Below are positions 1 through 64,000 of a stretch of DNA of 64,000 bases, piece by piece. The notes beneath the pieces are model-generated. The model had not been told where the DNA came from. It did no database searches and saw only the letters and a list, made by a program, of their open reading frames with translations. The position numbers and the translations under genes were made by a program. Numbering within the stretch: the first letter of the stretch is position 1; each line of letters opens with the position of its first letter. The DNA comes from Escherichia phage YJin-2024a, in the sequence record PP534475.1; one strand, written 5' to 3'.

Positions 1-306
1 TTTACCACTAGAAAGTGCATGCCATAACATATAGTCAGGAACAATTTGTTTGCTAGTAGTTTTGTCTTTATATGGCAGGATATAAGTAGAGAAACTCCAC
101 TCAGCTGCGTTTAAAGAGTCGTTAAAACGTTTAGAACCACGAGTTGGACGCGGACCAGCTTCATTAACAGTAATATCTGTTGAATTACTGTCCTGACCCC
201 AAGAAATATCATCCTGAACTAGAATCTCTTGCGTGTTGGTCTTATTATGACCAGTCTTAACCGTAGACACGAAGATTCGAGTATTACGTAATAGTTGTAA
301 AGACAT
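1..306 (-). CDS. major tail tube protein, N-terminal part (CDS runs off the window start)
   Basis: ATG at 304-306 preceded by AGGAG; lies immediately downstream of the neck genes in the late operon; product inferred from gene order. Confidence 0.5.
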   Translation of the reverse strand, partial: MSLQLLRNTRIFVSTVKTGHNKTNTQEILVQDDISWGQDSNSTDITVNEAGPRPTRGSKRFNDSLNAAEWSFSTYILPYKDKTTSKQIVPDYMLWHALSSGK

Positions 307-332
307 TTAATTATTTTCTCCTAATCTGTAAC

Positions 333-821
333 TTATCTGCGAAGTGACCTACGTGGAGGCTGATACCTCACTGTTACATTTATTTCTGCTAAACCATATG
401 GGGCCAGTAGACCCTCATCTGTACTAACTGATGTAATGATCATATCAGTTGCCTCACATGGGAAGGTCGATCCATTAGGTTTACTAACAGTATATTCTAA
501 ATTTCCACCTGTGTCAATAACGGTTTTTATATCCGCTACGAGTTTTTCCAGGGAAGTTTGAATGTCGCCATCTTTCTCTTTATCATACACCAGGATTGGA
601 AGTTCTAAAAACATCCACTGTTGGCCCGAAGGAAGATACTGCCCAGTTTCAGTTCCGATATGAACTGCCACATAAGGAAACTCTCGTATTTCCTCAAATT
701 TATAAGTTTGACGAGAAACGTTTCCGTATAGGTTATTAAAATATTCGTCAGGTTGAGAACCATCCATTTGTTTAGAGATTCGGTCAACCATAGCTTGTGC
801 AATACTTGTTCTATGATCCAT
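333..821 (-). CDS. tail completion / tail terminator-like protein
   Basis: 162 aa ORF between neck genes and the tail tube gene; assignment by synteny only. Confidence 0.45.
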   Translation of the reverse strand: MDHRTSIAQAMVDRISKQMDGSQPDEYFNNLYGNVSRQTYKFEEIREFPYVAVHIGTETGQYLPSGQQWMFLELPILVYDKEKDGDIQTSLEKLVADIKTVIDTGGNLEYTVSKPNGSTFPCEATDMIITSVSTDEGLLAPYGLAEINVTVRYQPPRRSLRR

Positions 822-824
822 TTA

Positions 825-1592
825 TTAAGTTCCTTGATTAACCTTAATTTTATATCTAGAGTGAATCAGGTCTCTTGCAGCTTTTGCTATAGCCTCACCA
901 ATAAGTTTTTGTGGGTTTCTAGCGCCAGGATAAGGTCGTAGAGATAATCTTCTGTATGTAGATACTGCCGGATTGAACACAGAATATGGACGAGTCATAT
1001 AATTATATGTTACGTTCAATTCAGGAGAGCCTTTACTAGTTTCAGAATCACGAAGCATAACATCTTTAATTTTTAAAGAGTTTGCAAAGCGACCGGTTCT
1101 AAATTTTAGTGGTGCTCCTGTCTTTTTCATATCCTTTATTAAGTACTCTTTAGCAACTATCTCTAGTATAACCTTCATATTGCTATTAGACACGAAACGT
1201 CCGGAAGCACCTGTTATTGCACCTGAATATCCATCCTCTACGTCTCTAGGATCCCCAAAGTTTACCTCTACTCTGCCTGTAGAACGTTTTTTACCTACAG
1301 CAGATTTTTTACCTGCGGTTGCCTGTATAAGATTTTCTAGAGCACCTAAATCTCCCGAAAGATCTAAACTAGAGGATACAGCTTTTAGTATAGAGGCTGT
1401 TCTAACATCAAGAAGATTTTGGGATACAGGTTTTGAAAACTTAAAAGATACTTGAGCAACAGTACCATCTCTGGTAGGATCTTTTAGCCCTGTTTCAACA
1501 GAGTACACAACAGTATTCTTATTATTTTCAGATCGTCCTGCAGTATCTAGCTGCTCTTTAATAATTTGTTTAGCTAGATCGGAAAGGGACAT
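825..1592 (-). CDS. structural (neck) protein, function unknown
   Basis: 255 aa ORF tightly packed in the head-tail joining block. Confidence 0.5.
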   Translation of the reverse strand: MSLSDLAKQIIKEQLDTAGRSENNKNTVVYSVETGLKDPTRDGTVAQVSFKFSKPVSQNLLDVRTASILKAVSSSLDLSGDLGALENLIQATAGKKSAVGKKRSTGRVEVNFGDPRDVEDGYSGAITGASGRFVSNSNMKVILEIVAKEYLIKDMKKTGAPLKFRTGRFANSLKIKDVMLRDSETSKGSPELNVTYNYMTRPYSVFNPAVSTYRRLSLRPYPGARNPQKLIGEAIAKAARDLIHSRYKIKVNQGT

Positions 1593-2104
1593 TATACCCT
1601 CCTATATACTTCAATAATAGTACGAATATGCTCTGGAATACCAGACTTAGTGCTATTGAAGGTCACTGTTTCACCACCAAGTGTTTTAGCTTGGCGATAA
1701 TCTTGTTTGTGCCAATGATCTACTAGCATACATGCTGCAAGTTTGAGATCTTCAGGTATTGGATTGAATCCACCTTGTGTATATGCTACGTCCATATAAC
1801 CCTCTGGAGGATTAAATTTGAGAAGGATAATACCGTCAGAGTATAGCTTATACTGCTCTGGGTCAATCTCATTATCGTTAATCGTCACTTTAGTTACGGA
1901 GGTAGCTGAGGGAGAACTTAAAAAGTATTTTTTACGAGTAGGTTTTGTATTGATTAACTGGTCTACCGCATCAGCGTCATCCATGCCTAGAAGGCTTGTA
2001 ATCAGTGCATTGGCAGCAGTAATCATCATTTCTACACCAGATTCTAATTCAGGTCGTTTTAAACCACCATATAATCTATAATCTTCAGCTGTGATGATTT
2101 GCAT
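1592..2104 (-). CDS. head completion / head-tail connector-like protein
   Basis: 170 aa ORF adjacent to 825..1592; synteny. Confidence 0.45.
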   Translation of the reverse strand: MQIITAEDYRLYGGLKRPELESGVEMMITAANALITSLLGMDDADAVDQLINTKPTRKKYFLSSPSATSVTKVTINDNEIDPEQYKLYSDGIILLKFNPPEGYMDVAYTQGGFNPIPEDLKLAACMLVDHWHKQDYRQAKTLGGETVTFNSTKSGIPEHIRTIIEVYRRV

Positions 2105-2156
2105 TTATTTTTCCAATAAAAAAGAGAGCCGAAGCTCTCTTTCGGCTAAAGAGCCG

Positions 2157-2729
2157 TTAACAAGAAAACATATAGTCATAAACTATTTGTTTTATTTCTG
2201 GTAGGTATTTCTCCAGACATGTTTCTGTATACCCATCAGGAAGTAAGGCGGGGGTAAGAAATCCTGAAGGGATGGCCTTTTTCACTAAACTTTCTAATAT
2301 AAATGCCTCTTTCCTGGAGTATAGTTGCACAGATAAGATTAGTTCATGAGAATAGGGGGAATGTCGGGATTGTTCTTTAATTCTAGTGTCAACAGTCCGA
2401 GAGGTGATCCCATACTTTAGAACTGAATAATAGTTATTAGACAACTTTTGAACGTAGAAAATAGTGGGGTTATCCTCTTCGAGTGCTACTTTATCGTCCC
2501 TCATATGTAAAAACCGCGTTTGACAACACTTAGGACATCTAGACCCAGTGTTCACAAAATTACGTATACTAGGTGTCCAACGATTACCATCTTTGGTACA
2601 CTCTAGTAATACTTTAGACTCCGAGTTTTTAAACTCACCAACTACCCCCCTGTACACATACCCCTCTTTTTTGCAAATATCTAGAATTTGTTTTTCTCTT
2701 ATTTCATAGGGTATTGCTTTTCCAGCCAT
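2157..2729 (-). CDS. hypothetical protein with Cys4 zinc finger; possible GIY-YIG-like endonuclease
   Basis: C-x4-C ... CPKCC cysteine cluster followed by YYSVLKYGIT...R...E resembling a GIY-YIG core; weak. Confidence 0.3.
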   Translation of the reverse strand: MAGKAIPYEIREKQILDICKKEGYVYRGVVGEFKNSESKVLLECTKDGNRWTPSIRNFVNTGSRCPKCCQTRFLHMRDDKVALEEDNPTIFYVQKLSNNYYSVLKYGITSRTVDTRIKEQSRHSPYSHELILSVQLYSRKEAFILESLVKKAIPSGFLTPALLPDGYTETCLEKYLPEIKQIVYDYMFSC

Positions 2730-2818
2730 TCGGTAATCTCCATATAAGTATATAGTACAGATATAGTACTATATCTGTACTATATATCCCCTCTAATGAG
2801 GGGATATAGGAACTACTA

Positions 2819-4195
2819 TTAAGATGCAGCGTAAGCACCAGATACAACGCCATTACTAAAGTAACGTTGCAGGTTAACACGCTGAGTAACGTAGTACGCG
2901 TCACGCTGTTTACCAGCTTGGCGCTCACGTTCAACAGTAACAGCACGCTGACGCGGCATTACGAAGTTATCTTTATAAACAATAACTGCGAACTCTGCAG
3001 AGTTAGCTTTAGCCGGGAAGAACTCAGAAACTACAACCGGCAGACCGTAAATACGACCAACCTGACCTTGCAGTTTAACAGCATCATTACCAACCTGGGC
3101 AACATCCTGCCATTCTTCATCTTCCAGCAGATCGTAATAAGCATCCATAGATACGATCAGTACCAGTTTGCTCAGTTTCAGACCATGACGACCCAGTTTA
3201 CGACGCAGTTTAGAGATAGTTTTAGCAGTTACTAGAACAGAACCATCAGCTTTAGCTTCAGTAATAACTTTAGCACTATCGCCTTCAGCCAGTTTCAGCA
3301 GACCCTTAGGCTTACCAGTACCGTCACCAGTCATGAAAGCTTCTTCGATAGAAACAGCGTGTGCTTCAATCAGACGCTTACGAAGCAGCGGCAGTAAGGA
3401 GAAGATTGCATCTTCTTCAGTTTCATCAGTAATGAAGGACTTAGCAGCCAGTTTGTAAGTACTGAAGTGAATTTCTTTAAGAGCACCTTTAACTTCACTA
3501 CCAGTGGTTTCATCAGTACCATAGGTAGAAGCAGCAACCCAAGTAGCTTTACCAGCATCTGGTTCAACCAGCATAGTAAGAATTTTGCTGGACATTGGCA
3601 GTTCTTCAAACAGAGCACCAACTACTAGTTCTTTTTGCAGGTCACGAATAATACGCTGGGAGAAAATAGTTTCATAATTTTCACTAGAAACTTCTACTGA
3701 AGAGGACTGGTTTACAGCTTTCAGGTGTCTCTGGCCATGTTCGGTATCAAATACACCTTTTTCCATCACGTAGGACAGAAGAACCAGTTTCTCCACTTCG
3801 TCTTCAAAGTTTTCTTGAGTACCATACAGTGCTTTAGCTACGCTATCACCGACGAAGGAACGACCTTCACGAGCTGCTAGCAGAGATTTAATTTCATCCT
3901 GAAGACCAACAATAGTTTCCTGCTGTTTTTCTACAGTCTGTGCAAACAGTTCCGCGCTCTTTTTAGATTTTTCATCCAGGGATTTAACCAGTTCCAGAGC
4001 TTCTTCTAGCTTCTGACGATCTTCGCCAACTGCTTTAGAAACCAGATCATTCATACGAGCCAGTTCTTTTTCTTCCTGCTCTTTACGCATACGTTCAGCT
4101 TCCGCAGCTTTCTGAGCAGCAGTCAGACCTTCCAGAGATTTAGCCAGATCACCCAGACCAAGTTCTTCCTTCAGCTTATTAATATCAATAGTCAT
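2819..4195 (-). CDS. major capsid protein with N-terminal scaffolding (delta) domain
   Basis: 458 aa; N-terminal ~150 aa charged coiled-coil region; directly downstream of prohead protease and portal. Confidence 0.85.
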   Translation of the reverse strand: MTIDINKLKEELGLGDLAKSLEGLTAAQKAAEAERMRKEQEEKELARMNDLVSKAVGEDRQKLEEALELVKSLDEKSKKSAELFAQTVEKQQETIVGLQDEIKSLLAAREGRSFVGDSVAKALYGTQENFEDEVEKLVLLSYVMEKGVFDTEHGQRHLKAVNQSSSVEVSSENYETIFSQRIIRDLQKELVVGALFEELPMSSKILTMLVEPDAGKATWVAASTYGTDETTGSEVKGALKEIHFSTYKLAAKSFITDETEEDAIFSLLPLLRKRLIEAHAVSIEEAFMTGDGTGKPKGLLKLAEGDSAKVITEAKADGSVLVTAKTISKLRRKLGRHGLKLSKLVLIVSMDAYYDLLEDEEWQDVAQVGNDAVKLQGQVGRIYGLPVVVSEFFPAKANSAEFAVIVYKDNFVMPRQRAVTVERERQAGKQRDAYYVTQRVNLQRYFSNGVVSGAYAAS

Positions 4196-4212
4196 TTTTA
4201 AATAATTCTCCG

Positions 4213-4845
4213 TTATTCTTTAACGTAGCCTAAAGCTATCGCAAGTTTTTCTAGTTCAGAAAGATTACGTTCTTGAGCTGGGACAGCTTTAGAACTTATT
4301 GCAGTAAAAGATTTACGCCATTCAGTATAATCATGACCATTCATGCTCTTAGCGAGATTGAACGTTGAGTCCTGATTACAAGGTACAGAAACTACCGAAA
4401 CTTCGTATAGTTCTAAATCTTTAATAATAAATATATCAGTAGCTTCATCCCACTCTGCATCTAGGCAGCGGAATCCGATACTAAAAGTTTTCAGTACACC
4501 GTTTTTAATTAGTGAAAAGATAGCCGGATCGGAACTTTCATAGATCTCACATTCGATTTCGAGACCCATTTCAGTAGGGTTAAGATCAATACACTTACCG
4601 ATTGGACGACGATGATCGTGTCCGAAAAGAATAATCGGGTTTTTCATGTAGTTAGTAAGTGCATTAGACGTTTTCCATGCAGAAGCAGGAATTACATCAC
4701 CAGCGCGATCTTTACTAATTGTATTAGCGAATCCACGGATTTTTACAACACCCTCTTTGGATTCGCTATCAATAGATTTAATATAAGCATCTAAATGAAC
4801 CGGTGCTGATTTTAACTTGTTATAGTCAATAGCAGCTTGTGTCAT
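4213..4845 (-). CDS. prohead maturation protease
   Basis: 210 aa between portal and capsid; FGHDHRRPIGK-type motif. Confidence 0.8.
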   Translation of the reverse strand: MTQAAIDYNKLKSAPVHLDAYIKSIDSESKEGVVKIRGFANTISKDRAGDVIPASAWKTSNALTNYMKNPIILFGHDHRRPIGKCIDLNPTEMGLEIECEIYESSDPAIFSLIKNGVLKTFSIGFRCLDAEWDEATDIFIIKDLELYEVSVVSVPCNQDSTFNLAKSMNGHDYTEWRKSFTAISSKAVPAQERNLSELEKLAIALGYVKE

Positions 4846-4848
4846 TTA

Positions 4849-5172
4849 TTAGCCTCCAACACCGGGGTTAACCGTTGCTGTGCCTGCGGTAGAATCCTTA
4901 CTATCCGTCACCGTTGCTCCCTCTTTAACAGGCATGCTAGCAGTTAAATCCTTAGAAGGAGTTAGTGGTGGAGTAGTTGGAACTGCTGTACCATAAGCCT
5001 CTACAAATTTCTTCCATACTTTACGGTTAGTATACTCAGATGAAAGTCCTAGTTCTCTACGCAGAAAAGCACAGCTAGGAACATACTTATGTGCAGCAAC
5101 CGTAGCAAAGAAGATATGAGATTCTGGCAGTTTTTCACCAAAAATGGTCTTTAGACCATTATAATCAATCAT
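4849..5172 (-). CDS. hypothetical protein
   Basis: 107 aa ORF between portal and protease. Confidence 0.45.
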   Translation of the reverse strand: MIDYNGLKTIFGEKLPESHIFFATVAAHKYVPSCAFLRRELGLSSEYTNRKVWKKFVEAYGTAVPTTPPLTPSKDLTASMPVKEGATVTDSKDSTAGTATVNPGVGG

Positions 5173-6386
5173 TCTTTATCTCCCTCGGTGGAACCTTGAG
5201 GTCTACCACCTTCTTGACCAGATACGCCTGTTGCAGAACCAGCAACGTTAGCAGGAATACGAATCTTATTCATCTGCTCATCATCTAAAGGTTCAAGGTT
5301 CAGCTCTAAACGAGCTTCGTTACCAGTCATAATACCATTATTAACCAATGAGGTTAAATGTTTAGCCTCAGCTTCTTTATCTGGTGTTAATGCAGCTACT
5401 TCCTTAGTATTAGGAGTAATCTTATAACCAAAAAAGAAAGTAAGAGAACTAGTCAGCTTGTTCAGCATAGGGATGATAGTCATGTAATAGAACAGTTCGA
5501 TATTTGGTCGAATGTTCGCATTATTACCACCATCAAGTAGCACCTGCGGAACACCAAAGGCTAGACAGATGGATTTATTAAATCCTTCGATGTCTTCCTT
5601 AAAGTCTAGATCTTTAAAAGAGGATATTTGGGAGTACGGTTTAGCTTTCATACCACCATCTAGAATCAGGACAGAGGACTGACCAGTACTAGGATTATAA
5701 TCTAGTTGTAATTCTTCTTGTTTACGCTCACGCAATTTCTTGTTCAGGATTTCATCCGTCTCAAGAATAAGACCAATCACGGTTCCGTTATCGAGGAATT
5801 TCTCTTTAAAGTTAAGCATCTTAGAACGCTTCTCAAGAGAATCGATAACAGTAGCAACACGAGATTGTCCAGAAATTTGAGAATTTGTGCCACACACGTA
5901 ACTGTTATCCTTTATAAAGATAATCTCATCTACGCGATAGTCTATCTGGTTATTAAATATAAATTTTTTGATAAACTTATTGGCATCTGCCTCTACTTGC
6001 ATTAGTGCAGCAGGGACATGGTAAAGTGCTGTGCCATCCCAATAGATGTATGCACAACCTTCAAAAAGTAGGTCAGTGACTACAAGTCTACGGAATGTGC
6101 TTATATCCATGAATGGATTAGGTCGTACATTTAAGAGAGTGTCTAGAGTCTTTGTCTTGATGCCGTTAGCATACGTGACAATATTATATTTATCTCCGAC
6201 AGTATAAGAACACTCCGCCGCACTATCTATAACCATATTAGCAGTTCTATTGAGAATCTCAATTTTACTGTAGGCTTGTCCAGTGGTAAAAGGCTTACGG
6301 TTAGTGCGATGACTAACTGGTTCCATGTCTCTTATAATACGTTGACCCGGATTTAGCTTTTCAGTAATCCAGCTTTTAAAACCCAT
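5169..6386 (-). CDS. portal protein
   Basis: 405 aa; position between terminase and protease. Confidence 0.8.
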   Translation of the reverse strand: MGFKSWITEKLNPGQRIIRDMEPVSHRTNRKPFTTGQAYSKIEILNRTANMVIDSAAECSYTVGDKYNIVTYANGIKTKTLDTLLNVRPNPFMDISTFRRLVVTDLLFEGCAYIYWDGTALYHVPAALMQVEADANKFIKKFIFNNQIDYRVDEIIFIKDNSYVCGTNSQISGQSRVATVIDSLEKRSKMLNFKEKFLDNGTVIGLILETDEILNKKLRERKQEELQLDYNPSTGQSSVLILDGGMKAKPYSQISSFKDLDFKEDIEGFNKSICLAFGVPQVLLDGGNNANIRPNIELFYYMTIIPMLNKLTSSLTFFFGYKITPNTKEVAALTPDKEAEAKHLTSLVNNGIMTGNEARLELNLEPLDDEQMNKIRIPANVAGSATGVSGQEGGRPQGSTEGDKE

Positions 6387-6823
6387 TATAAGAACCTTGC
6401 GAATCCTGATTTTGTTTCAGTCTTGACTTGTGTCTTTTCTTGAGGATTCTGTAATTTGTCTTTCTGCTTTTGAACCCACACTTTTTGCTTATTAGCAGAA
6501 AATAAAGGAGGTTCTTTTGTGTAAACCTTATGTAATAATTGGTGGTGATGCTGGCAGAGTGTTACTACTTCTTCAATTAGCTCTCGCTCATATTGCTTAT
6601 AGAATGCTTCCCTATTTGATAGGGTAACTTCCTCATCAGTGAAATCTAAATGATTTTCTTTAGCGAACTTTTTTACTAATTGAGAAACAGTAAAATAATG
6701 ATGCAACTCTAGGTCATCATTACTAGCACAAATGGCACAGCAATCACCTCTTCTATACCTAGATTTTATACCGTCACGCATGATTGAAATAGCGTCACGT
6801 TTAAACTTTACATTAGTTGCCAT
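6386..6823 (-). CDS. HNH homing endonuclease
   Basis: CCAICASNDDLELHHY HNH-type motif; internal ATG with AGGAG RBS chosen as start; inserted between terminase and portal. Confidence 0.6.
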   Translation of the reverse strand: MATNVKFKRDAISIMRDGIKSRYRRGDCCAICASNDDLELHHYFTVSQLVKKFAKENHLDFTDEEVTLSNREAFYKQYERELIEEVVTLCQHHHQLLHKVYTKEPPLFSANKQKVWVQKQKDKLQNPQEKTQVKTETKSGFARFL

Positions 6824-7083
6824 TAATGCTCCTAACTTTTTTATTATAATACTGTATGCGGTTATTATTAACTCTACTATACAGATTTTTATGCTGCCTC
6901 GGCGGGTATTTTTACCTCTAATATAGGCAACATAGCAAAATAATTTTTCTTGTTTACGTTCTATTATGGGAGAAGTTCTCCCGATCAATGAATATAGTAT
7001 ACATAATCGTATCGAATTTGTAAAGGGGATTTTAAAATGTAGGAATGGGATACCAACTGAGTAGTATCCCATCCTATACTTAT

Positions 7084-8400
7084 TTATTTACCACGGGAAA
7101 TAGAGTAAATTCCGTAGCGCAGAGCATCACAAAGGTGAGAGTTAGCATCATGACGTGGTTTTTCACGTGATAATTTTTCTTCACCTTCTTGGAAATCCCA
7201 CTTATAGTTCTGCAATGCATGGATTAATGAGGAACATGAAGCATCTACAATAATCTTACCTTGCTGGAATAGTGCTTGTAAACATGCTAGACCGTCTAGG
7301 ACAGACTTTTTAGCTGGGGCTGATGCAATTTCATGCTCATAAGCTAAGTCCTGACGGAACTGAGCTGCGGCAGAGTCAACAAAAACACGATCAACTTTAT
7401 AACGATCTATACAGTGCTGAATGTAAGCAGCATGCTGAGCTGTAGTTTTCTCCGCTTGCTGGTACTCCTCTAATACATAGTAAGTATCCGTATCGTAATG
7501 ATATTTAATAGTAAGAACTGCTGTAGGATCACGATAACCCACGTCAATGCCAAGCAATGTTTCAAAGGCTTCATCATCTTTAAAGAAGTGACGCATACCT
7601 TTAAGGTCTTTAACATGATCAATAGCATTAAAGGTATCGAAGATCTGACCTTCGAATACAGAGAAGTCAGCCTCGTATTCTTGGCGGAAGTAGTTTTTAC
7701 TAACAGTACGACGTGCTTCTTCGATATCATTCAGATCAGCACGTGGATTATCACGATATGTACCATGAATAGACACCCAGTTAGGCAACGTATCGTCAAA
7801 CCCATAGGCATAAAACTCTTTAAACCAGTTACCACCACGAGGAGTAGAGATAAATAGAGCCTTAGAGTTTGGTTTATCTAGGGTAGGGCGCAACTGAACT
7901 CTAAAGGCATCACCACCTACATCGGAAATTGCCGCCTCGTCAAAGATGATAAAGTCATATGAACGTCCAACTGCGGAGTCAGCCTGCGCCGCGGAAGCTA
8001 GTTTAAACAGTGAGCCGTTTGCCAGCTCAATCTCTTTATCTTTAGCGTTCTCACGTTCGGTTTGTAGGCCATACTTCTTAATGAGACCACGAATCTGAGA
8101 CCATCCGATGTTGGCCAGTGAATAGTTAGGAGCAACTACTAACACCTTCACGTTAGGTTCCAATAACTTTAGGAACCCAAGTGTGTATGCGATGAAGGAT
8201 TTACCTACACGGCGTGATACACACGCCGTTACAAAACGATGTCTAGGGTCCTCTAGAGCATTAATAATTGCTATTTGAGGACCATTAGGTGTTATACCTT
8301 CTTGTGCTAGTATTCCCGAAACAGGTAGACGAAAGAAACGTTTATCTATTCCGAAATCAATAACATCTACCGTATTAACGTAGGGTCTTGATACTTCCAT
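7084..8400 (-). CDS. terminase large subunit
   Basis: 438 aa; VGKSF Walker A-like N-terminal ATPase region and acidic nuclease region; upstream of portal. Confidence 0.85.
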   Translation of the reverse strand: MEVSRPYVNTVDVIDFGIDKRFFRLPVSGILAQEGITPNGPQIAIINALEDPRHRFVTACVSRRVGKSFIAYTLGFLKLLEPNVKVLVVAPNYSLANIGWSQIRGLIKKYGLQTERENAKDKEIELANGSLFKLASAAQADSAVGRSYDFIIFDEAAISDVGGDAFRVQLRPTLDKPNSKALFISTPRGGNWFKEFYAYGFDDTLPNWVSIHGTYRDNPRADLNDIEEARRTVSKNYFRQEYEADFSVFEGQIFDTFNAIDHVKDLKGMRHFFKDDEAFETLLGIDVGYRDPTAVLTIKYHYDTDTYYVLEEYQQAEKTTAQHAAYIQHCIDRYKVDRVFVDSAAAQFRQDLAYEHEIASAPAKKSVLDGLACLQALFQQGKIIVDASCSSLIHALQNYKWDFQEGEEKLSREKPRHDANSHLCDALRYGIYSISRGK

Positions 8401-8882
8401 TACTTCTTACCTCCAGTAGCTAGGGAAGTAATTAAGTCCATGTAGTTTTGATCCCCAGCTCCAGCAATAATATTGTTCTGGATATTGGTCTGGTTAGCTG
8501 GAGTACGGGCTGCTGCTTTCACTTTCTCCAACTCTACCATCATTTTCATTTCTTCCATTTTCATTTTATGTGCTTTCCAGAGAATATCCATAATATCCTG
8601 GTCAGAACCCATGCCAGTCTCTTCTAGTTCTTCCAGCTTACGTTTAATAACTTCATCTAGAACACCAAATAAACGATCCCTATTACGGAAACCACTTTCC
8701 ATAAAAATATCATTTAAGTAGTTCTTAACTTCACTACGATTCATAATATCTCGAAAAGCAATTTCGGACATTCCAAGGCTACGTGCGGCAGAAGGCACAT
8801 CGCTACCGCACTGTAAATAAGCTTCAATCACATCCATCCCTTCAGGGGACATAAGATCTGGTACTAATACATCATTTGCCAT
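8400..8882 (-). CDS. putative terminase small subunit / HTH DNA-binding protein
   Basis: 160 aa; helix-turn-helix-like [16 protein letters not shown]; TAATG overlap with the terminase large subunit start. Confidence 0.45.
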
Positions 8883-8892
8883 ATTTCCTCCT

Positions 8893-10680
8893 TTAGGTAA
8901 GGCGTTGAACTGTTACTCTTAATCTTGGTAGGAAAATAGCTGCAGCCTCATCTGCATGAATAATTACGCCCAATTCAGCATTACCATTTCCTAGATTTTT
9001 AATAGTATAAATATATCCGTTTCTTCTAAATGTTAACTCATCAGGTCTACTTGCCCAAGTTTGAGTATAACTATATGCAGTAGTGGAGTGATAAGGGACT
9101 AAGTATCCAGGAGGTAAGGTTAATATTTGATGGAATATTCCATCACCTTCCGTGTAACTATGCTGTCTTCTTCCTTGTACTTGCCAAGCAGCACCACCGT
9201 ATGTGCGTATGGCTCCTCCAGCCGTATTAATATTACCCATAATAACTTCCGTAGTTAATATTACCGTTGCGTTAGCGTTAGGCAATCCTAATCCTATGGT
9301 GGCCAAAGCTCTATAGTAGTTGCCTGCTCCAGGATACGCGGGGGTTATATCATCACCAACGTAGGTGCTAGCAACATTATTAGGAAATAGTCTTAAAGGT
9401 ACAGTACTAGGACTCCACACAGCTCCATGCTCATTACCGATAGTGTTATTACTTGAGTTTACGTACCATTGCTTACCTGCTCCGAATTTGTAAATACTGA
9501 TTTGAGACTTGGCTCCTCCATAATCTACAGGAGACCATAAAGATCCATTACTAGATCCTACAATTTCACATCTTGCAGTGGTATCCCCGAAGGCTCCAGT
9601 GTACGCTGCGTTATTTCCAATGTACTCCATATCTGGCCTATAGCCTAAGTTACCAAAAGCATTTTGGTTGATAAACTTATATCCAGTATTTGGTAAACTA
9701 ACCCCTTTTATAGTAAAATTAGATGGAGTTATAAGTATATCTGACCCAGTAAATGGATTACCAGATACACCCATATTACCATTAGAGTACCTTAGATTAA
9801 GTACATACCAAATAACCTTAGTAGGAGTTATGTTATACCAATCCTGCACATACACTTTCTTAGCGGCCTGTGCTGCTAGATTAGATGTTGAACCTTTACA
9901 TATATAAACCTTATCAGGATACGTAGGAGATTGGTATAATAAGTTAACATTAGCTGGTACTGTGCCCTTTTTACCTACGTAACCTCGTATATTAGAGTTA
10001 CAAACATAGAACCAATTATGCCCCCTATGGGCGGCCCCTATAGGAGCTTGCCAATTAGGATGCCAGTAGTCAGCATTACCACCGTCTATAGGTACTGTAG
10101 ATGCTCCTGCTGGAAATCCTGCTAAAGTCCATGCCCTACCTATAGCCTCACCAGCATATGCTCCTCCCGGCCTATATAAATTAAACCCGGAGGCTTGAGA
10201 TATGGTACCACCTGTACCCTGCCTAGCAATTGATTCTTCATGGCCTAAACCAGAGTTATAAATATAGGTGCCATGTGCTAAACTATTACCTGATGCAAAA
10301 GCTGACGTAAGACCTACTTCTGCACCTGCCCTACCAATAGGCGGATCTTCAAAAAATGCAGTAAATTGACCAACTTGAGACTGAGTACCATTAAGAAAAG
10401 CCCTATGAGTACCATTAATCTCAATAGCAGTTAGTATAACTCTACCTGGGTCATTGGATTTAATATTTATTATGTCAGAGGGCATCTGACATACAAAAAA
10501 CCCATTTCCAGCATTTCCTAATCCAGCCTCATAAGTGCCATCAACTAGGACAAATGGCATATCACTATGAAAAATACTATTGGCATTTGGACTATAATGA
10601 CGATTAATGTCACCACCAGATTCAGTATTTAAAGATAGTACGGTCTTACCATCGCTATATTTTCCAGCGAAAAAACCCAT
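8893..10680 (-). CDS. receptor-binding tail protein (pb5/Oad-like) or tail fibre
   Basis: 595 aa, Gly/Asn/Tyr-rich; last late gene before the repeat region; divergent lipoprotein gene next to it, as recalled for T5 oad-llp. Confidence 0.5.
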
Positions 10681-10705
10681 ATAATCTCCTATTATAAAAA
10701 TGTAT

Positions 10706-10734
10706 TTGCTTTCATCCCTCTATTTTGCTATAAT
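10706..10734 (+). promoter_or_regulatory. sigma70 promoter, near-identical to T5 PN25 (TTGCTT-17-TATAAT)
   Basis: aaaaatgtatTTGCTTtcatccctctattttgcTATAATagattcataaatt matches the PN25 core as I recall it. Confidence 0.75.
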
Positions 10735-10765
10735 AGATTCATAAATTAGAAATGGAGAGATAAAT

Positions 10766-11032
10766 ATGAAAAAGTTTGTGATTGCACTAGTTGCCGCAGT
10801 TATGTTATCTGGTTGTGCACCCGCTCCCAAACCATTTTGTACTGGATTTGTAAAATCTTTTGGTGGTGCGGGAGAAGAACATTACGGTCTCAAGATTCAA
10901 AAAGTTCGTATTAAGGGAGATCGCTTCCCAGTAGTACAGCTCCGTACTAAGTTTGGGTGGTGGGATCTCAGTCAGTTTGACCTTAAATATGGTGATTGTA
11001 AATTTAAACTAGAGCAATCTAACTACCTGTAA
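10766..11032 (+). CDS. lipoprotein, candidate Llp-like receptor-blocking (lytic conversion) protein
   Basis: Signal peptide with lipobox MLSGC; 88 aa; divergent from the receptor-binding protein gene. Confidence 0.55.
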   Translation: MKKFVIALVAAVMLSGCAPAPKPFCTGFVKSFGGAGEEHYGLKIQKVRIKGDRFPVVQLRTKFGWWDLSQFDLKYGDCKFKLEQSNYL

Positions 11033-11145
11033 TTAGTATAAAGCAAAAAGACATCCAAGTAAACTAAATTTTTTATTTCTTGAATGGTATATTGGCAGAA
11101 ACCACTATGTAAGAAAAGTAGAAGTCCTTCTAGGAAGTCACAAGC

Positions 11146-11328
11146 ATGGTTGGTTATGCACATATTTTAAAATATCATATTTATTGGAGCATGAAAGATA
11201 TGTCAAACAAAAGAAAGAATAGACGCGGAGAAGTGTATGATAGCTGGATAAATAGTTTTGGGTTCGGAACTATCTTATTCTTTATTTTCGTAGGTTTTTG
11301 GTTAGCAGCTATGGCGGGGTGGATTTAA
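11146..11328 (+). CDS. small membrane protein
   Basis: 60 aa; C-terminal hydrophobic helix; first of four overlapping small ORFs. Confidence 0.4.
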   Translation: MVGYAHILKYHIYWSMKDMSNKRKNRRGEVYDSWINSFGFGTILFFIFVGFWLAAMAGWI

Positions 11329-11435
11329 TGGAATGGGTAATTATTACACTACTGGGGATTGTGATTATTGGGCAGTGTATTTTAGATAATCATCTAGCTA
11401 GAATTGAAACCTTACTATCGGAGAAACGTAAATGA
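11328..11435 (+). CDS. small membrane peptide (35 aa)
   Basis: TAATG overlap with the upstream ORF; single TM helix; not in the ORF track (too short). Confidence 0.3.
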   Translation: MEWVIITLLGIVIIGQCILDNHLARIETLLSEKRK

Positions 11436-11626
11436 TGGAAGTGGCAGTTACACTAATAGTAATATTAGTCTGGGTAATCCTCATTGTCTCTCGTATCGTG
11501 TATCTCCGCCTAAAAACTCTAGAAGCTCAGGTGAAACAACAACAAGTTACTATAGAAAAGCTAGTACTACTGCAACGTTGTGATAGCACCCGTATTCTGC
11601 AAATTGAGAGGGAATTAGATGTTTAG
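11432..11626 (+). CDS. small membrane protein with coiled-coil tail
   Basis: ATGA overlap with the upstream ORF; N-terminal TM helix. Confidence 0.4.
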   Translation: MMEVAVTLIVILVWVILIVSRIVYLRLKTLEAQVKQQQVTIEKLVLLQRCDSTRILQIERELDV

Positions 11627-11864
11627 TATTGTAATTGCTTTTATTATCGGGATACTCGCGGGAGTTTTCGGGACGACTGCGGCAATCAACAAGCATCGGG
11701 AATATATTGTGGGAGTGACGCGAGAGATTGCGGAAAGGGAGCGGAAGTTTGACGAGAAACGTGCGGAGTTTGAGCGGGAGTGGTCGGATGGATCTCGGGC
11801 GTCGCGGAAGAGATTCCGTGAGTTCAGACCAGAACACAGGTTTGATGACCCTTCTATGCGCTAA
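11619..11864 (+). CDS. small membrane-anchored protein, Arg/Glu-rich tail
   Basis: 81 aa; N-terminal TM helix; overlaps the upstream ORF. Confidence 0.4.
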   Translation: MFSIVIAFIIGILAGVFGTTAAINKHREYIVGVTREIAERERKFDEKRAEFEREWSDGSRASRKRFREFRPEHRFDDPSMR

Positions 11865-12015
11865 TTTGACTTTTGCCAAATTTCATAAGATTACACATGG
11901 AGGTGTGCCCAGTGGCCTCCCGGATGAGAATGCGTCTCATTACCGCCCGGTACTTAGCAGACTAATAGTCACGGCATGTTATCATTGCACACCGTGACTA
12001 TTTCAATTTTAATTA

Positions 12016-12750
12016 TTATGCGACTTTTAGTTTCTCAATATATTGTTGCGGGCTGCAACTATATTCCGCGCGTTCTTCCTCGGTCATACTTTCCCAGCAT
12101 AACTTCAATCGATCGGCTAGAAATTGATAATCATTATCATCGTCGAGAGATTCATCAATAAAGGTTCCGCCTATCAATGCCACGCCGATGGATAGAATAT
12201 CATTAACGGCTTGCGCATCTAGCGTTTTAAATCCGTATGACGCCGCCGCTGATAATACACCTTTATGATCATCAATCATTGTAAAATCAGCGTTCGGATA
12301 TAGTTGCTTGAATAGCTCAAAGTAATGGCTTTTATATATATCGTCCTTGCTGTGGTATATCTCGCTAACCTTATCAGCCGTAAAATATTTGTGAAGTGTA
12401 TCGCGGGAAAACACGCGGATATTAGTATCCCCACGCCCGCGCAATCCTTGTTTGCGTAGGAAGTAATAATCTGACTTGCTCATCAGTCGAGCGGTACAAA
12501 TAATGTTTAAAGTGTTTGCGTCATTCATGCACTGGCGCATATATTCCACCAATGGCAATAAGGTATCTTGCATAATTAAATCATGCTTGCAAGCCTCATT
12601 TTTATACTTATTTAAATCTAAATTACCCTCGCTATCAAAGCAAGGTGCTACACGATGGAACGAATTAATGATTGTGCCATCAAGATCCCAGATCATGACA
12701 CGGGAAATATGCGGGAAATTACGGGTAATATTCGTTTTAACTTGATTCAT
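12016..12750 (-). CDS. dmp: 5'-deoxyribonucleotidase (HAD superfamily), Dmp-like
   Basis: HAD motif I WDLDGTI; start placed at the internal Met with GGAGA RBS (244 aa). Confidence 0.7.
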   Translation of the reverse strand: MNQVKTNITRNFPHISRVMIWDLDGTIINSFHRVAPCFDSEGNLDLNKYKNEACKHDLIMQDTLLPLVEYMRQCMNDANTLNIICTARLMSKSDYYFLRKQGLRGRGDTNIRVFSRDTLHKYFTADKVSEIYHSKDDIYKSHYFELFKQLYPNADFTMIDDHKGVLSAAASYGFKTLDAQAVNDILSIGVALIGGTFIDESLDDDNDYQFLADRLKLCWESMTEEERAEYSCSPQQYIEKLKVA

Positions 12751-12830
12751 TTTGTTACGTTCTCCATTAAAGGGATTTAGTTTATCCAGCATTACCCGCT
12801 ATTTATAAGCGGGTAATAATAAATCAACTA

Positions 12831-13223
12831 TTAAAGACCATAAGCCAACGCATCAGCGATGAAGCTAATATCTTCGCCGGATACATGAGAACGAATACCA
12901 GCGCAAGTATACACCTTTGCGCTCGTTAGCTGATCATCAAAGCAAGCTGGACAAGGCGCGACAACTGCAAACGCTAGGCCAGCTTTTACGGCGTCGATGA
13001 TAATCGTTTCCTGCTTCACCGTATCAACATAAACGCCTGCGGCCTTGATGTGACTACTTGCGCGGCCTTGAGTATAGGCAAAGGTAGTAACCTGCAAAGC
13101 GTCATTGAAGTCTAATAATTCATCAATAACGTGCCCCGCCTCAACGTGGTAACGTTCACCATTAGAATAAACCAGAACGATTGAGGATTGAGCGCGATCG
13201 AATGGAATATTTTGCTTTTTCAT
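12831..13223 (-). CDS. hypothetical protein (130 aa)
   Basis: ORF with conserved pre-early leader upstream; contains PCPAC motif but no convincing family assignment. Confidence 0.5.
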   Translation of the reverse strand: MKKQNIPFDRAQSSIVLVYSNGERYHVEAGHVIDELLDFNDALQVTTFAYTQGRASSHIKAAGVYVDTVKQETIIIDAVKAGLAFAVVAPCPACFDDQLTSAKVYTCAGIRSHVSGEDISFIADALAYGL

Positions 13224-13288
13224 GTTTATAACTCCAATTAATTTAATAAGGGATATAAGCGAGGTATATACCCCGCTTATAAAGTTAA

Positions 13289-14959
13289 TTATGCGAAAAA
13301 TTTGCCGTTTTTAAAGTCAATCAAAGTGCGCTGACCGTTCGCATAGGTAATTAAATGCGTTTGCGTCCAGCTTGACGCGCCAACGTTGTAACCCATATCG
13401 AGGGAACCAGCAACGCCCGCGGTATATACACCGCCGTAAATGCTTGCCGTATGCGTATGCCCCGTGTTTAACTTGCCCAATTTTTTAAATTGCTTCGGAT
13501 TGCCACGGCTGCCGTTAATGCCGTTGTGACCGTGTACGCCGCATTCAATGCCTGCAATTTTAAATGATTGGTCAGTCGTTAGGAAAATTGCGTTAAACTC
13601 GCAACCTGCAACCGTACGCAGCGCATAATCTAGCACGTTGAAAGTATCGTCATGATTACCGATTGCCGCGTAAATCGCAGCATTAAGGCGGTGATACAGT
13701 TCCGCGTTGGCTGGATCGTCTTTAATGTTAGCATTGCGATCATCAAGCCAACGAGAAAGCGCCAAATCGTGGTTTGATTCCACAATGATTGTTTGACTAA
13801 AATCACGTTCCATTGATTCCAGCACGCGCCCGGTGTCGATCAGATCATCAATAACCTTATCACGTCCGGCTGCATACTGTTTCGCTAGAAATACACCAGA
13901 CGCGCGGTTGTGATGGTTGCGTGATGTAAAATCATGCACGTCATGGACGAATTGATATTTTGGTTTGAGAATATCCACTAGCCCATAAGTATCACCGTGA
14001 CCCCATGACGCAGCGGCGCACTCCTCGTCTAATTTTTCGGCGTGAATATCGCCATATTGCAAGCCTAAAACATGCCCCGTTGTTTCAAAGCATCCGGTGG
14101 GAGTAGCGCAAACGTTCAGATCGTAAAACATGCCGCTTTCGTCCATTGTTTCAAGCTGGCGCACAAAAAACTCACCGTCTTCGTCGAACTCAACAATCAG
14201 CGCACCGTAATTATGCAATGCTTCCGCTTTTTGCCCTGCTTTCTGCTGAATGTAGTTTTTAAGCGTTGCCGTTCCGGTTGAATACATGCGGCGTACTACT
14301 TCACCTTTGAGAGCTGGGACGCTTTCGGCGGTGATTTTAGCGTGACCAATTGCCAGACCTTCAAGATTAAGCGCCGTTGCAGTTTCTGCAAATCCAGATA
14401 GCGGGTAATCTGCGGTGGGCAAAACATTAATTTCAGCCATGAAAGCGAAACGGCGGTTATTTAAAAACACGTTTTTGCTGCAAATATATTTATCAAATGC
14501 GGAATCATATTTTACACCGTCTGCGCCTTCACCATTTTGAAAGCCGTTTTTGTTATAAATATACTTAGAAACAAGCAAATCAGCGCCGATAAATTGGGCA
14601 TATTGTTCAAGCGAGGCTAAAAAGTTTTTATGAGGGAAAGTATTATTCTGAATCGATGTAATAATAAAGCGTTTGCCTTGTTTTACTTCCCACTGTTCAA
14701 CCGTGCTGGAAATAATTCCAGCCGCTTCGGGGCGCTCGTCGTTTTTAATGGCTTTTACAGCTTTCGCCGCTTTTGGTTTCGCTGGTTTATTTGCTTCTAA
14801 CCAATCGCAAATTGCGGTCGAGTGCTTCGTTGTGTCATATACCGCTTTAGAAATATCGTCACAAACTTCCAGCTTGGTGGCGCGCAGACGTTTACCGTAG
14901 AAATTAAAGTCAGCGGCCAGTTTCAGGATAACGGTTTGTTTTTCTGCGGAAAAAATCAT
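13289..14959 (-). CDS. A1: A1-like pre-early protein, calcineurin-like metallophosphoesterase
   Basis: GDIHA, GHGDTYG, SNHD and GHTH phosphoesterase motifs; 556 aa from the internal Met, the length I recall for T5 A1. Confidence 0.75.
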   Translation of the reverse strand: MIFSAEKQTVILKLAADFNFYGKRLRATKLEVCDDISKAVYDTTKHSTAICDWLEANKPAKPKAAKAVKAIKNDERPEAAGIISSTVEQWEVKQGKRFIITSIQNNTFPHKNFLASLEQYAQFIGADLLVSKYIYNKNGFQNGEGADGVKYDSAFDKYICSKNVFLNNRRFAFMAEINVLPTADYPLSGFAETATALNLEGLAIGHAKITAESVPALKGEVVRRMYSTGTATLKNYIQQKAGQKAEALHNYGALIVEFDEDGEFFVRQLETMDESGMFYDLNVCATPTGCFETTGHVLGLQYGDIHAEKLDEECAAASWGHGDTYGLVDILKPKYQFVHDVHDFTSRNHHNRASGVFLAKQYAAGRDKVIDDLIDTGRVLESMERDFSQTIIVESNHDLALSRWLDDRNANIKDDPANAELYHRLNAAIYAAIGNHDDTFNVLDYALRTVAGCEFNAIFLTTDQSFKIAGIECGVHGHNGINGSRGNPKQFKKLGKLNTGHTHTASIYGGVYTAGVAGSLDMGYNVGASSWTQTHLITYANGQRTLIDFKNGKFFA

Positions 14960-15048
14960 AATAATAAACTCCATTAAAGGGACTAGGTTAATAATGGCAA
15001 TGTTGCCAAATATAACGCCTTGAATAATAGGCGTTATAATTTGCAACA

Positions 15049-15246
15049 TTAATTTAAAGGCATCAGGCTAGAACTAACACCACAAACAATGGCAGCAATA
15101 AAACAAATCAGACCTAAACGCTTTGCCAATATTGATTTACGTTTAAAATAATACGAATCTAAATCATTTTGAAAATATGCGAACAATAATGAAGCCGCCA
15201 TAATAAATAAGCCTAGAATGAGCGATTCAGTGGGGTAAAAGATCAT
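15049..15246 (-). CDS. small membrane protein
   Basis: Hydrophobic 65 aa; start placed at the ATG preceded by the conserved pre-early leader (the ORF track begins at an upstream GTG). Confidence 0.4.
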   Translation of the reverse strand: MIFYPTESLILGLFIMAASLLFAYFQNDLDSYYFKRKSILAKRLGLICFIAAIVCGVSSSLMPLN

Positions 15247-15303
15247 TTTAATAACTCCAATTAAAGGGAAATTATAGTGGGGAATAATCCCCACTAGTTA
15301 AAT

Positions 15304-15711
15304 TTATTCACCTGCGGCCTGTTTTACCTCATCGGCAACGCCTAGCAGTTGCGCCACGGCGTCCAACGTTTCTAATTTTGCGCTTTCCAGTGATGCCAGA
15401 TCATCGGCGTCCTTGATAATGCCGGAATCAATAGCGTGTTTTGCAATTACTCGCACATAGTGAGCTTTACGGATTGAACTACCGCCGCCAACTTTGCGCG
15501 GCTTGTCGCTTTTCTGGTAGGCTTTCGCGCTGGTCAATTTCGAACGAACTGACACGGGAGAAGTAGCGCCCACTGCCTTTGCGATCTCTTTCAAGCCGTC
15601 GCTATTTGCAAAATCTAGCCCGTTTTCATTGATTAGTTGCTGATACATGGAAACAGCCTGCTGGGTGTTTTCTTCGTTCCAGGAAAATTTTGCGGTTTTT
15701 GCGTTAGTCAT
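15304..15711 (-). CDS. A2: A2-like pre-early protein
   Basis: 135 aa, basic C-terminal half; immediately downstream of A1; conserved leader upstream. Confidence 0.55.
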   Translation of the reverse strand: MTNAKTAKFSWNEENTQQAVSMYQQLINENGLDFANSDGLKEIAKAVGATSPVSVRSKLTSAKAYQKSDKPRKVGGGSSIRKAHYVRVIAKHAIDSGIIKDADDLASLESAKLETLDAVAQLLGVADEVKQAAGE

Positions 15712-15811
15712 GATATAAACTCCAATTAATTTAATTTAAGGGATTAAATGATTAACTAATGTTAATCGTTATATACCCCAAACTATCGGGGCATATAAAG
15801 TTAACACTAAT

Positions 15812-16063
15812 TTATAAAACGGCTTCCCATTTTTCGTTGCGTTGAACAACCTTTACAACGTCGCCGGATTTAACGCGAACGTTATAAATCGGCTTGCCGC
15901 TGTTACTGCGTTCTGTTTCAGCGTATACCGCGTCAATTGTATCGAACGGCATGAGCGCCGCGCCTTTAATACGTTCGGCTTTTCCGGTTAATTCGTCCGT
16001 TTTAGTAACGAAAGGAATAAAAACGGATTGACCAATTTTTGGCGCGGTAATAACGTTTTGCAT
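15812..16063 (-). CDS. hypothetical protein (83 aa)
   Basis: ORF with partial conserved leader upstream. Confidence 0.4.
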   Translation of the reverse strand: MQNVITAPKIGQSVFIPFVTKTDELTGKAERIKGAALMPFDTIDAVYAETERSNSGKPIYNVRVKSGDVVKVVQRNEKWEAVL

Positions 16064-16293
16064 AATATAAACTCCTGTTTATTTGCTGGATTGTTCCGCA
16101 TTACCTGCTAGAAAATAACAGGTAATAAGAAAAAATCCGCTCGCCATTGTAAAATCAATTTAAGGAACTCCACGAAGGCCGCTATATCCCAGTTAGGGGG
16201 CGGGGCACATTATGGCAAGTACCGGCCGTCAGATTTTATCAAGTTATCGCTCTTATCGAACTGGGTATATCTTAAAGCCTACCGGCTAGGTTG

Positions 16294-16497
16294 TCAAATA
16301 GTTTTTTGCGCTTTTTTATGATTTTCCTTCAGGTCAATCATAATGTTTCGCCAGATCATTTCTAGTCCTTGCTGGCGGCCTTTCTTGTACTGCTCAAATC
16401 GATATTTTACCGATCTTTGCGCTACTGTCAATAAATTTTTTGTTTTGCTATCCAGTGCCTTGCTAGGTTTACCAGTGATCAATAAAGTTTGTTTCAT
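16294..16497 (-). CDS. hypothetical basic protein (67 aa)
   Basis: ORF only. Confidence 0.3.
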   Translation of the reverse strand: MKQTLLITGKPSKALDSKTKNLLTVAQRSVKYRFEQYKKGRQQGLEMIWRNIMIDLKENHKKAQKTI

Positions 16498-17187
16498 ATC
16501 GTCGATTCCTTATAATGAATAAGTTTACCGCCGATAGGCTTTAAGATATACCCAATTTTTAAAGAGCGCGGCGGTAAACTTCCCGCCGTGTAGTTCGTCA
16601 TTGCCGCCCTACGAGATAAATAATAACAAACAACGAAAAAGGCGCAACCTTATATTTGTAAAGAAATGTAAAGACAAACGCCACCGGACACCGTGCGGCG
16701 ACCTGGGCGCAGCGCATTAAAATTAAAAGAAACGGGCGCGCGAATAACACAAAACATAGCAGATAGGCAAGTGATTTTTTCATTTATATTTGCTTTGGGG
16801 GTATTGACAAAATCTAAAAAGCTCGTGGCAGCGATAAACGGCTTATCCCTTTATGATTGGATGGCTAAAAACTTTATCGCGTTCTGGGGCGTTTTAGGCC
16901 GCCTATTTTCGACTTAACAAATCATTAACAAACGCAAAATTGAAAAATAGTTGGAAAAGGTCTTGACTTTTAAAAATCAAGGGGCGTTGCGTTAATTTAT
17001 TAAATAAAATATTTGACTTTTATTTGTTAGTATGCATCGGAAAGATAGCAGACTAATAATTGCTAGGATGATAATCATGCTGGTGGATTGTAACGGCCTG
17101 AATTATTAGCAGACTATTAATCACGGAAAATCTCATTAGCCAACTAACTATTTCATGATATATAATATACTTATAAATTAATGAGAA

Positions 17188-17270
17188 ATAATAACAATAA
17201 GAAATCATCACCATTATAATAATAACAATAAGAAATCATCACCAATATAATAATAACTATAAGAAACTAT
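17188..17270. repeat. tandem ~30 bp repeat, about 2.8 copies
   Basis: ataataacaataagaaatcatcacca repeated head-to-tail. Confidence 0.7.
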
Positions 17271-17280
17271 CGGCCTAAGT

Positions 17281-17410
17281 GAGAACCACTATCATTTAAG
17301 TTATCCACAACGTTTTCCACAGCACAAAATAACTTGACACGATAGGCGGCGATATGAGGGCTTTTACACATACTTATCCACAGGTTATCCTACTGTATAA
17401 ATATACAGGG
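17281..17410. repeat. inverted repeat arm A with DnaA-box motifs
   Basis: Two perfect TTATCCACA boxes (about 17301 and 17375); reverse complement matches 19575..19710. Confidence 0.75.
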
Positions 17411-17643
17411 TAGAAAGACAGTGTTAACGACTGCAATCAATTTTAAGCGGCTTAAAACGCTTTCTAACGAGCTGAAGGCTGCGGGGTAATATTAAAGTAA
17501 AGCCTCAATGCGTCGCCCTGGTGGCTTCGCCGTGTTTTGCTCTTTATTACACCGCTGCGCGGTTAGCATAAAAATAGGCGTTAGGCAAGAAAAAATTTAC
17601 CAATAACACCGAAAACGAGTAATAACTAGCCTATTGTAAAGTT

Positions 17644-17684
17644 TTGTAAAGGTCGCCTTTTATGGTGGCCTTTTTTGTTATAAT
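17644..17684 (+). promoter_or_regulatory. candidate promoter with extended -10 (TGTTATAAT)
   Basis: tgtTATAAT at 17677-17684, about 25 nt before the first plus-strand ORF. Confidence 0.35.
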
Positions 17685-17707
17685 GCCTTTACACCGTTTG
17701 AGGACGG

Positions 17708-17971
17708 TTGAAAATTTTCCCAAAAATTTGGAGGCTTAAAATGGTTGCTTTTTCTTCTTCTGACGCTCTTTTCACTGGTAAAGGCTGGGTATCAAATCGC
17801 TGGATTATTCAGGAAATGGTGCAAGAATACGGCATTGCTAAAACTTATACTACCATTCAGGCGCTTTATGATAATGATCAAATCGATCAGCAAACAGCGG
17901 GCTTTTTACTGGATACCCTGAAGGCGGAACACTGTACCAAAAAACAAGCCGCCAAAATTGTTTTAATGTAA
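17708..17971 (+). CDS. hypothetical protein (87 aa)
   Basis: GGAGG RBS; first gene of the plus-strand module. Confidence 0.5.
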   Translation: MKIFPKIWRLKMVAFSSSDALFTGKGWVSNRWIIQEMVQEYGIAKTYTTIQALYDNDQIDQQTAGFLLDTLKAEHCTKKQAAKIVLM

Positions 17972-18021
17972 TTAATAACGGGGCGATACTTTCGCCCCCA
18001 CTAACTAGGGGAGTATTAAAA

Positions 18022-18171
18022 ATGGTTATTTTTCGAGCTATTCTGGCGGGTATCTTGGGCGCTATTTTATCTTTGTTTGCAATAGCTTTCGACGTTCACG
18101 CGGTTATTATAGGCGCGGGTATCGCTGTATTTTCTTATCTGCTGGGCTGCATGAATAGTAAAGGAGAATAA
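18022..18171 (+). CDS. small membrane peptide (49 aa)
   Basis: GGGGAG RBS; hydrophobic throughout; not in the ORF track. Confidence 0.35.
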   Translation: MVIFRAILAGILGAILSLFAIAFDVHAVIIGAGIAVFSYLLGCMNSKGE

Positions 18172-18173
18172 AA

Positions 18174-18386
18174 ATGATCCGCAACGTTTCTCTTGCACGT
18201 TCGAAAGGTTTTAAGCTGGTGGACGCTAACACGTTCGAGCGTCCAGATTGTAAAATCGAATATGTAGCACGTAATAAAAATGCCTTTCGTGTTACCGAGA
18301 AAAAATTTGATAAGCGCGGCAACGTGATCCTTGAAACGGTTAGGCACTTTGCCACCTTTTACGCTGCATTTCGTGGGGTACTATGA
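18174..18386 (+). CDS. hypothetical protein (70 aa)
   Basis: AAGGAG RBS immediately upstream. Confidence 0.5.
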   Translation: MIRNVSLARSKGFKLVDANTFERPDCKIEYVARNKNAFRVTEKKFDKRGNVILETVRHFATFYAAFRGVL

Positions 18387-18508
18387 AAAGCGTTATTGTT
18401 GTTCTCCTTGCAATGGCTGGCGGTTTTATCGCCACCTTATTTAAGAATGATCCTCTTTCATTGGGGATCTTTATGTTATTATCAGGCTATCTGATCGGGA
18501 GGTTATAA
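18383..18508 (+). CDS. small membrane peptide (41 aa)
   Basis: ATGA overlap with the upstream ORF; hydrophobic. Confidence 0.35.
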   Translation: MKSVIVVLLAMAGGFIATLFKNDPLSLGIFMLLSGYLIGRL

Positions 18509-18509
18509 A

Positions 18510-18854
18510 ATGGTTATTTATGAGGGCAACCGTTTTGTTGCTAACTGCCGCCCGGCATTGTTAGCAAACTATTTGAACCAGCTTTCGCCAGCTTATAAGG
18601 GCGTTATTAATATTTATGAGGGCAAGGCGCATTATAAAATCAATGCGGTCGTTGCCCGTGAACTAGCGTTTCAATTTTTGACCTTTGCATCTTGCGACGT
18701 TCAGGTTATGGGTGAGGCATTAATCGCAGAAAATGAAGACGATTTTATTAATATTTTCCGTAAGGTGTGCACCGAGCGCCTGATAATGAAAGGCGCGTAT
18801 ATTCAATCCACGGCTGATAGTATTGAAACAGCGTTTCGAAAAATAGGTAAATAA
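18510..18854 (+). CDS. hypothetical protein (114 aa)
   Basis: GGGAGG RBS; largest ORF of the module. Confidence 0.5.
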   Translation: MVIYEGNRFVANCRPALLANYLNQLSPAYKGVINIYEGKAHYKINAVVARELAFQFLTFASCDVQVMGEALIAENEDDFINIFRKVCTERLIMKGAYIQSTADSIETAFRKIGK

Positions 18855-18855
18855 T

Positions 18856-19017
18856 ATGGCTGTTTATATTGCTTTGCTAGGATATGCGTTATCCCTTATT
18901 GTTGGTATGGTTATTTATAGCGCAATCGGCAATATTGTGTTATCCCTTGTTGTCTGCACTATATTAGGGCAGTTTTGCGGAATGTTCGTTATATATAAAT
19001 TAATGCAAGGAAAATAA
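18856..19017 (+). CDS. small membrane peptide (53 aa)
   Basis: Starts 2 nt after the upstream stop; hydrophobic. Confidence 0.35.
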   Translation: MAVYIALLGYALSLIVGMVIYSAIGNIVLSLVVCTILGQFCGMFVIYKLMQGK

Positions 19018-19127
19018 TACTAATGAGATTATATATTTTCGTTGGTAATGCTAGGGCAGCTAATGATTCCGCTGGTGGCGATAACGTTCGCCACTATTGG
19101 CAAAAATATATTTACTAGGGCATTATT

Positions 19128-19322
19128 ATGAGCAATAAAATTATTGTAACCAAAACTAGTACAATGGTTGATATTTTTTACGTGCCCGATACGCCGGAAA
19201 ACCGACAAGCGGTTGAGCGTGGGGAATATGATAAAGTGATCTATGATCACGATGGTTATTATCAGTATTTGGTGGATTCATATGGGGAGGAGGAAAAAAT
19301 CACGCATCGACTACCCGACTAA
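19128..19322 (+). CDS. hypothetical acidic protein (64 aa)
   Basis: ORF with upstream ATG context. Confidence 0.4.
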   Translation: MSNKIIVTKTSTMVDIFYVPDTPENRQAVERGEYDKVIYDHDGYYQYLVDSYGEEEKITHRLPD

Positions 19323-19365
19323 TAATCACGGGGCGCAACTATCCGGAAGTGCCCCCAATTTTCAA

Positions 19366-19384
19366 ATGATAATCATTCTCATTT
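19366..19384. promoter_or_regulatory. palindromic site AATGATAATCATTCTCATT (full-site version of the half-site repeat downstream)
   Basis: Near-perfect dyad built from the AATGAGAAT half-site. Confidence 0.5.
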
Positions 19385-19574
19385 GACCGCGCCCGCGATG
19401 GTTAGCCTGCTAATGGTTAGGGTGTTACGTGTCGCCTTGTGTGATCGTTAGCGGGCTAACTAATTTTCAAGCCTCCTCCAATTTTGCCCTTGTTTTAGTA
19501 CCTCCAACAAAATTAAACGCGTTAGAATGCGTTTGAGGGCGTTTTAACGCTATATTAGAACTATTCACTGCGTA

Positions 19575-19710
19575 GGAATACTGTATATTTATACAGTAGG
19601 ATAAGCTGTGGATAAGTCTGTTGATAACGCCTCAAAATGGCTAGGATTTTGTCAAGTCAAATCGTGCTGTTGATAAGTCTGTGAATAACTTAAATAACAG
19701 TGTTTCTCAC
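19575..19710. repeat. inverted repeat arm B with DnaA-box motifs
   Basis: Reverse complement aligns with 17281..17410 over about 130 bp; TGTGGATAA at about 19607. Confidence 0.75.
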
Positions 19711-19719
19711 TTCCATTCT

Positions 19720-19937
19720 TAAATGAGAATCATTATCGTTCGCATTCCGCTTTTTAAATGAGAATCGTTTCACTTCTTAAATGAGAATCATTCCGCTTTT
19801 TAAATGCGAATCATTATCATTTGCATTCCACTTCTTAAATGAGAATCATTCCGCTTTTTAAATGAGATTGATTCTCGTTTCACTTTCTAAATGCGAATTA
19901 TTATCATTCTCATTCCGCTTTTTAAATGAGAATGATT
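19720..19937 (+). repeat. array of 8 direct repeats TAAATG(A/C)GAAT(C/G)ATT
   Basis: Copies at about 19720, 19755, 19778, 19801, 19836, 19859, 19888, 19923. Confidence 0.8.
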
Positions 19938-19983
19938 CTTATTATCATTCGTATTTAGCGCAGGGCAATTGCCCTGCGCTTTT

Positions 19984-20583
19984 GTGCAAATCCGACATTG
20001 CTCCACGGGTGTTACGTGCGGGTGTATGTGCAAATCCGACAGGATTTTTGGTAGTGTGCAAATCCGACCCGAAAAATTTTTATAGTGTGCAAATCCGACA
20101 ATGAATTTTCCCAAAAACTCCAGCAATCTCGAACTGCGTTCGAATCCTGTGGGGTATGTGCAAATCCGACATGGTTTTTCTAGGATTAAGATGTGCGAAT
20201 CCGACAAGATTTTTATGACTTCGATTGGAGGGTGTGTGATTATGTGAGTTTGGGGAGAAGATGAGAGAGTGAGAGAAACTTGGGGGAACTGTGGGAGAGG
20301 CGCATGTTTGGTGCGGAGCACCCGATTTGCGGGGATTTTGGGGAAGAGTTGAGAAGATTTGGGTTAATTTGAGATTAGTGGAGATAAAGTAAAATTTTAT
20401 TAGCAAAATGGGGCAAAATAGCTTGACAAGTGAAAATTTCTGTGGCTCTAAAAACTCAGGTAAACATGGGCCTTCGGCCCGAAATAATGCTGCTATTTTC
20501 ATGAGATTATATGTTCCTAAAAACTTAGGCAATTGTGCAAATCCGACCATAAATTTCTAGAAACACAATGTGCAAATCCGACA
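19984..20583 (+). repeat. array of 8 direct repeats GTGCAAATCCGAC(A/C)
   Basis: Copies at about 19984, 20028, 20056, 20087, 20158, 20193, 20535, 20570, each followed by a short T-rich tract. Confidence 0.8.
20226..20400 (+). repeat. purine-rich block with several G4-5 tracts, almost no C on the plus strand
   Basis: gggagaag, tgggggaac, gcggggatt, ttggggaag within about 170 nt. Confidence 0.6.
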
Positions 20584-21118
20584 ATAAAATCCAGAAATGT
20601 GTTTTCAAAAAATGTCTCCTAGAAATAACCGCCCTCCCCATAACCGCCCTGTATTAAACCGCCTAGTATATGTTCCTAGAAACTTAGGAGAACCGCCCAC
20701 TAGAAGTATGATATCTCGTGAGAACTCTGGAGTTTCTAGGAAAGTGTTGTGCCATCCTAGCAGATGAGTGGCAACCGGTGTATCATCTTGAATGTAAATT
20801 ATGTGGACAAAAGTTTTACCTTTTATTTAAATAAAAGATCCCCAGGGTTCTCATATAGAGCTTTGCCCCCGCCAGAAGGTCTCGTGGTGTTTCTAGCAAT
20901 TTATATTAAATTACTTATTAACTTGTCCTGTCGCTCCGTATCCTCCGCTACAAGTTAGTAATTTTAAATTACTGAACCACCACACCTTCTGTGTGGCAAC
21001 TCTAAATGGTTAATTCTATTAACTCATAGAGTTATGATAACATACATTTAGCTATCTGTCAACGAGAGTTTGTATTTGAGTCTCGGTACAGGTATTGTGC
21101 ACCGAGACATGCAGGATC

Positions 21119-22003
21119 TTACAGTAACTCTTGGTATGCTTTTTGATACGCCTCAGTGTCAGTAGGTGTACCTTTTGCTAGTGCAATTAATTCATCTGTT
21201 ATCTGAATATTCGTATTATAACGTGTGTGGAACTCGTTAGGAATTTCTAGGTATCTATTGATGAATGCTGCAGCAAGCGGTGTGACTAAACCAATCTCTA
21301 GAGATAGCTTAACTTGTTTTTCGTAGATTAAATATTGAGAATCAGATGGGATTGGTTGGGTTACGTCAGTTTTCTCCGGTTCTTTTTCTGGAAGCAATGG
21401 ATTATTATATAATGCTTCATCTGGAAGCACAGATTTACGCTCTTTAAATATATAAGTTTCTAGATCCGATGCTTTAGATCCTGAGTATACCGCAAAGACG
21501 CTAGCTTTACCCTGGGATGCCCTAACTGGTAAATAACTAGTAGGATAGCTTCTTAATGCATCATGGAATGGACTTCCTGAGTACTTGTACGTATCCCCAT
21601 AGAGATCATCAATATTCATTCGTTCATCTTCAAAAATGTGAAAAGAGCTAAATGATGGGATAGTAAAGTATTCCATCTGTAACCCATAAACTAAGAAACG
21701 GTGTGCATATGCGCTAATCTTTAAGACTGTGAATGCTTTTTCACCTTCCTTATAAGAATTGCCCTTTGAAGTAACTTGATAACGTTTACAAAACATCTCT
21801 ACTAGACGTTTCTCATTAATATTAAGGGTGGAGTACAGTCGTCCACTTAATCCTATAAGTGCATCGAACATAAATGCTAGTTTATCTTTTTCTTCCTGAG
21901 ATAGTTCTGGAAACGGTAATACTTTCGCATTAGGAACATTATTGTTCTCTTTAGGTTTTGTTTTACCAGCATTTTGTCTTAGTTTATCTTTAAAGTTATA
22001 CAT
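21119..22003 (-). CDS. hypothetical early protein (294 aa)
   Basis: ATG with GGGAG RBS; first gene after the repeat region. Confidence 0.6.
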   Translation of the reverse strand: MYNFKDKLRQNAGKTKPKENNNVPNAKVLPFPELSQEEKDKLAFMFDALIGLSGRLYSTLNINEKRLVEMFCKRYQVTSKGNSYKEGEKAFTVLKISAYAHRFLVYGLQMEYFTIPSFSSFHIFEDERMNIDDLYGDTYKYSGSPFHDALRSYPTSYLPVRASQGKASVFAVYSGSKASDLETYIFKERKSVLPDEALYNNPLLPEKEPEKTDVTQPIPSDSQYLIYEKQVKLSLEIGLVTPLAAAFINRYLEIPNEFHTRYNTNIQITDELIALAKGTPTDTEAYQKAYQELL

Positions 22004-22082
22004 TATTATCTCCCGTTTTTAAGGTCTGGATGACCTTCTTTTTATTTTAGAGCCTCCGTAGAGGCTCATGTATTAGGAATTA

Positions 22083-22685
22083 TTAATCCTTTTTACTTTC
22101 ATTAATAGCAGCTCCCAACGCCTCCATAATAGCATCCTCTAAACTCCCATGTTTACTAGGATTATTAAAATGAATAGTACAAACAGAACTCCTAGAAACT
22201 CCAGCATCTGCAGGTGCTACGCTTCGCATATCAGATTCAAAAGCTTCTTGAGTATGTTTCAACTGCACAGAAGGGCCATAATCTTCCACAAACTTATATG
22301 ACTGCGTACTACTTACCACACCCCCACAAGGAACATTGTGCATATCCGGTGATTTATTTAGCATTGAGATTGTCCCTGGCTGCCACGGATCCCGAATAGT
22401 TACTGGAGTACTAGGGCGGTTCACCTCAGCCTTCACAAGTTTATATCCAGCGTCTATTAATGCATTAATAAGGTTATCAGCTGGAATGCGAGCCTTGCCA
22501 AAAATCTCACGAGCGTTGTTGAGCCTACCTTCAAAACCTTTACATGCTCTAATATTAGTGTGTGCAAAGGTTAGCTTCATAGATTTGAATTGTACAGTAG
22601 CAGTTAAATCTTTAAAGCTATAATCCCATGTATTCAGTTCATGGTCTGGTACTACTTGAATAGGTTGTTGTACATTAAAAGTCAT
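22083..22685 (-). CDS. hypothetical early protein (200 aa)
   Basis: ORF with ATG start. Confidence 0.6.
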   Translation of the reverse strand: MTFNVQQPIQVVPDHELNTWDYSFKDLTATVQFKSMKLTFAHTNIRACKGFEGRLNNAREIFGKARIPADNLINALIDAGYKLVKAEVNRPSTPVTIRDPWQPGTISMLNKSPDMHNVPCGGVVSSTQSYKFVEDYGPSVQLKHTQEAFESDMRSVAPADAGVSRSSVCTIHFNNPSKHGSLEDAIMEALGAAINESKKD

Positions 22686-22870
22686 TATTTATTCTCCAGT
22701 TTGTCTAACAGTTTATGGGCTGCGATGTTATATTGTTTAAGTTCACTATTAAGGATTTGGTTCTCACTCTTTAGCTCTAGATTCTTATTATTAAGAATAC
22801 TGCAGATTAGTAGAAGTGCTAGTATAACCAGCAAGGAGCCTACGAGCATTAAAAGAAAAAGAGTTTCCAT
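22685..22870 (-). CDS. small membrane protein
   Basis: 61 aa; N-terminal TM helix plus coiled coil. Confidence 0.4.
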   Translation of the reverse strand: METLFLLMLVGSLLVILALLLICSILNNKNLELKSENQILNSELKQYNIAAHKLLDKLENK

Positions 22871-23115
22871 TATTTAACTCCCATGTAACGTTTGGGATAC
22901 ACAATGAAGTCTTCTGCTGTATGCGCTGTGCTACCTTGAGCTACGAATAGCTTGAGAGCTTCACGTTGTAGTTTTAGACCCGCTACCTCACCGCGTAATT
23001 TTACTAGATCTTCTGCTAGTTCTCTAGCTCTACGCATAATAGCAAAAGATACAAGTACTACGATGAATAACATAACTACTAAAATAATTGCTATGATTTC
23101 CATATTAACATCCAA
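22870..23115 (-). CDS. small membrane protein
   Basis: 81 aa; N-terminal TM helix plus coiled coil. Confidence 0.4.
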   Translation of the reverse strand: MDVNMEIIAIILVVMLFIVVLVSFAIMRRARELAEDLVKLRGEVAGLKLQREALKLFVAQGSTAHTAEDFIVYPKRYMGVK

Positions 23116-23381
23116 CTTTTATCACACATTTGGGCATGCTCTATCAATTCATTCATTGATATACCGGCATCATAAATACTCTCTAGTATATACCTTCTGT
23201 CAAATTCGTCAACCAAATATTCTACGTTATTTATTATTACTTTATACAGATCTGGGACTAGAGAGCATGTATTTGGTATGGGGCGACTGCTTAAGTCTAT
23301 TTCATTATAGCCCCACGTTGTTTTAAATAGTTTGTTACTAAGTGCTGCTAATGGATTTGACCATATAATATAGCTACTCAC
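23091..23381 (-). CDS. hypothetical protein (96 aa)
   Basis: ORF only. Confidence 0.4.
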   Translation of the reverse strand: MSSYIIWSNPLAALSNKLFKTTWGYNEIDLSSRPIPNTCSLVPDLYKVIINNVEYLVDEFDRRYILESIYDAGISMNELIEHAQMCDKSWMLIWKS

Positions 23382-23922
23382 TATTTATCTCCATTCTTAA
23401 CTTTGAAAACTTATTATACCAAACTATATGATTATCGTCAATTACAAATTTATGATAACATGCTGGTACGGTATAAGTTCCATAATCCGTGACACGCTGC
23501 ACAACCTTGTGTGCACACAGTCGACAACCATGCCCTTCTAAATGAGATCTAGCAGTTTGCCAGTAATAACCATCATGGTCTGGACAGTAGATCTCTACTT
23601 GCTGTTGCATTGTTTTATAATTTACACGCTCATACCCGAAGAAAGCTCCATGAACTGCAACAGCTTTCTTGATAAATATAAGATTTAGTGCTTCTTGTTG
23701 AAAGTCGGGATGTAGCTGCTTAATCTTAGTTCTATTAATAGAACCATCAGATTTGATAAACCTATTTATTGGGAAGTTGTTAGCTTCCTCTATTAATAAT
23801 TCATTTACCTTTTCTCTCATATTAGATACTCTCACAGCTAAGGTAGAAACATTCGTAAGCATCACCAGTAAACTCTTTATCTTGTAGTATACACTTAGCC
23901 TGGTCTTCTGGTACTCCAGCAT
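23374..23922 (-). CDS. hypothetical protein with Cys/His cluster (182 aa)
   Basis: C-terminal CPDHDGYYW...H..HGC..C..H cluster; zinc-binding likely. Confidence 0.5.
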   Translation of the reverse strand: MLEYQKTRLSVYYKIKSLLVMLTNVSTLAVRVSNMREKVNELLIEEANNFPINRFIKSDGSINRTKIKQLHPDFQQEALNLIFIKKAVAVHGAFFGYERVNYKTMQQQVEIYCPDHDGYYWQTARSHLEGHGCRLCAHKVVQRVTDYGTYTVPACYHKFVIDDNHIVWYNKFSKLRMEINSE

Positions 23923-24046
23923 CTAATAATTGTTGTTTACTTGGCTTTTCAGCGAATACCTTTACAAAATATTCGCCATCCTGATTATACTCATTTATAT
24001 CTCTAGTAAGGACATATACTTGCATTTGAAGTTCCTTGAAACACAA
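23822..24046 (-). CDS. hypothetical protein (74 aa)
   Basis: ORF; 3' part overlaps the next gene, true extent uncertain. Confidence 0.3.
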   Translation of the reverse strand: MCFKELQMQVYVLTRDINEYNQDGEYFVKVFAEKPSKQQLLDAGVPEDQAKCILQDKEFTGDAYECFYLSCESI

Positions 24047-24079
24047 AAGGCCAGAACAATTAAGCCCTGGCCTCTAGAA

Positions 24080-24451
24080 TTAATGAAGTTGTTTACCACT
24101 TCTTAAAATAGTGGCCGTTTCCATAAGATTTAACGTTGTATCACGCTTTTTGATTTGTTTGTCGAGTTCATCGGTACGTTTGCCAATGTAAGCGTTAATA
24201 GCCATATTCATAGCTGAGGCGAGATCTTCTTTGGTTATCTCTTCATCATCTAAAGCTAATTTAGCCAAAGAATCGAAAGTACTAGAAAGTCCTATAAGAT
24301 CAGAAGCTTCCCCCGCCAAAATAGGGTTGAGATTATCTATTGTTACTTCTAACATAGAGTTAACAATATCTTCTCCGTCTACTAGACCAGATTCAATATT
24401 ACTCTCCCATTCCTTCATCTGCTCCAGCAATGGATTTTTCTTTTCTGTCAT
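24080..24451 (-). CDS. hypothetical acidic protein
   Basis: Start moved to the internal Met to limit overlap with 24399..24860. Confidence 0.4.
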   Translation of the reverse strand: MTEKKNPLLEQMKEWESNIESGLVDGEDIVNSMLEVTIDNLNPILAGEASDLIGLSSTFDSLAKLALDDEEITKEDLASAMNMAINAYIGKRTDELDKQIKKRDTTLNLMETATILRSGKQLH

Positions 24452-24860
24452 GGTAGAGGTTTCCTGTGTCAGTTGGTAAGAAGGATGATTGAGCTTTAGG
24501 TGGATGTTGTTTAGCAATCCAGTTAAGAATCAGTACACGACTAGGAACAATATCAGTGTTGTACCAGAAATCATGAACCCATTGACGAGCATCCTCAAAC
24601 TTACCAAATTTATATGCTTTCTTAAACAATTTAAACCCAAAACAATCTGGTGTAAAGTCTACTTCACGATACTGAACTACTTTAGAACCAGTTAGGTCTT
24701 GGATCGCTGCATTAATTTCTGTATGCGAGAATTTTGTCTCGTGAAACTTATTAAAGAATCGGTAGTTGAAGCGTCCGTTCGTTTCGACAAACAACTGGAT
24801 AAAGAGATCGTTAAATTGATTATCAAACCAGTAATTCTGTAGTTGTTGTAGTGCTGTCAT
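24399..24860 (-). CDS. hypothetical protein (153 aa)
   Basis: ORF only. Confidence 0.45.
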   Translation of the reverse strand: MTALQQLQNYWFDNQFNDLFIQLFVETNGRFNYRFFNKFHETKFSHTEINAAIQDLTGSKVVQYREVDFTPDCFGFKLFKKAYKFGKFEDARQWVHDFWYNTDIVPSRVLILNWIAKQHPPKAQSSFLPTDTGNLYHDRKEKSIAGADEGMGE

Positions 24861-25057
24861 TTACGAACTCCGTTAATTGCCACGATGATGCCTTCGTACA
24901 TAAAAGGAAGTAGTCCAGAAGTGTAGAAGATATTTTCCGTTATTCCTAGATGTCGAAAAAGTATATTAAATAATGCTGTTAGAAATACAATCTGAGGCAG
25001 TAATACAAAATACTCAGTTACAATCTTTGGTGCCTGATAAACAAGACGTTTTATCAT
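24857..25057 (-). CDS. small membrane protein (66 aa)
   Basis: Two hydrophobic segments. Confidence 0.4.
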   Translation of the reverse strand: MIKRLVYQAPKIVTEYFVLLPQIVFLTALFNILFRHLGITENIFYTSGLLPFMYEGIIVAINGVRK

Positions 25058-25156
25058 TGTTTTTAAGTCTCCTTATTACTTTGGCCTGCTCCACAATAAT
25101 AAAAGCTGCAAGCACTAATAGTGCTATTAGCCCCGCAGTAATTGGTACTAAATCAA

Positions 25157-25483
25157 TCATGGGAGACGCCATACGTAATTAGCTGTCTGTAGAGTTTTAG
25201 CAGTATCATCATGGTACATTACTACAGACTTTGGTGAATAACTATCCGCTAGTTCTTTACGAATCATTTTACACTCTTCACCAGTATCGATATTTTTAAC
25301 TATCACTTTCATATTAAGAGGTGTTAATATAGAAAGTGGTTTCCAGGAGTCCTCAATCTCAATTCCTACCTTTTTCTCAATTATCCTGAGAACTTCTAAT
25401 GTATCATCTGGAATACTAGTATTATTATTCACAAACTGTAATATCTCATGCAAGGTATTTAATTCATTAAAATTAAGCTTCAT
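25157..25483 (-). CDS. hypothetical protein (108 aa)
   Basis: ORF only. Confidence 0.45.
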   Translation of the reverse strand: MKLNFNELNTLHEILQFVNNNTSIPDDTLEVLRIIEKKVGIEIEDSWKPLSILTPLNMKVIVKNIDTGEECKMIRKELADSYSPKSVVMYHDDTAKTLQTANYVWRLP

Positions 25484-25718
25484 CTTTAAGAATGTCCTCT
25501 ACCATATCACAAGACTGTTGCAATTCATCCGCAATTCGTTTAATATCGGTTTTTGTTACTTTACCAACTAACATCACCAGTAGCATAGAAAAGATAATAA
25601 GTGGAACTGGAATAACAAATAAAGCTACCTTAACAACATTCTTTGGCGTCCATGTGTGGTATTTAGTAACCAGTACACCAACCACAATTAGATAAAACGC
25701 TAGAATAAACATCATCAT
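25473..25718 (-). CDS. small membrane protein (81 aa)
   Basis: Two TM helices. Confidence 0.4.
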   Translation of the reverse strand: MMMFILAFYLIVVGVLVTKYHTWTPKNVVKVALFVIPVPLIIFSMLLVMLVGKVTKTDIKRIADELQQSCDMVEDILKDEA

Positions 25719-25996
25719 TTTTTAATCTCCGTAATTATCTGTGCACGCATTACTTTATTAGGTAATTTTGTATTCCCAGCTATTGCTTCAATATTGTTTA
25801 GTTTTTCTTTTAGAATATCTGAGCGTCTTTGCGCTAGTTCAATATCTTGTTCTTGTTCTATTAAGCGGCAGTGAAGTCCACTATTAGTGGTAAGCATACT
25901 CTCCATGTTTTTTCGTATGCTTACAATACCAATAACCCCGCCAATCGCTGCTAGTGTCATAAGCACTAACAATCCAATAAGAATTTCAATTAACAT
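25715..25996 (-). CDS. small membrane protein with coiled coil (93 aa)
   Basis: N-terminal TM helix. Confidence 0.4.
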   Translation of the reverse strand: MLIEILIGLLVLMTLAAIGGVIGIVSIRKNMESMLTTNSGLHCRLIEQEQDIELAQRRSDILKEKLNNIEAIAGNTKLPNKVMRAQIITEIKK

Positions 25997-26159
25997 TAAA
26001 TACCCCTACATTTTTCGTTATTTGGAGTTACTTTGCAAATCTCTACATTTAGCTCATGGAGAGATTTGTCTACTTCAGTTAATCGCATGTTAAGAGCAAC
26101 CATATTATATATTAGTATTCCTATAAGGAATGACAGTATTGAAATTGATACTCTTTCCA

Positions 26160-26411
26160 TTATTTCTTACCTTTCAGTTGCTTAACTTCACGCTCAAAAG
26201 ATGCTGCACGACGTTCGGCAGTTGCCTGATGTTCTTTAGCAAAACGTGCTTCCTGTTTAGCGAGGTTGAATGCCATAGCATTCTTATTCAGGGAATCATA
26301 CATCTTTTTCATTGCTGGAATAGACATCTTCATGAGCTGGCCTTCAAAACCCTGCATGTCGAGGAGAATTGCCAGAACGTTAGCCATTTCATTTTTAGTC
26401 ATGTTTTCCAT
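26160..26411 (-). CDS. hypothetical protein
   Basis: Start at the ATG preceded by GAGAGG and a PN25-like promoter. Confidence 0.5.
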   Translation of the reverse strand: MENMTKNEMANVLAILLDMQGFEGQLMKMSIPAMKKMYDSLNKNAMAFNLAKQEARFAKEHQATAERRAASFEREVKQLKGKK

Positions 26412-26443
26412 TAGAATTTCCTCTCTCATTAATTTATAAACTT

Positions 26444-26472
26444 ATTATACAGAATTTTAAGGCTTAAAGCAA
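26444..26472 (-). promoter_or_regulatory. early sigma70 promoter, PN25-like family
   Basis: TTGCTT-17-TATAAT read on the minus strand, followed by the conserved ATAAATTAATGAGAGAGG leader. Confidence 0.65.
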
Positions 26473-26489
26473 CTGAATTTTTTAATTAC

Positions 26490-26921
26490 TTACCAATCGT
26501 TAACAACGCCGGAGAACTCAGAAGCAAAAACTTTTTCAAATTTCTCAGCAATTTCAGGATGATCTTTGCAGATCAGCTCAATACAGGCTTCTGGAGTCAT
26601 TCCTTCATCTTCAGGATCACCATAGTATTTATCCCAAAGATCATCAGGAATGATATGCTCCGCCAAATCTTGGAAAGAGATTAACTGATAACGTTCTGCC
26701 TCCTCAGGGATAAGAATTTCGCACAGATCTTTATCTATATCGCTACGATAATCCGCAATTAATAGGGCATTGCAAGCATGACATTCCCAGACCATCAAAC
26801 GTTCAGAGATAGGGTTAGACTTATTCTGAACGTAAGACTGGAACAAGGTTCGGAAAGTTGCCTTAACTTGTTCAAACTTATCTGCTGCTGCGAAAACTAG
26901 AGCTTTATCAACTTTGTTCAT
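26490..26921 (-). CDS. hypothetical acidic protein (143 aa)
   Basis: ORF with promoter and RBS upstream. Confidence 0.55.
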   Translation of the reverse strand: MNKVDKALVFAAADKFEQVKATFRTLFQSYVQNKSNPISERLMVWECHACNALLIADYRSDIDKDLCEILIPEEAERYQLISFQDLAEHIIPDDLWDKYYGDPEDEGMTPEACIELICKDHPEIAEKFEKVFASEFSGVVNDW

Positions 26922-26951
26922 TTTGATTCCTTCTCATCAATTTATAAAGTA

Positions 26952-26980
26952 ATTATACAGAAACTTAAGCATTTTAGCAA
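26952..26980 (-). promoter_or_regulatory. early sigma70 promoter, PN25-like family
   Basis: TTGCTA-17-TATAAT on the minus strand. Confidence 0.55.
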
Positions 26981-27088
26981 ATAAAACTTTTAATTAAAAT
27001 GCCTAATCCTGTGCCAATAGCAATACAAATGATTATAAGTATTGCTATCGCTTGTATGCTTCGTTTAATAATAGCCTCAGCTATACAC

Positions 27089-27610
27089 TTAGCCATTTAA
27101 CATCCAGCTAGTTTTATCGTGCGAAGTGTACTTACCACTCATGATGTCTTCCAGACGTACTGGTGATTTTGCATACTCGACACAAACGTTAATATAACGA
27201 GGATCCCCCATTAGCTCAAAGTGAGTATGCCCATGTAAGTTCTTCTTACCTCTCAGCTCCCCAGGGTGTATTGGAGCATGGGAAAGCCAGAAGTTTTTAT
27301 ACTTAACTAGTGATTGTACGTTATCTACAATCCCTATTAAGTCTTTGAAAGATAATCCTTCTCGTTCTAAGTCGTGGTTTCCTAAAACTAACGTAGTTCT
27401 AACATTGCCAAAGAGTTTTTCGAACTTCTCCAAACCATTTCTAGATACAAATGCGTCTCCTAAAATATAGAATACTGTACGCTTATCTTTCACGGATGTA
27501 ATAGTATCCATAATAAATTCGTCATGCTCTTCCATAGTAGAGAAGATTGGTCTGAATTTAGTAATATTTGTATGTCCTAAGTGGAGATCACTCCAAAAGC
27601 AAACTTTCAT
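27089..27610 (-). CDS. metallophosphoesterase / Ser-Thr phosphatase-like (173 aa)
   Basis: GDAF...GNHD...HGHTH motifs. Confidence 0.7.
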   Translation of the reverse strand: MKVCFWSDLHLGHTNITKFRPIFSTMEEHDEFIMDTITSVKDKRTVFYILGDAFVSRNGLEKFEKLFGNVRTTLVLGNHDLEREGLSFKDLIGIVDNVQSLVKYKNFWLSHAPIHPGELRGKKNLHGHTHFELMGDPRYINVCVEYAKSPVRLEDIMSGKYTSHDKTSWMLNG

Positions 27611-28485
27611 TAAAGAATCCTCTGTACACCGCAGCTATTATTTTTATCTGTGGTAAATGTGGTGATTTTGCCAGTTTCATCGTTAACTTGCGCAACCGTC
27701 AACTGCCCGTTGAAAACACCGCCAGTATCAAGATAAACACGGTTTTTATGAAGTATTGGGTAAGGAACCCCAGTATGTCCGTGAAACACGAAATCTACCC
27801 CTTTAACTTCCGGCACTTCTACCATGTATTTTTCTTTAAATCCTGCGTAACGCTGGAAATATGGGTGTTCCTCACCATTTTTGGACAAGTAGAAGCCTAT
27901 TTCTTGGATTACATCTCGATCCCATAAATATGGTTCAATATGGTATCCAGGATGGTCATGTGGGTCTTCCTTAGCTGCTTCTACTTGTGCAATAAGATTA
28001 TCCCATATTGGGGTTTCTACTTCATTACCACATTCTTTGTATGTAAAAGGTACACCACCGTGAACAACACCAAATTTCTTACCACGATGTCTAACAGTTA
28101 GGAATACTGGCATTTTTTCAGCCATATCTTCGGCAATATTTTTAATGGTGTCTGCATCTAGTTCATTCATAGCCCACATACCCCCATTATACATCCAATT
28201 AGCCCAATCTCCTGCAATCATAAATTGGTCATGATTACCACGGACACTGATAAAATGTGGATTATACAGGAATTTGGCTAAAACTTGTAGGTTTTGTGTG
28301 CCTCGGTCAATTAAGTCACCAACACATACTAAGCAATCTTTTTTGCCATTATACCCTGCTAATTTCAACGCATCTTCTAGCAAATCATTGCATCCATGAA
28401 TATCACCGACGAAAAACAAGTTGGCGTCATCCGGCACTACTAGAGTTTTATGTACATTAAATTCTTTTTTCATAATTATTCCCAA
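27610..28485 (-). CDS. Ser/Thr protein phosphatase (PPP family, lambda-phosphatase-like)
   Basis: GDIHGC, GDLIDRG, RGNHD motifs. Confidence 0.8.
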   Translation of the reverse strand: MGIIMKKEFNVHKTLVVPDDANLFFVGDIHGCNDLLEDALKLAGYNGKKDCLVCVGDLIDRGTQNLQVLAKFLYNPHFISVRGNHDQFMIAGDWANWMYNGGMWAMNELDADTIKNIAEDMAEKMPVFLTVRHRGKKFGVVHGGVPFTYKECGNEVETPIWDNLIAQVEAAKEDPHDHPGYHIEPYLWDRDVIQEIGFYLSKNGEEHPYFQRYAGFKEKYMVEVPEVKGVDFVFHGHTGVPYPILHKNRVYLDTGGVFNGQLTVAQVNDETGKITTFTTDKNNSCGVQRIL

Positions 28486-28721
28486 ATAACAGTTAAAATA
28501 GTTGTGCCATAATCATTAGATATTTGGAGAGTATAACCCTCTTTATAGAGGGCTTTTATAGCTTCATAACTAATTTCATCACGATTAAACTGTACAAAAG
28601 AGCCTCCAATCTCCACAGAAGAAACTATTCTCTTTTTAACATACTTATATGGTTTCTTTCTGCTATTAAGAAGTGCAGCTCTATTTATCCTGGCTAAACG
28701 TTTTGCTTGTTCCGCTAACAT
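28476..28721 (-). CDS. hypothetical protein (81 aa)
   Basis: ORF only. Confidence 0.45.
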   Translation of the reverse strand: MLAEQAKRLARINRAALLNSRKKPYKYVKKRIVSSVEIGGSFVQFNRDEISYEAIKALYKEGYTLQISNDYGTTILTVIWE

Positions 28722-28725
28722 TTAA

Positions 28726-29103
28726 TTATCTCCAGTGGTTAGTATGCTTCTCAGCTTCCTCATCGTTAGGCTCAAAGACAACATGGCAGTCAACTGCTTC
28801 CCAAAAAGCCTCACGGATTAAAGAGTTTTTAGCTGAAATGTCTAATTCTCCCCACTCTTCTAAAGTCTCTAGGTCTGTATCAACTTCGGTATCACAGCCA
28901 ACCAGCCCCAAAGAAACAACAATAGTAACGCGATCTTCACGTTGTTCGGGATAAACATCAGCATATTCCCAAGCAGCTTCTTCAACATAATATTGTTGTT
29001 CCTTTTCTGGAAGTGACTTATACTTTTCTTCTGTAATACCCATCTCAACAGCGCGAGTACCACAAACTACATTGTTATTAATAATTAGATATGCATAGTT
29101 CAT
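28726..29103 (-). CDS. hypothetical acidic protein (125 aa)
   Basis: ORF only. Confidence 0.5.
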   Translation of the reverse strand: MNYAYLIINNNVVCGTRAVEMGITEEKYKSLPEKEQQYYVEEAAWEYADVYPEQREDRVTIVVSLGLVGCDTEVDTDLETLEEWGELDISAKNSLIREAFWEAVDCHVVFEPNDEEAEKHTNHWR

Positions 29104-29212
29104 CGTAATACTCCTATTTCTTGAGTGGCAAAGATGGCTATTAATATGACTAAAATCCCTACAAAGATATGTGACATAATCATATTAATGTCTCTCATTA
29201 ATTTATATAAGT

Positions 29213-29241
29213 ATTATATCAAAATTTTTAGCAAAAAGCAA
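29213..29241 (-). promoter_or_regulatory. early sigma70 promoter, PN25-like family
   Basis: TTGCTT-17-TATAAT on the minus strand. Confidence 0.6.
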
Positions 29242-29282
29242 GTAAAATAAAAGCCTGATCAGCTAAGATCAGGCTTTGTTTA

Positions 29283-29573
29283 TTAGTCCTCTGGATTATC
29301 ATCCAGGAAATTTTTAATAGCTTCGTGCATAGTTTCTTTACGAAGCTGACGTCCAATCAGAATATGATTAGCTTCTACTCGACCATTAGGTAAGCGATCT
29401 GCCAGAACTACTACAGGAACTTGACGCACACCAAATTTCTGCATTAATTCTGTATTATCAGTCTCTTTATGGATTTCCAAATTATAGTCACTGACTACTT
29501 TATCAAATACTGGCTCAAACATTTTGCAAGGATTACAAGTGGAACCTTTCAATAGATATACTAATTTACTCAT
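29283..29573 (-). CDS. thioredoxin/glutaredoxin-like protein
   Basis: CNPC redox motif near the N-terminus; 96 aa. Confidence 0.6.
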   Translation of the reverse strand: MSKLVYLLKGSTCNPCKMFEPVFDKVVSDYNLEIHKETDNTELMQKFGVRQVPVVVLADRLPNGRVEANHILIGRQLRKETMHEAIKNFLDDNPED

Positions 29574-29997
29574 AGTTATTAATGGCCTCTAAGAAGTTTC
29601 TCATAGTTTTTACGGTTGCGGTGCTTAGATCAAGATTTACACCCAAACACTCGGTTAATGCCTCCTGATAAGGAGCCTTCAATCTGCCTTCTGGGACTTC
29701 TACCTTTTTATACTCTTTATTTTTGACCTTTTTAATCATAGTCTCTAGTACAAGGAGAGGTAATTTAGCACCTTCAATATCAGTACCCAAAAGTTTAGTT
29801 AAAATTTTATTAAGATCAAGACGAGTTAACTTTTTGCCCTTAGACATAGATGCACCTACCTTTGTATCAATAGATTTTTCCGCTTTCTTTTCGAGCTTTT
29901 TGTACTCAGGAGAGTCATGATCACGGAGTGCAATGTTTAGCTCGTAATGTGGTATACGAAAATGTTCCGCCATTTGAGTATAGAAACGATCAGACAT
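29566..29997 (-). CDS. hypothetical protein (143 aa)
   Basis: ORF only. Confidence 0.5.
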   Translation of the reverse strand: MSDRFYTQMAEHFRIPHYELNIALRDHDSPEYKKLEKKAEKSIDTKVGASMSKGKKLTRLDLNKILTKLLGTDIEGAKLPLLVLETMIKKVKNKEYKKVEVPEGRLKAPYQEALTECLGVNLDLSTATVKTMRNFLEAINNYE

Positions 29998-30072
29998 AAT
30001 ATATACCTCTCTTAACTAATTTATGTATATATTATATAATAACTAGGGCTAAAAGTCAACTACTTTTTTATC

Positions 30073-30489
30073 TTAATCTACTGCATGGATAAATCTTTTC
30101 CTAACTAGATACATAGTTATTGGGTAAATTGAGTACATAAGTATCGGGGAGAAAAGGGTGAAATAAGCTGTAACTCCCCCAGCTAACATCAAAGGTATTA
30201 ATGCTAGAGTAAGGGCCATAAGAATCATGCCGAATGAAACAGCCAAAGCTATGGATATAGGATTCTCTAGTTCCATCCATAACCAACAATATTTCGTATC
30301 TCTATGGCAATTGCATTTACAAACGCCGAATGAACCCATAATTATATACTCTAGTCCGTGAATAACCTTTATTAATAAGCTATTTCGGGTAGTTAATGCA
30401 AGGATAGTAAAGACTATCATTAAAACGAATACTACTAGACTTATTTTCCAGATACCTAGCAGCATCATAGTGAATAGTTCTGCAAACAT
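30073..30489 (-). CDS. multi-pass membrane protein (138 aa)
   Basis: Four hydrophobic segments. Confidence 0.5.
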   Translation of the reverse strand: MFAELFTMMLLGIWKISLVVFVLMIVFTILALTTRNSLLIKVIHGLEYIIMGSFGVCKCNCHRDTKYCWLWMELENPISIALAVSFGMILMALTLALIPLMLAGGVTAYFTLFSPILMYSIYPITMYLVRKRFIHAVD

Positions 30490-30530
30490 GGCTTTCTCCT
30501 ATCTTCAAAAATTATTAAAGCCCCCTTTGC

Positions 30531-30555
30531 CTAAAAAGGCGGGAATAGTCCCGCC
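30531..30555 (-). terminator. rho-independent terminator downstream of endolysin
   Basis: GGCGGGA-loop-TCCCGCC hairpin followed by a T-run on the minus strand. Confidence 0.5.
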
Positions 30556-30566
30556 TCAGTTATTAA

Positions 30567-30980
30567 TTAAACTAGTTCGACATGACCGCCATCATAGGTA
30601 CCACGTTTTATTTCATCGTGATAGTCTCCCGAAGCATTCCAATCAGCACCAAAACGAAGTTTAATGCCTAGTTCTTTACCTGCTTGTTCAAAAGCCTTTT
30701 TAACTGCCCAAAATGCTTCTAAGTCATTCCAATCAATCTTGCCATTAATGTATGGGGCAAAATCAAGAGCATCTCCAGTAATATGCTTGCTTTTACTAGG
30801 ATCTTTTAAAAATGAAGTACCGTTAGCAATATTCTGGGCACTTTGTGCTACTGTACGAATACCCTGTACGATCGTGAAATCATATGGAGATAATTCTAAA
30901 GCTCTACGAGCTACTTTTTGTAGCTCTGGCTTAACGGTAGCTAATTGTTTTTCGCTATTTTTACCAAATTTAAAACTCAT
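30567..30980 (-). CDS. endolysin, L-alanyl-D-glutamate peptidase (M15-type)
   Basis: 137 aa; HITGDALDF and DGGHVEL zinc-peptidase motifs. Confidence 0.8.
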   Translation of the reverse strand: MSFKFGKNSEKQLATVKPELQKVARRALELSPYDFTIVQGIRTVAQSAQNIANGTSFLKDPSKSKHITGDALDFAPYINGKIDWNDLEAFWAVKKAFEQAGKELGIKLRFGADWNASGDYHDEIKRGTYDGGHVELV

Positions 30981-31633
30981 ATTGATCTACCTAAAGATCT
31001 CTGTTGTGGGGAACAGAGCTTTGTTAAATACTCGTTAAATTTCTCAGAATCGGCTGCATCTACAGGATTATCTTTCCAAGCAATACCAATATATCCAGCA
31101 TAGATATTGTTTAGATTGAAATACGGACAAGTGTATATGTAATTAAAAGTAACGTTCTTAAACGCAGGTATATTTAACCCCATGTATTTATTTACTTTTA
31201 CACTTAAATCCGATGCGTAGTTAAAGCCGTCTAAGTGACGTCTATATAGCTCAGACGTCTTATTTACCGCTTTATCGGCCAAGTCAGCCCTATCTAATTG
31301 CGCATTGCTTTCCCATGCAATAATGTTAGAATAATCATTAATGGCATCGGGTTTATACTTGACTACAAAAACAGCATCCGCACCCGTTTGGGAAAAAAGC
31401 ACCATGCTCTTTTCTCTAGCTACGTTAGGAAAATTACTTATCCTTTGAGTTTGAACATCCTGTAGAACCGCAGACGTGGAGAAAGTCTTTAAGAATGACA
31501 TCACCTCACTAGTATTACTAACAAATAAGAAAATAATGACAGCAACTAAGATAGTTAGCAGACGTTTAAGAAGCGATGCTGGATCTTTCGCTTCTTGGAG
31601 CAGTACCGTTAATAATTGTAAGAACTTTTCCAA
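30977..31633 (-). CDS. holin-like membrane protein
   Basis: 218 aa with TM helix, immediately upstream of and overlapping the endolysin gene; apparent TTG start after GGAGG. Confidence 0.55.
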   Translation of the reverse strand: MEKFLQLLTVLLQEAKDPASLLKRLLTILVAVIIFLFVSNTSEVMSFLKTFSTSAVLQDVQTQRISNFPNVAREKSMVLFSQTGADAVFVVKYKPDAINDYSNIIAWESNAQLDRADLADKAVNKTSELYRRHLDGFNYASDLSVKVNKYMGLNIPAFKNVTFNYIYTCPYFNLNNIYAGYIGIAWKDNPVDAADSEKFNEYLTKLCSPQQRSLGRSI

Positions 31634-31657
31634 TTGTAACCTCCTCTAACCAGTACC

Positions 31658-31686
31658 ATTATACTAATTTTGGAGGAAAATTACAA
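31658..31686 (-). promoter_or_regulatory. early sigma70 promoter upstream of the lysis genes
   Basis: TTGTAA-17-TATAAT on the minus strand. Confidence 0.45.
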
Positions 31687-31789
31687 TGTGTTTTTAAAGA
31701 TCACTTCTGGAGCATAAAATTTTGTCGTTGTCAAGAAGAATTTTAGATAAAAGAAAAGCCAGGGTCGTTAAACCCTGGCTTAAAATTAC

Positions 31790-32389
31790 TTACTCTTCTT
31801 TATGCTCCTCTGATTGAGGTAACTGGGCTTTATTATATTGCTCAGATCGATATTTTGCCAAGATTTCAATACGCTTATGGATTTCTTTGCTATCTAGATA
31901 GATATTTTTGTTGTCTTTTACCATCTCGTCGATTTCGTCTATTGAGAAGAACGGATAGTAGACATCTAGCATCATATCTTCTACGAACTTGTTGTAAGAT
32001 TCATAGGCTTTCTTGATTTCTTGACCTTTCTCGCAGAACCCGCCAGAGAACGTGTGTCCCATTAGCGTAGCATGCGGATGTACTACCCATCCATGACAGG
32101 ATAGGAAAATTGTGCAGTAAGCAGAAGCACTAGGACCAACCAGATGTCCTATAACTGTTCCACGGCAATTAGCAATTAAGTTAGATAACTGTGCAGCAGT
32201 ATCAACATAACCACCTGGACCATTAATCATCAGATTAATTTCGTCGTCCTCATTTGCCTGCATAAGTACCATTGATAAATCACGGTATTCATCCGGCGGG
32301 CCTAATTCTTCATCAAAGAAAAAGGTATACTCATTAGATTGGCGAATGGAGTGAAACAGGTTAGTCTTTTCTTCTTTTTTATTAGTCAT
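31790..32389 (-). CDS. ClpP-like serine protease
   Basis: INGPGG and GPSAS motifs aligning with ClpP INSPGG and GQAAS. Confidence 0.6.
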   Translation of the reverse strand: MTNKKEEKTNLFHSIRQSNEYTFFFDEELGPPDEYRDLSMVLMQANEDDEINLMINGPGGYVDTAAQLSNLIANCRGTVIGHLVGPSASAYCTIFLSCHGWVVHPHATLMGHTFSGGFCEKGQEIKKAYESYNKFVEDMMLDVYYPFFSIDEIDEMVKDNKNIYLDSKEIHKRIEILAKYRSEQYNKAQLPQSEEHKEE

Positions 32390-32401
32390 AGCGATCCTTG
32401 A

Positions 32402-33154
32402 TTATCCAACTAGTGGTTCTAGCTCTAAGTCACAGAAGTTATAAACTTCTAGTTTAAGGTTATTGATACCATCGAATTTATTAACTAATTCGTGAGTAAT
32501 ATATTTTGCAGGAATACCACTTTCAGATGGATGATCTGATTTAATAGTGAACTTCTGCTCAGCGGGTACTACATTTACTATCAAAGAATCCATATCTAAA
32601 TGGTTTGTTTCTCTGAGTAACTCTCCTTCATTGGGGAATCTAACATCTGTTATTACGGCGACATCTGGGTCGTCTTTAGCGATGGATTGCTCCAGAATTA
32701 TGAGCCAAATGCGTTCATGCACCAGCTGCCTTCCTAGCTCTGTTCCTACGAGCTGTAACATTTTTCTCGGAGAAATAAATAAACTATAAAGTCCGTCTTC
32801 TTTACTCTCTGAGATAAGTTGTTGAGGATTAAGATATTTTTCCTCAAAAATAGGCCAAACGTGCGAGAAGTCTTCAAACTTATCGATACCGTACTTAAAC
32901 CACACATCTCTGGCTCGCTCCAATTGAGATTGTGTGACCGTAAACCATTGGTCAATCTCTTTTCCCCTGCGCTCTCCTAGAAACTCTGGAGTTACACCGA
33001 GGATTACGGATGCAAGTTCATAAACGGGCTTAGCAAAACTATAACGACGGGATAAACACGTTGGATACGTGTCATTACACCAATCGATAATTAATTTTGC
33101 AACGGTATCTTTTCCCGAACCAGCTTCACCATGTAAACCGACTAATACTGACAT
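32402..33154 (-). CDS. deoxynucleoside monophosphate kinase
   Basis: P-loop GEAGSGKDT; 250 aa. Confidence 0.7.
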   Translation of the reverse strand: MSVLVGLHGEAGSGKDTVAKLIIDWCNDTYPTCLSRRYSFAKPVYELASVILGVTPEFLGERRGKEIDQWFTVTQSQLERARDVWFKYGIDKFEDFSHVWPIFEEKYLNPQQLISESKEDGLYSLFISPRKMLQLVGTELGRQLVHERIWLIILEQSIAKDDPDVAVITDVRFPNEGELLRETNHLDMDSLIVNVVPAEQKFTIKSDHPSESGIPAKYITHELVNKFDGINNLKLEVYNFCDLELEPLVG

Positions 33155-33507
33155 TAATCTTTCCTATTGTTAATTGGTGGATAATATACTAAACAACGTT
33201 TTTCTTGCAAATCTTGACGATAGAAGCAAACCATACCTGTCAGTCGTGAAATATATGAATATTCTGCCTCACGGCATTTTGCCAACATATTCCAATCTTT
33301 ATATGGTACAACAACTACTACGCCATCTTCTCCATTTGTAGCTAATTTCTTTTCAAACTTAAAGTCAAAGCTACAAGGTTGGAGTCCTTTAGGCCAATCT
33401 ACATGAGCTGTTGGTAACTCATGTGAGGGTTCTGGCTTTATTTCTTGCGCACAGCCTGTGATTGTGATTGCGGCTGCGAGCAGTATTCCACACTTCCAGA
33501 AAGACAT
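33154..33507 (-). CDS. lipoprotein, o-spanin-like
   Basis: Signal peptide with lipobox ITGC; overlaps the 3' end of 33438..33881. Confidence 0.45.
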   Translation of the reverse strand: MSFWKCGILLAAAITITGCAQEIKPEPSHELPTAHVDWPKGLQPCSFDFKFEKKLATNGEDGVVVVVPYKDWNMLAKCREAEYSYISRLTGMVCFYRQDLQEKRCLVYYPPINNRKD

Positions 33508-33881
33508 GCTAATCTCTCCTCAAATTCTTTACTCTGCTTTTTAGCAATTAATGTTACCAATCCAGGCTTTGCAGCTATAATGTCTTGACGACTAAGTGCT
33601 TTATCAAGCTGACTAATCTTTTTGTCTAGATCTGCTTGCGAAATATTATTCATTGTGAAATACTGATTCATTCTAGTCTCACGAAGTTCGCTTTCAGCTT
33701 TCACTTTATTAAGGGAAGTCTCTAGAGAAGAAATCTTTTTAGTAGCTACCGCAAGATCTCCCGCCAAAGTCTCCACTTTATTTACTAAGTGATAAGCACC
33801 GAATCCGATGCCTATCGCTAGACCTGCTCCCAGGATATACCACTTACCTTTCCATAGAGAACCGATAAAGTTTTTTATCAT
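33438..33881 (-). CDS. membrane-anchored coiled-coil protein, i-spanin-like
   Basis: N-terminal TM helix plus long coiled coil; overlaps the downstream lipoprotein gene. Confidence 0.45.
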   Translation of the reverse strand: MIKNFIGSLWKGKWYILGAGLAIGIGFGAYHLVNKVETLAGDLAVATKKISSLETSLNKVKAESELRETRMNQYFTMNNISQADLDKKISQLDKALSRQDIIAAKPGLVTLIAKKQSKEFEERLACLSGSVEYCSQPQSQSQAVRKK

Positions 33882-34558
33882 CTTTTCATATTCCTGAATG
33901 ACGTAACCGTATCAAATCCATGTGCTGCTAGACGGTCTTTATCTGATACAGTAATCATATCAGGCTCGCCCGTCCCTAACACGCCCCAGATATATTGCTC
34001 GATCATCTGGTGCAAACGGTATAAGTTACTTTCAATTTCCTGCCACGGAATACCTGATAGGTGTAGACGCGGATTAGTTATAATCTTGAAGTATTTATTG
34101 CTATCTTTATCATTTGGAACTAATGAATCTAGAACTGCTAGCGGTACTCTTAGCTCAGATAAGGCTTCTTTAGCTTTCGGGGTAACTTCTTCTTGCCACG
34201 ATAAGATCGACTCTTTTGGCTTCCCTCTGTTTATGTCTAGCAAAGAAAACCCTGTTGACCATCCCTTCTCATCTAAAATTTCTAACGCCTTGTCCAGACT
34301 GAAGGTTTTTACTTGGGTATCCAGTACATCAATGTGGTATAACCAGTAAATCTCCCCAGCTAGGAAGAAAGGCAAAATTTTAAAGTAGCCAATCTTCCCC
34401 TCAATACGAGCAATCCTACGTTCTTGCATGATCATATAGTTGCCCTCATCTGGGGCTTTTATTGTTAGCTCTTCAGTTTTACGTTCCCAAACACGATCTG
34501 CGTCAAATAAACTGTTCTGCAAATCATACACATCTACGAATTTAGAGATGATTCTCAT
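33878..34558 (-). CDS. hypothetical protein (226 aa)
   Basis: ORF with PN25-like promoter upstream. Confidence 0.55.
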   Translation of the reverse strand: MRIISKFVDVYDLQNSLFDADRVWERKTEELTIKAPDEGNYMIMQERRIARIEGKIGYFKILPFFLAGEIYWLYHIDVLDTQVKTFSLDKALEILDEKGWSTGFSLLDINRGKPKESILSWQEEVTPKAKEALSELRVPLAVLDSLVPNDKDSNKYFKIITNPRLHLSGIPWQEIESNLYRLHQMIEQYIWGVLGTGEPDMITVSDKDRLAAHGFDTVTSFRNMKR

Positions 34559-34589
34559 ATTTAATCCTCTTGCCTCAATCTATGAGTAT

Positions 34590-34618
34590 ATTATACAAAA
34601 GTTTGGGCATCTAAGCAA
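34590..34618 (-). promoter_or_regulatory. early sigma70 promoter, PN25-like family
   Basis: TTGCTT-17-TATAAT on the minus strand. Confidence 0.55.
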
Positions 34619-34712
34619 CTAAAATTTTATTATAAAAATAGCCCAGTCGCAAAAGTGCAGGCTGGGCTTTGTCATTATTTGCTTTTGCTAGTAAGTTGAT
34701 TTAGCATCAATC

Positions 34713-35093
34713 TTATGTAATATTAGTTTCTCTAGCTTTGCGTAGTACCCCTGCATTTCTCCACAATTTGATGTCAGCAACTGTTTCTTTATAAGGAGCT
34801 ATGGTAAAACCTAGTGGGCCAGCACCAAATAATCCTAAGAATCCTATTGCACGCATGTAGAATAAACATTCTTCGCCTGTCATTTCTTCAACTGCTTTTC
34901 TTTGTTTTTCGTTTTCAAACCCGTGCTCCTTGTTGTCTATACGAAGGTGTTTAATGAACCATTCAGCAGAATATTCATCTAAGTGTCTAAGTATAGCTAT
35001 TGCATATCCAGCGCCAATTAAAAACCAAGCGGTAACAAGAATTAGTACTATAGTCATATAATCTCCAGTTAAGGTCAGCGACCAACTCACCAC
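34713..35093 (-). CDS. membrane protein (126 aa)
   Basis: Hydrophobic segments. Confidence 0.45.
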   Translation of the reverse strand: MVSWSLTLTGDYMTIVLILVTAWFLIGAGYAIAILRHLDEYSAEWFIKHLRIDNKEHGFENEKQRKAVEEMTGEECLFYMRAIGFLGLFGAGPLGFTIAPYKETVADIKLWRNAGVLRKARETNIT

Positions 35094-35168
35094 TTACCGC
35101 ACTAAGGGGGCACGACTCCCTTATCCGTAACAGTTGCAGGTGACGCAACTCGGTCCTACGCGAGTTCT

Positions 35169-35453
35169 TTAGGTATTCTGCATTTCAGCTTTAAATTTTT
35201 TCATATTACGAGTCTTTCTATAAAAGAAAAACACAGATGTTGGGCCTAGAAGAATATCCACAATAAATATCATAGATCTAGCACATCTGAGTAATGTTTT
35301 ATCATCAAGAGGAGGCAGATCTAACGGTCGAGTTTTATGTATAACGTATAATATTACATCTTTATTCTTAGAAACATACAGATCATCAACCAAGCTGTAA
35401 ATAGCTACTATAGATCCAATGACGAACCAAAGAGCAAATGGAGAGATAATCAT
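35169..35453 (-). CDS. membrane protein (94 aa)
   Basis: Hydrophobic N-terminus. Confidence 0.45.
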   Translation of the reverse strand: MIISPFALWFVIGSIVAIYSLVDDLYVSKNKDVILYVIHKTRPLDLPPLDDKTLLRCARSMIFIVDILLGPTSVFFFYRKTRNMKKFKAEMQNT

Positions 35454-35746
35454 TTCAGATCCTTTTCATTAATTAGAATATTAGTAAACAGTGGAGTAAC
35501 TCCTAGACTCATAGTAGGTCCAAACGTATTCATGGCTACCCACAATTGCATAGTGATCATCCCATCTTTAATCTCTGGATCTTTATATTCTTCGATACGT
35601 TTTTTGGCAAAGGCAACTACATCTGGAGTACTACCGTTCTTTACAACATGATCATGCCAAAACTGAGCGTTTTCACTCCGTAGGAATGTTAAAACATCCT
35701 TAGTTGCTGGAATCTGCACTGTGCTATTGATGTTTAGTCTTTTCAC
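35450..35746 (-). CDS. hypothetical protein (98 aa)
   Basis: ORF only. Confidence 0.45.
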   Translation of the reverse strand: MKRLNINSTVQIPATKDVLTFLRSENAQFWHDHVVKNGSTPDVVAFAKKRIEEYKDPEIKDGMITMQLWVAMNTFGPTMSLGVTPLFTNILINEKDLK

Positions 35747-36143
35747 GTTCTTCTCTCCGACGTTTGCGTTCTTTCATCATATGAGCTGCTACAACTTCAT
35801 GGTAGTAGTCATTAATGTTACCTTCTGGTAAGAAATGCTTAATAGTCTCTAACTGACAAATAACTCGATGAAGATGGTTATTTGGTAGACATAATTTTAT
35901 ACCTGCAACAAATCCAGAGAAGCCTGGAATACTGAACATGGGTTGGGCTTCTGCTCTACCTTCAGAGTTGATATTAAGCTCAATTGAGATACCCATTTTC
36001 ATACTATAAAGCTGGCAATATTCTCCATTACCAGACCTTGACCAAACAGTGAAATCCTCATCAATTTGATCTTGAATTTCCGTAATTGCAAATTTAATTC
36101 TAGGGTCTAAATTATTCATCTTCACCTTCAAAGTCGCAATCAT
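35724..36143 (-). CDS. hypothetical protein (139 aa)
   Basis: ORF only. Confidence 0.45.
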   Translation of the reverse strand: MIATLKVKMNNLDPRIKFAITEIQDQIDEDFTVWSRSGNGEYCQLYSMKMGISIELNINSEGRAEAQPMFSIPGFSGFVAGIKLCLPNNHLHRVICQLETIKHFLPEGNINDYYHEVVAAHMMKERKRRREEREKTKHQ

Positions 36144-36411
36144 AACGACAAGTAAAAGAACTGGAGCTATTAGTACGTTGAGTGGTTATTTCACCACGTT
36201 TGCTAATAGTAACGGCTGGAGTAGAGAAGTTTTTATTAGTATAGATCTCTACTTTACCATTACGTTCCTTAACATCACGAACTTTACCATACTCGGTAAT
36301 AATGCCGTTCTGTTGGACTTTAACATTACCATTTTTCATAGAAACTTTGGTAGATGCCAGAGAACCGAAACTAACTGCGGAGATCATCAGTGCAATAATA
36401 AACTTATTCAT
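36112..36411 (-). CDS. secreted periplasmic protein
   Basis: Signal peptide MNKFIIALMISAVSFGSLAS from the internal start. Confidence 0.45.
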   Translation of the reverse strand: MNKFIIALMISAVSFGSLASTKVSMKNGNVKVQQNGIITEYGKVRDVKERNGKVEIYTNKNFSTPAVTISKRGEITTQRTNSSSSFTCRYDCDFEGEDE

Positions 36412-36685
36412 CTTCATCCTCGCCACTACAATCACGACATACATCATAATCGTTGAAAGAACGTTCGTGAGCTTCACACCACCAAGAACAAGAATCGCAG
36501 AGAAACATTTCGGTTTTCTCCAGTGCTTGACCTAAAAGATCATCAGCTTCCTCAGCAGGAATCTTCAATCCGCACACATCTGCCACACGTTCTTTAATTA
36601 AACGACCTGCTTCGTGGTAAGACATACAGGTTCCCGTAACATCATGTTCAAGAACATGAACAGCACAGTCTAGACGAGTTTTCAT
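36404..36685 (-). CDS. zinc-ribbon protein (93 aa)
   Basis: CDSCSWWC ... CRDC cysteine pairs. Confidence 0.5.
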   Translation of the reverse strand: MKTRLDCAVHVLEHDVTGTCMSYHEAGRLIKERVADVCGLKIPAEEADDLLGQALEKTEMFLCDSCSWWCEAHERSFNDYDVCRDCSGEDEDE

Positions 36686-36715
36686 TTCAAACCTCTCTCA
36701 TCAATTTATAAACAT

Positions 36716-36744
36716 ATTATAGCAAGAAAAGAGAGGTTTAGCAA
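36716..36744 (-). promoter_or_regulatory. early sigma70 promoter, PN25-like family
   Basis: TTGCTA-17-TATAAT on the minus strand. Confidence 0.55.
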
Positions 36745-36761
36745 ATGAATTATTTCAGAAT

Positions 36762-37109
36762 TTAGTCATAGCACCACCATAACCCATGCTTACGCATGTC
36801 ATGATCGCGATTATAATCATAATTTTCTGGATCTTTCATCACGCGGTGGAGTTCTTGACGATTCCCTTGACGAACCATTTTATTAGAATGCCACTTAACA
36901 TTCTTACTAATAGAATTCCAGTTATAACCATCCTTTTTCTCATTACGAATGGTTGCTTCCTTCATTTCCTGTTCTACATCATCCCAGGATTTAGCATAAA
37001 TAACACGAATCCAGTAGCCATTTTCTTTGAGGAAAGAATATTCTTGAGAGAAGTGTTCTTTAGACTTCCACCACTGATCACCAGATTGTCTACGATAAGT
37101 ACGGCTCAT
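36762..37109 (-). CDS. hypothetical protein (115 aa)
   Basis: ORF only. Confidence 0.5.
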   Translation of the reverse strand: MSRTYRRQSGDQWWKSKEHFSQEYSFLKENGYWIRVIYAKSWDDVEQEMKEATIRNEKKDGYNWNSISKNVKWHSNKMVRQGNRQELHRVMKDPENYDYNRDHDMRKHGLWWCYD

Positions 37110-37230
37110 ATTACCTCCATTAAGTCTTTTAAATTAACCTAATGTGGATGAATTTTATTATACATAAACTATTTTCCTGTATACAGAAAAACCCCAGACT
37201 ACTTATTCAATAGCTGGGGTTTGTTATTAA

Positions 37231-37545
37231 TTACAGATCGGGGCGTTCATCTTCGAAACAGCCTGAGCTAATTCCTTCTCCGAATCCTACAAAGCCATCA
37301 AATTCATCATTTGAGATGCCCATAATCATTGCTTCCATTTTCCTAATCTCCGAGATTTTCATGCCTGCTTTACTATTCTTATAGTACTTGCGAGGGTTCC
37401 CACACATCCAACAAGAACAGATGCAAGGAGTAGTAGTGATAATACCTAACCGTTTAGGGCTTTCTTCATGTGGGAAGACTGTCCAATACTTTTTGCGATT
37501 GTTCTTCACACGTTGCCGGTGATGACGTCTTAATGCTCGATCCAC
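37231..37545 (-). CDS. Cys-rich hypothetical protein (104 aa)
   Basis: CICSCWMCGNP cluster. Confidence 0.45.
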   Translation of the reverse strand: MDRALRRHHRQRVKNNRKKYWTVFPHEESPKRLGIITTTPCICSCWMCGNPRKYYKNSKAGMKISEIRKMEAMIMGISNDEFDGFVGFGEGISSGCFEDERPDL

Positions 37546-37626
37546 ACATTTCTCCTAAAACTTGGGAGATAAACGGAGTTTGCTCGACTACCTTGCGTAG
37601 CTGGTAGAAATCGTATCCAAACCCCA

Positions 37627-37995
37627 TTACATCGCCTGAGTAAATGTACGACTAATAACGTCGTTCTGTTGTTCACGCGTCAATGCATTAAATCGAACAG
37701 CATAGCCAGAGACACGGATTGTCAGCTGAGGATATTTTTCAGGATGTTTCTGCGCATCCAAAAGCTGATCACGGCTTAATACATTGACATTTAGGTGCTG
37801 ACCACCTTCGATTTGAGGGGCGACTTCCACTTTGACTTCACGGAAGGCTTCGGGATCGAATTGTGGTGTGATACCTTCTAGATCTTCAACTAGAACTTTC
37901 TGTTTAAGTTCACCGTTGTCGGAGTATAGCTGAATAATCTGATTTTCATGGACAAGGTTAATTACGCCAGATTTAAGATTTTGATATGCTTTCAT
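37627..37995 (-). CDS. autonomous glycyl-radical cofactor, GrcA/YfiD-like
   Basis: C-terminus [25 protein letters not shown] is the glycyl-radical signature and closely resembles E. coli GrcA as I recall it. Confidence 0.75.
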
Positions 37996-38037
37996 TAGAT
38001 CTCCCCGATGTTAGAATTTGGCTCAGCTATTTATTCT

Positions 38038-38232
38038 TTATACTTTTCCATAGTATACGGAAACTGTCTTACCAGTTTGGTTCATAACATATGCTACTTC
38101 ATCTTCTTTTAAAAAGATAGCTTGGTCTACTCCAACTATAGCCAATCTTTTATTTCTAGGATTAAAGCTTACACTTTTGCCTGTATGAATCTGTTCCCCA
38201 TTCTTGGCTGACATTATTTTAATTGTTAACAT
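38038..38232 (-). CDS. hypothetical protein (64 aa)
   Basis: ORF only. Confidence 0.4.
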   Translation of the reverse strand: MLTIKIMSAKNGEQIHTGKSVSFNPRNKRLAIVGVDQAIFLKEDEVAYVMNQTGKTVSVYYGKV

Positions 38233-38269
38233 AGCTGCTCCTAAAGTTAGCTATCTCTAGCTCTTTTAA

Positions 38270-38345
38270 TGGTAGTTAGTAGTGGATTTGAACCACTGTA
38301 GTCGCTCCGTATGAAGGAGGTGCATAACCACTCTGCCAACTAACT
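38270..38345 (-). tRNA. tRNA with CAU anticodon (Met or Ile2)
   Basis: T-arm, 7-bp acceptor pairing, CCA encoded; anticodon loop UUCAUAC. Confidence 0.7.
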
Positions 38346-38441
38346 GTTATGTTTTACTAGACTAAGTAAGTATTCTTTATACTCTTTAGACCAACTAGCT
38401 TTTTTAAACTTTCCTGGACGCATAGTCTTAATTCCTAAATT

Positions 38442-38518
38442 TGGTACTCCGGGAGGGATTTAAACCCCCGATCTCTCGGTTATCAGCCGAGTGCTTTAGA
38501 TCGCTAAGCTACCGAAGC
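38442..38518 (-). tRNA. tRNA-Ile (GAU)
   Basis: Acceptor and T-arm pairing, CCA encoded; loop CUGAUAA. Confidence 0.7.
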
Positions 38519-38519
38519 A

Positions 38520-38726
38520 TTAATATTTAATTGCAGAACGTTTACCATTTCTAGGCGCACCTGGAAGTCGTGCACGTTCTGCCATTCTTCGCTTAATCTT
38601 TGAGATATTTTCTAGTGTTTGTTCTTCAGGCTTAATACCTGAAACACTACACCACTGATTACCATCCCATGCGATAATGATCATAACACCATTACCCATA
38701 ATCTTTTCTGTGAAAGTAATTCTCAT
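38520..38726 (-). CDS. hypothetical protein
   Basis: ORF between tRNA genes; start at internal Met. Confidence 0.35.
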   Translation of the reverse strand: MRITFTEKIMGNGVMIIIAWDGNQWCSVSGIKPEEQTLENISKIKRRMAERARLPGAPRNGKRSAIKY

Positions 38727-39019
38727 TATAGCAACTCGTCTAAGCAAGAGGTATATTTAAGTTTACCATCTTTATCTACTTTGATTTCGACTTCCGCTCG
38801 TGGTACTTGACGAACTACACCATGAATCATCTTATAGCGAATGCCTTTAGCTGGTTCACGATCTTTTGGAAATACTTGCTTAACCGTTACTACCTTGAAA
38901 CCCTCACGCGGTGTTAACACTACTACTTGATCACCTTCTTTGATCTTCCAAGAGCTAGGAAATTCATAGGTATAGCGTTGACCACCAGTTTGGAACACAA
39001 CAGAAAGATAACGTTTCAT
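38726..39019 (-). CDS. hypothetical protein (97 aa)
   Basis: ORF with PN25-like promoter upstream. Confidence 0.5.
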   Translation of the reverse strand: MKRYLSVVFQTGGQRYTYEFPSSWKIKEGDQVVVLTPREGFKVVTVKQVFPKDREPAKGIRYKMIHGVVRQVPRAEVEIKVDKDGKLKYTSCLDELL

Positions 39020-39049
39020 TTGGTTTCCCTCTCATTAATTTATATAAAT

Positions 39050-39078
39050 ATTATAACAAGAAATAAGAGAGAAGGCAA
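39050..39078 (-). promoter_or_regulatory. early sigma70 promoter, PN25-like family
   Basis: TTGCCT-17-TATAAT on the minus strand. Confidence 0.5.
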
Positions 39079-39086
39079 ATGAATTT

Positions 39087-39254
39087 TTAATAAAGTTTAG
39101 TCACTTCATAAACTATACTACGAGATTCTTTATTACGTTGTATTAAATTAGCGTATGCTTCTTCAGCTTCATTTTTAGTATTAAAGTCTATAACGTGAGA
39201 GGTATTAGCTCTATTTGATTGGCTATACCAGATAACTACTAGGAGTTTAAACAT
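39087..39254 (-). CDS. hypothetical protein
   Basis: Start moved to the internal Met with AAGGAT RBS to avoid the adjacent tRNA. Confidence 0.35.
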   Translation of the reverse strand: MFKLLVVIWYSQSNRANTSHVIDFNTKNEAEEAYANLIQRNKESRSIVYEVTKLY

Positions 39255-39268
39255 ACTAATCCTTAAAT

Positions 39269-39355
39269 TGGTGCTGGGCACAGGATTCGAACCTGCAACG
39301 GGATTACTCCTCCTGATTACAAATCAGGTGCATTCAACCATTCTGCCAACCCAGC
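39269..39355 (-). tRNA. type II tRNA (long variable arm), anticodon loop UUUGUAA, isotype uncertain
   Basis: 87 nt; 3-bp D stem and 15-nt variable arm; anticodon reads UGU, which is atypical for a type II body. Confidence 0.5.
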
Positions 39356-39520
39356 AGAACCCGTTATTTCAACGGGATTTCTTTTTCAATAACAAGAGAC
39401 TTGTCAGTCATAACTGTCATTGCCATTTGTTGTAGAAATTCAAAGGTGAAGGCTACACGTTCTTCACCAATCTCTACTTCTACACGTTTCTTTTGTTTAT
39501 CGATCTTGACTTTTAGGTTA

Positions 39521-39742
39521 TCAGCCATCTTCGGGTTCTCGTTGCTGCGCTACTTCTAGCCAGTCTGGTAGAAGAAACTTTGTACGAAATTCTTCGTAAG
39601 TTTCTTTGGGATAAAAGCTAAAACCTCCTTTCTCGTCATTCAGGATAACAGAGCCGTCAGTTTGTTCGTATGCTCGGTATGTTTCTCCAATAACAATAAC
39701 TCGTTTATCGGTACTTTTATTACGAAATTCAAAAACGTGCAT
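39521..39742 (-). CDS. hypothetical protein (73 aa)
   Basis: ORF only. Confidence 0.45.
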   Translation of the reverse strand: MHVFEFRNKSTDKRVIVIGETYRAYEQTDGSVILNDEKGGFSFYPKETYEEFRTKFLLPDWLEVAQQREPEDG

Positions 39743-39758
39743 AACGTTTCCTTAAAGT

Positions 39759-39834
39759 TGGAGCGGCTAGAGGGAATCGAACCCTACTCAGCGAGGCTTG
39801 GAAGGCCTGCGACACAACCCGTGTGCTTAACCGC
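39759..39834 (-). tRNA. tRNA-Gly (UCC)
   Basis: Acceptor and T-arm pairing; loop CUUCCAA. Confidence 0.7.
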
Positions 39835-39842
39835 TTATTGTT

Positions 39843-39919
39843 TGGCTGGAGAAGGAGGAATCGAACCTACCATTAACGGAGTCAAAGGCCGTTGTGCTAA
39901 CCGTTACACTACTCTCCAA
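39843..39919 (-). tRNA. tRNA-Gln (UUG)
   Basis: Acceptor and T-arm pairing; loop CUUUGAC. Confidence 0.7.
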
Positions 39920-39924
39920 TTATT

Positions 39925-40000
39925 TGGCTGGAGTGCCTGGGATCGAACCAGGAACCTTCGGAGTCAGAGGCCGACGATCTGCCAATTGATCTACACTCCA
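39925..40000 (-). tRNA. tRNA-Gln (CUG)
   Basis: Perfect acceptor pairing; loop CUCUGAC. Confidence 0.7.
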
Positions 40001-40008
40001 ATAATCCT

Positions 40009-40209
40009 TTACTCTACAGGAACCGTGGCTATTGGTTCTGGTTCTTCTAGACGTTTGCCTTCATGATCTACACGAATAACACCACAACCTTCACAGATTA
40101 CAACAGCACCGTAGCCTTCTTTAACTTCGGCTTCTGTAATCAAACCAGAAAGATCACCAGTATCTTTACCCCACATATCAATGGAGCATTGTTTGCAGAA
40201 ATCAGCCAT
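40009..40209 (-). CDS. zinc-ribbon protein (66 aa)
   Basis: CKQC ... CEGCG cysteine pairs. Confidence 0.45.
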   Translation of the reverse strand: MADFCKQCSIDMWGKDTGDLSGLITEAEVKEGYGAVVICEGCGVIRVDHEGKRLEEPEPIATVPVE

Positions 40210-40234
40210 ATTTTATTTCCTATTTAAGTTAATT

Positions 40235-40311
40235 TGGGGTGGCTAGTGGAATTCGAATCCACATAGGCCTGATTCACAATCAGGATCATTAACCAATTAT
40301 GATATAGCCAC
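40235..40311 (-). tRNA. tRNA-His (GUG)
   Basis: Perfect acceptor and T stems; loop UUGUGAA. Confidence 0.7.
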
Positions 40312-40680
40312 AATTGAAAACTCGCAGGGTTAGCGAAACCTTCCTCAATTAGCATGTTCTAGAATACTAATCAAGTTATCTCCTATTGCACGCAGCTCAA
40401 GACGAGTACGAGTTTTCAATTGTGGCGGCTCTCCGAAACTCTTCTACTCTAGCCTTAGCAGCTTACTCCCGAACGCATGTCGGGAAAGTCTTACTAAGAG
40501 CATCAAATAGCTCCGTTACACTTTGAGCCATAGATGTATCAAGAAGCAGAAGGACTTGAACCTTCACGAGATAGACCATTTATCTCAGCCGCTTTATGAG
40601 GTATGTTGTAGAGAGTGGATGTTCTCTATAAACCTTTTAGGCAGCCCCGTCTACCAATTCCGGCATACTTCAAGAATTTC

Positions 40681-40863
40681 TTATAAACCAGCAGAAGCCT
40701 CATTTAAAGCATCAACAATAGCCTGTTGTTGCGTCCATCCTCTACCAGTAGAATTAACATGTGGAAGATATACTTCCCAATAACCGTCCTCTAGTAAGGT
40801 TATTTGTGCACTAAACTCTGTGCCATCAGTTAGTGTAACCTTCACAGTTTTTGTTAAAGACAT
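40681..40863 (-). CDS. hypothetical protein (60 aa)
   Basis: ORF only. Confidence 0.4.
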   Translation of the reverse strand: MSLTKTVKVTLTDGTEFSAQITLLEDGYWEVYLPHVNSTGRGWTQQQAIVDALNEASAGL

Positions 40864-40879
40864 ATATTATCCTATAAGT

Positions 40880-40969
40880 TGGCAGAAGATAATGGAGTCG
40901 AACCATCACCGTATCGCTACAGCGGGCTGGTTTTCAAGACCAGTTACGTACCACTACGTCCTATCTTCT
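40880..40969 (-). tRNA. tRNA-Ser (UGA), type II
   Basis: 90 nt; perfect acceptor pairing; loop CUUGAAA. Confidence 0.7.
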
Positions 40970-40975
40970 ATTGTT

Positions 40976-41066
40976 TGGCGGAAGAGGAGAGATTTGAACT
41001 CTCAAGCCGTTTTACCAGTCAGCCACTTTCCAAGCGGTTTTCGTCGCCAATTCGATTTGCTCTTCC
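40976..41066 (-). tRNA. tRNA-Ser (GGA), type II
   Basis: 91 nt; perfect acceptor and T stems; loop UUGGAAA. Confidence 0.6.
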
Positions 41067-41178
41067 AATAATAAGATGATGCCTCTATCACACCAGGCAG
41101 TTACGCCTCGCTGGGATTCGAACCCATTAAAACAGCTCAACCGAGATAGTAGGTTTAATTTACTCTGACCATCAAATT

Positions 41179-41255
41179 TGGTGCGTGACAAGGGATTCGA
41201 ACCCTCAAAACCCGACTTCTAAGGACGGTATGTATGCCAATTCCATCAATCACGC
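41179..41255 (-). tRNA. tRNA, anticodon UAG (Leu-like) with short variable arm
   Basis: Acceptor and T-arm pairing; GAATTGG D-loop; loop CUUAGAA. Confidence 0.55.
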
Positions 41256-41260
41256 ATGTT

Positions 41261-41339
41261 TGGTGGAGAATAACGGAATCGAACCGTTCTGATGTCCTCG
41301 GTGCAAGCGAGGTGTCCACTCCATGCAGACCCATTCCCC
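41261..41339 (-). tRNA. tRNA-Ala (UGC)
   Basis: Acceptor and T-arm pairing; loop CUUGCAC. Confidence 0.65.
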
Positions 41340-41671
41340 AAATTCTTTAGTTTACTAAGGCTATTAGCTCGGCGTAACTACAGCACCTTCGCTTCAAGCG
41401 GAAGGAACCGCGTCATCTCGCAAACCCGATACACTATTCAGTTGCCACTGAATCTAGTGGACTAATCTAGAACTTCTCCCGAATCGTAGGGATCGTGCTT
41501 TTTGGCAGCCAGTCCTAGGTCGAGCTAATACCTTAGTGAACTAAATTGATGGATACCAGACTAATTTTGCTACGACGTTTATCCTGGGGATCTCTTTTTC
41601 GGTAGCTCTGCTAGTGTAGACGTCATACACCTGGTATCTAGGCAGCTATTTTCGCATCAATTTATATAAAT

Positions 41672-41700
41672 ATAATAACAAGAAATTAAGCATCAAGCAA
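41672..41700 (-). promoter_or_regulatory. early sigma70 promoter feeding a tRNA operon through a ~330 nt non-coding leader
   Basis: TTGCTT-17-TATTAT on the minus strand; no ORF downstream before the tRNAs. Confidence 0.45.
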
Positions 41701-41718
41701 CTACGTTTTTCTTGAAAT

Positions 41719-41797
41719 TGGTAGATCGCCTGGGACTCGAACCCAGAACCTTCCGATTAAAAGTCGGATGCTACTAAACCTATTGAGCTAGCGATCT
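41719..41797 (-). tRNA. tRNA-Lys (UUU)
   Basis: Perfect acceptor, T and anticodon stems; loop CUUUUAA. Confidence 0.7.
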
Positions 41798-41986
41798 ATT
41801 AGTAACCATTGTATACTTCTTTAATAGAGTGAACTTTCAGGTAATGGTGATTAGTACTAAACTCTACCATTACTTCATCCCAATTTTTACCATAATGGGC
41901 AAGTAAGGATTTTGATGTATTCTTACCTAACCGTTTGTCACTTACTACTAATCGAAATACTTTCATTTCGAAATCCTCTATTAAAA

Positions 41987-42064
41987 TGGAAGCGGGTGCA
42001 GGAATCGAACCTACCTCTTTCTAGCTTATGAGACTAGCGATCTCTACCAGAGATCTAACCCGCA
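41987..42064 (-). tRNA. tRNA with CAU anticodon (second copy; Met/fMet/Ile2)
   Basis: Loop CUCAUAA; 1-72 position unpaired, as in initiator-type tRNAs. Confidence 0.6.
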
Positions 42065-42070
42065 ATTGTT

Positions 42071-42148
42071 TGGTCTCCGTGAGAGGATTTGAACCCCCGA
42101 CCCTATCGCCCCAAACGAAACGCTCTGGCCAAACTGAGCTACACGGAG
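42071..42148 (-). tRNA. tRNA-Pro (UGG)
   Basis: Perfect acceptor pairing; loop UUUGGGG. Confidence 0.65.
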
Positions 42149-42150
42149 AA

Positions 42151-42310
42151 TATTATTTCTTCAACCACAACAAAGATAAGCCCAGCATACTAAAGCCGCT
42201 AACTAATCCGATACATTTTTCTTCTATAGTAAAAGTATCTAGATTAAATGCTGTTATAGCTATTGGCATACACCATAATGCCATAAAAACTTGAGCTATC
42301 TTGTGTTTCA
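42151..42310 (-). CDS. small membrane peptide (53 aa)
   Basis: GAAGGAAAG RBS; hydrophobic; behind a PN25-like promoter; not in the ORF track. Confidence 0.35.
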
Positions 42311-42343
42311 TTTTGCTTTCCTTCTCTTCACTTTATAAAATAT

Positions 42344-42372
42344 ATTATACAGAGAATTAAGCAGAATAGCAA
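42344..42372 (-). promoter_or_regulatory. early sigma70 promoter, PN25-like family
   Basis: TTGCTA-17-TATAAT on the minus strand. Confidence 0.55.
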
Positions 42373-42764
42373 ATGAATTTTTAATAAATTTACTTATTGT
42401 GTAGGCCACCTGGAGGCTATGAACCCCACGGCTGACAAAGAAGTTTGCGAGACCTCTCTTAAATGCCAGAATAGACCCGCCGATCTATCGGAACCTACAT
42501 AATAAGTAAACTTTATAGTGTCATTCTAGACAGGACTCGAACCTGTTATCACTTGTGCGGACTTACGAGAACCATTCTTTCACTCGAATCGAACGAGCTT
42601 CTGCCCTAGCCAAGCTGGTTTCCCCATCAACCACGCTAGAATGTTTGATTGTTTTCAGTGCAAGAGTCCGAGTCTTGGACACGACCGCTTCGCAAGTACA
42701 TAGGCAGCTTATCATGAGTCAGCACTTCCGAATTGCTAGCTCCGTGTTCTGCACTGAAATTTTG

Positions 42765-43112
42765 TTAATTTAATAGTAAAGTACGATCTACTTCACCATT
42801 AATTGTTCGGCATTCTTCTGGGATTGCTGGTGTAGTCTTATATTCCCACCATTCAGAACCATCATATTCACCACGTTCTAACCAAGTTCCGTCAGTAAAC
42901 CATACATTACCATAAAGCAATTGCCCACCGAAACCCGAGTCATATTTAAAGTCTAGATTATTTAGAAAATCTTCAATATCTTTTTCTGTATAACCTACGG
43001 GCAATACCCAAACTTCTTTGTCTCCATAATAACCGAATTCTATCTTAATACACTTAACTTCAGAATTAGTATTCTTTAGGGCAAGTAACAACTCTTCTTT
43101 AGCATTAATCAT
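42765..43112 (-). CDS. hypothetical protein (115 aa)
   Basis: ORF only. Confidence 0.5.
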   Translation of the reverse strand: MINAKEELLLALKNTNSEVKCIKIEFGYYGDKEVWVLPVGYTEKDIEDFLNNLDFKYDSGFGGQLLYGNVWFTDGTWLERGEYDGSEWWEYKTTPAIPEECRTINGEVDRTLLLN

Positions 43113-43138
43113 AGCATATTTCTCGTGCTAGTTTAATT

Positions 43139-43215
43139 TGGCGCGACCGATGGGATTCGAACCCACATTCTCTCCCGTGACAGGGGAGTACCATTACCAA
43201 GCCAGCCCCGGTCGC
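43139..43215 (-). tRNA. tRNA-Asp (GUC)
   Basis: Perfect acceptor pairing; loop CUGUCAC. Confidence 0.75.
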
Positions 43216-43224
43216 ATAATTCAT

Positions 43225-43410
43225 TTACTCAGCTTTGAGTTTTTCAATAGCTGCATTAAGTTCCTTAAGAAACTCTTTTCGTACATTAAGACGATTAAGA
43301 CTTACTAGTATATCATGTTTAAGTTCTTCGATGTATTTCTTCTCAACTTCAATATTGTTGATAGTGCTATCACGATGAACTTCTAGCTGCGCAATTACAT
43401 TCTTGGACAT
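43225..43410 (-). CDS. hypothetical coiled-coil protein (61 aa)
   Basis: ORF only. Confidence 0.4.
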   Translation of the reverse strand: MSKNVIAQLEVHRDSTINNIEVEKKYIEELKHDILVSLNRLNVRKEFLKELNAAIEKLKAE

Positions 43411-43512
43411 GCTTGTTTCCTCAGTTATTAATGAAAATGGTATCTGTGGCTGAATTCGATGTCAGCAATGATAGCTGGTTGGCTACCGGTTTACTTAACT
43501 CTACACAGAATT

Positions 43513-43595
43513 TGGCGGGCCGTGTAGGATTCGAACCTACGTTGTCTTTCGACATGGATTAACAGTCCACCGCCAAACCGCTTGGCTAACGACCC
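43513..43595 (-). tRNA. tRNA with GUU anticodon (Asn) on a body carrying a 13-nt variable hairpin
   Basis: 83 nt; acceptor and T-arm pairing; loop CUGUUAA; extra arm GTC-GAAA-GAC. Confidence 0.55.
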
Positions 43596-43747
43596 TAAAT
43601 TTATATTGCTGACTAGGATTTTCACCTAGACGGAGTTAGCACCGTAGCGTGTAGCGGCATACCTCTCCAAACCGTGCCTCATCTTTCAATTACGGAGACA
43701 GTGTTCCTACGCGTGCCTGAATTGTTTTAACAATTCTTTCAGCAAAT

Positions 43748-43823
43748 TGGACGACCGCATGAGATTTGAACTCACATAAAAAGGATTTGCAATCCTTCGC
43801 CTAAGCCATTCAGCCAACGGTCG
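43748..43823 (-). tRNA. tRNA-Cys (GCA)
   Basis: Acceptor pairing; perfect anticodon stem; loop UUGCAAA. Confidence 0.7.
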
Positions 43824-43871
43824 ATTTATCTTATTCTATCATGTTGCTTCTCCAGTTCAATTTATGTAATT

Positions 43872-43900
43872 ATTATACAGAACTTTTGGAAACTAAGCAA
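43872..43900 (-). promoter_or_regulatory. early sigma70 promoter upstream of tRNA-Cys
   Basis: TTGCTT-17-TATAAT on the minus strand. Confidence 0.5.
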
Positions 43901-44180
43901 CTACATTTTTTAAGAATTTGATGCCTTTCTTTTTCTTCTTATATTTCCACGTTAATGGATTCTGTCGATTGTGAACGCTTGAGATCTTTGTCTCGTCAAA
44001 GTTCTTCAATATCATGTAATCACAAGATAATTGTTCTAATGGAATGTGATCACCGTCAAAAGCGTATACATAAGGCTGTTGACTAGCACGATAATGATAG
44101 ACTTTGTTAATTCTACGTTTCAGCGACTTATCCGCGCAGTAAATAAAGAAGTTTTCAGGATGCATCAGCAGCTCCTTCAA
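43893..44180 (-). CDS. hypothetical basic protein (95 aa)
   Basis: ORF only. Confidence 0.45.
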   Translation of the reverse strand: MKELLMHPENFFIYCADKSLKRRINKVYHYRASQQPYVYAFDGDHIPLEQLSCDYMILKNFDETKISSVHNRQNPLTWKYKKKKKGIKFLKNVVA

Positions 44181-44263
44181 ATTGGTGCACCCTGTTCGTA
44201 TCGAACGAACCTCTCAAGCTCTTCAGGCAAGCGCTAATCCATCTCAGCTAAAGGTGCAAATTT

Positions 44264-44340
44264 TGGCAAACCTACTAGGACTCGAACCTAGACCGTACGG
44301 TTTTGGAGACCGACATGCTGTCCAGTAACACTCTAGGAAT
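44264..44340 (-). tRNA. tRNA-like, anticodon loop CUCCAAA (Trp CCA) but acceptor stem does not pair
   Basis: Perfect T-arm and anticodon arm; CCA encoded; no complementary 5' acceptor strand found. Confidence 0.4.
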
Positions 44341-44348
44341 GCAGGAAT

Positions 44349-44425
44349 TGGCGTCCTGTGCGGGGATCGAACCCGCAAATCCTACCTTGAAAGGGTAGTG
44401 ACTTTACCAGTTTGTCTAACAGGAC
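44349..44425 (-). tRNA. tRNA-Glu (UUC)
   Basis: Perfect acceptor, T and anticodon stems; loop CUUUCAA. Confidence 0.75.
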
Positions 44426-44431
44426 TTAAAT

Positions 44432-44519
44432 TGGTGGGGAAAGATGGAGTCGAACCACCCGAGTCGCAATGACAACTGATTTACAGTCAGCTCTGCTACC
44501 ACTTACAGAATATTTCCCC
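44432..44519 (-). tRNA. tRNA-Tyr (GUA), type II
   Basis: 88 nt; perfect acceptor pairing; loop CUGUAAA. Confidence 0.7.
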
Positions 44520-44650
44520 ATATTTAGAAGTATTCAAAAAATTCTAATTTAAACACTTTTAAATATGTTTCCAAATTAGATAACTATTATACCAAGTTTT
44601 AAGGCACTGAGCAAGTCAAATTTTAAAGAACTTGCTCAGTGCTGTATTAG

Positions 44651-44926
44651 TTAGTCGAACTTAGGAGCGACAGTTAAGGAGAACGGAAGTTCGAAAACTT
44701 CTTCGCCCTCATCACTAACAGTAATTACACGACCTTTAAGTTCAGACATTGAAATATCAATATCAGCTTTTGCATCTGGAGCCATGCCAGCTTCAACACA
44801 TTTAGCTTTAATTTCCGGCAGAAGTTCTACATCGTAGAAATAAAGCCATTCAATCTCACCTTCCCAGCCTTCCCAGGATTTACAGATTGCACTTTCAATA
44901 CCAGTTGCTATAACACGATTTTGCAT
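44651..44926 (-). CDS. hypothetical acidic protein (91 aa)
   Basis: ORF with promoter upstream. Confidence 0.5.
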   Translation of the reverse strand: MQNRVIATGIESAICKSWEGWEGEIEWLYFYDVELLPEIKAKCVEAGMAPDAKADIDISMSELKGRVITVSDEGEEVFELPFSLTVAPKFD

Positions 44927-44956
44927 TCGTTAACTCCTTCATCAATTTATATAACT

Positions 44957-44986
44957 ATTATACCAGAAATTTAAAGCAAAAGGCAA
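44957..44986 (-). promoter_or_regulatory. early sigma70 promoter, PN25-like family
   Basis: TTGCCT-18-TATAAT on the minus strand. Confidence 0.45.
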
Positions 44987-45016
44987 GTACATTTTTAAAA
45001 ATTCTGTTTGGAGGAG

Positions 45017-45223
45017 CTAAACTCCAGATTCTTCAGCCAAGTCTAGACTAATAAGAGATATAGCCATAATTGCCGCTCCATGTTCTTTTTCTCCAGTCTC
45101 TTTAGCTAGAGTTATAATGTCAAGAAATTGCTTATGAAAATCTGCAACCTCTTGAGTTATACCTGCCTCAGCAATCATACCTTTAAGCATGAAACGTTGT
45201 GCGGTAATTTCAGGATTAGCCAT
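45017..45223 (-). CDS. hypothetical protein (68 aa)
   Basis: ORF only. Confidence 0.4.
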   Translation of the reverse strand: MANPEITAQRFMLKGMIAEAGITQEVADFHKQFLDIITLAKETGEKEHGAAIMAISLISLDLAEESGV

Positions 45224-45398
45224 GTTGTTTCTCCAGTTTCATCTTTAATAGTCTACAAATAAAATCAATGTCTTCATCCGTGCCTAGATCTCTATCTTCA
45301 AGAGTTGCCTTGAAGTTTTTAGTCAATTCCATAAGGATGACTTCCCTAGAACGACGTGTTGGCGGAGGTGGATGTCTATACATCTTATTTCCTTAATT

Positions 45399-45475
45399 TG
45401 GTAGGGGTGGTGGGATTCGAACCCACAAAACCTGAATTTTAAGTCCAGTACCTATGCCAATTCGATTACACCCCC
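45399..45475 (-). tRNA. tRNA, anticodon UAA (Leu-like) with short variable arm
   Basis: Acceptor and T-arm pairing; GAATTGG D-loop; loop CUUAAAA. Confidence 0.55.
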
Positions 45476-45576
45476 GTGTAATCAGTTTATTAGTTGATAC
45501 ATATTATAGCCTAGTGAAAATCCTACTACTAGTCCCACAAACCAACCAATATAATAATCTTTTAGTTTCACAGGTA

Positions 45577-45762
45577 TTATCCTCGTTCAATATCTAGGGA
45601 AATACCACAGTTAGGATTAATACCTGTACCACTGCAATTTGGGCAAACCCAGATATTGCAAAAAGTATCTCCTGCTTCTGCATCAGAACTTTCACCAATT
45701 CCCCTACACTCAGGGCAGACACATTCTTCTAGCTCTTGCTTGAGTTCTTGAAACTTAGACAT
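45577..45762 (-). CDS. small zinc-finger protein with two CxxCxGxG motifs (DnaJ-type zinc centre)
   Basis: CPECRGIG and CPNCSGTG. Confidence 0.5.
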   Translation of the reverse strand: MSKFQELKQELEECVCPECRGIGESSDAEAGDTFCNIWVCPNCSGTGINPNCGISLDIERG

Positions 45763-45770
45763 ATAGTCTC

Positions 45771-46172
45771 CTAATTAAGTTTTTCAAAACGACCTAGAGA
45801 ATCTCTAGTCATCTTATTTAAGATTTTTCCCATATTCTGCTTTCTTGTGAATAATTCTAGGTTAGGTAAAGCATTATTAGACTTATCATCATCTTTGTGC
45901 TCTATTTCATAGCCTTCCGGTATTTCACCGTTGAAAGCCATCCATACGAGTCTGTGCACATATTCATTTTTACCTAGTCCCTTATTGCAAATTTTCACCT
46001 GAAAATATCCAGATTTACCATTGCAACGTGGAGATAATACCTTTCCTTTTATAGTTCTAGTGTACTCGCTATATTGATTTCGTTGTGTTATTATTCTATC
46101 CTTAGTTTCTATTGTACCATTTAAGTGTACAATTAAAATAACACCAAAGTACTCAAATTCAACCTTTTCCAT
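45771..46172 (-). CDS. HNH homing endonuclease
   Basis: EIEHKDDDKSNNALPNLELFTRKQN HNH-family motif. Confidence 0.65.
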   Translation of the reverse strand: MEKVEFEYFGVILIVHLNGTIETKDRIITQRNQYSEYTRTIKGKVLSPRCNGKSGYFQVKICNKGLGKNEYVHRLVWMAFNGEIPEGYEIEHKDDDKSNNALPNLELFTRKQNMGKILNKMTRDSLGRFEKLN

Positions 46173-46186
46173 ACGTAATACCTAAT

Positions 46187-46261
46187 TGGTGGGTCGGAGG
46201 AGAATCTAACTCCTACTCATTAGCTTATGAGGCCACCGCTTTAACTTTAAGCTACCGACCC
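46187..46261 (-). tRNA. tRNA-like with non-canonical anticodon loop and T-loop
   Basis: Perfect acceptor and T stems, CCA encoded, but a 6-nt anticodon loop between perfect 5-bp stems and a TTAGATT T-loop. Confidence 0.4.
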
Positions 46262-46267
46262 TATGTT

Positions 46268-46361
46268 TGGAGGAAGATGCCAGACTCGAACTGGCACACC
46301 GTGTTTCCACAGTTACTGGCTGTTTAGCAAACAGCTCCCTTACCTTTAGGGTTAATCTTCC
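46268..46361 (-). tRNA. tRNA-Ser (GCU), type II
   Basis: 94 nt; perfect acceptor and T stems; loop UUGCUAA. Confidence 0.65.
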
Positions 46362-46382
46362 AAATTTATAAGATATATTATA

Positions 46383-46844
46383 TTAGAAATTTAGCTTCAT
46401 AGCAAGAAAATTTTTCAAGTTTTCGGTAGACATCTCATCCACATCTATAGGAGAAACAAAGCCGTTTAATTTTCTAGCAAATTTTTCACCTGCAGGGTCA
46501 TTATCCCCGACAGCTACCAATTTAAAAGGTAGTAATTTCAGTTGCTTTAATAACGCAACTGCCTTAAATACAGATTCAGCAATCAATACTACTTTTTCAT
46601 CTCCATTGAGAGTTTCTAGTCCCCATACACACTGGGTAGTAGAATGAGTAAAGTATTTAGCTTCAAAGGGGCACTTACCATGACCTTTTGGAGCAGAAGG
46701 ATTATAAGTTTGATAGCCCCTCAACATCCCAGAGAAGTCATATAACGGGACTGTTAGCCATCCTTCCGGACTTAACCAGCAATGATATTTATCTGTATCA
46801 AATCCTCTAGATAAGAGGTGCTGTGTTAGCTCATCAACATTCAT
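46383..46844 (-). CDS. Toprim-like domain protein
   Basis: VVLIAESVF ... VAVGDNDPAG resembles the Toprim acidic motif. Confidence 0.45.
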   Translation of the reverse strand: MNVDELTQHLLSRGFDTDKYHCWLSPEGWLTVPLYDFSGMLRGYQTYNPSAPKGHGKCPFEAKYFTHSTTQCVWGLETLNGDEKVVLIAESVFKAVALLKQLKLLPFKLVAVGDNDPAGEKFARKLNGFVSPIDVDEMSTENLKNFLAMKLNF

Positions 46845-46874
46845 ATTTGGTTCCTCTCTCAAATTTATAGATAT

Positions 46875-46903
46875 ATTATACAGAGAATTTAGCATTCAAG
46901 CAA
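46875..46903 (-). promoter_or_regulatory. early sigma70 promoter, PN25-like family
   Basis: TTGCTT-17-TATAAT on the minus strand. Confidence 0.55.
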
Positions 46904-47019
46904 TCAAATTTTTTAACTTTTTAGAGAAAAATCATAGGGCACTTAAGGATAGCAGATAAGTGGTGAGGACCAAAATTTGTGACCCCACTAAAAATCCGGG
47001 GGTAATTTTTAAAGACCCC

Positions 47020-47048
47020 TTGACATTTTCGCTGGGGTAGTGTAAAGT
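47020..47048 (+). promoter_or_regulatory. sigma70 promoter for the plus-strand island (TTGACA-17-TAAAGT)
   Basis: Perfect -35 TTGACA at 47020-47025; weaker -10. Confidence 0.5.
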
Positions 47049-47110
47049 ATATGTTATGGATGAGTGATCAAAGAGACACACATTTTCTATATACTAGGAG
47101 GTGTCAAAAA

Positions 47111-55909: not shown

Positions 55910-56190
55910 TTTTTACGCCCCGCATCTTTAGCCTCCTCGGCGGTATAGATATACTGATAAGCCCCTTTGGAGTAGGCTGGAGCAGTACACATTTTCTTAC
56001 GCTCAATCTCTTCTTGAGCTTTTCTTTCGCGTTCCGCTAATTCTTCGTCCAGATAAACTAAACGTTGTTCTGGAGGAGGTGGAAGACGTGTTTCTGGCTC
56101 ACCAATATTAGCCTTTCTTATTTGACGAGGCGATTGTGCACGTTTTCTCAATGGTTTAAATCCTAATGAATTTGAGTTATAAATCCGCAT
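55906..56190 (-). CDS. hypothetical protein (94 aa)
   Basis: ORF only. Confidence 0.45.
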   Translation of the reverse strand: MRIYNSNSLGFKPLRKRAQSPRQIRKANIGEPETRLPPPPEQRLVYLDEELAERERKAQEEIERKKMCTAPAYSKGAYQYIYTAEEAKDAGRKK

Positions 56191-56266
56191 AAAGCCCTCC
56201 TCACTTTCAATACGAATATTATACTAAATTAGAGGGCTTTAAGCAAGAAAATTTTTAATTTATTTA

Positions 56267-56743
56267 TCACATCTCAGCCATTTCAGCTTCAGTAATAACT
56301 GTATTACACAATGCATCTACAGCTTCATTACCACTAATACCAGAATGCCCTTTAACCTTAATAAAGGTAGGATTAGTATTATGAAAGTTGATATACTGCT
56401 GTGTTAATTTAAATGCTTCCTGCCAAAGTTCTAGATTAAGAGGAACTTCACCATCTGCTTTCTTCCAGCCTTTCCTTTGCCAAGAAAACATCCAACTTTC
56501 CATGCCATTTTTGCAATAAGCAGAGTCAGTATAGATAGCAATTGGTCTATTATCTTTTTTAACAGACCAACGTAGAGCTTCTACAATAGCTGTGAGTTCC
56601 ATCTCATTATTTGTAGTTTTAGGATTATAACCAGATTTAGAACCCAAACGATCGTCGTTATCATTATAGACAATAAAACCCCAAGCACCTGGACCTGGGT
56701 TAGACTTACAAGCACCATCTGTGTAAATGTGGAAAACCGACAT
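56267..56743 (-). CDS. rnh: ribonuclease H
   Basis: VFHIYTDGACKSNPGPGAWG ... TNNEMEL RNase HI motifs; start at the ATG with GGGAGG RBS. Confidence 0.8.
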   Translation of the reverse strand: MSVFHIYTDGACKSNPGPGAWGFIVYNDNDDRLGSKSGYNPKTTNNEMELTAIVEALRWSVKKDNRPIAIYTDSAYCKNGMESWMFSWQRKGWKKADGEVPLNLELWQEAFKLTQQYINFHNTNPTFIKVKGHSGISGNEAVDALCNTVITEAEMAEM

Positions 56744-57024
56744 TATACCTCCCAACTAATTTTAAGACCCATGTCCACAAAGGCAGCTTCTCGGTAATAT
56801 TGAGAGATATGATACCCCTTATCCGATAAGGTTTTTAGTACCGATTTAGCTGCTCCTGGCATTTCTCTAGGATTATATAGCCACCTAGCGTAAGGATTAT
56901 CTCGAATAATTATTTCTGTATTTCCAGACTTAGCAGCTTCTACAATCTTTTCTTCTATAAACTTTAGAAATGCGGGTACTTCTGTTAATCCTGCAAGTTC
57001 TTGAGCTTCTTTGGCTGAAATCAC
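56743..57024 (-). CDS. hypothetical protein (93 aa)
   Basis: ORF behind a PN25-like promoter. Confidence 0.5.
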   Translation of the reverse strand: MISAKEAQELAGLTEVPAFLKFIEEKIVEAAKSGNTEIIIRDNPYARWLYNPREMPGAAKSVLKTLSDKGYHISQYYREAAFVDMGLKISWEV

Positions 57025-57049
57025 TATATACCTCCAATTTATAAAATAT

Positions 57050-57078
57050 ATTATATTTAAATTTCACTAAATAAGCAA
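57050..57078 (-). promoter_or_regulatory. early sigma70 promoter, PN25-like family
   Basis: TTGCTT-17-TATAAT on the minus strand. Confidence 0.55.
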
Positions 57079-57117
57079 ATGAAATTTAAATATAATAGCC
57101 CCGAAGGGCTATTTGAG

Positions 57118-57471
57118 CTAAATTATAATTAAGATTATGAGAGCATAGGTTAAGTAATGGAGTAACTGATCAAATCCTAAAGCTATCCAAAACCTGGAAT
57201 CACTTATATCGTATTTACAGCATTGTGCTTTCCAGTAATCTATGATAAAGTGTAGAATTAATTCCATTATAGCTAAAGTTATAGCCATTCCTAGTGATGT
57301 GAACATAGTAAGAATTATAAAGGTTAGTCCAGCATGTACTAGAGAATGGGTTAGTAATGGAAGTTTCCACCCTATTTTGTGGGTCTTCCTTAACATGTAT
57401 GGAGTTTGGAGTGGATAATCAGCCATAAAATGTTTCAGGAAGAATACAACAAATAATAATATTGTCAACAT
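57118..57471 (-). CDS. multi-pass membrane protein (117 aa)
   Basis: Three to four hydrophobic helices. Confidence 0.5.
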   Translation of the reverse strand: MLTILLFVVFFLKHFMADYPLQTPYMLRKTHKIGWKLPLLTHSLVHAGLTFIILTMFTSLGMAITLAIMELILHFIIDYWKAQCCKYDISDSRFWIALGFDQLLHYLTYALIILIII

Positions 57472-57474
57472 ATA

Positions 57475-58329
57475 TTATACCGTAAAGGGATATGCAATAG
57501 CAGGGTGGTGTTCGTAACCACGAACAGTAAAATCATCCTTGCTTACCCAGGTCAATACATCCTCCAGAGTTCGGATATTTGGATTGATTTCTAGAGTAGG
57601 AGGTGCAAAAGGTTCACGATCGAATTGCTTATGCTCCATCAAAACATTATACTGATCCTCATAGATATGAAGATTGATAATCTTCTGGCGTGCAATTCCT
57701 GGTTTAAGGCCTGTAATTTGTGCCATTAATGCTAGAAGCGTATAACACTGAACCATGTTAAATACTTGGCCTAATAGGAAGTCATTAGATCTCTGGAAAG
57801 AGTTCAGGTATAATGTATCTCCCAAAATAGAGAACTGATGAGTGTGCATACATGGACGTAAGCAACCCTTTGAGAACTCCCCAGGATTCCAGAAGGTTAG
57901 AATTTCCCCCCGATCATCAATGCCCTTCTTCAGATTATGATAAATCTTGGCTAGTTGGTCAAACATAAGACCATCGGAATTAGTCCACTGACGTCCTTGA
58001 ACACCATAGACTCGTCCCATATCATCCTCACCTTTACGGTATGGATTGTCTAGCCAAGCTAAGTTTTCATTTGCATTAGCATTCCATGTGTTAACACCAA
58101 TAGCGCGGAATTGTGCTGCTGAATCATACCCACGTAGATACCCAATCATTTCCATTATTGCTTGTTTTGCAAACGCCTTACGAGTAGTAATAAGTGGAAA
58201 TTCCCCTGCACCTACGTTAAAAGTAAAGTCTGCATCAATAATAGTGAGGCAACGAACCCCTGTTCTAGGATTCGTTACCCACTGACCCTCTGATAAAATA
58301 CGTTTTCCAACTTCAATATACTGATCCAT
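57475..58329 (-). CDS. thymidylate synthase
   Basis: CHTHQF-type motif region (PCMHTHQF); 284 aa. Confidence 0.85.
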
Positions 58330-58862
58330 TAATAAGTAACCAATTCCTGTACAAATCGCAGGCTGTTATCACTGTTTGCGCCAGTTGCGTAAACTAAACG
58401 AGTAGATTCATAGTTGTAATCTAGAATCGTATTATCCAGATGTACATCTGCCTCTAGTTTTTGATTACTAAAGATTGTGGATACAAAAGCACTTTCAATA
58501 TGTCCATGAATATACATTTCGTACAATAATGTTGCGCCACCTAAAACCACTGTCTGTTGATCTTTTAAGAATGTAGGTAATGTATCCCCAATCTTAGAAA
58601 TTGGGGTATAGATACCATGTTTAATATCATCAGGCAGAGGACGATCTGCACGAATAAAGAGGTCAGATTCTCCAATCATACGTTGTCGAACAACTTCTGG
58701 AAGTGCTAAATAAGTACCAGCACCAATGATGATGTTATCTGGATTCAACATGTCCAGTTGAGAATAGAAAGCATCTAGTTCTTCTTTGAAGGAACCCCAT
58801 GGAAGTTTACCGCGGAGGCCGAACTCCCCATTCGGCCCAACTGCATACATTGCTGTAATCAT
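58329..58862 (-). CDS. dihydrofolate reductase
   Basis: 177 aa; N-terminal [15 protein letters not shown]; ATGA overlap with thymidylate synthase. Confidence 0.75.
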
Positions 58863-60004
58863 AAGAAATCTCCAAATTCATTACCCAGATCTTTCAGAGT
58901 ATCAGTAGAGGTTTCGGTGACTTGACCTACACGATATGCTGCACCAATCTGGATTTCTTGTGGAGCAGGCTGTAAAGAAGTGGTATCCAGCCAGTTCATG
59001 ATCCATGGAATAGGGTTCTTGGTGATTACCGGCAGGTTACTTGGCCATTCTACACCAATGTGCATAAACGCATTACGTCCCACAAAATATAGGTACTCTT
59101 CTAGAAGTTCTGCGTTCAAACCAATCAGACTACGACCTTTGAAAATGAAATGACCCCACTCAATTTCAGTTTTCAGAGTTTTCAGGAGCTGTGCTGGTGC
59201 TTTAGCTACTGCTTCATCTACCAGATCTTTGTCAAATTGTTGAAACATAATCTGGATGATTGCTTTGGACATCTGGGTGTGCAGAGCTTCATCTTTAGCG
59301 ATTAATTGTAGATTTTTAGCAATACCTTGCAGAATATCGTTCTCTGCTAATGCAAAGGTACATGCAAAGGATGCGTAAAACTGCATTGCTTCCAGACCGT
59401 AGATCGCAAAGTAAGCGTCTAATAGTTTAGCCTGAGTTTCACGTTTAACTTCAGGGAACTCAGTTTCTGGATATGTATTGTCACCACGATGATCGCGTAC
59501 TGCGATGAAATACTGACCTAACTGGTACAGTTCATCAAATAGTTCAACAGAATCAGCGATGCGTGCGAATGCTTCTTGGTTTTTGGTTACAGAATCAATA
59601 AATTCTGCTGGATCAGTTAACACATTACGAATAATATTGCTATAAGCACGACTATGCAGATCTTCGAAGTAGCTCCACTGTTTGAGCATACCCTCTAATT
59701 CTGGACGACTTACAAGCGGCATAATAGCTGCTTCAGGAGCACGACTGATAAAGGAATCAGTTTGAGTCTGCCATGCTAAGTTCAGGAGTGTAATTTCCTG
59801 AATTTCACGTGGGAGGTTAGGCCATTGTTTCTTATCTGCTTCCAGACTGATTTCAGTTTCAGTCCAAAATTGAGAGCGTTGCAGAAGTGCCAGACGTTCT
59901 AGTTCTGGATGTGCTACACGTACATAATCTGCGATACCGAGAGAATCTCCCAGGAAAAGGTCAGCGTTAGTATGATCCCAATTCAGGTTTAGTAAAGTAG
60001 TCAT
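58859..60004 (-). CDS. nrdB: ribonucleotide reductase small subunit
   Basis: 381 aa; diiron-ligand region (EALHT, EAMQF); overlaps the DHFR start. Confidence 0.85.
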   Translation of the reverse strand: MTTLLNLNWDHTNADLFLGDSLGIADYVRVAHPELERLALLQRSQFWTETEISLEADKKQWPNLPREIQEITLLNLAWQTQTDSFISRAPEAAIMPLVSRPELEGMLKQWSYFEDLHSRAYSNIIRNVLTDPAEFIDSVTKNQEAFARIADSVELFDELYQLGQYFIAVRDHRGDNTYPETEFPEVKRETQAKLLDAYFAIYGLEAMQFYASFACTFALAENDILQGIAKNLQLIAKDEALHTQMSKAIIQIMFQQFDKDLVDEAVAKAPAQLLKTLKTEIEWGHFIFKGRSLIGLNAELLEEYLYFVGRNAFMHIGVEWPSNLPVITKNPIPWIMNWLDTTSLQPAPQEIQIGAAYRVGQVTETSTDTLKDLGNEFGDFL

Positions 60005-60077
60005 TGATTTTCCTCTTTCTCACTATTTCAGGAATATTATAGCAAATCTGGTAGCGATTAGCAAGTAAAATTTCAAA

Positions 60078-60110
60078 GAAAAAAGGAGACCCGAAGATCT
60101 CCTTGTTTTT
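60078..60110. terminator. hairpin flanked by A-run and T-run between nrdA and nrdB
   Basis: AGGAGA-loop-TCTCCT with aaaaaa upstream and tgttttt downstream. Confidence 0.45.
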
Positions 60111-60111
60111 A

Positions 60112-62442
60112 TTAAATAGTACAACCACCGGATGCACAACCGGCTGCTTCTTCTCCAGCACCTCCACCATTTGCGGTATTGAAGTTAGCATAATACCAAG
60201 TTTTCCACCCATACTTAACAGCAGTCATGAAATCACGAACTACTACTGGGCCAGGAATGATTTCATTCTCAAACTTGGTGTAGTCATAGTACATATTCGT
60301 ACTGATAGACTGACTGAAGAATTTCTGCATAGTTGCTACCCACTTGATCCACTCGATACGATCTACATCATAAGCCAGTTTATAGCTCATTAACATTTCC
60401 CAATCGGTTGCACCTGGAGCAATTGCAATTACTTTATTAACTGCACTACCCTTGATAGATACAATCTTACGAGGTGGTTCGATAGAGTTAGTAACACCTA
60501 ACAGAACAGAAGAACTTTCTCCCGGCATCTGAGCAGTCAGAACAGAGTTACGCATACCATATTTCAGAATATCTGCACGTAGAGACTCCCAATCCATTTC
60601 TAGACCTACGGATACCAGTTCATCAACAGTTTTCTTGTACGTGTCGATTACCAGAATTCCTTTAGATGGTTTAGTACGATCAAACCACTCACATGCGCCC
60701 TGTTCTTTAGCTAGGCGTACAGAGGCTTTATGCAGGAAGTAAGACAGTTTTTCAGCCTCACGGTGAATCCAGTTACGGGCTTCAATACCTTCATAAGCCA
60801 GACCTTCTGCTGCCATTGCACCTGCTGCGTTCATCAGGCCAATACCCACATTACGACGTTTCTTAGCCGTATATTCCATAGTTGGGAACGGATAATCCTG
60901 AATTTCAATAATTGTATCAACGAATTTCAGGAGGATGTAGCAAGTTTTTTCCCACTCGGCCAGAGATTCCATGCGTCCAAGTACAACACCACCTAAGTTA
61001 CACAGAGATACTTCACCAATATCCTCCGGCTTCATTTGATCAAGCTGCTCTTTTGTCTTGTACAGCTCTGTAATGTGATGGAACGGGCGTGTAGGCTGAG
61101 TAATTTCAACACAAAGGTTTGTCATACGGATCGGATCAAGGAAGTTACCGTGACGATTAGATTCCCCAATGTGGTGAGCATACATACGTCCTGTTTCCAT
61201 TCGGATACGTAGCCAAGTATCTAGGATTTCTTTTGCAGAGACTTTAGGAGCTGCAGGAACTGTTTTTCCTTCGTGGTCGATCTTTGTAAGAGATGCCACA
61301 CGTTTCTCCGCTGCCACGTAGATTTCTTCAAATTTAGCCTCGTCATCACTATAAAACGCTTCATGAACTTCTGGAGCATAGAAGTATGACATTAGCGTAA
61401 TATCTTCGTTTTTAAGATAACGTTTTAACAAAAGATTGTTAAAGCTCAGAGAATAATCCATCTTATCGATTTTATTCTCATCTGTAGCACGTTGTTGCTT
61501 AACCTGCATCAATTGAATGATTTCAGGGTCGAAGTACGGATAAGACACTGTGGCAGAACCACCACGAGTTTGCTGAGTATTGGCCTTTACTGAGCGGTCA
61601 ATGTGTCGATAATATGGCAGTTTTCCGGAATGCGGGAATGCCCCATTTCGCACCGGATCAGCAATTGATCGGCTTTCAAGATGATACCCGATTCCCGCTC
61701 TGGCTGCGACCATTTTGAAGACGATGTGCTCGGCGGTGTCGATTGAATCCAACGTGTCAGTGGAATCCACGAGGCAGCAACTAGCAAATCCACGGTCACT
61801 AGAGCGCAGACCAACCAGTGGCGGCGTAGGAACGTTGATTTTGTGGAGTGACATTGCGTTATAGAGGTCGATTGCATCTAGAATTGTCCAGTTAGGTTGA
61901 GATAACATCGCCATTGCCATACCCATGTAGGCGAACTGCGGAGTTTCATAAATTTCACCAGTGGCTATGTTACGACGGGAATACTTATCAAAGAACTGTT
62001 TCAGTCCACCACTAGTAAAAAGACGATCACGATCATGGTCGATAACTTGATTCAGAGCTTCAAATTGCTCATCGGTAATCCATGCACTCATGTTTTCCCA
62101 TGCACCTACGCTAACCATGTGGTCATGGAAGAAGCGTAGAGAAGGTGGTTCGAAAGAATCATAAAGGCGTTTACGCATTTGCGCAAGACGTAATTCCTTT
62201 GCTGGCACATCATATGCTGGATTATCTTTGATAAGACTTTCAGCAGCTTTAATTAATGCATCCATCAGAGTGTCGGAATCTACAACCCCTTTAGGCAGAG
62301 TTTTTTGAGCAGCCATAGTAATGGCTGACCAACTTACATCAACTGTTTTGCAACCATACTCCGCCCAACCATTGAGTTTTTCAGGAGCAAAGTCTTCTAC
62401 AGTACCGTCACGTTTAATTACTTTTTCAATGCGATGGCTCAT
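60112..62442 (-). CDS. nrdA: ribonucleotide reductase large subunit
   Basis: ATP-cone N-terminus (VIKRDGTVEDF), C-terminal redox cysteines; start at internal Met with AAGGAAAG RBS. Confidence 0.85.
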   Translation of the reverse strand: MSHRIEKVIKRDGTVEDFAPEKLNGWAEYGCKTVDVSWSAITMAAQKTLPKGVVDSDTLMDALIKAAESLIKDNPAYDVPAKELRLAQMRKRLYDSFEPPSLRFFHDHMVSVGAWENMSAWITDEQFEALNQVIDHDRDRLFTSGGLKQFFDKYSRRNIATGEIYETPQFAYMGMAMAMLSQPNWTILDAIDLYNAMSLHKINVPTPPLVGLRSSDRGFASCCLVDSTDTLDSIDTAEHIVFKMVAARAGIGYHLESRSIADPVRNGAFPHSGKLPYYRHIDRSVKANTQQTRGGSATVSYPYFDPEIIQLMQVKQQRATDENKIDKMDYSLSFNNLLLKRYLKNEDITLMSYFYAPEVHEAFYSDDEAKFEEIYVAAEKRVASLTKIDHEGKTVPAAPKVSAKEILDTWLRIRMETGRMYAHHIGESNRHGNFLDPIRMTNLCVEITQPTRPFHHITELYKTKEQLDQMKPEDIGEVSLCNLGGVVLGRMESLAEWEKTCYILLKFVDTIIEIQDYPFPTMEYTAKKRRNVGIGLMNAAGAMAAEGLAYEGIEARNWIHREAEKLSYFLHKASVRLAKEQGACEWFDRTKPSKGILVIDTYKKTVDELVSVGLEMDWESLRADILKYGMRNSVLTAQMPGESSSVLLGVTNSIEPPRKIVSIKGSAVNKVIAIAPGATDWEMLMSYKLAYDVDRIEWIKWVATMQKFFSQSISTNMYYDYTKFENEIIPGPVVVRDFMTAVKYGWKTWYYANFNTANGGGAGEEAAGCASGGCTI

Positions 62443-62584
62443 TTGGCTTTCCTTTTTATAGTTATCAGGATTTAAGGAATATTCTACTTTATTATCGGTC
62501 ATTAGGCAAATAAAATTTTCTGATAGAAAAGGCCCGAGTATTTTCATACCCAGGCCCTGTATATTACCAGTCTAGCTTTTTAGC

Positions 62585-62806
62585 TTATTCAATTACTTTA
62601 GCTCTAGCTACTTCTTTTAATAGAATATCTATGGAGGTGCTCAGCTCGTTATAATTGAATGGTTTATTTGGATTTGAGGTTACAATTTTCCACGCTAGGG
62701 TTGTCTTAGGACTTTCTTCCCCTTCCTTACGTGTAATCATATTAGCAGCACTCAGTGAAGTACGATGTATTTTAGTTTTACGGCTCAGATGAACGACGTT
62801 TCCCAT
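62585..62806 (-). CDS. hypothetical protein
   Basis: ORF downstream of phoH; start placed at internal Met to avoid overlap. Confidence 0.3.
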   Translation of the reverse strand: MGNVVHLSRKTKIHRTSLSAANMITRKEGEESPKTTLAWKIVTSNPNKPFNYNELSTSIDILLKEVARAKVIE

Positions 62807-62807
62807 A

Positions 62808-63560
62808 TTACACCTTCCCCATGTCTTTAAAAATATCATAGAATGCTTTAGACTCAACAGAACGAACGTTATCAATCAGTTCGATCATTGAGAATGGGGC
62901 ATTTTCGTATTTCTCATAGACTTCCATAAGGAGTGCTAGACCTGAGTCACCTTTAATGTCTTTCTGAGCTATATCTCCGCAGATAATTAAACGGCAGTCT
63001 TGTCCTACACGAGTTAGGAGACAAATCATTGCCTCAACGGAAATATTCTGAGCTTCATCGACAATTACATAGGAGTTGTTGAAAGTTCTGCCACGAGCAT
63101 GTTCGATAGCCAAAAATTTAATTTTCTGACGTTCGACATATCCCTTATAGGCATGATCGCCGATGGCCCATTTCATACCATCAGCTATTGGCTCCAACCA
63201 AGGCTCTAGCTTTTCTGCTAGATCACCAGGAAGCATACCAAGAGACTTACCTAGAGGTTCATTAGGACGTACGAGAATCACCTGCTCAATATCTGAGTGA
63301 ATGTCTACGAGTTCCTGAGCTGCAAGAACGGACGGAATAAAGGTTTTACCAGTACCTGGCTCACCGATACCCACAGTCACTGTGTTGTTCTTGATCATAT
63401 TGATATATGATTTTTGCTCGCGGTTTTTACCTACTAGGGATTTAGCAACTGGGTTAGCGTAATCATTAGAAAAATCAGCCTGAATTACGTTATTCTCATA
63501 TTTGTTGCCACGCTTTCTTGAACCATTGCGGTTCTCTCTTTTTTGACGTGCTTTTCCCAT
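62808..63560 (-). CDS. phoH: PhoH-like ATPase
   Basis: Walker A GEPGTGKTF; start at the ATG with AGGAG RBS (the ORF track begins at an upstream GTG). Confidence 0.85.
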   Translation of the reverse strand: MGKARQKRENRNGSRKRGNKYENNVIQADFSNDYANPVAKSLVGKNREQKSYINMIKNNTVTVGIGEPGTGKTFIPSVLAAQELVDIHSDIEQVILVRPNEPLGKSLGMLPGDLAEKLEPWLEPIADGMKWAIGDHAYKGYVERQKIKFLAIEHARGRTFNNSYVIVDEAQNISVEAMICLLTRVGQDCRLIICGDIAQKDIKGDSGLALLMEVYEKYENAPFSMIELIDNVRSVESKAFYDIFKDMGKV

Positions 63561-63636
63561 AAATAACACTCCTATAGTGTACTTCGCTTCTAACAGAGGA
63601 TCAACAAAGAGATCTTGTTTATCAACTTACAAATAC

Positions 63637-63665
63637 ATTATAACAAGGTTTACAGCAAAAAGCAA
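63637..63665 (-). promoter_or_regulatory. early sigma70 promoter upstream of phoH
   Basis: TTGCTT-17-TATAAT on the minus strand. Confidence 0.5.
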
Positions 63666-63837
63666 GTATAATTTTAAATAAACCTATGATATTGCTTTTA
63701 AATAAAAAATTTACTTGCTTATAAAGGTAGAAGTATGATACTAGATAATCATTTATTTATATGTAAAGATATTATGCTGTATAGCATCAATAAAAATTGA
63801 TAAAAATCAAAAGTCAAATAGTATTAGAAAAATGTAG

Positions 63838-63866
63838 TTGACGTATGGGGTGGAATTATGTATAAT
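63838..63866 (+). promoter_or_regulatory. sigma70 promoter (TTGACG-17-TATAAT) for a plus-strand gene
   Basis: Good -35 and perfect -10 followed by AAGGAG and ATG. Confidence 0.6.
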
Positions 63867-63887
63867 ATGTAAATTAAGGAGAATTTA

Positions 63888-64000
63888 ATGGTAAGAAAGA
63901 GAATAACTACAGAAGATGTGAACTTAGCACTTGCTCCTAGAGGAATAGTTATGCTAAGCACGTATATATCAGCTAAATCCAACGCTATATTTAAGTGCTC
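63888..64000 (+). CDS. hypothetical protein, N-terminal part (runs off the window end)
   Basis: AAGGAG RBS 7 nt before the ATG; divergent from phoH. Confidence 0.5.
   Translation, partial: MVRKRITTEDVNLALAPRGIVMLSTYISAKSNAIFKC

What the first reader, a model, noticed from the sequence alone, without database searches (positions are those of the whole stretch)
17281..19710. About 130 bp inverted repeat with DnaA boxes flanking a 2.2 kb plus-strand module of small genes
Arm A (17281-17410) and arm B (19575-19710) are imperfect reverse complements, each carrying TTATCCACA-type DnaA boxes (perfect boxes at about 17301, 17375 and 19607). They enclose seven or eight small plus-strand ORFs, four of them single- or double-TM peptides, opposite to every neighbouring gene. 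A module bracketed by DnaA-box inverted repeats could be a host-DnaA-controlled or replication-linked pre-early unit.
Basis: partly seen in the sequence, partly recalled or inferred. Interest (0 to 1): 0.75.

Follow-up and report, generated by a model that had tools for sequence, protein, structure and literature searches.

The report
Known T5 DnaA-box inverted repeats
The repeat is real, but it is the already described pair of 131-bp DnaA-box inverted repeats that flank the rightward pre-early genes in the first-injected DNA of T5-like phages; its function, thought to be pausing DNA injection, has never been tested.

Summary
Arms 17277-17408 and 19581-19712 are 132 nt and 77% complementary (104 bits; best of 100 shuffles 41). 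Together they carry eight DnaA-type boxes as four pairs with 3-bp gaps, and they enclose eight small plus-strand ORFs, four of them hydrophobic.

The window is a T5-like phage, about 94% identical to Spc35/SSP1. The arms are the orthologues of T5's IRC-spacer-IRD and IRD'-spacer-IRC' repeats. These are annotated in GenBank AY587007 and were analysed by Davison, who proposed that both belong to the injection stop signal acting through membrane-bound DnaA. No experiment has tested this.

My comparison of 33 genomes shows selection on the motifs, not on arm-to-arm complementarity. The arms do not evolve in concert, and arm B is the more constrained. Vibrio-type relatives have only arm B.

The enclosed module is inverted in Klebsiella and Pectobacterium relatives, its content varies, and it is dispensable in T5. 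The arms are therefore not module-specific controllers, and nothing supports a replication role.

Beyond what I found in the literature: each arm ends in a near-consensus LexA (SOS) box conserved across the family, and a Fur-box-like array adjoins arm B. The finding as given is already known. The combined host-factor reading is new and testable.

The parts
17277..17408 (.). Arm A, the orthologue of T5 IRC-spacer-IRD (Repeat Region 2)
   Evidence: Inverted repeat I1. 83% identical to T5 6098-6228. Present in 31 of 33 relatives.
17301..17309 (+). DnaA box 1 of arm A, TTATCCACA (perfect)
   Evidence: This column set is 93% conserved across 32 arm A copies.
17313..17321 (+). DnaA box 2 of arm A, TTTTCCACA (fits TTWTNCACA), 3 bp after box 1
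17362..17370 (+). DnaA box 3 of arm A, TTTTACACA (fits TTWTNCACA)
17374..17382 (+). DnaA box 4 of arm A, TTATCCACA (perfect), 3 bp after box 3
   Evidence: 97% conserved.
17391..17410 (.). SOS-box-like palindrome at the inner end of arm A, TACTGTATAAATATACAGGG
   Evidence: 23.0 bits on an SOS-box matrix; the next best site outside the arms scores 15.3. Conserved at this position in relatives.
17440..17594 (.). Non-coding stretch just inside arm A, highly conserved and nearly identical to T5 over most of its length. It contains T5 inverted repeat B'. Function unknown.
   Evidence: Alignment to T5. No Rfam family and no unusual fold.
17648..17673 (+). Intrinsic-terminator-like hairpin. In T5 and Spc35 it is the terminator after gene 011; here the 011 gene and its promoter are deleted.
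   Evidence: Deletion endpoints correspond to T5 6414 and 7479. T5 terminator annotation.
17676..17684 (+). Extended -10 promoter-like TGTTATAAT, the likely promoter of the remaining operon (equivalent to T5P5)
   Evidence: Read directly from the sequence. Identical in T5 and Spc35. T5P5 is annotated in AY587007.
17741..17971 (+). T5.012 homologue, 76 aa, function unknown
   Evidence: 97% identical to T5.012. phrog_5145.
18022..18171 (+). T5.013 homologue, 49 aa, hydrophobic. T5.013 is annotated with two transmembrane domains and gene 013 is reported toxic in E. coli.
   Evidence: T5.013 annotation. Toxicity.
18174..18386 (+). T5.014 homologue, 70 aa. PHROG and RefSeq label this family as the Ung-dependent abasic-site nickase.
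   Evidence: 94% identical to T5.014. phrog_4227. See the naming conflict under Noticed in passing.
18383..18508 (+). 41-aa hydrophobic peptide, homologue of SPC35_0013
   Evidence: (phrog_19184).
18510..18854 (+). T5.015 homologue, 114 aa. By T5 locus tag this is the toxic Ung-dependent nickase of PMC8201957.
   Evidence: 91% identical to T5.015. phrog_4379..
18856..19017 (+). 53-aa hydrophobic peptide
   Evidence: 96% identical in Spc35. Hydropathy. No PHROG match.
19042..19131 (+). 29-aa hydrophobic ORF, homologous to the N-terminus of T5.016. Coding status is uncertain.
19128..19322 (+). T5.017 homologue, 64 aa, function unknown
   Evidence: 89% identical to T5.017. phrog_6973.
19362..19384 (.). 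Fur-box-like palindrome CAAATGATAATCATTCTCATTTG, inside the module's 3' non-coding region
   Evidence: 1 mismatch to the 7-1-7 motif TGATAATnATTATCA..
19579..19598 (.). SOS-box-like palindrome at the inner end of arm B, TACTGTATATTTATACAGTA (T5 'palindrome D')
   Evidence: 25.5 bits, above every E. coli SOS box used for training. T5 feature at 9330-9349.
19581..19712 (.). Arm B, the orthologue of T5 IRD'-spacer-IRC' (Repeat Region 3, the left part of the annotated injection stop signal)
   Evidence: About 94% identical to T5. Falls within the iss feature of AY543070. Present in all 33 informative relatives.
19607..19615 (-). DnaA box 4 of arm B, TTATCCACA (perfect)
19619..19627 (-). DnaA-like box 3 of arm B, TTATCAACA (non-consensus at position 6)
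19668..19676 (-). DnaA-like box 2 of arm B, TTATCAACA (non-consensus at position 6)
19680..19688 (-). DnaA box 1 of arm B, TTATTCACA (fits TTWTNCACA)
19713..19955 (.). Array of Fur-box-like repeats (T5 direct repeats C, palindromes E to I), immediately outside arm B
   Evidence: Together with the site at 19362, eight positions with 5 or fewer mismatches to the 19-mer Fur box within 600 bp, where simulations gave at most 2. Repeat families D1 and D2. T5 features.
19958..19979 (+). Hairpin GCGCAGGGCAATTGCCCTGCGC followed by a T-run. Orthologue of T5 palindrome J, where the 7.9% nick is annotated.
   Evidence: Sequence. Alignment. T5 features.

Best explanation
These are the two inverted copies of the T5-family FST repeat: IRC-spacer-IRD (arm A) and IRD'-spacer-IRC' (arm B). 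They sit in the non-transcribed borders of the rightward pre-early operon, inside the terminal repeat that enters the cell first. Arm B forms the inner edge of the injection-stop-signal region.

Each copy is an ordered array of protein-binding sites. From the outer end inwards it reads: a conserved 24-bp block; a DnaA-box pair; a central TTGACTTGACA; a spacer; a second DnaA-box pair; TTATCC; and a 20-bp SOS-box-like palindrome.

I think each copy acts on its own, as double-stranded DNA bound by host proteins. DnaA is the published proposal, and LexA is a plausible addition from the sequence. On this view, as the FST DNA arrives, a nucleoprotein complex assembles and contributes to the pause of DNA transfer at about 8% of the genome. 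Arm B would be the main site and arm A a weaker, dispensable second site.

Shown here: the identity of the element, its motif architecture, its conservation pattern, and its independence from the module's orientation and content.

Inferred: binding of DnaA or LexA, and any role in the injection pause.
For: Identity with the T5 element:
- Arm A is 83% and arm B 94% identical to T5's repeats at the syntenic position.
- The same repeats are annotated in AY587007, and the iss feature is annotated in AY543070.
- The published description matches exactly: 131 bp, eight boxes in pairs 3 bp apart.

Selection acts on motifs, not on pairing:
- The consensus sequences of arms A and B are identical at boxes 1 and 4, TTATCC and the palindrome. 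They agree at only 20-41% of columns in the flanks, gap 1 and the spacer.
- In distant genera the motif columns keep 75-90% identity, while the other columns keep 43-60%.
- In arm A the motif columns are more conserved than the rest (p = 3e-4).

The arms are independent copies:
- Within-genome A-versus-B identity is 0.767, the same as between genomes (0.764). Orthologous arms are 0.87 (A) and 0.93 (B) identical.
- Arm B is present in all 33 informative genomes. Arm A is missing in two Vibrio-type genomes.

A host factor is plausible:
- The motifs stay constant while A2 diverges to 40% identity.
- The palindromes score 23.0 and 25.5 bits on an SOS-box matrix, and a site of at least 17 bits is present at the same place in every genome.
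- The stop needs a cellular factor, because ejection into FhuA proteoliposomes is complete (quoting the preprint).
- A second FST band at about 5.8 kb, near arm A, was reported in 1979.
Against: - No binding or genetic test exists. A 2023 paper states that experimental studies are lacking.
- Half of the boxes in arm B (TTATCAACA, TTATTAACA) break the CACA core of the DnaA consensus.
- Arm B is uniformly conserved among close relatives, spacer included, so something beyond the recognised motifs is constrained.
- A T5 mutant lacking hegG through 017, a span that includes arm A if the deletion is contiguous, is viable with small plaques.
- How a cytoplasmic DNA-binding protein would physically halt translocation is unexplained.
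- T5-like phages grow on recA1 hosts such as DH5a (H59), so LexA cleavage cannot be required for infection.
- The SOS-box matrix was built from sites I recalled from memory.
Confidence: 0.55

Rival explanations
1. The arms are recognition sites for phage proteins, not host proteins. For example, the essential DNA-binding dimer A2, with A1, could bind or cut there to restart second-step transfer. The resemblance to DnaA and LexA sites would then be incidental.
For: A1 and A2 are the only FST genes essential for infection and second-step transfer, and A2 binds double-stranded DNA as a dimer. Davison proposed cleavage at a palindrome in this region. A 20-bp perfect palindrome suits any dimeric protein. 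Arm B's spacer is also conserved.
Against: The motifs are invariant from E. coli phages to Vibrio phages while A2 falls to 40% identity. Co-evolving phage protein and site pairs usually drift. Four ordered 9-mers matching the DnaA consensus, plus a 25-bit SOS box, are hard to explain by coincidence.
Confidence: 0.2
2. The arms make the enclosed genes a DnaA-controlled expression unit, or they act as an origin-like, replication-linked element (DnaA boxes next to AT-rich repeats).
For: There are four consensus DnaA boxes in arm A. The outer flank of arm A is only 20% GC and carries three 31-bp direct repeats, which superficially resembles an iteron origin.
Against: Mapped and annotated promoters lie outside the arms: 86 bp to the left and 183 bp to the right of arm A in T5. 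I found no conserved promoter inside the arms (and reading of the alignment). The module is inverted, variable and dispensable. The 31-bp repeats are absent from 19 of 32 relatives. T5 origins map near the genome centre and replication genes are not in FST DNA. The cassette has no counterpart in plasmids or E. coli chromosomes.
Confidence: 0.07
3. The arms exist as recombination substrates, and the module is an invertible segment flipped by homologous or site-specific recombination between them.
For: Gene order and strand of the inter-arm segment are reversed in Klebsiella Sugarlandvirus and Pectobacterium DU_PP_V relative to T5, this window and Erwinia KEY.
Against: None of 535 matching phage records carries the inverted junction. 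The arms are only 77% identical, with no sign of gene conversion. No invertase gene lies in the module. Conservation is at the motif level and extends to lineages with a single arm.
Confidence: 0.07
4. The repeat region belongs to the signals that define the terminal-repeat boundary during concatemer processing and packaging, not to injection.
For: By homology to the Spc35 annotation, arm B lies about 740 bp inside the right boundary of the terminal repeat. Repeats (DR D) straddle that boundary in T5.
Against: There is no direct evidence. Arm A lies 2 to 4 kb further in, at variable distance. The shear-defined FST end maps next to arm B.
Confidence: 0.08
5. The two arms pair with each other, either as a DNA cruciform or stem or as a long-range RNA stem in one transcript, and the structure is the functional unit.
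For: 132 nt at 77% complementarity.
Against: Complementarity is not maintained where the sequence varies: the spacer consensus of A and B agrees at 41% of columns, with no compensatory pattern. The arms are 1.7 to 4.1 kb apart at variable distance. The module promoters lie inside the arms, so arm A is not on the module transcript. Single-arm lineages exist.
Confidence: 0.03

Closest known systems
Bacteriophage T5 inverted repeats IRC-spacer-IRD (6022-6152) and IRD'-spacer-IRC' (9332-9462) of FST Repeat Regions 2 and 3, the injection stop signal region (GenBank AY587007; Davison preprint 10.1101/866236, which attributes the first DnaA-box report to a 1987 paper)
   Same: Same genomic position, between the hdi-A2-A1 operon and the terminal-repeat end. 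Same length and orientation. Eight DnaA or DnaA-like boxes in four pairs with 3-bp gaps, palindrome D at the inner end, and adjacent DR C and DR D repeats. Identity is 83% for arm A and about 94% for arm B.
   Different: Here all four arm A boxes fit the strict consensus, whereas T5 has lost one. This phage lacks gene 011 and its promoter. It has three 31-bp AT-rich repeats outside arm A that T5 lacks.
Chromosomal DnaA-box clusters of E. coli (oriC, datA, DARS)
   Same: Clusters of same-orientation 9-mers in which a consensus box sits beside a weaker one at a short fixed gap. From established knowledge of oriC, this arrangement favours cooperative DnaA binding.
   Different: No demonstrated DnaA binding, no recognised unwinding element, no role in replication, and no sequence homology to E. 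coli or plasmid DNA.
LexA operators (SOS boxes, consensus TACTG(TA)5CAGTA; my knowledge of the E. coli regulon)
   Same: A 20-bp palindrome matching 18 to 19 of 20 consensus positions and scoring as high as the best E. coli boxes.
   Different: It does not overlap a recognisable promoter. It is present in a virulent phage with no known SOS-regulated genes. Binding is untested.
Invertible gene segments bounded by inverted repeats (Mu G segment, P1 C segment)
   Same: A gene module flanked by inverted repeats that is found in both orientations among related phages.
   Different: No invertase gene. The repeats are long, divergent and rich in motifs. No orientation polymorphism among 535 close relatives.

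Membership tests
T5-type FST inverted repeat pair (IRC-spacer-IRD / IRD'-spacer-IRC') | Located in the terminal repeat (FST DNA) of a T5-like phage, to the right of the dmp-A1-A2-007-hdi leftward operon | tested here: met
   Best hits are Spc35 and SSP1, with the match inside the annotated left terminal repeat. Homologues of A1, A2, 007 and hdi lie to the left, and T5.018 to the right.
T5-type FST inverted repeat pair (IRC-spacer-IRD / IRD'-spacer-IRC') | Two inverted copies of about 131 bp, homologous in sequence to the T5 repeats | tested here: met
   132-nt arms. 82.6% and 93.9% identity to the T5 arms. Alignments.
T5-type FST inverted repeat pair (IRC-spacer-IRD / IRD'-spacer-IRC') | Eight DnaA or DnaA-like boxes arranged as four pairs separated by 3 bp | tested here: met
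   Boxes at 17301/17313, 17362/17374, 19607/19619 and 19668/19680.
T5-type FST inverted repeat pair (IRC-spacer-IRD / IRD'-spacer-IRC') | Encloses a variable block of pre-early genes transcribed opposite to A1/A2 | tested here: met
   Homologues of T5.012 to T5.017 on the plus strand. The block length varies from 1.7 to 4.1 kb among relatives.
Injection stop signal (functional definition) | Acts in cis to halt DNA transfer at about 8% of the genome | not testable with these tools
   Only positional evidence is available: arm B is orthologous to the left part of the annotated T5 iss and lies next to the shear site.
DnaA-binding site cluster | 9-mers matching TTWTNCACA, clustered beyond chance | tested here: met
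   Four in 135 bp, where 300 simulations gave at most 2.
DnaA-binding site cluster | Bound by DnaA protein | not testable with these tools
   No published test.
DnaA-dependent replication origin | An AT-rich unwinding element adjacent to the boxes, conserved among relatives | tested here: inconclusive
   A flank of 20% GC lies outside arm A, but its 31-bp repeats are absent from 19 of 32 relatives and no 13-mer-type element was recognised.
DnaA-dependent replication origin | Replication initiates there | not testable with these tools
   The literature summarised places T5 origins near the genome centre.
LexA operator (SOS box) | A CTGT-N8-ACAG palindrome with an AT-rich centre that scores within the range of known boxes | tested here: met
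   23.0 and 25.5 bits, against 12.9 to 23.8 for the training sites. The matrix was built from sites recalled from memory.
LexA operator (SOS box) | Overlaps a promoter that it represses | tested here: not met
   No conserved promoter overlaps either palindrome. The one 10-of-12 match, on the minus strand at 17427-17400, is not conserved in T5.
Site-specific invertible segment | A recombinase gene in or beside the segment, and both orientations present in populations | tested here: not met
   No recombinase among the module proteins. None of 535 records has the inverted junction.

The most novel reading that the evidence does not exclude
The arms and their flank form a composite docking platform for three abundant host DNA-binding proteins. 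Each arm would bind DnaA (four boxes) and LexA (a near-consensus SOS box at the inner end). Fur would bind an array of about eight Fur-box-like repeats just outside arm B.

On this reading, the T5 injection stop signal is a nucleoprotein complex of host factors assembled on the last part of the FST DNA. The pause, or pre-early expression, would then be coupled to the host's replication, SOS or iron status.

The LexA and Fur components are not mentioned in the T5 literature I could search. I could not read Davison's 2015 review or the 1987 paper.
Probability: 0.25. Interest if true: 0.7.

Novelty: already known. Interest (0 to 1): 0.3.

Why it matters
How T5 stops injecting its DNA at 8% of the genome and then restarts has been an open question since the 1960s, and the cis-acting signal has never been dissected. 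This locus is that candidate signal.

The finding as stated adds nothing to what is annotated for T5. The family-wide comparison does sharpen the experiment in four ways:
- The conserved unit is a set of motifs (two DnaA-box pairs plus an SOS-box-like palindrome), not the arm-to-arm complementarity.
- Arm B is the primary copy.
- The enclosed genes and their orientation are irrelevant to the element.
- Two further host regulators, LexA and Fur, become specific and cheap candidates to test alongside DnaA.

Tried and rejected
1. RNA-level function. Rfam gave only sub-threshold hits (PrrF 29 bits against a gathering score of 90; CrcZ 23 against 95). The conserved 17410-17700 stretch folds no better than shuffles on either strand (z = -1.0 and -0.6).

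2. Promoters inside the arms. The central TTGACA has no usable -10 on either strand. The single 10-of-12 promoter-like match overlapping the arm A palindrome is not conserved in T5.

3. An active invertible switch. A chimeric inverted-junction query found no record with 80% or more coverage among 535 matching records.

4. Concerted evolution or gene conversion between the arms. None was detected.

5. Borrowing from a plasmid or chromosomal origin or operator. No match in 72,556 plasmids or 5,426 E. coli genomes.

6. An origin-like reading of the AT-rich 31-bp repeats. They are not conserved.

7. A LexA-cleavage timer for second-step transfer. I considered it and set it aside, because T5-like phages are propagated on recA1 hosts (H59).

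8. Literature access. Davison's 2015 review could not be read, so I cannot rule out an earlier mention of LexA or Fur there or in the 1987 paper. Two search calls failed because a term was too short.
Full report
**What is there.** The repeat finder reports arms at 17277-17408 and 19581-19712: 132 nt, 77% complementary, 2172 nt apart. A BLAST of arm A against the region gives E = 6.6e-26. The best inverted self-match scores 104 bits, against a maximum of 41 in 100 composition-preserving shuffles.

Perfect TTATCCACA occurs only three times in the 64-kb window: 17301 (+), 17374 (+) and 19607 (-). With the consensus TTWTNCACA, arm A holds four boxes (17301, 17313, 17362, 17374), whereas 300 simulated sequences never had more than two within 135 bp. 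Arm B holds 19607 and 19680 plus two TTATCAACA variants at 19619 and 19668. In both arms the boxes form two pairs with 3-bp gaps, all in one orientation.

Eight plus-strand ORFs lie between the arms, and four are strongly hydrophobic. The genes on both sides are on the minus strand.

**What genome this is.** The region is about 94% identical to Salmonella phage Spc35 and Shigella phage SSP1 (Tequintavirus). The match falls inside their annotated left terminal repeat, the first-step-transfer (FST) DNA. To the left are homologues of A1 (13289-15049), A2 (15304-15711), T5.007 and hdi. To the right is T5.018. By homology to Spc35, the terminal repeat spans roughly window 11885 to 20450.

**It is a known element.**
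- GenBank AY587007 (T5) annotates inverted repeats C (6022-6060), D (6112-6152), D' (9332-9372) and C' (9424-9462). It also annotates palindrome D (9330-9349), direct repeats C and D, and the 7.9% nick.
- AY543070 annotates the injection stop signal (iss) at 9140-10149.
- Davison's preprint (10.1101/866236) describes the 131-bp IRC-spacer-IRD and IRD'-spacer-IRC' repeats in 25 T5-like phages. It reports eight DnaA or DnaA-like boxes in pairs 3 bp apart, and attributes the first report of DnaA boxes there to a 1987 paper.
- He argues that both copies are part of the iss and proposes tethering to membrane-bound DnaA.
- The window's arms align to T5's at 83% (arm A) and 94% (arm B).
- A 2023 paper on BF23 states that experimental studies of these sites are lacking.

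**The enclosed genes.** They are homologues of T5.012 (17741-17971), T5.013, T5.014, SPC35_0013, T5.015, a 53-aa peptide, the N-terminus of T5.016, and T5.017. Six match PHROG families and none matches Pfam.

In T5, gene 015 encodes a toxic nickase that acts at abasic sites made by host Ung. Genes 011, 013 and 015 are toxic when expressed alone.

This window has a clean deletion of about 1.06 kb that removes 011 and its experimentally mapped promoter (T5 6414 to 7479). What remains is the 011 terminator (17648-17673) followed by an extended -10 element, TGTTATAAT (17676-17684), identical in T5. This is the likely promoter for the remaining operon.

**How the arms evolve (my analysis).** Using the A2 protein as an unbiased probe, I collected 34 distinct T5-family genomes, 33 of them informative.
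- Both arms are present in 31. Two Vibrio-type genomes (A2 40% identical) have only arm B, matching Davison's 'Type 4'.
- The distance between arms ranges from 1.7 to 4.1 kb.
- In the alignment of 66 arms, the consensus of A and B is identical at boxes 1 and 4, at TTATCC and at the palindrome (93-97% majority). It agrees at only 20-41% of columns in the flanks, the first gap and the 22-bp spacer. Complementarity as such is therefore not what is maintained.
- Within-genome A-versus-B identity (0.767) equals between-genome A-versus-B identity (0.764). Orthologous arms are 0.87 (A) and 0.93 (B) identical. There is no concerted evolution, and arm B is the more constrained.
- In arm A, motif columns are more conserved than the others (entropy 0.20 against 0.42, p = 3e-4). 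In arm B the whole 132 bp is conserved among close relatives.
- In the distant genera, motif columns keep 75-90% identity to the window, against 43-60% for other columns.
- The cassette has no counterpart in plasmids or E. coli genomes.

**The arms do not serve the module.**
- In T5 the annotated promoters lie 86 bp to the left and 183 bp to the right of arm A. I found no conserved promoter within either arm.
- At protein level, the order arm A, 011, 015, 017, arm B on the strand opposite A1/A2 holds in T5, Spc35, the window (minus 011), DT57C, GSW6, YZU-L1 and Erwinia phage KEY.
- In Klebsiella Sugarlandvirus phages and Pectobacterium phage DU_PP_V, both order and strand are reversed. This is an inversion of the inter-arm segment.
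[quoted passage not shown] That may refer to the same fact.
- A chimeric inverted-junction query found no such arrangement in 535 matching records. The inversion is an old difference between lineages, not an active switch.
- A T5 mutant deleted from hegG to 017 is viable, with small plaques. If that deletion is contiguous it also removes arm A. The text does not give the endpoints.

**Additional motifs.**

*LexA-like palindrome.* The inner end of each arm is a 20-bp palindrome: TACTGTATAAATATACAGGG at 17391 and TACTGTATATTTATACAGTA at 19579. It matches the E. coli SOS-box consensus TACTG(TA)5CAGTA (my knowledge) at 18 to 19 of 20 positions.
- On a matrix built from 25 E. coli SOS boxes recalled from memory, the two sites score 23.0 and 25.5 bits. 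The training sites score 12.9 to 23.8, and the next best site in the window scores 15.3.
- The pattern TACTGTAT-N4-ATACAG occurs only at these two places. Simulations gave zero occurrences.
- A site of at least 17 bits sits at the same position in every genome examined, including the Vibrio-type phages at 22.8 bits.
- This is T5's 'palindrome D'. The preprint does not mention LexA or SOS, and my searches found no such report.

*Fur-like array.* The region just outside arm B (T5 direct repeats C, palindromes E to I), together with a site at 19362, contains eight positions within 5 mismatches of the 19-bp Fur box GATAATGATAATCATTATC, a consensus used for example in PMC4506495. Simulations gave at most 2 per 600 bp, and a mean of 0.07 when the region's own composition was kept. 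Most relatives have one to four such sites within 260 bp of arm B. A search for T5 together with 'Fur box' found nothing relevant.

**Most likely mechanism.** The element is a double-stranded protein-binding cassette present in two independent, oppositely oriented copies. Arm B is the primary one, at the inner edge of the iss.

Three points favour host proteins as the ligands:
- The motifs are constant across hosts from E. coli to Vibrio while the phage's own DNA-binding protein A2 diverges.
- The stop requires a cellular factor, since ejection into FhuA proteoliposomes is complete.
- A second FST band was historically seen near arm A.

DnaA is the published candidate and LexA is a sequence-based addition. 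Binding, and any causal role in the pause, are inferences. I put 0.55 on this overall reading. The identification with the T5 repeats is close to certain.

**Rivals.**

| Rival | Confidence |
|---|---|
| Sites for the phage proteins A1/A2 | 0.20 |
| Signals for the terminal-repeat boundary in packaging | 0.08 |
| Recombination substrates | 0.07 |
| Arm-to-arm pairing | 0.03 |

The evidence for and against each is given in its own section.

**Verdict.** Novelty: already known. What may be new is the LexA and Fur reading, and the explicit demonstration that selection acts on motifs and is independent of the enclosed module.

Noticed in passing
window 17391-17410 and 19579-19598: Near-consensus LexA (SOS) boxes at the inner end of both arms, scoring 23.0 and 25.5 bits. 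They are conserved at the same position in all 33 T5-family genomes examined. I found no mention of this in the accessible T5 literature.
   Followed up: yes
window 19362-19384 and 19713-19955: An array of Fur-box-like palindromes (AATGAGAATCATT cores): eight positions within 5 mismatches of the 19-bp Fur box in 600 bp, where simulations gave at most 2. Relatives have similar sites just outside arm B.
   Followed up: partly
window 12125-12139: A perfect 7-1-7 Fur motif, TGATAATCATTATCA, inside the 3' part of the dmp coding sequence, about 240 bp from the inferred left end of the terminal repeat. I did not check its conservation.
   Followed up: no
L004, L007, L012 (Klebsiella Sugarlandvirus) and L006 (Pectobacterium DU_PP_V), compared with window 17409-19580: The whole gene block between the arms is inverted, in both order and strand, relative to T5, this window and Erwinia KEY. 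None of 535 close relatives shows the inverted junction.
   Followed up: yes
window 17594-17596: A clean deletion of about 1.06 kb relative to Spc35 and T5 removes gene 011, which is toxic in E. coli, together with its experimentally mapped promoter.
   Followed up: yes
window 17187-17279: Three tandem 31-bp AT-rich repeats, the first two carrying a run of six AAN triplets, just outside arm A. They follow a promoter-like site at 17137-17166 and gave a weak Rfam CrcZ hit (23 bits, far below threshold). At least one copy is present in only 13 of 32 relatives. If transcribed, they would resemble an Hfq-binding ARN tract, but this is pure speculation.
   Followed up: partly
window 17440-17594: A non-coding stretch just inside arm A is nearly identical to T5 over most of its length and better conserved than the adjacent genes. 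It has no Rfam match and no unusual fold, and remains unexplained.
   Followed up: partly
window 19974-20214 and onward: Multiple copies of GTGCAAATCCGAC (T5 direct repeat D) run across the inferred right boundary of the terminal repeat, near 20450. Function unknown.
   Followed up: no
window 18174-18386 versus 18510-18854: An annotation conflict. PHROG 4227 and RefSeq place the label 'endonuclease nicking abasic sites generated by Ung' on the 70-aa T5.014/ORF015 family. By T5 locus tag, the protein characterised as T5.015 should be the 114-aa product.
   Followed up: partly
Phage records OR847365.1 and others: Records labelled as Listeria and Campylobacter phages match this T5-like region, one of them at 92% identity. 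They are probably mislabelled or contaminated entries.
   Followed up: no

What the first reader, a model, noticed from the sequence alone, without database searches (positions are those of the whole stretch)
19366..19937. Half-site array TAAATGAGAATCATT (8 copies) plus one palindromic full site
Eight direct copies of a 15-nt motif lie within about 220 bp, and a near-perfect dyad of the same half-site (AATGATAATCATTCTCATT) sits about 350 bp upstream at 19366-19384. One palindromic operator plus an array of half-sites is the arrangement expected for a dimeric DNA-binding protein with a high-affinity site and a cooperative array.
Basis: seen in the sequence. Interest (0 to 1): 0.6.

Follow-up and report, generated by a model that had tools for sequence, protein, structure and literature searches.

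The report
Host Fur-box array in T5 injection-stop region
The repeats are real and belong to the known but unexplained "injection stop signal" of T5-like phages, and they score as an unusually large, conserved cluster of binding sites for the bacterial iron regulator Fur, which gives a testable lead on how these phages pause DNA injection.

Summary
Eight direct copies of TAAATGAGAATCATT (0-2 mismatches) lie at 19720-19937, and a dyad lies at 19365-19383. That makes 10 matches where 0.38 are expected by chance.

The window is a T5-like phage (Tequintavirus). [quoted passage not shown] They lie between two pairs of DnaA boxes and the 8% major nick. The repeats as such are therefore already described; their function is not.

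What appears unreported is that the motif is the Fur box. I learned a matrix de novo from 15 E. coli Fur-regulated promoters. It ranks 19365 as the best site in all 64 kb (23.8 bits) and places 12 sites of at least 10 bits in 19365-19949. That is about 2.5 times the richest E. coli operators I scanned.

Five of the eight "half-sites" are complete dyads, and four carry the 6-bp-offset partner typical of Fur clusters. All 28 distinct relatives keep 4-9 strong sites despite 6-36% divergence.

A consensus LexA box lies 120 bp upstream of the array. Terminator-like hairpins lie just upstream of the isolated site and just downstream of the array.

Best reading: host Fur, rather than a small phage protein, coats this segment. 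What that does (barrier, pause or iron sensing) is inferred, not shown.

The parts
19330..19362 (+). Terminator-like hairpin with a short U-run, just after the last pre-early ORF (19128-19322). Its position corresponds to the terminator annotated in T5 at 9275-9296.
   Evidence: RNA fold -13.8 kcal/mol, z -2.1. T5 annotation.
19365..19383 (.). Isolated Fur-box dyad AATGATAATCATTCTCATT. It is the best Fur-matrix site in the whole window (23.8 bits).
   Evidence: It matches the de novo Fur consensus at 18 of 19 positions and the ryhB operator at 18 of 19. It is conserved at -216 bp from the LexA-like box in 20 of 28 distinct relatives, at 19-24 bits. T5 itself lacks it.
19579..19598 (.). LexA (SOS) box-like palindrome TACTGTATATTTATACAGTA.
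   Evidence: No mismatch to TACTGTATATWTATACAGTA, with 0 matches expected by chance. It is conserved in T5 and in the Pantoea, Proteus, Vibrio and Aeromonas relatives.
19607..19688 (-). Two pairs of DnaA boxes at 19607, 19619, 19668 and 19680. The two boxes of a pair start 12 bp apart (9-bp boxes with 3 bp between them). This is the IRD'-spacer-IRC' element described by Davison.
   Evidence: Described in bioRxiv 10.1101/866236.
19720..19949 (+). Array of eight direct repeat units holding Fur-box-like dyads. Site starts and scores: 19722 (21.8 bits), 19728 (13.2), 19780 (10.0), 19803 (20.0), 19809 (14.1), 19838 (10.0), 19861 (14.1), 19890 (17.6), 19896 (15.0), 19925 (19.7), 19931 (18.1). Each site is 19 bp.
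   Evidence: There are 11 sites of at least 10 bits, 174 bits in 250 bp, against at most 4 sites and 68 bits in the E. coli loci scanned. Conserved in all 28 distinct relatives and kept under selection.
19957..19985 (+). Perfect 10-bp-stem hairpin AGCGCAGGGCAATTGCCCTGCGCT followed by TTTTG. It looks like a terminator on the + strand, and it carries the T5 major-nick consensus R/GCGCRGG on both strands.
   Evidence: Fold -24.4 kcal/mol, z -5.2. Conserved, with a compensatory stem change in L036. The T5 nick is annotated at 9748/9749(-), which corresponds to about window 19980/19981. Nick consensus from PMC3517423.
19983..20582 (+). Eight copies of TGTGCAAATCCGAC (the 'DRD' repeats): six at 19983-20205 and two at 20534-20582. 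They straddle the estimated end of the terminal repeat (about 20448). They are context only and not part of the Fur array.
   Evidence: Davison's description. The repeat end was estimated by comparing the two ends of phage SP01, loci L013 and L014.

Best explanation
The array and the upstream dyad are a conserved super-cluster of operator-grade binding sites for the host ferric uptake regulator Fur. They are embedded in the T5-type injection stop signal region at the right end of the terminal repeat.

Binding mechanism (inferred from sequence and from established Fur biochemistry): metal-loaded Fur dimers recognise each 19-bp 7-1-7 dyad. In the four 35-bp units, a second site offset by 6 bp lets a second dimer bind on the other face of the helix. 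The three weaker 23-bp units would be filled cooperatively, as on the long aerobactin operator. The result would be about 230 bp coated by a dozen or more dimers, plus one very strong isolated site directly behind the pre-early terminator.

Function (inferred, not shown): together with the adjacent consensus LexA box, the four DnaA boxes and the two + strand terminator hairpins, the Fur-coated segment forms a barrier loaded with host proteins at the boundary of the first-step-transfer DNA. My preferred reading is that it stops rightward RNA polymerase, and possibly other translocating enzymes, from reaching and pulling on the DNA still in the virion, and/or that it helps hold the paused complex until A1 and A2 release it. 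Because Fur binds only when metal-loaded, occupancy would also report host iron status.

I put about 0.75 on 'Fur binds these sites' and about 0.3 on 'this contributes to the pause or barrier'.
For: 1) A palindromic matrix was learned de novo from 15 E. coli K-12 Fur-regulated intergenic regions without supplying a consensus. It gave AATGATAATCATTATCATT, the 7-1-7 Fur box.

2) That matrix ranks 19365 first in the 64-kb window (23.8 bits), and 6 of the top 8 sites fall in 19365-19949. Ten of the 16 sites of at least 12 bits fall in 19350-19960, where random 64-kb sequence gives 1.2 such sites in total and a best score of 12.9 on average (18.6 at most).

3) The matrix is specific. In 101.5 kb of E. 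coli DNA, all 21 sites of at least 12 bits lie in the 15 Fur-regulated intergenic regions used for training. The aerobactin promoter, which was not in the training set, scores 20.4 bits.

4) Window 19722-19736 is identical over 15 nt to the sequence about 20 bp upstream of iucA, the aerobactin promoter region.

5) Strong sites come in pairs offset by 6 bp (19722/19728, 19803/19809, 19890/19896, 19925/19931). This is the hallmark of footprinted Fur clusters (PMC2189734).

6) The Rfam PrrF model, whose 5' end includes that sRNA's Fur-box promoter, aligns to 19851-19986 (E 0.009, below the family threshold).

7) Conservation: the 28 distinct sequences of this region, the window's own plus 27 relatives (T5, Klebsiella phages and a Pantoea phage among them), keep 4-9 sites of at least 12 bits, made up of 62 different site sequences. 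Relatives at 6-36% divergence keep 44-76 Fur bits per 100 bp, against 7-47 after random mutation at the same divergence. For nearly all relatives beyond 14% divergence, fewer than 1% of 300 simulations reach the observed value.

8) The isolated site is kept at a fixed offset in 20 of 28 relatives, and its central base varies C/G as the Fur matrix tolerates.

9) An Aeromonas relative has five dispersed sites of 15-25 bits among DnaA boxes in its pre-early non-coding DNA.

10) In T5 the array (9552-9715) brackets the calculated 7.9% shear point at 9618 and ends about 30 bp before the annotated major nick.
Against: No binding data exist; everything rests on sequence.

Most E. coli Fur clusters overlap a sigma-70 promoter (83% in PMC2189734). 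Here the promoter-like matches are weak (9 of 12) and no more frequent than in shuffles, so the usual role of a Fur box is missing.

The spacer CCGCTTTTT between sites is also fairly conserved. Fur binding alone does not explain that, and it could reflect concerted evolution or a second ligand.

The array is absent from the Vibrio and Proteus relatives, which do keep the LexA-like/DnaA module. It therefore cannot be the universal core of a two-step mechanism.

From my own knowledge, T5 plates normally on fur mutants, so Fur is not essential to the phage.

A cytoplasmic protein bound to DNA that has already entered the cell does not obviously resist capsid pressure.

T5-like phages mostly meet iron-starved cells, in which Fur is least active.

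The simulation ignores phylogenetic non-independence and alignment bias.
Confidence: 0.6

Rival explanations
1. The repeats are recognition sites for a phage-encoded protein. The candidates are the pre-early DNA-binding dimer A2, A1, or another small pre-early protein, acting to release or set the injection pause. Under this reading the resemblance to the Fur box is coincidental, or it is deliberate competition for the same sites.
For: A1 and A2 are required for second-step transfer, and A2 is named a DNA-binding protein. A2 is conserved wherever the array is. Its model is helical, with weak and non-significant hits to HTH and metal-repressor folds. The conserved spacer between Fur-like cores suggests a recognition unit longer than a Fur box.
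Against: The match to Fur is far beyond chance and reaches the score of the best natural operators. Variation among 62 site variants is greatest at the positions the Fur matrix tolerates best: the central base and positions 6 and 14. A2 homologues exist in Vibrio and Proteus phages that lack the array. No pre-early ORF has a recognisable Fur-like domain.
Confidence: 0.15
2. The array is the Fur-repressed promoter region of a small phage transcript. One or more promoters within the last units would start an RNA of about 30-70 nt that ends at the 19957-19985 hairpin. That would be an iron-responsive sRNA or attenuated leader, arranged like PrrF or RyhB.
For: The Rfam PrrF model, which includes a Fur-box promoter and a terminator, aligns to 19851-19986 at E 0.009, and rliI aligns at E 0.0004. 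Promoter-like pairs TTCACT-17-TATCAT (19879-19907) and TTTAAA-16-TATCAT (19921-19948) overlap strong Fur sites. The hairpin with its U-run is strong and conserved.
Against: Both Rfam scores are far below the family thresholds (29 against 90 bits, and 24 against 45). The PrrF alignment matches mainly the Fur box and the terminator hairpin. The promoter count is not above shuffles. The -35 hexamers are not conserved, and several relatives lose the last TATCAT. One to three sites would be enough to repress a promoter; twelve would not be needed.
Confidence: 0.1
3. The repeats are structural or replicative DNA elements that do not involve Fur. They could be iterons or an AT-rich unwinding element next to DnaA boxes (a plasmid-like origin), or repeats serving terminal-repeat duplication, packaging or recombination near the genome end.
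For: Direct repeats at about 23-bp spacing lie beside four DnaA boxes, which resembles theta-replicon origins. The array lies about 500-730 bp from the estimated terminal-repeat end and next to a major nick. More distant relatives carry different repeat arrays at the same place.
Against: The spacing is irregular (23, 29 and 35 bp). No Rep-like gene is adjacent. According to the literature summarised by Davison, T5 origins map near the middle of the genome and the replication genes are not in the first-step DNA. This rival does not explain why the repeat core equals the Fur consensus, or why selection preserves the Fur score.
Confidence: 0.08
4. The array is a Fur decoy. After replication, hundreds of genome copies, each with two repeats of about 12 sites, would soak up the cell's Fur pool and change iron-dependent regulation to the phage's benefit.
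For: The number and strength of sites exceed what regulation of a promoter needs. An unrelated phage contig (L073) ends in an even larger array of perfect Fur boxes, which suggests a more general phage strategy.
Against: T5-like phages degrade host DNA and shut off host transcription within minutes, so de-repressing host genes cannot help them. No phage gene with a Fur-controlled promoter was found in the window.
Confidence: 0.07

Closest known systems
Injection stop signal (iss) / 'Repeat Region 3' of the bacteriophage T5 left terminal repeat (Heusterspreute et al. 1987; Wang et al. 2005; Davison, bioRxiv 10.1101/866236; annotated in AY543070)
   Same: It is the same locus. It is the untranslated DNA after the last pre-early ORF, with the same order of palindrome, DnaA-box pairs, direct repeats with palindromes (DRE, DRC and palE-J in Davison's naming), hairpin with major nick, and DRD repeats.
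   Different: The published descriptions I could read list the repeats and the DnaA boxes only and call the function unknown. None mentions Fur or LexA. This phage has more units (8) than T5, and it has an extra isolated site that T5 lacks.
Extended Fur operator of the aerobactin (iucA) promoter of ColV-type plasmids
   Same: The core is identical (AATGAGAATCATTAT). Both have overlapping sites and are long enough for several Fur dimers, with weaker secondary sites beside the primary ones.
   Different: The aerobactin operator overlaps a promoter and controls a gene. It has 2 sites of at least 10 bits by my matrix, against 11 here in 250 bp. The phage array has no evident promoter or downstream gene.
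Chromosomal Fur binding-site clusters of E. coli (fhuF, fepB-entC and others; Chen et al. 2007, PMC2189734)
   Same: They use the same 19-bp dyad, show 6-bp phasing of overlapping sites, and have comparable individual site scores.
   Different: Chen et al. report clusters of at most 14 sites over about 140 bp, 83% of them overlapping promoters. The phage array spans about 230 bp in a non-promoter context and is built from tandem duplication units.
Iterons with DnaA boxes at theta-type plasmid or phage origins (P1, F, pSC101; recalled from general knowledge, not tested against sequences here)
   Same: Direct repeats of about 20 bp at roughly two helical turns, next to DnaA boxes.
   Different: There is no initiator gene nearby, the spacing is irregular, each repeat is a dyad rather than asymmetric, and the region is not a mapped origin.

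Membership tests
Fur box / Fur operator cluster (Enterobacterial type) | 19-bp dyad matching the Fur consensus (GATAATGATAATCATTATC, or the 7-1-7 form tGATAATnATTATCa) at the score of proven operators | tested here: met
   A matrix learned de novo from E. coli promoters gives window sites of 23.8, 21.8, 20.0, 19.7, 18.1 and 17.6 bits. The best site of each of the 15 training regions scored 7.9-23.1 bits, and iucA, which was not in training, scores 20.4.
Fur box / Fur operator cluster (Enterobacterial type) | Overlapping sites offset by exactly 6 (or 3) bp within a cluster | tested here: met
   Four pairs are offset by 6 bp: 19722/19728, 19803/19809, 19890/19896 and 19925/19931. The same pattern is seen in relatives. 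The criterion comes from PMC2189734.
Fur box / Fur operator cluster (Enterobacterial type) | Overlap with the -35/-10 of a sigma-70 promoter that drives an iron-regulated gene | tested here: not met
   Only 9-of-12 hexamer matches were found. There were 12 in the region against 8.8 +/- 3.2 in shuffles. No ORF lies downstream before the hairpin, and the -35 elements are not conserved.
Fur box / Fur operator cluster (Enterobacterial type) | Metal-dependent binding of Fur protein (footprint, gel shift, ChIP or Fur titration assay) | not testable with these tools
   This needs an experiment. No such data were found in the literature searched.
T5-type injection stop signal region (Demerecviridae terminal repeat, Repeat Region 3) | Untranslated region at the right end of the terminal repeat, after the last pre-early ORF, in a T5-like genome | tested here: met
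   446 phage records match. The match lies in the left terminal repeat of Spc35 at 8506-9411. T5 annotates the iss at 9140-10149. The window also holds dmp, A1 and A2.
T5-type injection stop signal region (Demerecviridae terminal repeat, Repeat Region 3) | Conserved order: palindrome, two DnaA-box pairs with a fixed spacer, direct repeats with palindromes, then DRD repeats | tested here: met
   The same order is found in the window, in T5 and in the other 26 distinct relatives.
T5-type injection stop signal region (Demerecviridae terminal repeat, Repeat Region 3) | Adjacent major single-strand interruption at about 8% of the genome (consensus R/GCGCRGG) | tested here: met
   The consensus is present at 19957-19964 and on the opposite strand at 19973-19980. 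The T5 nick is annotated at the homologous position, 9748/9749. Presence of an actual nick in this phage cannot be tested here.
T5-type injection stop signal region (Demerecviridae terminal repeat, Repeat Region 3) | Cis-acting arrest of DNA transfer after about 8% of the genome | not testable with these tools
   This needs infection experiments.
Iteron-type replication origin | Regularly spaced asymmetric direct repeats bound by an adjacent rep gene product, with mapped initiation | tested here: not met
   The spacing is 23, 29 and 35 bp, the units are dyads, no Rep-like domain is found in neighbouring ORFs, and the literature places T5 origins mid-genome.
Fur-regulated sRNA gene (Rfam PrrF RF00444) | Score at or above the family gathering threshold | tested here: not met
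   29 bits against a threshold of 90. The alignment is carried by the Fur box and the terminator only.

The most novel reading that the evidence does not exclude
Host Fur, loaded on this array and acting with LexA and DnaA on the neighbouring sites, is the long-sought host component of the T5 injection stop. [quoted passage not shown] The independent Fur-box super-array at the end of an unrelated phage contig (L073) hints that recruiting Fur to genome ends may be a wider phage strategy.
Probability: 0.15. Interest if true: 0.9.

Novelty: new variant of a known kind. Interest (0 to 1): 0.65.

Why it matters
Why T5 stops injecting after 8% of its genome has been an open question since the 1960s. 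Papers from 2020 to 2026 still describe the stop signal only as "repeats, palindromes and DnaA boxes" that might interact with unknown host components.

Recognising the main repeat family as Fur operators, and the neighbouring palindrome as a consensus LexA box, names specific and dispensable host proteins. The idea can therefore be tested with existing strains (fur deletion, lexA(Def), iron chelation), standard assays (gel shift, Fur titration, ChIP on arrested complexes) and existing T5 genome-editing tools.

If Fur does bind, this would be the largest known natural Fur site cluster, and it would sit outside any promoter. It would also be an example of a virulent phage using a host metal sensor on its own DNA.

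If Fur does not bind, the array still stands as a strongly selected protein-binding module of the stop signal, and the phage protein A2 becomes the prime candidate.

Tried and rejected
1) The reading 'eight half-sites plus one full site' was rejected. Five units are full dyads.

2) Coding potential of the overlapping ORFs (19862-20104 on +, 19887-20321 on -; some relatives annotate hypothetical proteins here) was rejected. Relatives differ by unit-sized insertions and deletions that do not preserve a reading frame.

3) Sigma-70 promoters in or around the array: the scan was no better than shuffles.

4) Known RNA families: only sub-threshold hits, driven by the Fur box and the terminator.

5) A phage-encoded Fur-like protein: the local Pfam copy gave no DNA-binding domain in ten pre-early ORFs, and nothing at all for A2. 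The large-database search lists A2 as PF26822. The A2 model (pLDDT 84.7) has no significant PDB neighbour.

6) The 19.0-bit site at 12123 was dismissed. It lies inside the dmp coding sequence and encodes an Asp/Asn-rich stretch.

7) Literature: searches combining T5 or iss with Fur or LexA found nothing relevant. Davison 2015 is not held. The supplement of Chen et al. 2007 with the site list is not held, so I rebuilt a Fur matrix from E. coli loci.

8) Distant relatives: the array was sought in Proteus, Vibrio and Aeromonas T5-like phages. It is absent in the first two and replaced by dispersed sites in the third, and different repeat arrays occupy the same place.

9) Other regulators were considered from memory (ArgR, FNR/CRP, Zur, IHF). 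Their half-site spacing does not fit the 7-1-7 dyad. I did not test them with matrices.
Full report
**Observation**

There are eight direct copies of TAAATGAGAATCATT on the + strand, starting at 19720, 19755, 19778, 19801, 19836, 19859, 19888 and 19923, with 0-2 mismatches. A search allowing two mismatches finds 10 matches in the window, all of them here, against 0.38 expected from 100 dinucleotide-preserving shuffles. The repeat finders report the same array with periods of 23, 35 and 81 bp.

**Where it is**

The window is a T5-like phage. A 1-kb query around the array matches 446 phage records, mostly Salmonella and Escherichia Tequintavirus and relatives. In Salmonella phage Spc35 the match lies at 8506-9411, inside the annotated left terminal repeat that "comprises first-step-transfer DNA". 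The window also carries dmp (12016-12792, - strand), A1 (13289-15049, -), A2 (15304-15711, -) and, just outside the repeat, pb5 and llp.

The array lies in the ORF-poor stretch between the last pre-early ORF (19128-19322) and the first large early-region ORF (21119-22003, -). The T5 record AY543070 annotates the homologous stretch, 9140-10149, as the injection stop signal. It marks a terminator at 9275-9296 and a major single-strand interruption at 9748/9749 on the minus strand.

Davison's comparison of 25 T5-like phages calls this "Repeat Region 3". It lists its palindromes, the IRD'-spacer-IRC' element with DnaA boxes, the DRE and DRC repeats and nine DRD repeats. It says the functions are impossible to guess, and it places the calculated 7.9% shear point (T5 coordinate 9618) inside these repeats. 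So the repeats themselves are a described feature of a known but unexplained element.

**What the motif is**

The core AATGATAATCATT of the upstream dyad is the centre of the classical Fur-box consensus GATAATGATAATCATTATC (established knowledge). I tested this without relying on memory.

- I fetched 15 intergenic regions of E. coli K-12 genes under Fur control: fepA-fes, fepD-entS, fepB-entC, fhuA, fur, tonB, cirA, exbB, feoA, ryhB, sodA, fecI, fecA, fhuF and fiu. Most are named as footprinted or predicted Fur targets in PMC2189734.
- I ran a palindrome-constrained expectation-maximisation motif search seeded with every 19-mer of four of them.
- It converged on AATGATAATCATTATCATT, the 7-1-7 form of the Fur box.

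The matrix is specific. In the 101.5 kb of E. coli DNA fetched, all 21 sites of at least 12 bits lie in those 15 intergenic regions. The aerobactin promoter, which was not in the training set, scores 20.4 bits.

Applied to the window, the best site in all 64 kb is 19365 (23.8 bits). It matches the learned consensus at 18 of 19 positions and the ryhB operator at 18 of 19. Next come 19722 (21.8), 19803 (20.0), 19925 (19.7), 19931 (18.1) and 19890 (17.6). Ten of the 16 sites of at least 12 bits fall in 19350-19960. Random sequence with the same dinucleotide content gives 1.2 such sites per 64 kb and a best score of 12.9 on average, never above 18.6 in 100 trials.

Window 19722-19736 is identical to 15 nt of the sequence about 20 bp upstream of iucA in 795 plasmids. 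From memory, that sequence is the primary aerobactin Fur operator.

The strong sites come in pairs offset by 6 bp (19722/19728, 19803/19809, 19890/19896, 19925/19931). That is the spacing Chen et al. found in every footprinted E. coli Fur cluster.

As a curated cross-check, the Rfam model of PrrF begins with that sRNA's Fur-box promoter. It aligns to 19851-19986 with E = 0.009, although far below the family threshold.

With 11 sites of at least 10 bits (174 bits) in 250 bp, the array is about 2.5 times richer than the richest E. coli operators I scanned: fhuF and fepB-entC, with 4 sites and 64-68 bits.

**Anatomy**

The units come in two sizes.

- The four 35-bp units (19720, 19801, 19888, 19923) each contain a full 19-bp dyad and a second dyad shifted by 6 bp. 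Together these form a 25-bp palindrome.
- The unit at 19859 has one full dyad (14.1 bits).
- The three 23-bp units (19755, 19778, 19836) have the left arm and centre, but CCGCTT replaces the right arm. They score 10 bits or less.

**Neighbours on the same DNA**

From left to right the features are:

- 19330-19362: a terminator-like hairpin with a short U-run.
- 19365-19383: the isolated Fur site, directly behind that hairpin.
- 19579-19598: TACTGTATATTTATACAGTA, which matches the LexA box consensus with no mismatch where none is expected by chance.
- 19607-19688: two pairs of DnaA boxes.
- 19720-19949: the array.
- 19957-19985: a perfect 10-bp-stem hairpin followed by TTTTG (-24.4 kcal/mol, z = -5.2). 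It carries the T5 major-nick consensus R/GCGCRGG on both strands (PMC3517423) and is homologous to the annotated T5 nick.
- From 19983: eight copies of TGTGCAAATCCGAC. They straddle the end of the terminal repeat, which I estimate at about 20448 by comparing the two ends of phage SP01.

An inverted second copy of the module lies at 17278-17410, in Davison's Repeat Region 2. It holds a 16-bit Fur-like site, DnaA boxes and a LexA-like box.

**Conservation**

A1 protein retrieved 40 loci from T5-like phages with 72-98% A1 identity. All loci that reach the region have a Fur-site cluster followed by the DRD repeats, and in most a recognisable LexA-like box and DnaA boxes precede it in the same order; T5 itself does too (LexA-like box at 9411, DnaA boxes 9437-9518, Fur sites 9552-9715 with 23.8 bits at 9656, DRD from 9752).

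Counting the window's own copy, there are 28 distinct sequences of the LexA-to-DRD region. Each holds 4-9 sites of at least 12 bits, made up of 62 different site sequences. Their variation is greatest at the centre base and at positions 6 and 14, which are also the least informative positions of the Fur matrix.

The number of units changes by unit-sized insertions and deletions, which rules out coding. One hairpin variant carries compensatory stem changes.

I mutated the window's array at random to the divergence observed for each relative (6-36%). This lowers the density of strong sites to 7-47 bits per 100 bp, whereas the real relatives keep 44-76. For nearly all relatives beyond 14% divergence, fewer than 1% of 300 simulations reach the real value. 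This control ignores phylogeny and alignment bias, but the effect is large.

The isolated site is kept at exactly -216 bp from the LexA-like box in 15 of 28 distinct relatives, and within 420 bp in 20 of 28, at 19-24 bits. T5 lacks it.

Further out, the picture changes.

- A Pantoea phage (A1 66% identical) has the array.
- A Proteus phage (42%) keeps the LexA-like box and DnaA boxes but has at most one Fur-like site.
- A Vibrio phage (32%) likewise keeps the LexA-like box and DnaA boxes and has no array beside that module.
- An Aeromonas phage (34%) has five dispersed sites of 15-25 bits among DnaA boxes.
- Other kinds of repeat array occupy the equivalent place in the Proteus, Vibrio and Aeromonas phages.

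The LexA-like/DnaA module is therefore the deepest part. The Fur array characterises the Markadamsvirinae.

**Who binds**

Nothing in the pre-early region looks like Fur. Ten ORFs gave no DNA-binding Pfam domain. A2, the known DNA-binding protein required for second-step transfer, belongs to its own family (PF26822). Its confident all-helical model (pLDDT 84.7) has no significant match in the PDB (best E = 0.5). A phage protein that reads the same DNA cannot be excluded, and the moderately conserved spacer CCGCTTTTT hints at some additional constraint. Even so, the simplest reading of the sequence evidence is that host Fur binds.

**How it may work**

The binding model rests on inference from Fur biochemistry: one dimer per dyad, two per 25-bp palindrome on opposite faces, and cooperative filling of the weak units, as on the aerobactin operator. 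The biological role is open.

The usual role, repression of an overlapping promoter, is not supported. Promoter-like matches are weak, no more frequent than in shuffles, and not conserved.

The context suggests a barrier at the edge of the first-step DNA:

- two + strand terminators bracket the region;
- strong sites for three abundant host DNA-binding proteins lie between them;
- the whole sits where transfer pauses.

I favour the idea that this keeps rightward RNA polymerase, and perhaps other motors, from reaching and pulling the DNA still in the virion before the pre-early proteins have disarmed the host, and/or that it stabilises the paused complex until A1 and A2 act. Fur occupancy would make this depend on iron. 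I rate Fur binding at about 0.75 and a role in the pause or barrier at about 0.3.

Several points weigh against the functional part.

- The array is missing in the Vibrio and Proteus relatives.
- T5 grows on fur mutants (my own knowledge).
- A cytoplasmic protein on DNA that has already entered does not obviously oppose capsid pressure.
- Phages that use iron-regulated receptors mostly meet cells in which Fur is least active.

**Rivals**

The rivals I considered are a phage-encoded binder such as A2, a Fur-repressed small transcript ending at the hairpin, iteron-like or packaging repeats without Fur, and a Fur decoy. The decoy fits poorly for a phage that destroys host DNA within minutes.

**Novelty**

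Within the literature I could search, no paper links the T5 stop signal to Fur or LexA. Papers from 2026 still describe the signal as repeats, palindromes and DnaA boxes with an unknown mechanism. The 1987 and 2015 primary descriptions were not available to me, so prior notice cannot be fully excluded.

I file the finding as a new variant of a known kind. It is a Fur-operator cluster of unusual size in a non-promoter context, and it is at the same time a known structural component of the T5 stop signal.

A scan of 2.9 million viral contigs for the perfect 19-mer found only 82 stretches. One of them is an unrelated Xp15/Acinetobacter-phage-like contig that ends in 20 strong sites, seven of them perfect, with an 89-bp period. 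Fur-box arrays in phage genomes may therefore be a wider phenomenon that has not yet been examined.

Noticed in passing
window 19579-19598 and 17391-17410: There are two LexA (SOS) box-like palindromes. The first, TACTGTATATTTATACAGTA, matches the consensus with no mismatch. The second has 2 mismatches and lies in an inverted copy of the module. The box is conserved next to DnaA boxes even in Vibrio, Proteus and Aeromonas T5-like phages. I found no mention of it in the T5 literature I could read.
   Followed up: partly
window 19957-19985: A perfect hairpin, AGCGCAGGGCAATTGCCCTGCGCT followed by TTTTG, lies immediately after the array. It carries the T5 major-nick consensus R/GCGCRGG on both strands and is homologous to the annotated 8% nick of T5 (9748/9749, minus strand). 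One relative (L036) has compensatory stem changes. It could be a terminator, a nicking site, or both.
   Followed up: partly
window 19983-20205 and 20534-20582: Eight copies of TGTGCAAATCCGAC (the 'DRD' repeats) at irregular spacing straddle the estimated end of the terminal repeat (about 20448). The ligand is unknown. Their position suggests a role in terminase recognition or in duplicating the repeat.
   Followed up: no
window 17278-17410: This is an inverted second copy of the host-factor module (Davison's Repeat Region 2). It holds a 16.3-bit Fur-like site, DnaA boxes at 17301, 17313 and 17374, and a LexA-like box.
   Followed up: partly
L073 10759-11325 (IMGVR_UViG_3300033068_002045): This is an unrelated phage contig whose large terminase is 64% identical to those of Xanthomonas phage Xp15 and Acinetobacter phage HHU4. 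It ends in an array of 20 Fur-matrix sites of at least 12 bits, seven of them the perfect 19-mer, with an 89-bp period. The array lies about 400 bp upstream of the structural and packaging operon. It is an independent Fur-box super-array in a phage.
   Followed up: partly
L129 4273-4528; L119 815-1070: Two further viral contigs each carry two inverted clusters of near-perfect Fur boxes, with about 230 bp between the perfect 19-mers. In L129 they flank a GC-rich stretch of about 190 bp. The nature of the element is unknown.
   Followed up: no
L055 1-115 (Vibrio phage Chester); L056 3507-3778 (Aeromonas phage AhSzq-1); L054 5538-5725 and 6704-6857 (Proteus phage M4H10_20): Distant T5-like phages carry different tandem arrays beside the conserved LexA-like/DnaA module, in place of the Fur array. 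The Vibrio and Aeromonas arrays have an 8-bp period. The Proteus arrays have 15-18-bp and 46-bp periods, and the 46-bp unit contains TGATTATCATT.
   Followed up: partly
window 12123-12141: A 19.0-bit Fur-matrix site (ATTGATAATCATTATCATC) lies inside the dmp coding sequence, where it encodes an Asp/Asn-rich stretch. It is probably a by-product of coding.
   Followed up: partly
window 21034-21062, minus strand: This is the strongest promoter-like match in the region: TTGACA, 17 bp, TATCAT with an upstream TG, 11 of 12 positions. It points leftward from the end of the early ORFs into the roughly 1 kb of ORF-poor DNA that holds the DRD repeats.
   Followed up: no
window 20220-20400: This is a markedly purine- and G-rich + strand tract (ggagggtgtgtg...ggggagaag...gggggaac...) between the two groups of DRD repeats. 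It coincides with a positive GC skew in the composition profile.
   Followed up: no
window 15304-15711, minus strand (A2): The large-database search lists A2 homologues as PF26822, but the local Pfam copy returned no family for A2. The A2 model is confident (pLDDT 84.7) and all-helical, and it has no significant PDB neighbour.
   Followed up: yes

What the first reader, a model, noticed from the sequence alone, without database searches (positions are those of the whole stretch)
19984..20583. Eight direct copies of GTGCAAATCCGAC(A/C), each followed by a T-rich tract
A 14-nt motif recurs at irregular 27-72 bp spacing in one orientation (six copies at 19984-20206, two more at 20535-20583) in a region without credible ORFs. 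Same-orientation short sites in the non-coding part of a terminal-repeat-like region look like an iteron array, for example a binding array for a phage or host DNA-binding protein involved in DNA injection arrest, replication initiation or end processing.
Basis: seen in the sequence. Interest (0 to 1): 0.7.

Follow-up and report, generated by a model that had tools for sequence, protein, structure and literature searches.

The report
Known T5 "direct repeat D" array

Summary
There are eight same-strand copies at the stated coordinates, and no shuffle reaches that count. The window is a T5-like phage. The T5 GenBank record AY587007 already annotates these sites as "direct repeat D copy 1-9". 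They lie just right of palindrome J and the 7.9% nick. Six are inside the left terminal repeat and the rest just beyond its end.

What I added:
- The core is T-GTGC(A/G)AATCCGA(C/T).
- It is more conserved than its spacers.
- It is always on one strand, with irregular spacing.
- It falls in all three reading frames, so it is not coding.
- It matches no Rfam family.
- It persists, while the spacers diverge, in Pectobacterium My1, Klebsiella Sugarlandvirus and Pantoea AAS21, and in altered forms in Vibrio phages.
- I did not find it in the homologous region of a Proteus phage or an Aeromonas phage.

The inferred terminal-repeat end in the window is after position 20448, between copies 6 and 7.

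The best reading is an array of recognition sites for an unidentified phage-lineage DNA-binding protein. Which process it serves is unresolved. I weakly favour control of two-step DNA transfer (about 0.3). Terminal-repeat maturation and origin iterons follow at about 0.2 each.

Novelty: already known. Interest: low to moderate.

The parts
19983..19997 (+). DRD copy 1 (TGTGCAAATCCGACA)
   Evidence: homologous to T5 'direct repeat D copy 1'
20027..20041 (+). DRD copy 2
20055..20069 (+). DRD copy 3
20086..20100 (+). DRD copy 4
   Evidence: this copy is lost in phage NR01, where an HNH gene is inserted
20157..20171 (+). DRD copy 5
20192..20206 (+). DRD copy 6 (variant GTGCGAATCCGAC); last copy inside the terminal repeat
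20534..20548 (+). DRD copy 7; first copy beyond the inferred terminal-repeat end
20569..20583 (+). DRD copy 8. T5's copy 9 has no counterpart in this window.
19957..19980 (.). Perfect 12+12 palindrome AGCGCAGGGCAA/TTGCCCTGCGCT followed by TTTT. It corresponds to T5 palindrome J and looks like a + strand terminator. By homology the '7.9% nick' lies on the - strand between 19979 and 19980 (AAAA|GCGCAGGG), 4 nt left of the GTGC of copy 1.
19605..19689 (-). Two pairs of DnaA or DnaA-like boxes (TTATCCACA, TTATCAACA, TTATCAACA, TTATTCACA), the IRD'-spacer-IRC' element of T5
   Evidence: Davison bioRxiv 10.1101/866236
19700..19955 (+). A+T-rich direct repeats of the TTCTTAAATGAGAATCATT type (T5 DRC/DRE). 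GC is 28-30% in 100-bp windows.
20207..20408 (+). Spacer between the two DRD clusters with a G-rich + strand. The high GC skew (+0.46 to +0.70 in 100-bp windows) spans about 20150-20450.
20409..20454 (+). Most conserved element of the region (GGGGCAAAATAGCTTGACAAGTGAAAATTTCTGTGGCTC|TAAAAAC). The right end of the terminal repeat is inferred to lie after 20448.
   Evidence: The annotated repeat ends of T5, SIA3lw and phiR2-01 fall at the same homologous base, and that of Stitch 4 nt later. This is the only segment that still matches most Klebsiella phages by blastn.
20469..20481 (.). Hairpin GGGCC-TTC-GGCCC just beyond the repeat end. In Sugarlandvirus a different hairpin (CACGGTG-ACA-CACCGTG) sits at the same place.
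20627..20698 (+). Four copies of AACCGCC(C) after DRD copy 8, a second short motif family of the same non-coding block

Best explanation
These are copies 1-8 of 'direct repeat D' (DRD) of the T5-type non-coding block. That block is called Repeat Region 3 or the injection-stop-signal region. It separates the pre-early genes of the terminal repeat from the early genes.

Shown here:
- The unit is a roughly 15-nt asymmetric site, T-GTGC(A/G)AATCCGA(C/T)-(A/C), often followed by a short T run.
- It is kept as a discrete unit while spacers, spacing and copy number change.
- All copies share one orientation.
- It is not read as protein and matches no known RNA family.

Inferred:
- Each copy is a recognition site for a sequence-specific DNA-binding protein.
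- That protein is encoded by the phage lineage rather than the host, because the motif drifts between lineages whose hosts overlap (GTGCATTTCCGAT in Sugarlandvirus; GGTGCAAATTCTA and ATGTGCGAAACCTAT in Vibrio phages). I did not find the motif in the homologous region of a Proteus phage or an Aeromonas phage, yet both keep DnaA boxes.
- The array loads several copies of the protein on the DNA at the junction between first-step and second-step DNA.

Which process it serves is not shown. My weak preference (about 0.3) is control of two-step DNA transfer. In that reading a pre-early protein made from the first-step DNA takes hold of this junction to restart or guide entry of the remaining 92%. Terminal-repeat maturation and origin function are close rivals.
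For: Identity: the T5 record AY587007 annotates 'direct repeat D copy 1-9' at 9672-10409, and a scan of that locus finds the same 14-mer at exactly those places. The window aligns to T5 copy for copy. RefSeq NC_005859 places copies 1-6 inside its 'injection stop signal' feature, 9140-10149.

Site-like behaviour:
- Motif columns are more conserved than the rest: 0.99 against 0.86 versus T5, and 0.75 against 0.39 versus a Sugarlandvirus-like contig.
- About 20 T5-like contigs each carry 5-11 copies on one strand.
- The motif survives in My1, GlastoCabaret, AAS21 and Vibrio phage Chester with spacings of 13-123 bp within clusters.
- Phage NR01 tolerates an HNH gene inserted inside the array and the loss of copy 4.

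Not coding or RNA:
- Spacings are not multiples of 3, so the motif is translated as RICT, VGFAH or SDLHI depending on the copy.
- Relatives need frame changes to align with the - strand ORFs.
- There are no Pfam or PHROG hits, and no Rfam family reaches its threshold.

Position: the array starts 4 nt right of the nick-1 site. Davison places the first-step shear point at about this position. The block is the only conserved non-coding DNA at the pre-early/early boundary.

A pre-early DNA-binding protein exists. A2 matches PHROG 1725, 'DNA binding protein'. A single-sequence model is all-helical, and its best but non-significant fold matches are tri-helical HTH, Myb and homeodomain folds.
Against: No binding protein is known, and none could be assigned here.
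- A2, including its putative recognition helix (SVRSKL / SVRTKL), is conserved in the Proteus phage, where I found no DRD in the homologous 10.8 kb.
- Davison considers the stop signal to lie left of the shear point, which excludes DRD. He assigns DRD no function.
- A phage-encoded reader cannot cause the initial stop, because no phage protein has been made at that time.
- If transfer halts at about 7.9%, the array would still be outside the cytoplasm.
- The DnaA-box, A+T-rich-repeat, direct-repeat layout and the nearness of the repeat end fit the rival readings at least as naturally.
Confidence: 0.6

Rival explanations
1. Terminal-repeat maturation or packaging signal. The DRD copies would be recognition sites for the terminase (or a small-subunit-like partner) that defines the right-hand cut of the terminal repeat in concatemers. 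This would be analogous to the repeated sites around lambda cosN or SPP1 pacC.
For: In four independently annotated genomes the repeat end falls at one homologous base, between copies 6 and 7. That is about 240 bp after copy 6 and about 90 bp before copy 7. The sequence at that end is the most conserved stretch of the region. The two-cluster arrangement around it is kept in Sugarlandvirus and AAS21.
Against: In Vibrio phage Chester all 8 copies lie outside the annotated repeat, whose end is 39 bp to their left, so the geometry around the cut is not conserved. That boundary is taken from the record and I could not check it. Spacing is irregular and tolerates a 0.55 kb insertion. Nothing similar is seen at the left boundary of the repeat. 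No T5 small terminase subunit is known to me (from memory).
Confidence: 0.2
2. Iterons of a replication origin. DnaA boxes, A+T-rich repeats and DRD iterons would form an origin in each terminal repeat. It would be opened by host DnaA and/or a phage initiator such as the UL9-like helicase D2.
For: The three modules lie in the order and proximity typical of iteron origins: DnaA boxes at 19605-19689, a 28-30% GC repeat block at 19700-19955, and direct repeats from 19983. Six of the 11 consensus DnaA boxes in 64 kb lie in two 80-bp clusters in the repeat. DnaA boxes plus DRD-type repeats recur in Vibrio phages. No T5 origin has been defined at the sequence level. D2 has been proposed as an initiator (PMC3632103; Pfam PF02399). 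[quoted passage not shown]
Against: The core is 14-15 nt and has no regular or helically phased spacing. No conserved initiator gene lies next to the array. D2 resembles UL9 only in the helicase N-terminal part, and its N-terminal domain is present in all lineages, with or without DRD. The A+T-rich block is not the least stable DNA in the window. Older electron microscopy placed origins centrally, and Davison argues against an origin role.
Confidence: 0.2
3. Binding sites for a conserved host protein, for example a nucleoid or regulatory protein shared by enterobacteria and vibrios.
For: The 12-nt core is identical between T5 and Vibrio phage Chester despite about 32-40% protein identity. It lies beside host DnaA boxes.
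Against: The motif drifts between phages of the same host group. I did not find it in the Proteus and Aeromonas phages, which keep DnaA boxes. By eye it does not fit the CRP, IHF, Fis, DnaA or sigma-54 consensus. That comparison is from memory and was not run with a tool.
Confidence: 0.07
4. Specificity element of the T5 nicking enzyme.
For: Copy 1 sits between the two conserved parts of the nick-1 site, GTAAY at -36 and |GCGCAGGG. In Chester two copies are each preceded by CCTGCGCC.
Against: The T5 major nicks at 22336 and 39746 share GTAAT...|GCGCAGGG but have no DRD. Apart from one perfect copy inside gene T5.019 at 12153, no DRD occurs in T5 11201-61200. Seven of the eight copies in the window have no GCGC next to them.
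Confidence: 0.03
5. A peptide repeat in a real gene, or a repeat within a functional RNA.
For: Long stop-free - strand frames cover the array. A conserved promoter-like site on the - strand points toward it.
Against: The motif falls in three frames and the frames are broken in relatives. The long frames are explained by the pyrimidine-rich - strand. No protein family and no Rfam family match.
Confidence: 0.02

Closest known systems
T5 'direct repeat D' (DRD), copies 1-9. Sources: GenBank AY587007 (Wang et al. 2005), Repeat Region 3 / iss region in Davison 2020 (bioRxiv 10.1101/866236), and first sequenced by Heusterspreute et al. 1987 as cited there.
   Same: Same sequence, order, orientation and neighbours: palindrome J, the nick-1 site, and the repeat end between copies 6 and 7.
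   Different: This phage has 8 copies, not 9, because T5's copy 9 region is absent. The terminal repeat is shorter, about 8.5 kb inferred (11906-20448). The perfect extra copy inside T5 gene T5.019 is degenerate here.
Iterons of theta-type origins (pSC101, P1 oriR, F oriS, RK2 oriV, lambda ori). Layouts recalled from memory.
   Same: Several same-orientation short repeats lie next to DnaA boxes and an A+T-rich block.
   Different: The core is shorter (14-15 nt against 17-22). Spacing is irregular. No adjacent initiator gene is present. No origin activity is known.
Terminase recognition arrays (lambda cosB R sites, SPP1 pacL/pacR). Recalled from memory.
   Same: Repeated sites lie on both sides of a precise end-forming cut in the T5 group.
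   Different: Geometry is not conserved in Vibrio phage Chester. The array tolerates a large insertion. Binding by terminase has not been tested.
Short-repeat arrays next to the T7 terminal repeat (SRL/SRR; Dunn and Studier 1983). Recalled from memory.
   Same: Arrays of a short oriented motif lie beside the direct terminal repeat of a virulent phage, and their function is still unclear.
   Different: The sequence is unrelated. T7's arrays lie outside the repeat on both sides. No comparison was run here.

Membership tests
T5 direct repeat D (DRD) of Repeat Region 3 | Sequence matches the annotated DRD copies | tested here: met
   The same 14-mer lies at all nine annotated T5 positions, and the window aligns to T5 copy by copy
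T5 direct repeat D (DRD) of Repeat Region 3 | First copy immediately right of palindrome J and the 7.9% nick site | tested here: met
   Palindrome at 19957-19980 with GCGC|TTTT, 4 nt before copy 1
T5 direct repeat D (DRD) of Repeat Region 3 | Six copies inside the terminal repeat and further copies just beyond its end, all on one strand | tested here: met
   The end is inferred after 20448 from four annotated genomes. Physical ends of this phage were not available.
Injection stop signal (iss) | Lies in the interval annotated as iss in T5 | tested here: met
   The NC_005859 iss feature at 9140-10149 covers copies 1-6 but not copies 7-9
Injection stop signal (iss) | Acts in cis to halt or restart DNA transfer at about 8% | not testable with these tools
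   Needs mutant phages and first-step-transfer assays. The literature I read assigns DRD no role.
Iteron-type replication origin | Direct repeats of 17-22 bp at regular, helically phased spacing | tested here: not met
   The core is 14-15 nt. Spacings are 44, 28, 31, 71 and 35 bp in the window and 13-123 bp in other lineages.
Iteron-type replication origin | Adjacent DnaA boxes and an A+T-rich unwinding region | tested here: met
   Four boxes at 19605-19689, then 28-30% GC at 19750-19950. This is not the lowest GC in the window.
Iteron-type replication origin | A cognate initiator encoded next to the repeats and binding them; origin activity | tested here: inconclusive
   Neighbouring genes are not conserved between lineages. 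The candidate initiator D2 lies far away and is present in lineages with and without DRD. Binding and origin firing cannot be tested here.
Terminase recognition site (cos/pac type) | Fixed position relative to the end-forming cut | tested here: inconclusive
   Fixed in T5, SIA3lw, phiR2-01 and Stitch but different in Vibrio phage Chester as annotated
Terminase recognition site (cos/pac type) | Bound by the terminase small subunit | not testable with these tools
   No binding data are available, and no small subunit was identified in this work
Protein-coding repeat | Conserved reading frame across relatives with the repeat in one frame | tested here: not met
   The motif is read in three frames, the frames are broken in T5 and others, and no family matches
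Known RNA family or CRISPR-like array | Match to a curated RNA model; or repeats of 23 nt or more with regular unique spacers | tested here: not met
   Only sub-threshold Rfam hits, all centred on the palindrome. The repeats are 14-15 nt, and spacers are irregular and conserved between phages.

The most novel reading that the evidence does not exclude
The DRD copies are the iterons of the still undefined T5 replication origin. In this reading the conserved block of DnaA boxes, A+T-rich repeats and DRD iterons at the end of each terminal repeat is where replication starts. The DRDs would be read by a phage initiator, with the UL9-like helicase D2 as the obvious candidate. Replication would then run mainly in one direction, which would explain the strand bias seen in recombitron editing of T5. 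The similarity of the reverse complement of the variant copy (..ATTCGCAC) to the herpesvirus UL9 box (GTTCGCAC) is recalled from memory and untested.
Probability: 0.18. Interest if true: 0.75.

Novelty: already known. Interest (0 to 1): 0.3.

Why it matters
How T5 stops DNA entry at 8% and restarts it has been unexplained for more than fifty years. Neither the T5 replication origin nor its packaging signals have been defined at the sequence level. The DRD array is one of the few sharply defined, deeply conserved cis elements at the place where all three processes could act. Showing what binds it would assign a function to a classic unexplained region. As a finding from this scan, though, it re-detects an annotated feature. 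What this analysis adds is modest:
- site-level selection on the motif
- exclusion of coding, RNA and nickase readings
- the spread of the motif to Sugarlandvirus, AAS21 and Vibrio phages, with lineage-specific drift
- placement of the array relative to the repeat end

Tried and rejected
- Promoter reading. The sigma-70 scan finds no promoter-like site in the array. The TATAGT- and TAAGAT-like hexamers before some copies have no consistent -35 partner, because spacings vary from 16 to 23.
- Terminator or RNA reading. Rfam gives only sub-threshold hits on the palindrome J hairpin.
- Hairpin unit. Copy 2 forms AAATCC-GACA-GGATTT, but the downstream half is not kept when the motif changes (Sugarlandvirus ATTTCC copies still have a plain T run). 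The T run is therefore not a conserved inverted half-site.
- Coding. Rejected.
- Nickase element. Rejected, because other major nick sites lack DRD.
- Adjacent initiator gene. Neighbouring genes are not conserved between lineages.
Weakened by the Proteus phage, which keeps A2 while I found no DRD in the homologous 10.8 kb. I did not scan its whole genome. The A2 model (pLDDT 76, pTM 0.40) gave only non-significant HTH, Myb and homeodomain matches.
- D2 N-terminal domain as a phyletic marker. It is present in all lineages, so it does not discriminate.
- Shared motif at the left and right repeat boundaries. Only AAATTTC at different distances, which is not convincing.
- Resemblances by eye to CRP, IHF, Fis, DnaA, sigma-54, LacI-family half-sites, the XerC arm of dif and the tRNA T-arm. 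None fits over the conserved core, none was tested with a tool, and all were dropped.
- Papers I could not obtain: Davison 2015 (Bacteriophage), Werten 2013 and Bourguignon 1976. A full-text search for the motif found nothing.

Full report
**Observation**

The 14-mer GTGCAAATCCGACM occurs on the + strand at 19984, 20028, 20056, 20087, 20158, 20193 (one mismatch), 20535 and 20570. There are no copies on the other strand. With up to two mismatches the scan finds 9 sites against 0.47 expected, and none of 100 shuffles reaches 9. The 8-mer AATCCGAC occurs nowhere else in the 64 kb window. The T-rich tail is present after copies 2-6, weak after copy 7 and absent after copies 1 and 8.

**What the window is**

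The region matches 455 phage records by megablast. All are T5-like Salmonella, Escherichia and related phages, and the best match is 93.9%. Alignment to T5 places T5 position 1 at about window 11906 and the T5 repeat end at about window 20448. The window therefore holds one copy of an ~8.5 kb terminal repeat, preceded by genes from the right end of the genome.

**Identity of the motif**

- The T5 record AY587007 annotates 'direct repeat D copy 1-9' at 9672-10409.
- Copies 1-6 follow palindrome J and 'major single-stranded nick 1, 7.9%'. The left terminal repeat ends at 10139, and copies 7-9 lie beyond it.
- Davison's 2020 preprint lists 'nine DRD repeats' as one of three major repeat classes of Repeat Region 3, but gives them no function.
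- RefSeq NC_005859 marks 9140-10149 as the injection stop signal and places the nick at 9748/9749 on the minus strand.

The finding is therefore a correct re-detection of a known, annotated element of unknown function.

**Anatomy**

From 130 distinct instances in about 20 arrays the core is T-GTGC(A/G)AATCCGA(C/T)-(A/C). There is a weak A/T preference just upstream and a T run 5-7 nt downstream. From left to right the surrounding block contains:
- two pairs of DnaA or DnaA-like boxes (19605-19689)
- A+T-rich direct repeats (19700-19955, 28-30% GC)
- a perfect palindrome plus TTTT carrying the nick consensus (19957-19980)
- DRD copies 1-6
- a spacer with a strongly G-rich + strand (high GC skew, up to +0.70, over about 20150-20450)
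- a highly conserved element containing TTGACA
- a hairpin
- DRD copies 7-8
- four AACCGCC(C) repeats

The annotated repeat ends of T5, SIA3lw and phiR2-01 fall at the same base (...CTGTGGCTC|), and that of Stitch 4 nt later. This puts the end after window 20448, which is 242 bp after copy 6 and 87 bp before copy 7.

**Is it a discrete functional site?**

- Motif columns are more conserved than the other columns of the array region in 10 of 12 comparisons at p<0.01. Examples are 0.99 against 0.86 for T5, 0.75 against 0.39 for a Sugarlandvirus-like contig and 0.63 against 0.50 for Pectobacterium My1.
- All copies in every array share one strand.
- Spacing is irregular and differs between lineages.
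- NR01 carries a homing-endonuclease gene inside the array and lacks copy 4.
- The motif is kept in Klebsiella phage GlastoCabaret (5+4 copies, with a GTGCATTTCCGAT variant), Pantoea phage AAS21 (5+3) and My1.
- In Vibrio phage Chester, whose A1 protein is 32% identical, there are eight copies of GGTGCAAATCCGA or GGTGCAAATTCTA. They sit 6+2 around a TTGAC element, beside the same palindrome and DnaA boxes as in T5.
- Another Vibrio lineage (D325) has ATGTGCGAAACCTAT and ATGTGCGAATTCAA repeats at the equivalent place.
- A Proteus and an Aeromonas relative have no such motif in the homologous region but do keep DnaA boxes.

**Readings excluded**

- Coding. The two mechanical minus-strand ORFs come from a pyrimidine-rich strand. 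The motif is read in three frames, relatives need frame changes to align, and no family matches.
- Known RNA. No family reaches its threshold.
- Promoters. None is found in the array.
- Nickase element. The three T5 major nick sites I examined share GTAAT at -36 and |GCGCAGGG, but only nick 1 has a DRD between those two parts.

**Mechanism**

The evidence supports an array of recognition sites for a sequence-specific protein. That protein is probably phage-encoded, given the lineage-specific drift beside invariant host DnaA boxes. I rate this general reading at about 0.6. The evidence does not say which process it serves.

- *Transfer control (about 0.3).* This rests on position: the array is at the first-step/second-step junction and copies 1-6 lie inside the annotated iss. 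It also rests on the existence of a pre-early DNA-binding protein, A2. A low-confidence model of A2 looks like a tri-helical HTH. Against it, A2 is conserved in the Proteus phage, where I found no DRD in the homologous region, and the array may lie outside the cell during the pause.
- *Repeat-end maturation (about 0.2).* This rests on the fixed position of the cut between the two clusters in the T5 group. It is weakened by Chester, where the annotated repeat end lies left of all copies.
- *Origin iterons (about 0.2).* This rests on the DnaA-box / A+T-rich / direct-repeat layout and on the lack of any defined T5 origin. It also draws on the proposal that the UL9-like helicase D2 is an initiator and on a reported strand bias pointing to unidirectional replication from one end. 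It is weakened by the irregular short repeats, by the absence of an adjacent initiator gene and by older microscopy as cited by Davison.

**Verdict**

The feature is already known. Interest is low to moderate. The most novel reading still open is that this block is the T5 replication origin.

Noticed in passing
window 19940-20020 (- strand); T5 NC_005859 9748, 22336, 39746: The three T5 major nick sites I examined share more than the published NPu|GCGCN consensus. All three have GTAAT 36 nt upstream and |GCGCAGGG at the nick on the minus strand. The window keeps GTAAC...AAAA|GCGCAGGG at the nick-1 position, with DRD copy 1 lying between the two parts.
   Followed up: partly
window 21034-21062 (- strand): A strong sigma-70-like site (TTGACA-17-TATCAT with an upstream TG; TATAAT in other T5-like phages) is conserved even where flanking sequence differs. 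It points leftward from the end of the last early gene toward the DRD block. No conserved ORF or annotated product lies downstream.
   Followed up: partly
window 20627-20698: Four copies of AACCGCC(C) lie just after DRD copy 8. The motif is conserved in T5-like phages, My1 and Sugarlandvirus. It is not annotated in T5.
   Followed up: partly
window 20409-20481: The roughly 45-bp element at the inferred repeat end is the only part of the region still found by blastn in most Klebsiella Sugarlandvirus phages. The hairpin just after it is replaced there by a different hairpin at the same place.
   Followed up: partly
window 20107-20130 and 20720-20743: A 24-nt inverted repeat (79% complementary) brackets the repeat end. 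One arm lies between DRD copies 4 and 5, the other after the AACCGCC repeats. The GAGTTTCTAGGA part resembles the sequence just upstream of the T5 nick at 22336.
   Followed up: no
window 17301-17382 and 17061-17340: A second cluster of four DnaA boxes on the opposite strand (T5 IRC-spacer-IRD) lies next to one of the most A+T-rich stretches of the window (24-26% GC in 200-bp windows).
   Followed up: partly
T5 NC_005859 12153; window 22337: T5 and many relatives carry one more perfect TGTGCAAATCCGAC about 1.8 kb to the right, inside gene T5.019 on its antisense strand. It is not annotated as a DRD. In this window it is degenerate (3 mismatches).
   Followed up: partly
L134 (Vibrio phage Chester MN966732) 3593-4173: The annotated terminal-repeat boundary lies at the end of a run of about 16 tandem 8-bp units (TCTAGACT / TCTATCCA) and excludes all DRD-type copies. 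By homology with T5 the end would be expected about 320 bp further on, beside a TTGAC element. Either the end has moved in this lineage or the boundary in the record is imprecise.
   Followed up: partly
L138 (Salmonella phage NR01 KR233164) 659-1330: An HNH homing-endonuclease gene is inserted inside the DRD array between copies 3 and 5. Copy 4 is lost. This is a natural test showing that the contiguity of the array is not essential.
   Followed up: yes
L127 (Proteus phage M4H10_20) 2293-2480: Where T5-like phages have the DRD and G-rich segment, this Novosibvirus has about nine tandem 15-18-bp units (CCACCATTCTATTATTC). It also has three 46-bp repeats near its DnaA boxes. This may be a different repeat family doing the same job.
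   Followed up: no

What the first reader, a model, noticed from the sequence alone, without database searches (positions are those of the whole stretch)
20226..20400. Strand-asymmetric purine block with multiple G4-5 tracts
About 170 nt on the plus strand are almost entirely G and A, with four or more G-runs of four or five. This is an abrupt compositional anomaly for an AT-rich phage and could form a G-quadruplex or stable R-loop. It sits beside the iteron array near the likely repeat boundary.
Basis: seen in the sequence. Interest (0 to 1): 0.5.

Follow-up and report, generated by a model that had tools for sequence, protein, structure and literature searches.

The report
C-poor block at T5 repeat boundary
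This is a conserved, non-coding, G-rich and C-starved stretch just inside the right edge of the long terminal repeat of a T5-like phage; it lies in the region annotated in T5 as the "injection stop signal", does not look like a G-quadruplex, and has the composition of a Rho termination (rut) site or a genome-end signal.

Summary
The window is a T5-like phage (Tequintavirus). The compositional anomaly at 20226-20400 is real. It has 39% G and 5.7% C and the highest GC skew of any 175-nt window (z=5.8). It is not "almost entirely G and A": purines are 66% and T is 28%. Its four G4-5 runs are what 39% G gives by chance. There is no G-quadruplex motif and no predicted G4. Of the four runs, one is kept in 21 of 22 relatives; the others in 16, 8 and 2.

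The block is orthologous to T5 ~9995-10170, the right part of the annotated "injection stop signal". It ends 48 nt inside the terminal-repeat boundary (window 20448). It is non-coding. Two C-free arms flank a small hairpin that shows compensatory changes. The same G>C polarity occurs at this position in Sugarlandvirus, Pantoea AAS21, Vibrio Chester and Aeromonas AhSzq-1, although the sequences differ.

Read leftward, as the adjacent early genes are, it is the most C>G-biased and least structured RNA segment of the 64 kb. My best reading (0.35) is a Rho-loading insulator. A packaging or genome-end signal (0.3) and a role in the injection stop (0.15) remain open. The region is known; its function is not.

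The parts
20226..20400 (+). The reported block: G-rich and C-poor on the + strand, C-rich and G-poor on the - strand. Non-coding.
   Evidence: Composition and rank. Orthologous to T5 NC_005859 ~9995-10170. G is 37-42% and C 4.5-13% in all 33 T5-like loci sampled.
20223..20298 (+). Left C-poor arm, with C only at 20279 and 20289. It holds degenerate repeat copy 1, GAGTTTGGGGAGAAGATGAGA (20246-20266).
   Evidence: C positions. Repeat family D5. The 20269-20308 segment is the least conserved part (0.63-0.66).
20301..20331 (.). Central two-tier hairpin. The outer stem is CGCA 20301-20304 with TGCG 20328-20331. The inner stem is GGTGC 20310-20314 with GCACC 20318-20322. It holds 8 of the block's 10 C residues.
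   Evidence: Every Markadamsvirinae relative folds to the same two-tier hairpin. The inner stem changes on both sides in phiR2-01 (TGGCG/CGCCA) and KPP2018 (GGCGT/ACGCC). One outer pair is CG in 7 sequences and AU in 4.
20331..20403 (+). Right C-free arm. It contains the orthologues of Wang et al. 'direct repeat A' copy 2 (20335-20353, ATTTTGGGGAAGAGTTGAG) and copy 3 (20357-20373, ATTTGGGTTAATTTGAG). It also holds the best-conserved G run (20340-20343).
   Evidence: AY587007 annotation and coordinate transfer. Repeat D5 copy 2. The 20340 run is intact in 21 of 22 relatives.
20404..20448 (.). The last 45 nt of the terminal repeat. This is the most conserved stretch and it ends at the repeat's right boundary (20448|20449).
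   Evidence: The last base of the T5 record aligns to 20448. The phiR2-01 repeat_region and the Sepoy PhageTerm repeat end at the same aligned base. Conservation is 0.94-0.96.
19984..20208 (+). Six copies of the GTGCAAATCCGAC repeat ('direct repeat D' in T5), to the left of the block.
   Evidence: family D1; T5 annotation.
20528..20591 (+). Two more GTGCAAATCCGAC copies to the right of the boundary. The block and the boundary therefore interrupt the array.
   Evidence: families D1, D2.
21034..21062 (-). Strong sigma-70-like promoter (TTGACA-17-TATCAT with TG) that points leftward towards the boundary and the block.
   Evidence: 11 of 12 matches. No intrinsic-terminator-like site was found on the - strand between here and 19534.
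21119..22003 (-). First early gene right of the repeat (T5.018 homologue), transcribed leftward towards the block.
   Evidence: All long ORFs with T5 counterparts from 21119 to 30000 are on the - strand.
11906..20448 (.). The single (collapsed) copy of the 8,543-bp terminal repeat in this window.
   Evidence: The left boundary comes from alignment to the T5 unique/RTR junction.

Best explanation
What it is (shown). This is the orthologue of the last ~220 bp of the T5 long terminal repeat. It is a non-coding module lying in a gap of the GTGCAAATCCGAC repeat array and ending 48 nt before the repeat's right boundary. It consists of two C-free G/A/T arms around a small conserved hairpin. What selection maintains is strand composition, G much greater than C on the + strand. 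It does not maintain the particular G tracts.

How it most likely works (inferred). The adjacent early genes, and a strong promoter at 21062-21034, are read leftward. An RNA polymerase leaving them would cross the boundary and copy the block into an untranslated, almost unstructured RNA with 39% C and 6% G. That composition is the hallmark of a Rho-loading (rut) site. Host Rho would load there and release the polymerase within the next few hundred nucleotides, in the repeat array or at the palindrome at 19957-19980. The block would then act as an insulator. It would keep early-region transcription out of the terminal repeat, that is, away from the DnaA-box and repeat core of the injection-stop region, the pre-early genes and the genome end.

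This reading does not exclude a second role in forming the genome end. In T7, a transcription pause at the concatemer junction is tied to DNA maturation.
For: - The minus-strand copy of 20223-20300 is the most C>G-biased 78-nt window on either strand of the 64 kb, with 37 C and 2 G. 20306-20383 ranks third.
- The 175-nt RNA folds at -11.8 kcal/mol. Random 175-nt windows give -38.1 +/- 7.8, and none of 300 is weaker. YC dimers are 3.4 times the window average.
- These properties match the published description of rut sites: C>G bias, little structure, 60-90 nt (PMC12360218).
- The block is not translated on either strand.
- Transcription is expected to arrive from the right. All genes from 21119 onward are on the minus strand. 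There is an 11/12 promoter match at 21062-21034 on the minus strand. No intrinsic-terminator-like site lies on that strand before 19534.
- Composition is conserved while sequence drifts. 117 of 175 columns vary among 22 relatives, yet C stays at or below 9% and G at 37-41%.
- The same polarity occurs at the same place in lineages whose sequence is unalignable or built from other motifs. These are Sugarlandvirus, Pantoea AAS21 (strongest skew of 14 kb), Vibrio Chester (strongest skew of 16 kb, 8-nt tandem repeats, no G runs) and Aeromonas AhSzq-1 (skew 0.80, directly after the last leftward CDS).
- In every one of these, the neighbouring genes are transcribed towards the block.
Against: - No transcript data were available, so leftward read-through into the block is inferred, not shown.
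- About 700 nt of other conserved non-coding sequence lies between the last gene and the block. It includes a very stable long hairpin that might already end transcripts.
- In Chester, an intrinsic-terminator-like hairpin precedes the block.
- The block has conserved sequence islands and a covarying hairpin. A purely compositional rut site does not require either.
- The two wobble cases in the hairpin (G-T on the + strand) would be A-C mismatches in the minus-strand RNA.
- The orientation of the skew relative to the genome end and relative to the early genes is the same in all lineages examined. Conservation of polarity therefore cannot separate this reading from a terminus-related one.
- A rut site would have no use in the right-hand copy of the repeat.
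Confidence: 0.35

Rival explanations
1. Genome-end or packaging signal. The block is the inner flank of the terminase cutting site at the right end of the terminal repeat. Its position resembles lambda cosB, T7 pacB with the short-repeat arrays of the T7 repeat, or herpesvirus pac1. It would be bound or bent by the small terminase subunit or another end-processing protein. If packaging starts at the right end, it is the first DNA to enter the capsid.
For: - The block ends a fixed 48 nt from a boundary fixed independently in T5 (two records), phiR2-01 and Sepoy by PhageTerm.
- The most conserved DNA of the region is the boundary itself, 20389-20488. This is the only part still alignable in Klebsiella Sugarlandvirus.
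- The block contains degenerate direct repeats (D5, DRA2/3).
- In Vibrio phage Chester, the C-poor block is a tandem 8-nt repeat array that runs right up to the physical terminus.
- Herpesvirus pac1 is a T-rich element flanked by G tracts next to the cut site (PMC13595911).
- The two most G-rich 175-nt windows of the 64 kb lie just left of the two repeat boundaries.
Against: - I found no experimental mapping of a T5 packaging site in the searchable literature.
- Sequence-specific binding does not predict a constant G>C polarity across lineages that use unrelated motifs.
- The centre of the block is poorly conserved. In Epseptimavirus it is replaced by an extra GTGCAAATCCGA copy.
- The much better conserved GTGCAAATCCGA repeats are stronger candidates for a specific binding protein. 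They are shared even with Chester.
- The G-rich stretch left of the left boundary is a coding gene. It shares no significant k-mers with the block.
Confidence: 0.3
2. Part of the injection stop or restart machinery. In the left repeat copy, the block helps arrest DNA transfer after ~8% of the genome, or it is the site where the A1/A2 proteins act to restart transfer.
For: - It lies inside the feature annotated 'injection stop signal (iss)' in T5 (NC_005859 9140..10149).
- That is 8.2-8.35% of the genome, within the error of the classical 7.9-8% estimate.
- The whole non-coding region is unusually conserved in T5-like phages (10.1101/866236).
Against: - The annotation is positional, not functional.
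- Davison places the shear point ~300-470 bp to the left of the block. He argues that the signal lies left of that point, in the DnaA-box inverted repeats. On that view the block would still be outside the cell at the pause.
- The block is not named in his catalogue of repeats.
- Nothing in the sequence indicates how it would stop DNA.
Confidence: 0.15
3. G-quadruplex or R-loop forming element. The G-rich strand folds into a G4, or stabilises an RNA-DNA hybrid, that blocks or primes a polymerase or marks the end.
For: - The strand is G-rich and has four G4-5 runs.
- Strong canonical G4 motifs, and a large predicted G4 stabilisation, occur at the same position in Sugarlandvirus FZ41 (-35 kcal/mol) and Pantoea AAS21 (-12 to -16). 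G-tract clusters occur in AhSzq-1.
- Herpesvirus pac1 signals are reported to form G4.
Against: - This phage has no canonical motif and no G4 in the predicted fold.
- The G runs are not in excess of chance and are not conserved.
- The Chester block has no G runs.
- An R-loop needs rightward transcription, and no good promoter for that was found.
- The polypurine mirror repeat GAGAGAGTGAGAGA is not conserved.
Confidence: 0.07
4. No function of its own. The skew would be a by-product of strand-biased mutation, or the block would be filler between functional repeats.
For: - Two-thirds of the columns vary among close relatives, and the centre is poorly conserved.
- The depletion of C among variant alleles is modest: 16% in the block against 22-25% in the flanks.
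Against: - The skew is the most extreme in 64 kb.
- It is bounded sharply.
- It persists in five lineages down to ~32% A1 protein identity.
- The block contains invariant islands and a hairpin with compensatory changes.
- I can identify no strand-specific single-stranded state for this segment.
Confidence: 0.08
5. A small protein-coding gene on either strand.
For: - Long stop-free frames exist on the minus strand (156 and 144 aa).
- Some database records annotate 'hypothetical proteins' here.
- The + strand ORF 20291-20392 matches phrog_32079, of unknown function.
Against: - A G-poor strand can only make TAA stops, so several minus frames are open at once. Their frame and extent differ from phage to phage.
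- Relatives carry 1-2-nt indels and in-frame stops in the + frame, and diversity shows no codon-phase bias (0.21/0.26/0.21).
- There are no Pfam matches.
Confidence: 0.02

Closest known systems
T5 left-terminal-repeat 'Repeat Region 3' / annotated injection stop signal (Heusterspreute 1987; Wang 2005; Davison, bioRxiv 10.1101/866236)
   Same: It is directly orthologous, at ~87% identity to T5. It has the same order of elements: DnaA boxes, AAATGAGAATCATT repeats, the nick palindrome, the direct repeat D array, the block with direct repeat A copies 2 and 3, then the repeat end.
   Different: The literature I could read names the repeats. It does not single out the C-depleted block, its hairpin or its composition, and it assigns the block no function. 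The iss label is positional.
Rho utilisation sites, e.g. lambda tR1 (rutA-boxB-rutB)
   Same: The RNA is C-rich, G-poor, unstructured and untranslated, and it is longer than 60-90 nt. It lies downstream of a co-directional transcription unit. Two C-rich arms separated by a small hairpin resemble rutA-boxB-rutB (the lambda layout is from my own knowledge).
   Different: Rho dependence, and even transcription of this strand, are untested. There is no sequence similarity. The element sits inside a terminal repeat, so it is duplicated at a genome end where it cannot act as a terminator.
T7 concatemer junction (short-repeat arrays of the terminal repeat, pacB, and the CJ transcription pause needed for DNA maturation)
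   Same: It is a direct-terminal-repeat phage with strand-asymmetric short repeats next to the repeat boundary. There is a possible link between stopping transcription at the boundary and making genome ends (my own knowledge of T7; not tested here).
   Different: T7 uses its own RNA polymerase and a defined class II pause sequence, and its repeat is 160 bp. T5-like phages use the host polymerase and an 8.5-10 kb repeat. There is no sequence similarity.
Herpesvirus pac1 packaging signal
   Same: Both have T-rich segments flanked by G tracts at a fixed short distance from the terminase cut. The motifs here are ATTTTGGGG and TTTGGGG. Both lie in a terminal repeat, and the terminases are homologous (PMC13595911).
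   Different: pac1 is a short, well-conserved motif with experimentally supported G4 potential. Here the G tracts are not conserved and no G4 is predicted for this phage.
Lambda cosB
   Same: It occupies the ~50-220 bp next to the cut site on one side, as cosB does next to cosN (my own knowledge).
   Different: cosB consists of defined R sites and an IHF site. No comparable defined sites, and no binding data, exist here.

Membership tests
T5-type terminal-repeat end / annotated iss region | [quoted passage not shown] | tested here: met
   Identity to T5 is 87%. 506 phage records match, and 432 of them cover at least 80% of the query. The alignment is colinear. Direct repeat D and A copies are identified.
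T5-type terminal-repeat end / annotated iss region | Position at the right end of the long terminal repeat, between pre-early and early genes | tested here: met
   The repeat ends at window 20448, 48 nt after the block. The pre-early gene homologue lies at 19128-19322 and the first early gene at 21119-22003.
T5-type terminal-repeat end / annotated iss region | Cis-acting arrest of DNA transfer at ~8% | not testable with these tools
   This needs first-step-transfer mapping in deletion mutants.
Intramolecular G-quadruplex | Four G>=3 tracts with short loops (<=7, or <=12 nt) | tested here: not met
   No match on either strand of the whole window. Among relatives, only Sugarlandvirus-type loci match, plus one long-loop case.
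Intramolecular G-quadruplex | Predicted stability (G4Hunter >=1.5; G4 in the minimum-energy fold) | tested here: not met
   The G4Hunter maximum is 1.44, at a two-tract site. ViennaRNA gquad places no G4 with either RNA or DNA parameters.
Intramolecular G-quadruplex | Conservation of the G tracts | tested here: not met
   The four G>=4 runs are intact in 8, 2, 16 and 21 of 22 relatives.
Rho-dependent terminator (rut site) | C>G-biased RNA segment of 60-90 nt or more | tested here: met
   37 C against 2 G in 78 nt on the minus strand. This is the top window of both strands of the 64 kb.
Rho-dependent terminator (rut site) | Little secondary structure, and untranslated | tested here: met
   MFE is -11.8 against -38.1 +/- 7.8, and 0 of 300 random windows are weaker. 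The block is non-coding.
Rho-dependent terminator (rut site) | Located in a transcribed region downstream of a promoter or operon on the same strand | tested here: inconclusive
   Gene orientation, a promoter-like site at 21062-21034 and the absence of a predicted intrinsic terminator fit. No transcript data are available.
Rho-dependent terminator (rut site) | Termination abolished by Rho inhibition | not testable with these tools
   This needs Term-seq with bicyclomycin, or in vitro transcription with Rho.
Terminase recognition site (cosB/pacB/pac1-like) | Fixed short distance from the genome-end cut | tested here: met
   48 nt from the boundary in all alignable relatives. In Chester, a C-poor repeat array abuts the terminus.
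Terminase recognition site (cosB/pacB/pac1-like) | Repeated, conserved protein-binding motifs | tested here: inconclusive
   There are only degenerate repeats: D5 at 81% identity, and DRA2/3. The centre of the block is poorly conserved.
Terminase recognition site (cosB/pacB/pac1-like) | Bound by terminase and required for packaging | not testable with these tools
   No T5 data were found in the papers searched.
Protein-coding gene | Conserved reading frame with codon-position substitution bias | tested here: not met
   Frames differ among relatives. Frameshifting indels and in-frame stops occur, and there is no phase bias. No Pfam hit.
Known RNA family (Rfam 15) | Match to a covariance model | tested here: not met
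   Within 19000-21500 there is only a sub-threshold PrrF hit at 19851-19986, outside the block (29 bits against a gathering score of 90).

The most novel reading that the evidence does not exclude
The C-starved block is a composition-defined signal shared by all Demerecviridae. It would couple a host-Rho-dependent transcription stop at the terminal-repeat boundary to formation of the genome end, as a host-polymerase counterpart of the T7 concatemer-junction pause. Alternatively, it is a pac1-like or telomere-like G-strand packaging signal in a tailed phage. In either case, strand composition rather than a sequence motif would be what the machinery reads.
Probability: 0.12. Interest if true: 0.6.

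Novelty: new member of a known kind. Interest (0 to 1): 0.35.

Why it matters
How T5 stops and restarts DNA transfer, and how its 10-kb terminal repeats are cut and regenerated, are still unsolved after more than 50 years. The non-coding end of the repeat is where both events must be encoded.

This work shows that one module of that region is maintained for strand composition across the whole family. It gives a concrete, cheap test: Term-seq with bicyclomycin, and copy-specific deletion. It also removes the G-quadruplex idea for this phage. If the rut or insulator reading holds, it would be a rare documented use of host Rho by a virulent phage to partition temporal gene classes. If the packaging reading holds, it would define the first packaging element for T5-like phages.

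As it stands, this is an orthologue of a long-sequenced region with an inferred function, so its interest is moderate.

Tried and rejected
- **G-quadruplex.** A motif scan, G4Hunter and ViennaRNA gquad were all negative for this window.
- **Excess of G runs.** Not significant against shuffles of the block.
- **Triplex (H-DNA) at GAGAGAGTGAGAGA.** The mirror repeat is not conserved. In Epseptimavirus it is replaced by a GTGCAAATCCGA copy.
- **Coding.** Minus-strand ORFs of 156 and 144 aa have no PHROG or Pfam match. The + ORF hit to phrog_32079 is best explained as a family built from annotated non-genes.
- **Rfam.** Nothing in the block.
- **Shared sequence signal upstream of both repeat boundaries.** Shared 6-9-mers do not exceed composition-matched shuffles (P = 0.09-0.25 for 6-8-mers; none shared at 9).
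- **Telomere-like polarity, with a G-rich 3'-ending strand at both ends.** This is clear at the T5 left end (C 38%, G 15% in the first 60 nt) but weak in this window and in L030, so I dropped it.
- **Chi-like sequence in the hairpin arm.** GGTGGTGG occurs only in some Epseptimavirus and is not conserved here (judged by eye).
- **Selection against C among variant alleles.** The trend is modest (16% against 22-25%; T-to-C is the rarest change from T). I did not test it formally.
- **RNAalifold on a MAFFT alignment of the hairpin.** It mis-registered the inner stem. The inner-stem covariation is therefore read from the per-sequence folds.
- **Literature searches for a mapped T5 packaging site or T5 transcript ends.** They found nothing usable.

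Full report
**Identity of the window**

Megablast of 19400-21100 finds 455 phage records, almost all Salmonella or Escherichia T5-like phages, at 88-94% identity. The 281 nt around the finding match 506 records.

An alignment with T5 (NC_005859) is colinear. Window 20226-20400 corresponds to T5 ~9995-10170. In T5 this is the right-hand part of the feature annotated "injection stop signal (iss)", 9140..10149. It is also the last ~220 bp of the left terminal repeat, 1..10219.

AY587007 numbers the same sequence 80 lower. It annotates "direct repeat A" copies 2 and 3 inside the block, and "direct repeat D" copies on both sides.

The last base of the T5 record aligns to window 20448. The repeat_region of phiR2-01 and the PhageTerm repeat of Sepoy end at the same aligned base. 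The left boundary maps to 11906.

The window therefore holds one collapsed copy of an 8,543-bp terminal repeat. The end of the late region lies on its left and the early region on its right.

**The observation**

- The block has 39.4% G, 5.7% C, 26.9% A and 28.0% T.
- Its GC skew of +0.75 is the largest of all 175-nt windows (z=5.8).
- It is C-depleted rather than purine-only; purines are 66%.
- Four G runs of 4-5 exist, but shuffles of the block give 2.5 +/- 1.3 such runs (P=0.20). GG is not over-represented.
- Eight of the ten C residues lie in 20301-20330. That leaves C-free stretches of 56 and 73 nt.

**Anatomy**

The order of elements, left to right, is as follows.

1. Six GTGCAAATCCGAC repeats (19984-20208).
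2. A left C-poor arm.
3. A two-tier hairpin. The outer stem is CGCA/TGCG at 20301-04 and 20328-31. The inner stem is GGTGC/GCACC at 20310-14 and 20318-22.
4. A right C-free arm with DRA2 (20335-53) and DRA3 (20357-73).
5. A highly conserved 45-nt stretch.
6. The repeat boundary at 20448|20449.
7. A second hairpin (20468-80).
8. Two more GTGCAAATCCGAC repeats.

All Markadamsvirinae relatives fold the central segment into the same two-tier hairpin. Both sides of the stems change together. The inner stem is TGGCG/CGCCA in phiR2-01 and GGCGT/ACGCC in KPP2018. One outer pair is C-G in 7 sequences and A-U in 4.

**Not a gene, not a known RNA**

- The long minus-strand frames exist because a G-poor strand can only make TAA stops. 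Several frames are open at once, and their frame and extent differ among 24 relatives.
- The + strand ORF 20291-20392 hits a PHROG of unknown function.
- Relatives carry 1-2-nt indels and in-frame stops in that frame, and diversity is flat across codon positions.
- Pfam and Rfam give nothing in the block.

**G-quadruplex**

- There is no canonical motif, even with loops up to 12.
- The G4Hunter maximum is 1.44, at a two-tract site.
- ViennaRNA with quadruplex energies places no G4 in this window and only a marginal one in T5.
- The four G>=4 runs are intact in 8, 2, 16 and 21 of 22 relatives.

Sugarlandvirus and Pantoea AAS21 do have strong G4 motifs at this position. AhSzq-1 has G-tract clusters there. 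G4 potential is therefore lineage-specific. It is not the conserved property.

**What is conserved**

In 33 T5-like loci the equivalent 177 nt always has 37-42% G and 4.5-13% C. Among 22 Markadamsvirinae, 117 of 175 columns vary, yet C never exceeds 9%. Conservation peaks at the boundary (20389-20488) and is lowest in the block's centre.

| Lineage | What is found at the equivalent place |
|---|---|
| Pantoea phage AAS21 | Strongest skew of 14 kb, just inside a recognisable boundary motif |
| Vibrio phage Chester (A1 protein 32% identical; exact 8,006-bp repeats in the record) | The T5-equivalent right end of the repeat is 130 nt of tandem 8-nt repeats with 31% G and 8% C and no G runs; strongest skew of 16 kb |
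| Aeromonas phage AhSzq-1 | Three successive C-poor modules in the same place and polarity; the strongest (skew 0.80) starts directly after the last leftward gene |

Selection therefore acts on strand composition next to the right repeat boundary.

**Mechanism**

Three readings fit.

*(a) Rho loading site.* Read leftward, the block gives the most C>G-biased 78-nt window of either strand (37 C, 2 G). The RNA is nearly structureless (-11.8 against -38.1 +/- 7.8 kcal/mol; 0 of 300 random windows weaker). YC dimers are 3.4 times the average. These are the accepted hallmarks of rut sites (PMC12360218).

All early genes to the right are leftward. A strong promoter-like site at 21062-21034 points leftward. 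No intrinsic-terminator-like site was found on that strand before 19534.

This reading best explains why composition and polarity, rather than sequence, are conserved.

*(b) Genome-end or packaging signal.* The fixed 48-nt distance from the cut, the degenerate repeats and the terminal array in Chester fit this reading. So does the comparison with herpesvirus pac1, a T-rich element flanked by G tracts.

*(c) Part of the injection stop or restart.* The support is only positional. Davison places the signal further left.

Polarity relative to the end and polarity relative to the early genes are coupled in every lineage examined, so sequence alone cannot separate (a) from (b). In T7 the two processes are mechanistically linked (my own knowledge).

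I put (a) at 0.35, (b) at 0.30 and (c) at 0.15. G4/R-loop gets 0.07, no function 0.08 and coding 0.02.

**Novelty**

The DNA is a long-known, annotated part of the T5 terminal repeat. The papers I could read do not describe any of the following:

- the C-depleted block as a unit;
- its covarying hairpin;
- its family-wide compositional conservation;
- a rut-like reading.

The function remains inferred. I rate the interest as moderate to low.

Noticed in passing
window 20720-21100 (minus strand): This non-coding stretch is almost identical to T5, with only a few mismatches. Neighbouring genes are ~86% identical. It starts just after a strong sigma-70-like promoter (21062-21034, minus strand). 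As RNA it folds into a ~130-nt extended hairpin (MFE -66.5, z=-4.7). It could be a small RNA or a cruciform. There is no Rfam match. Promoter-like sites sit at the same relative place in Chester and AAS21.
   Followed up: partly
window 20468-20480: The hairpin GGGCCTTCGGCCC lies 20 nt outside the repeat boundary and is conserved in Tequintavirus and Epseptimavirus. In Klebsiella Sugarlandvirus a different hairpin (ACGGTGACACACCGT) takes its place at the same position. This suggests a structural requirement.
   Followed up: partly
window 20439-20460, 20508-20529, 20667-20688: The 22-nt sequence that spans the repeat boundary (TCTGTGGCTC|TAAAAACTCAGG) recurs twice to the right as TATATGTTCCTA[A/G]AAACTTAGG (family D3).
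   Followed up: no
window 11648-11822 and 20223-20397: The two most G-rich 175-nt windows of the 64 kb lie just left of the two terminal-repeat boundaries (11906 and 20448). The first is inside a coding gene, the T5.162 membrane-protein homologue. The two share no significant k-mers. On the minus strand both are downstream of leftward operons.
   Followed up: partly
L042 1245-1545 (Vibrio phage Chester, unique DNA next to the repeat): The T5 'direct repeat D' core GTGCAAATCCGA is present as several copies (as GGATTTGCAC / GAATTTGCAC on the record strand) in a phage whose A1 protein is only 32% identical. A 12-mer repeat conserved this deeply points to a conserved DNA-binding protein.
   Followed up: no
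L040 1-130 (Chester) and L043 5300-5525 (Aeromonas AhSzq-1): Both carry long tandem arrays of 8-nt units of the type TAGA[A/T/C]G[G/T]C (…GATGGCTAGAAGTCTAGATGG…). Two distant Demerecviridae genera share them. They are absent as such from T5-like phages, which instead have scattered CTAGAA motifs right of the boundary.
   Followed up: no
window 19598-19690: Paired DnaA-box-like sequences (TGTGGATAAGTCTGTTGATAA and TGTTGATAAGTCTGTGAATAA), as Davison describes for T5-like phages. Similar pairs sit ~200-270 nt from the Chester terminus.
   Followed up: no
window 19957-19980: A perfect 24-nt palindrome, AGCGCAGGGCAATTGCCCTGCGCT, orthologous to the site of the T5 major single-strand nick at 7.9% / 99.6%. 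In the right repeat copy, the minus-strand piece from the terminus to this nick would be a ~470-nt C-rich fragment that covers the block.
   Followed up: no
database records: Several records labelled Listeria or Campylobacter phages (e.g. OR847759.1, MG065642.1) carry this T5-like sequence. They are probably mislabelled or contaminated entries.
   Followed up: no
window 20291-20392 (+): phrog_32079, of unknown function, matches a 33-aa ORF that comparative analysis shows is not coding. The PHROG appears to be built from over-annotated ORFs on conserved non-coding DNA.
   Followed up: partly
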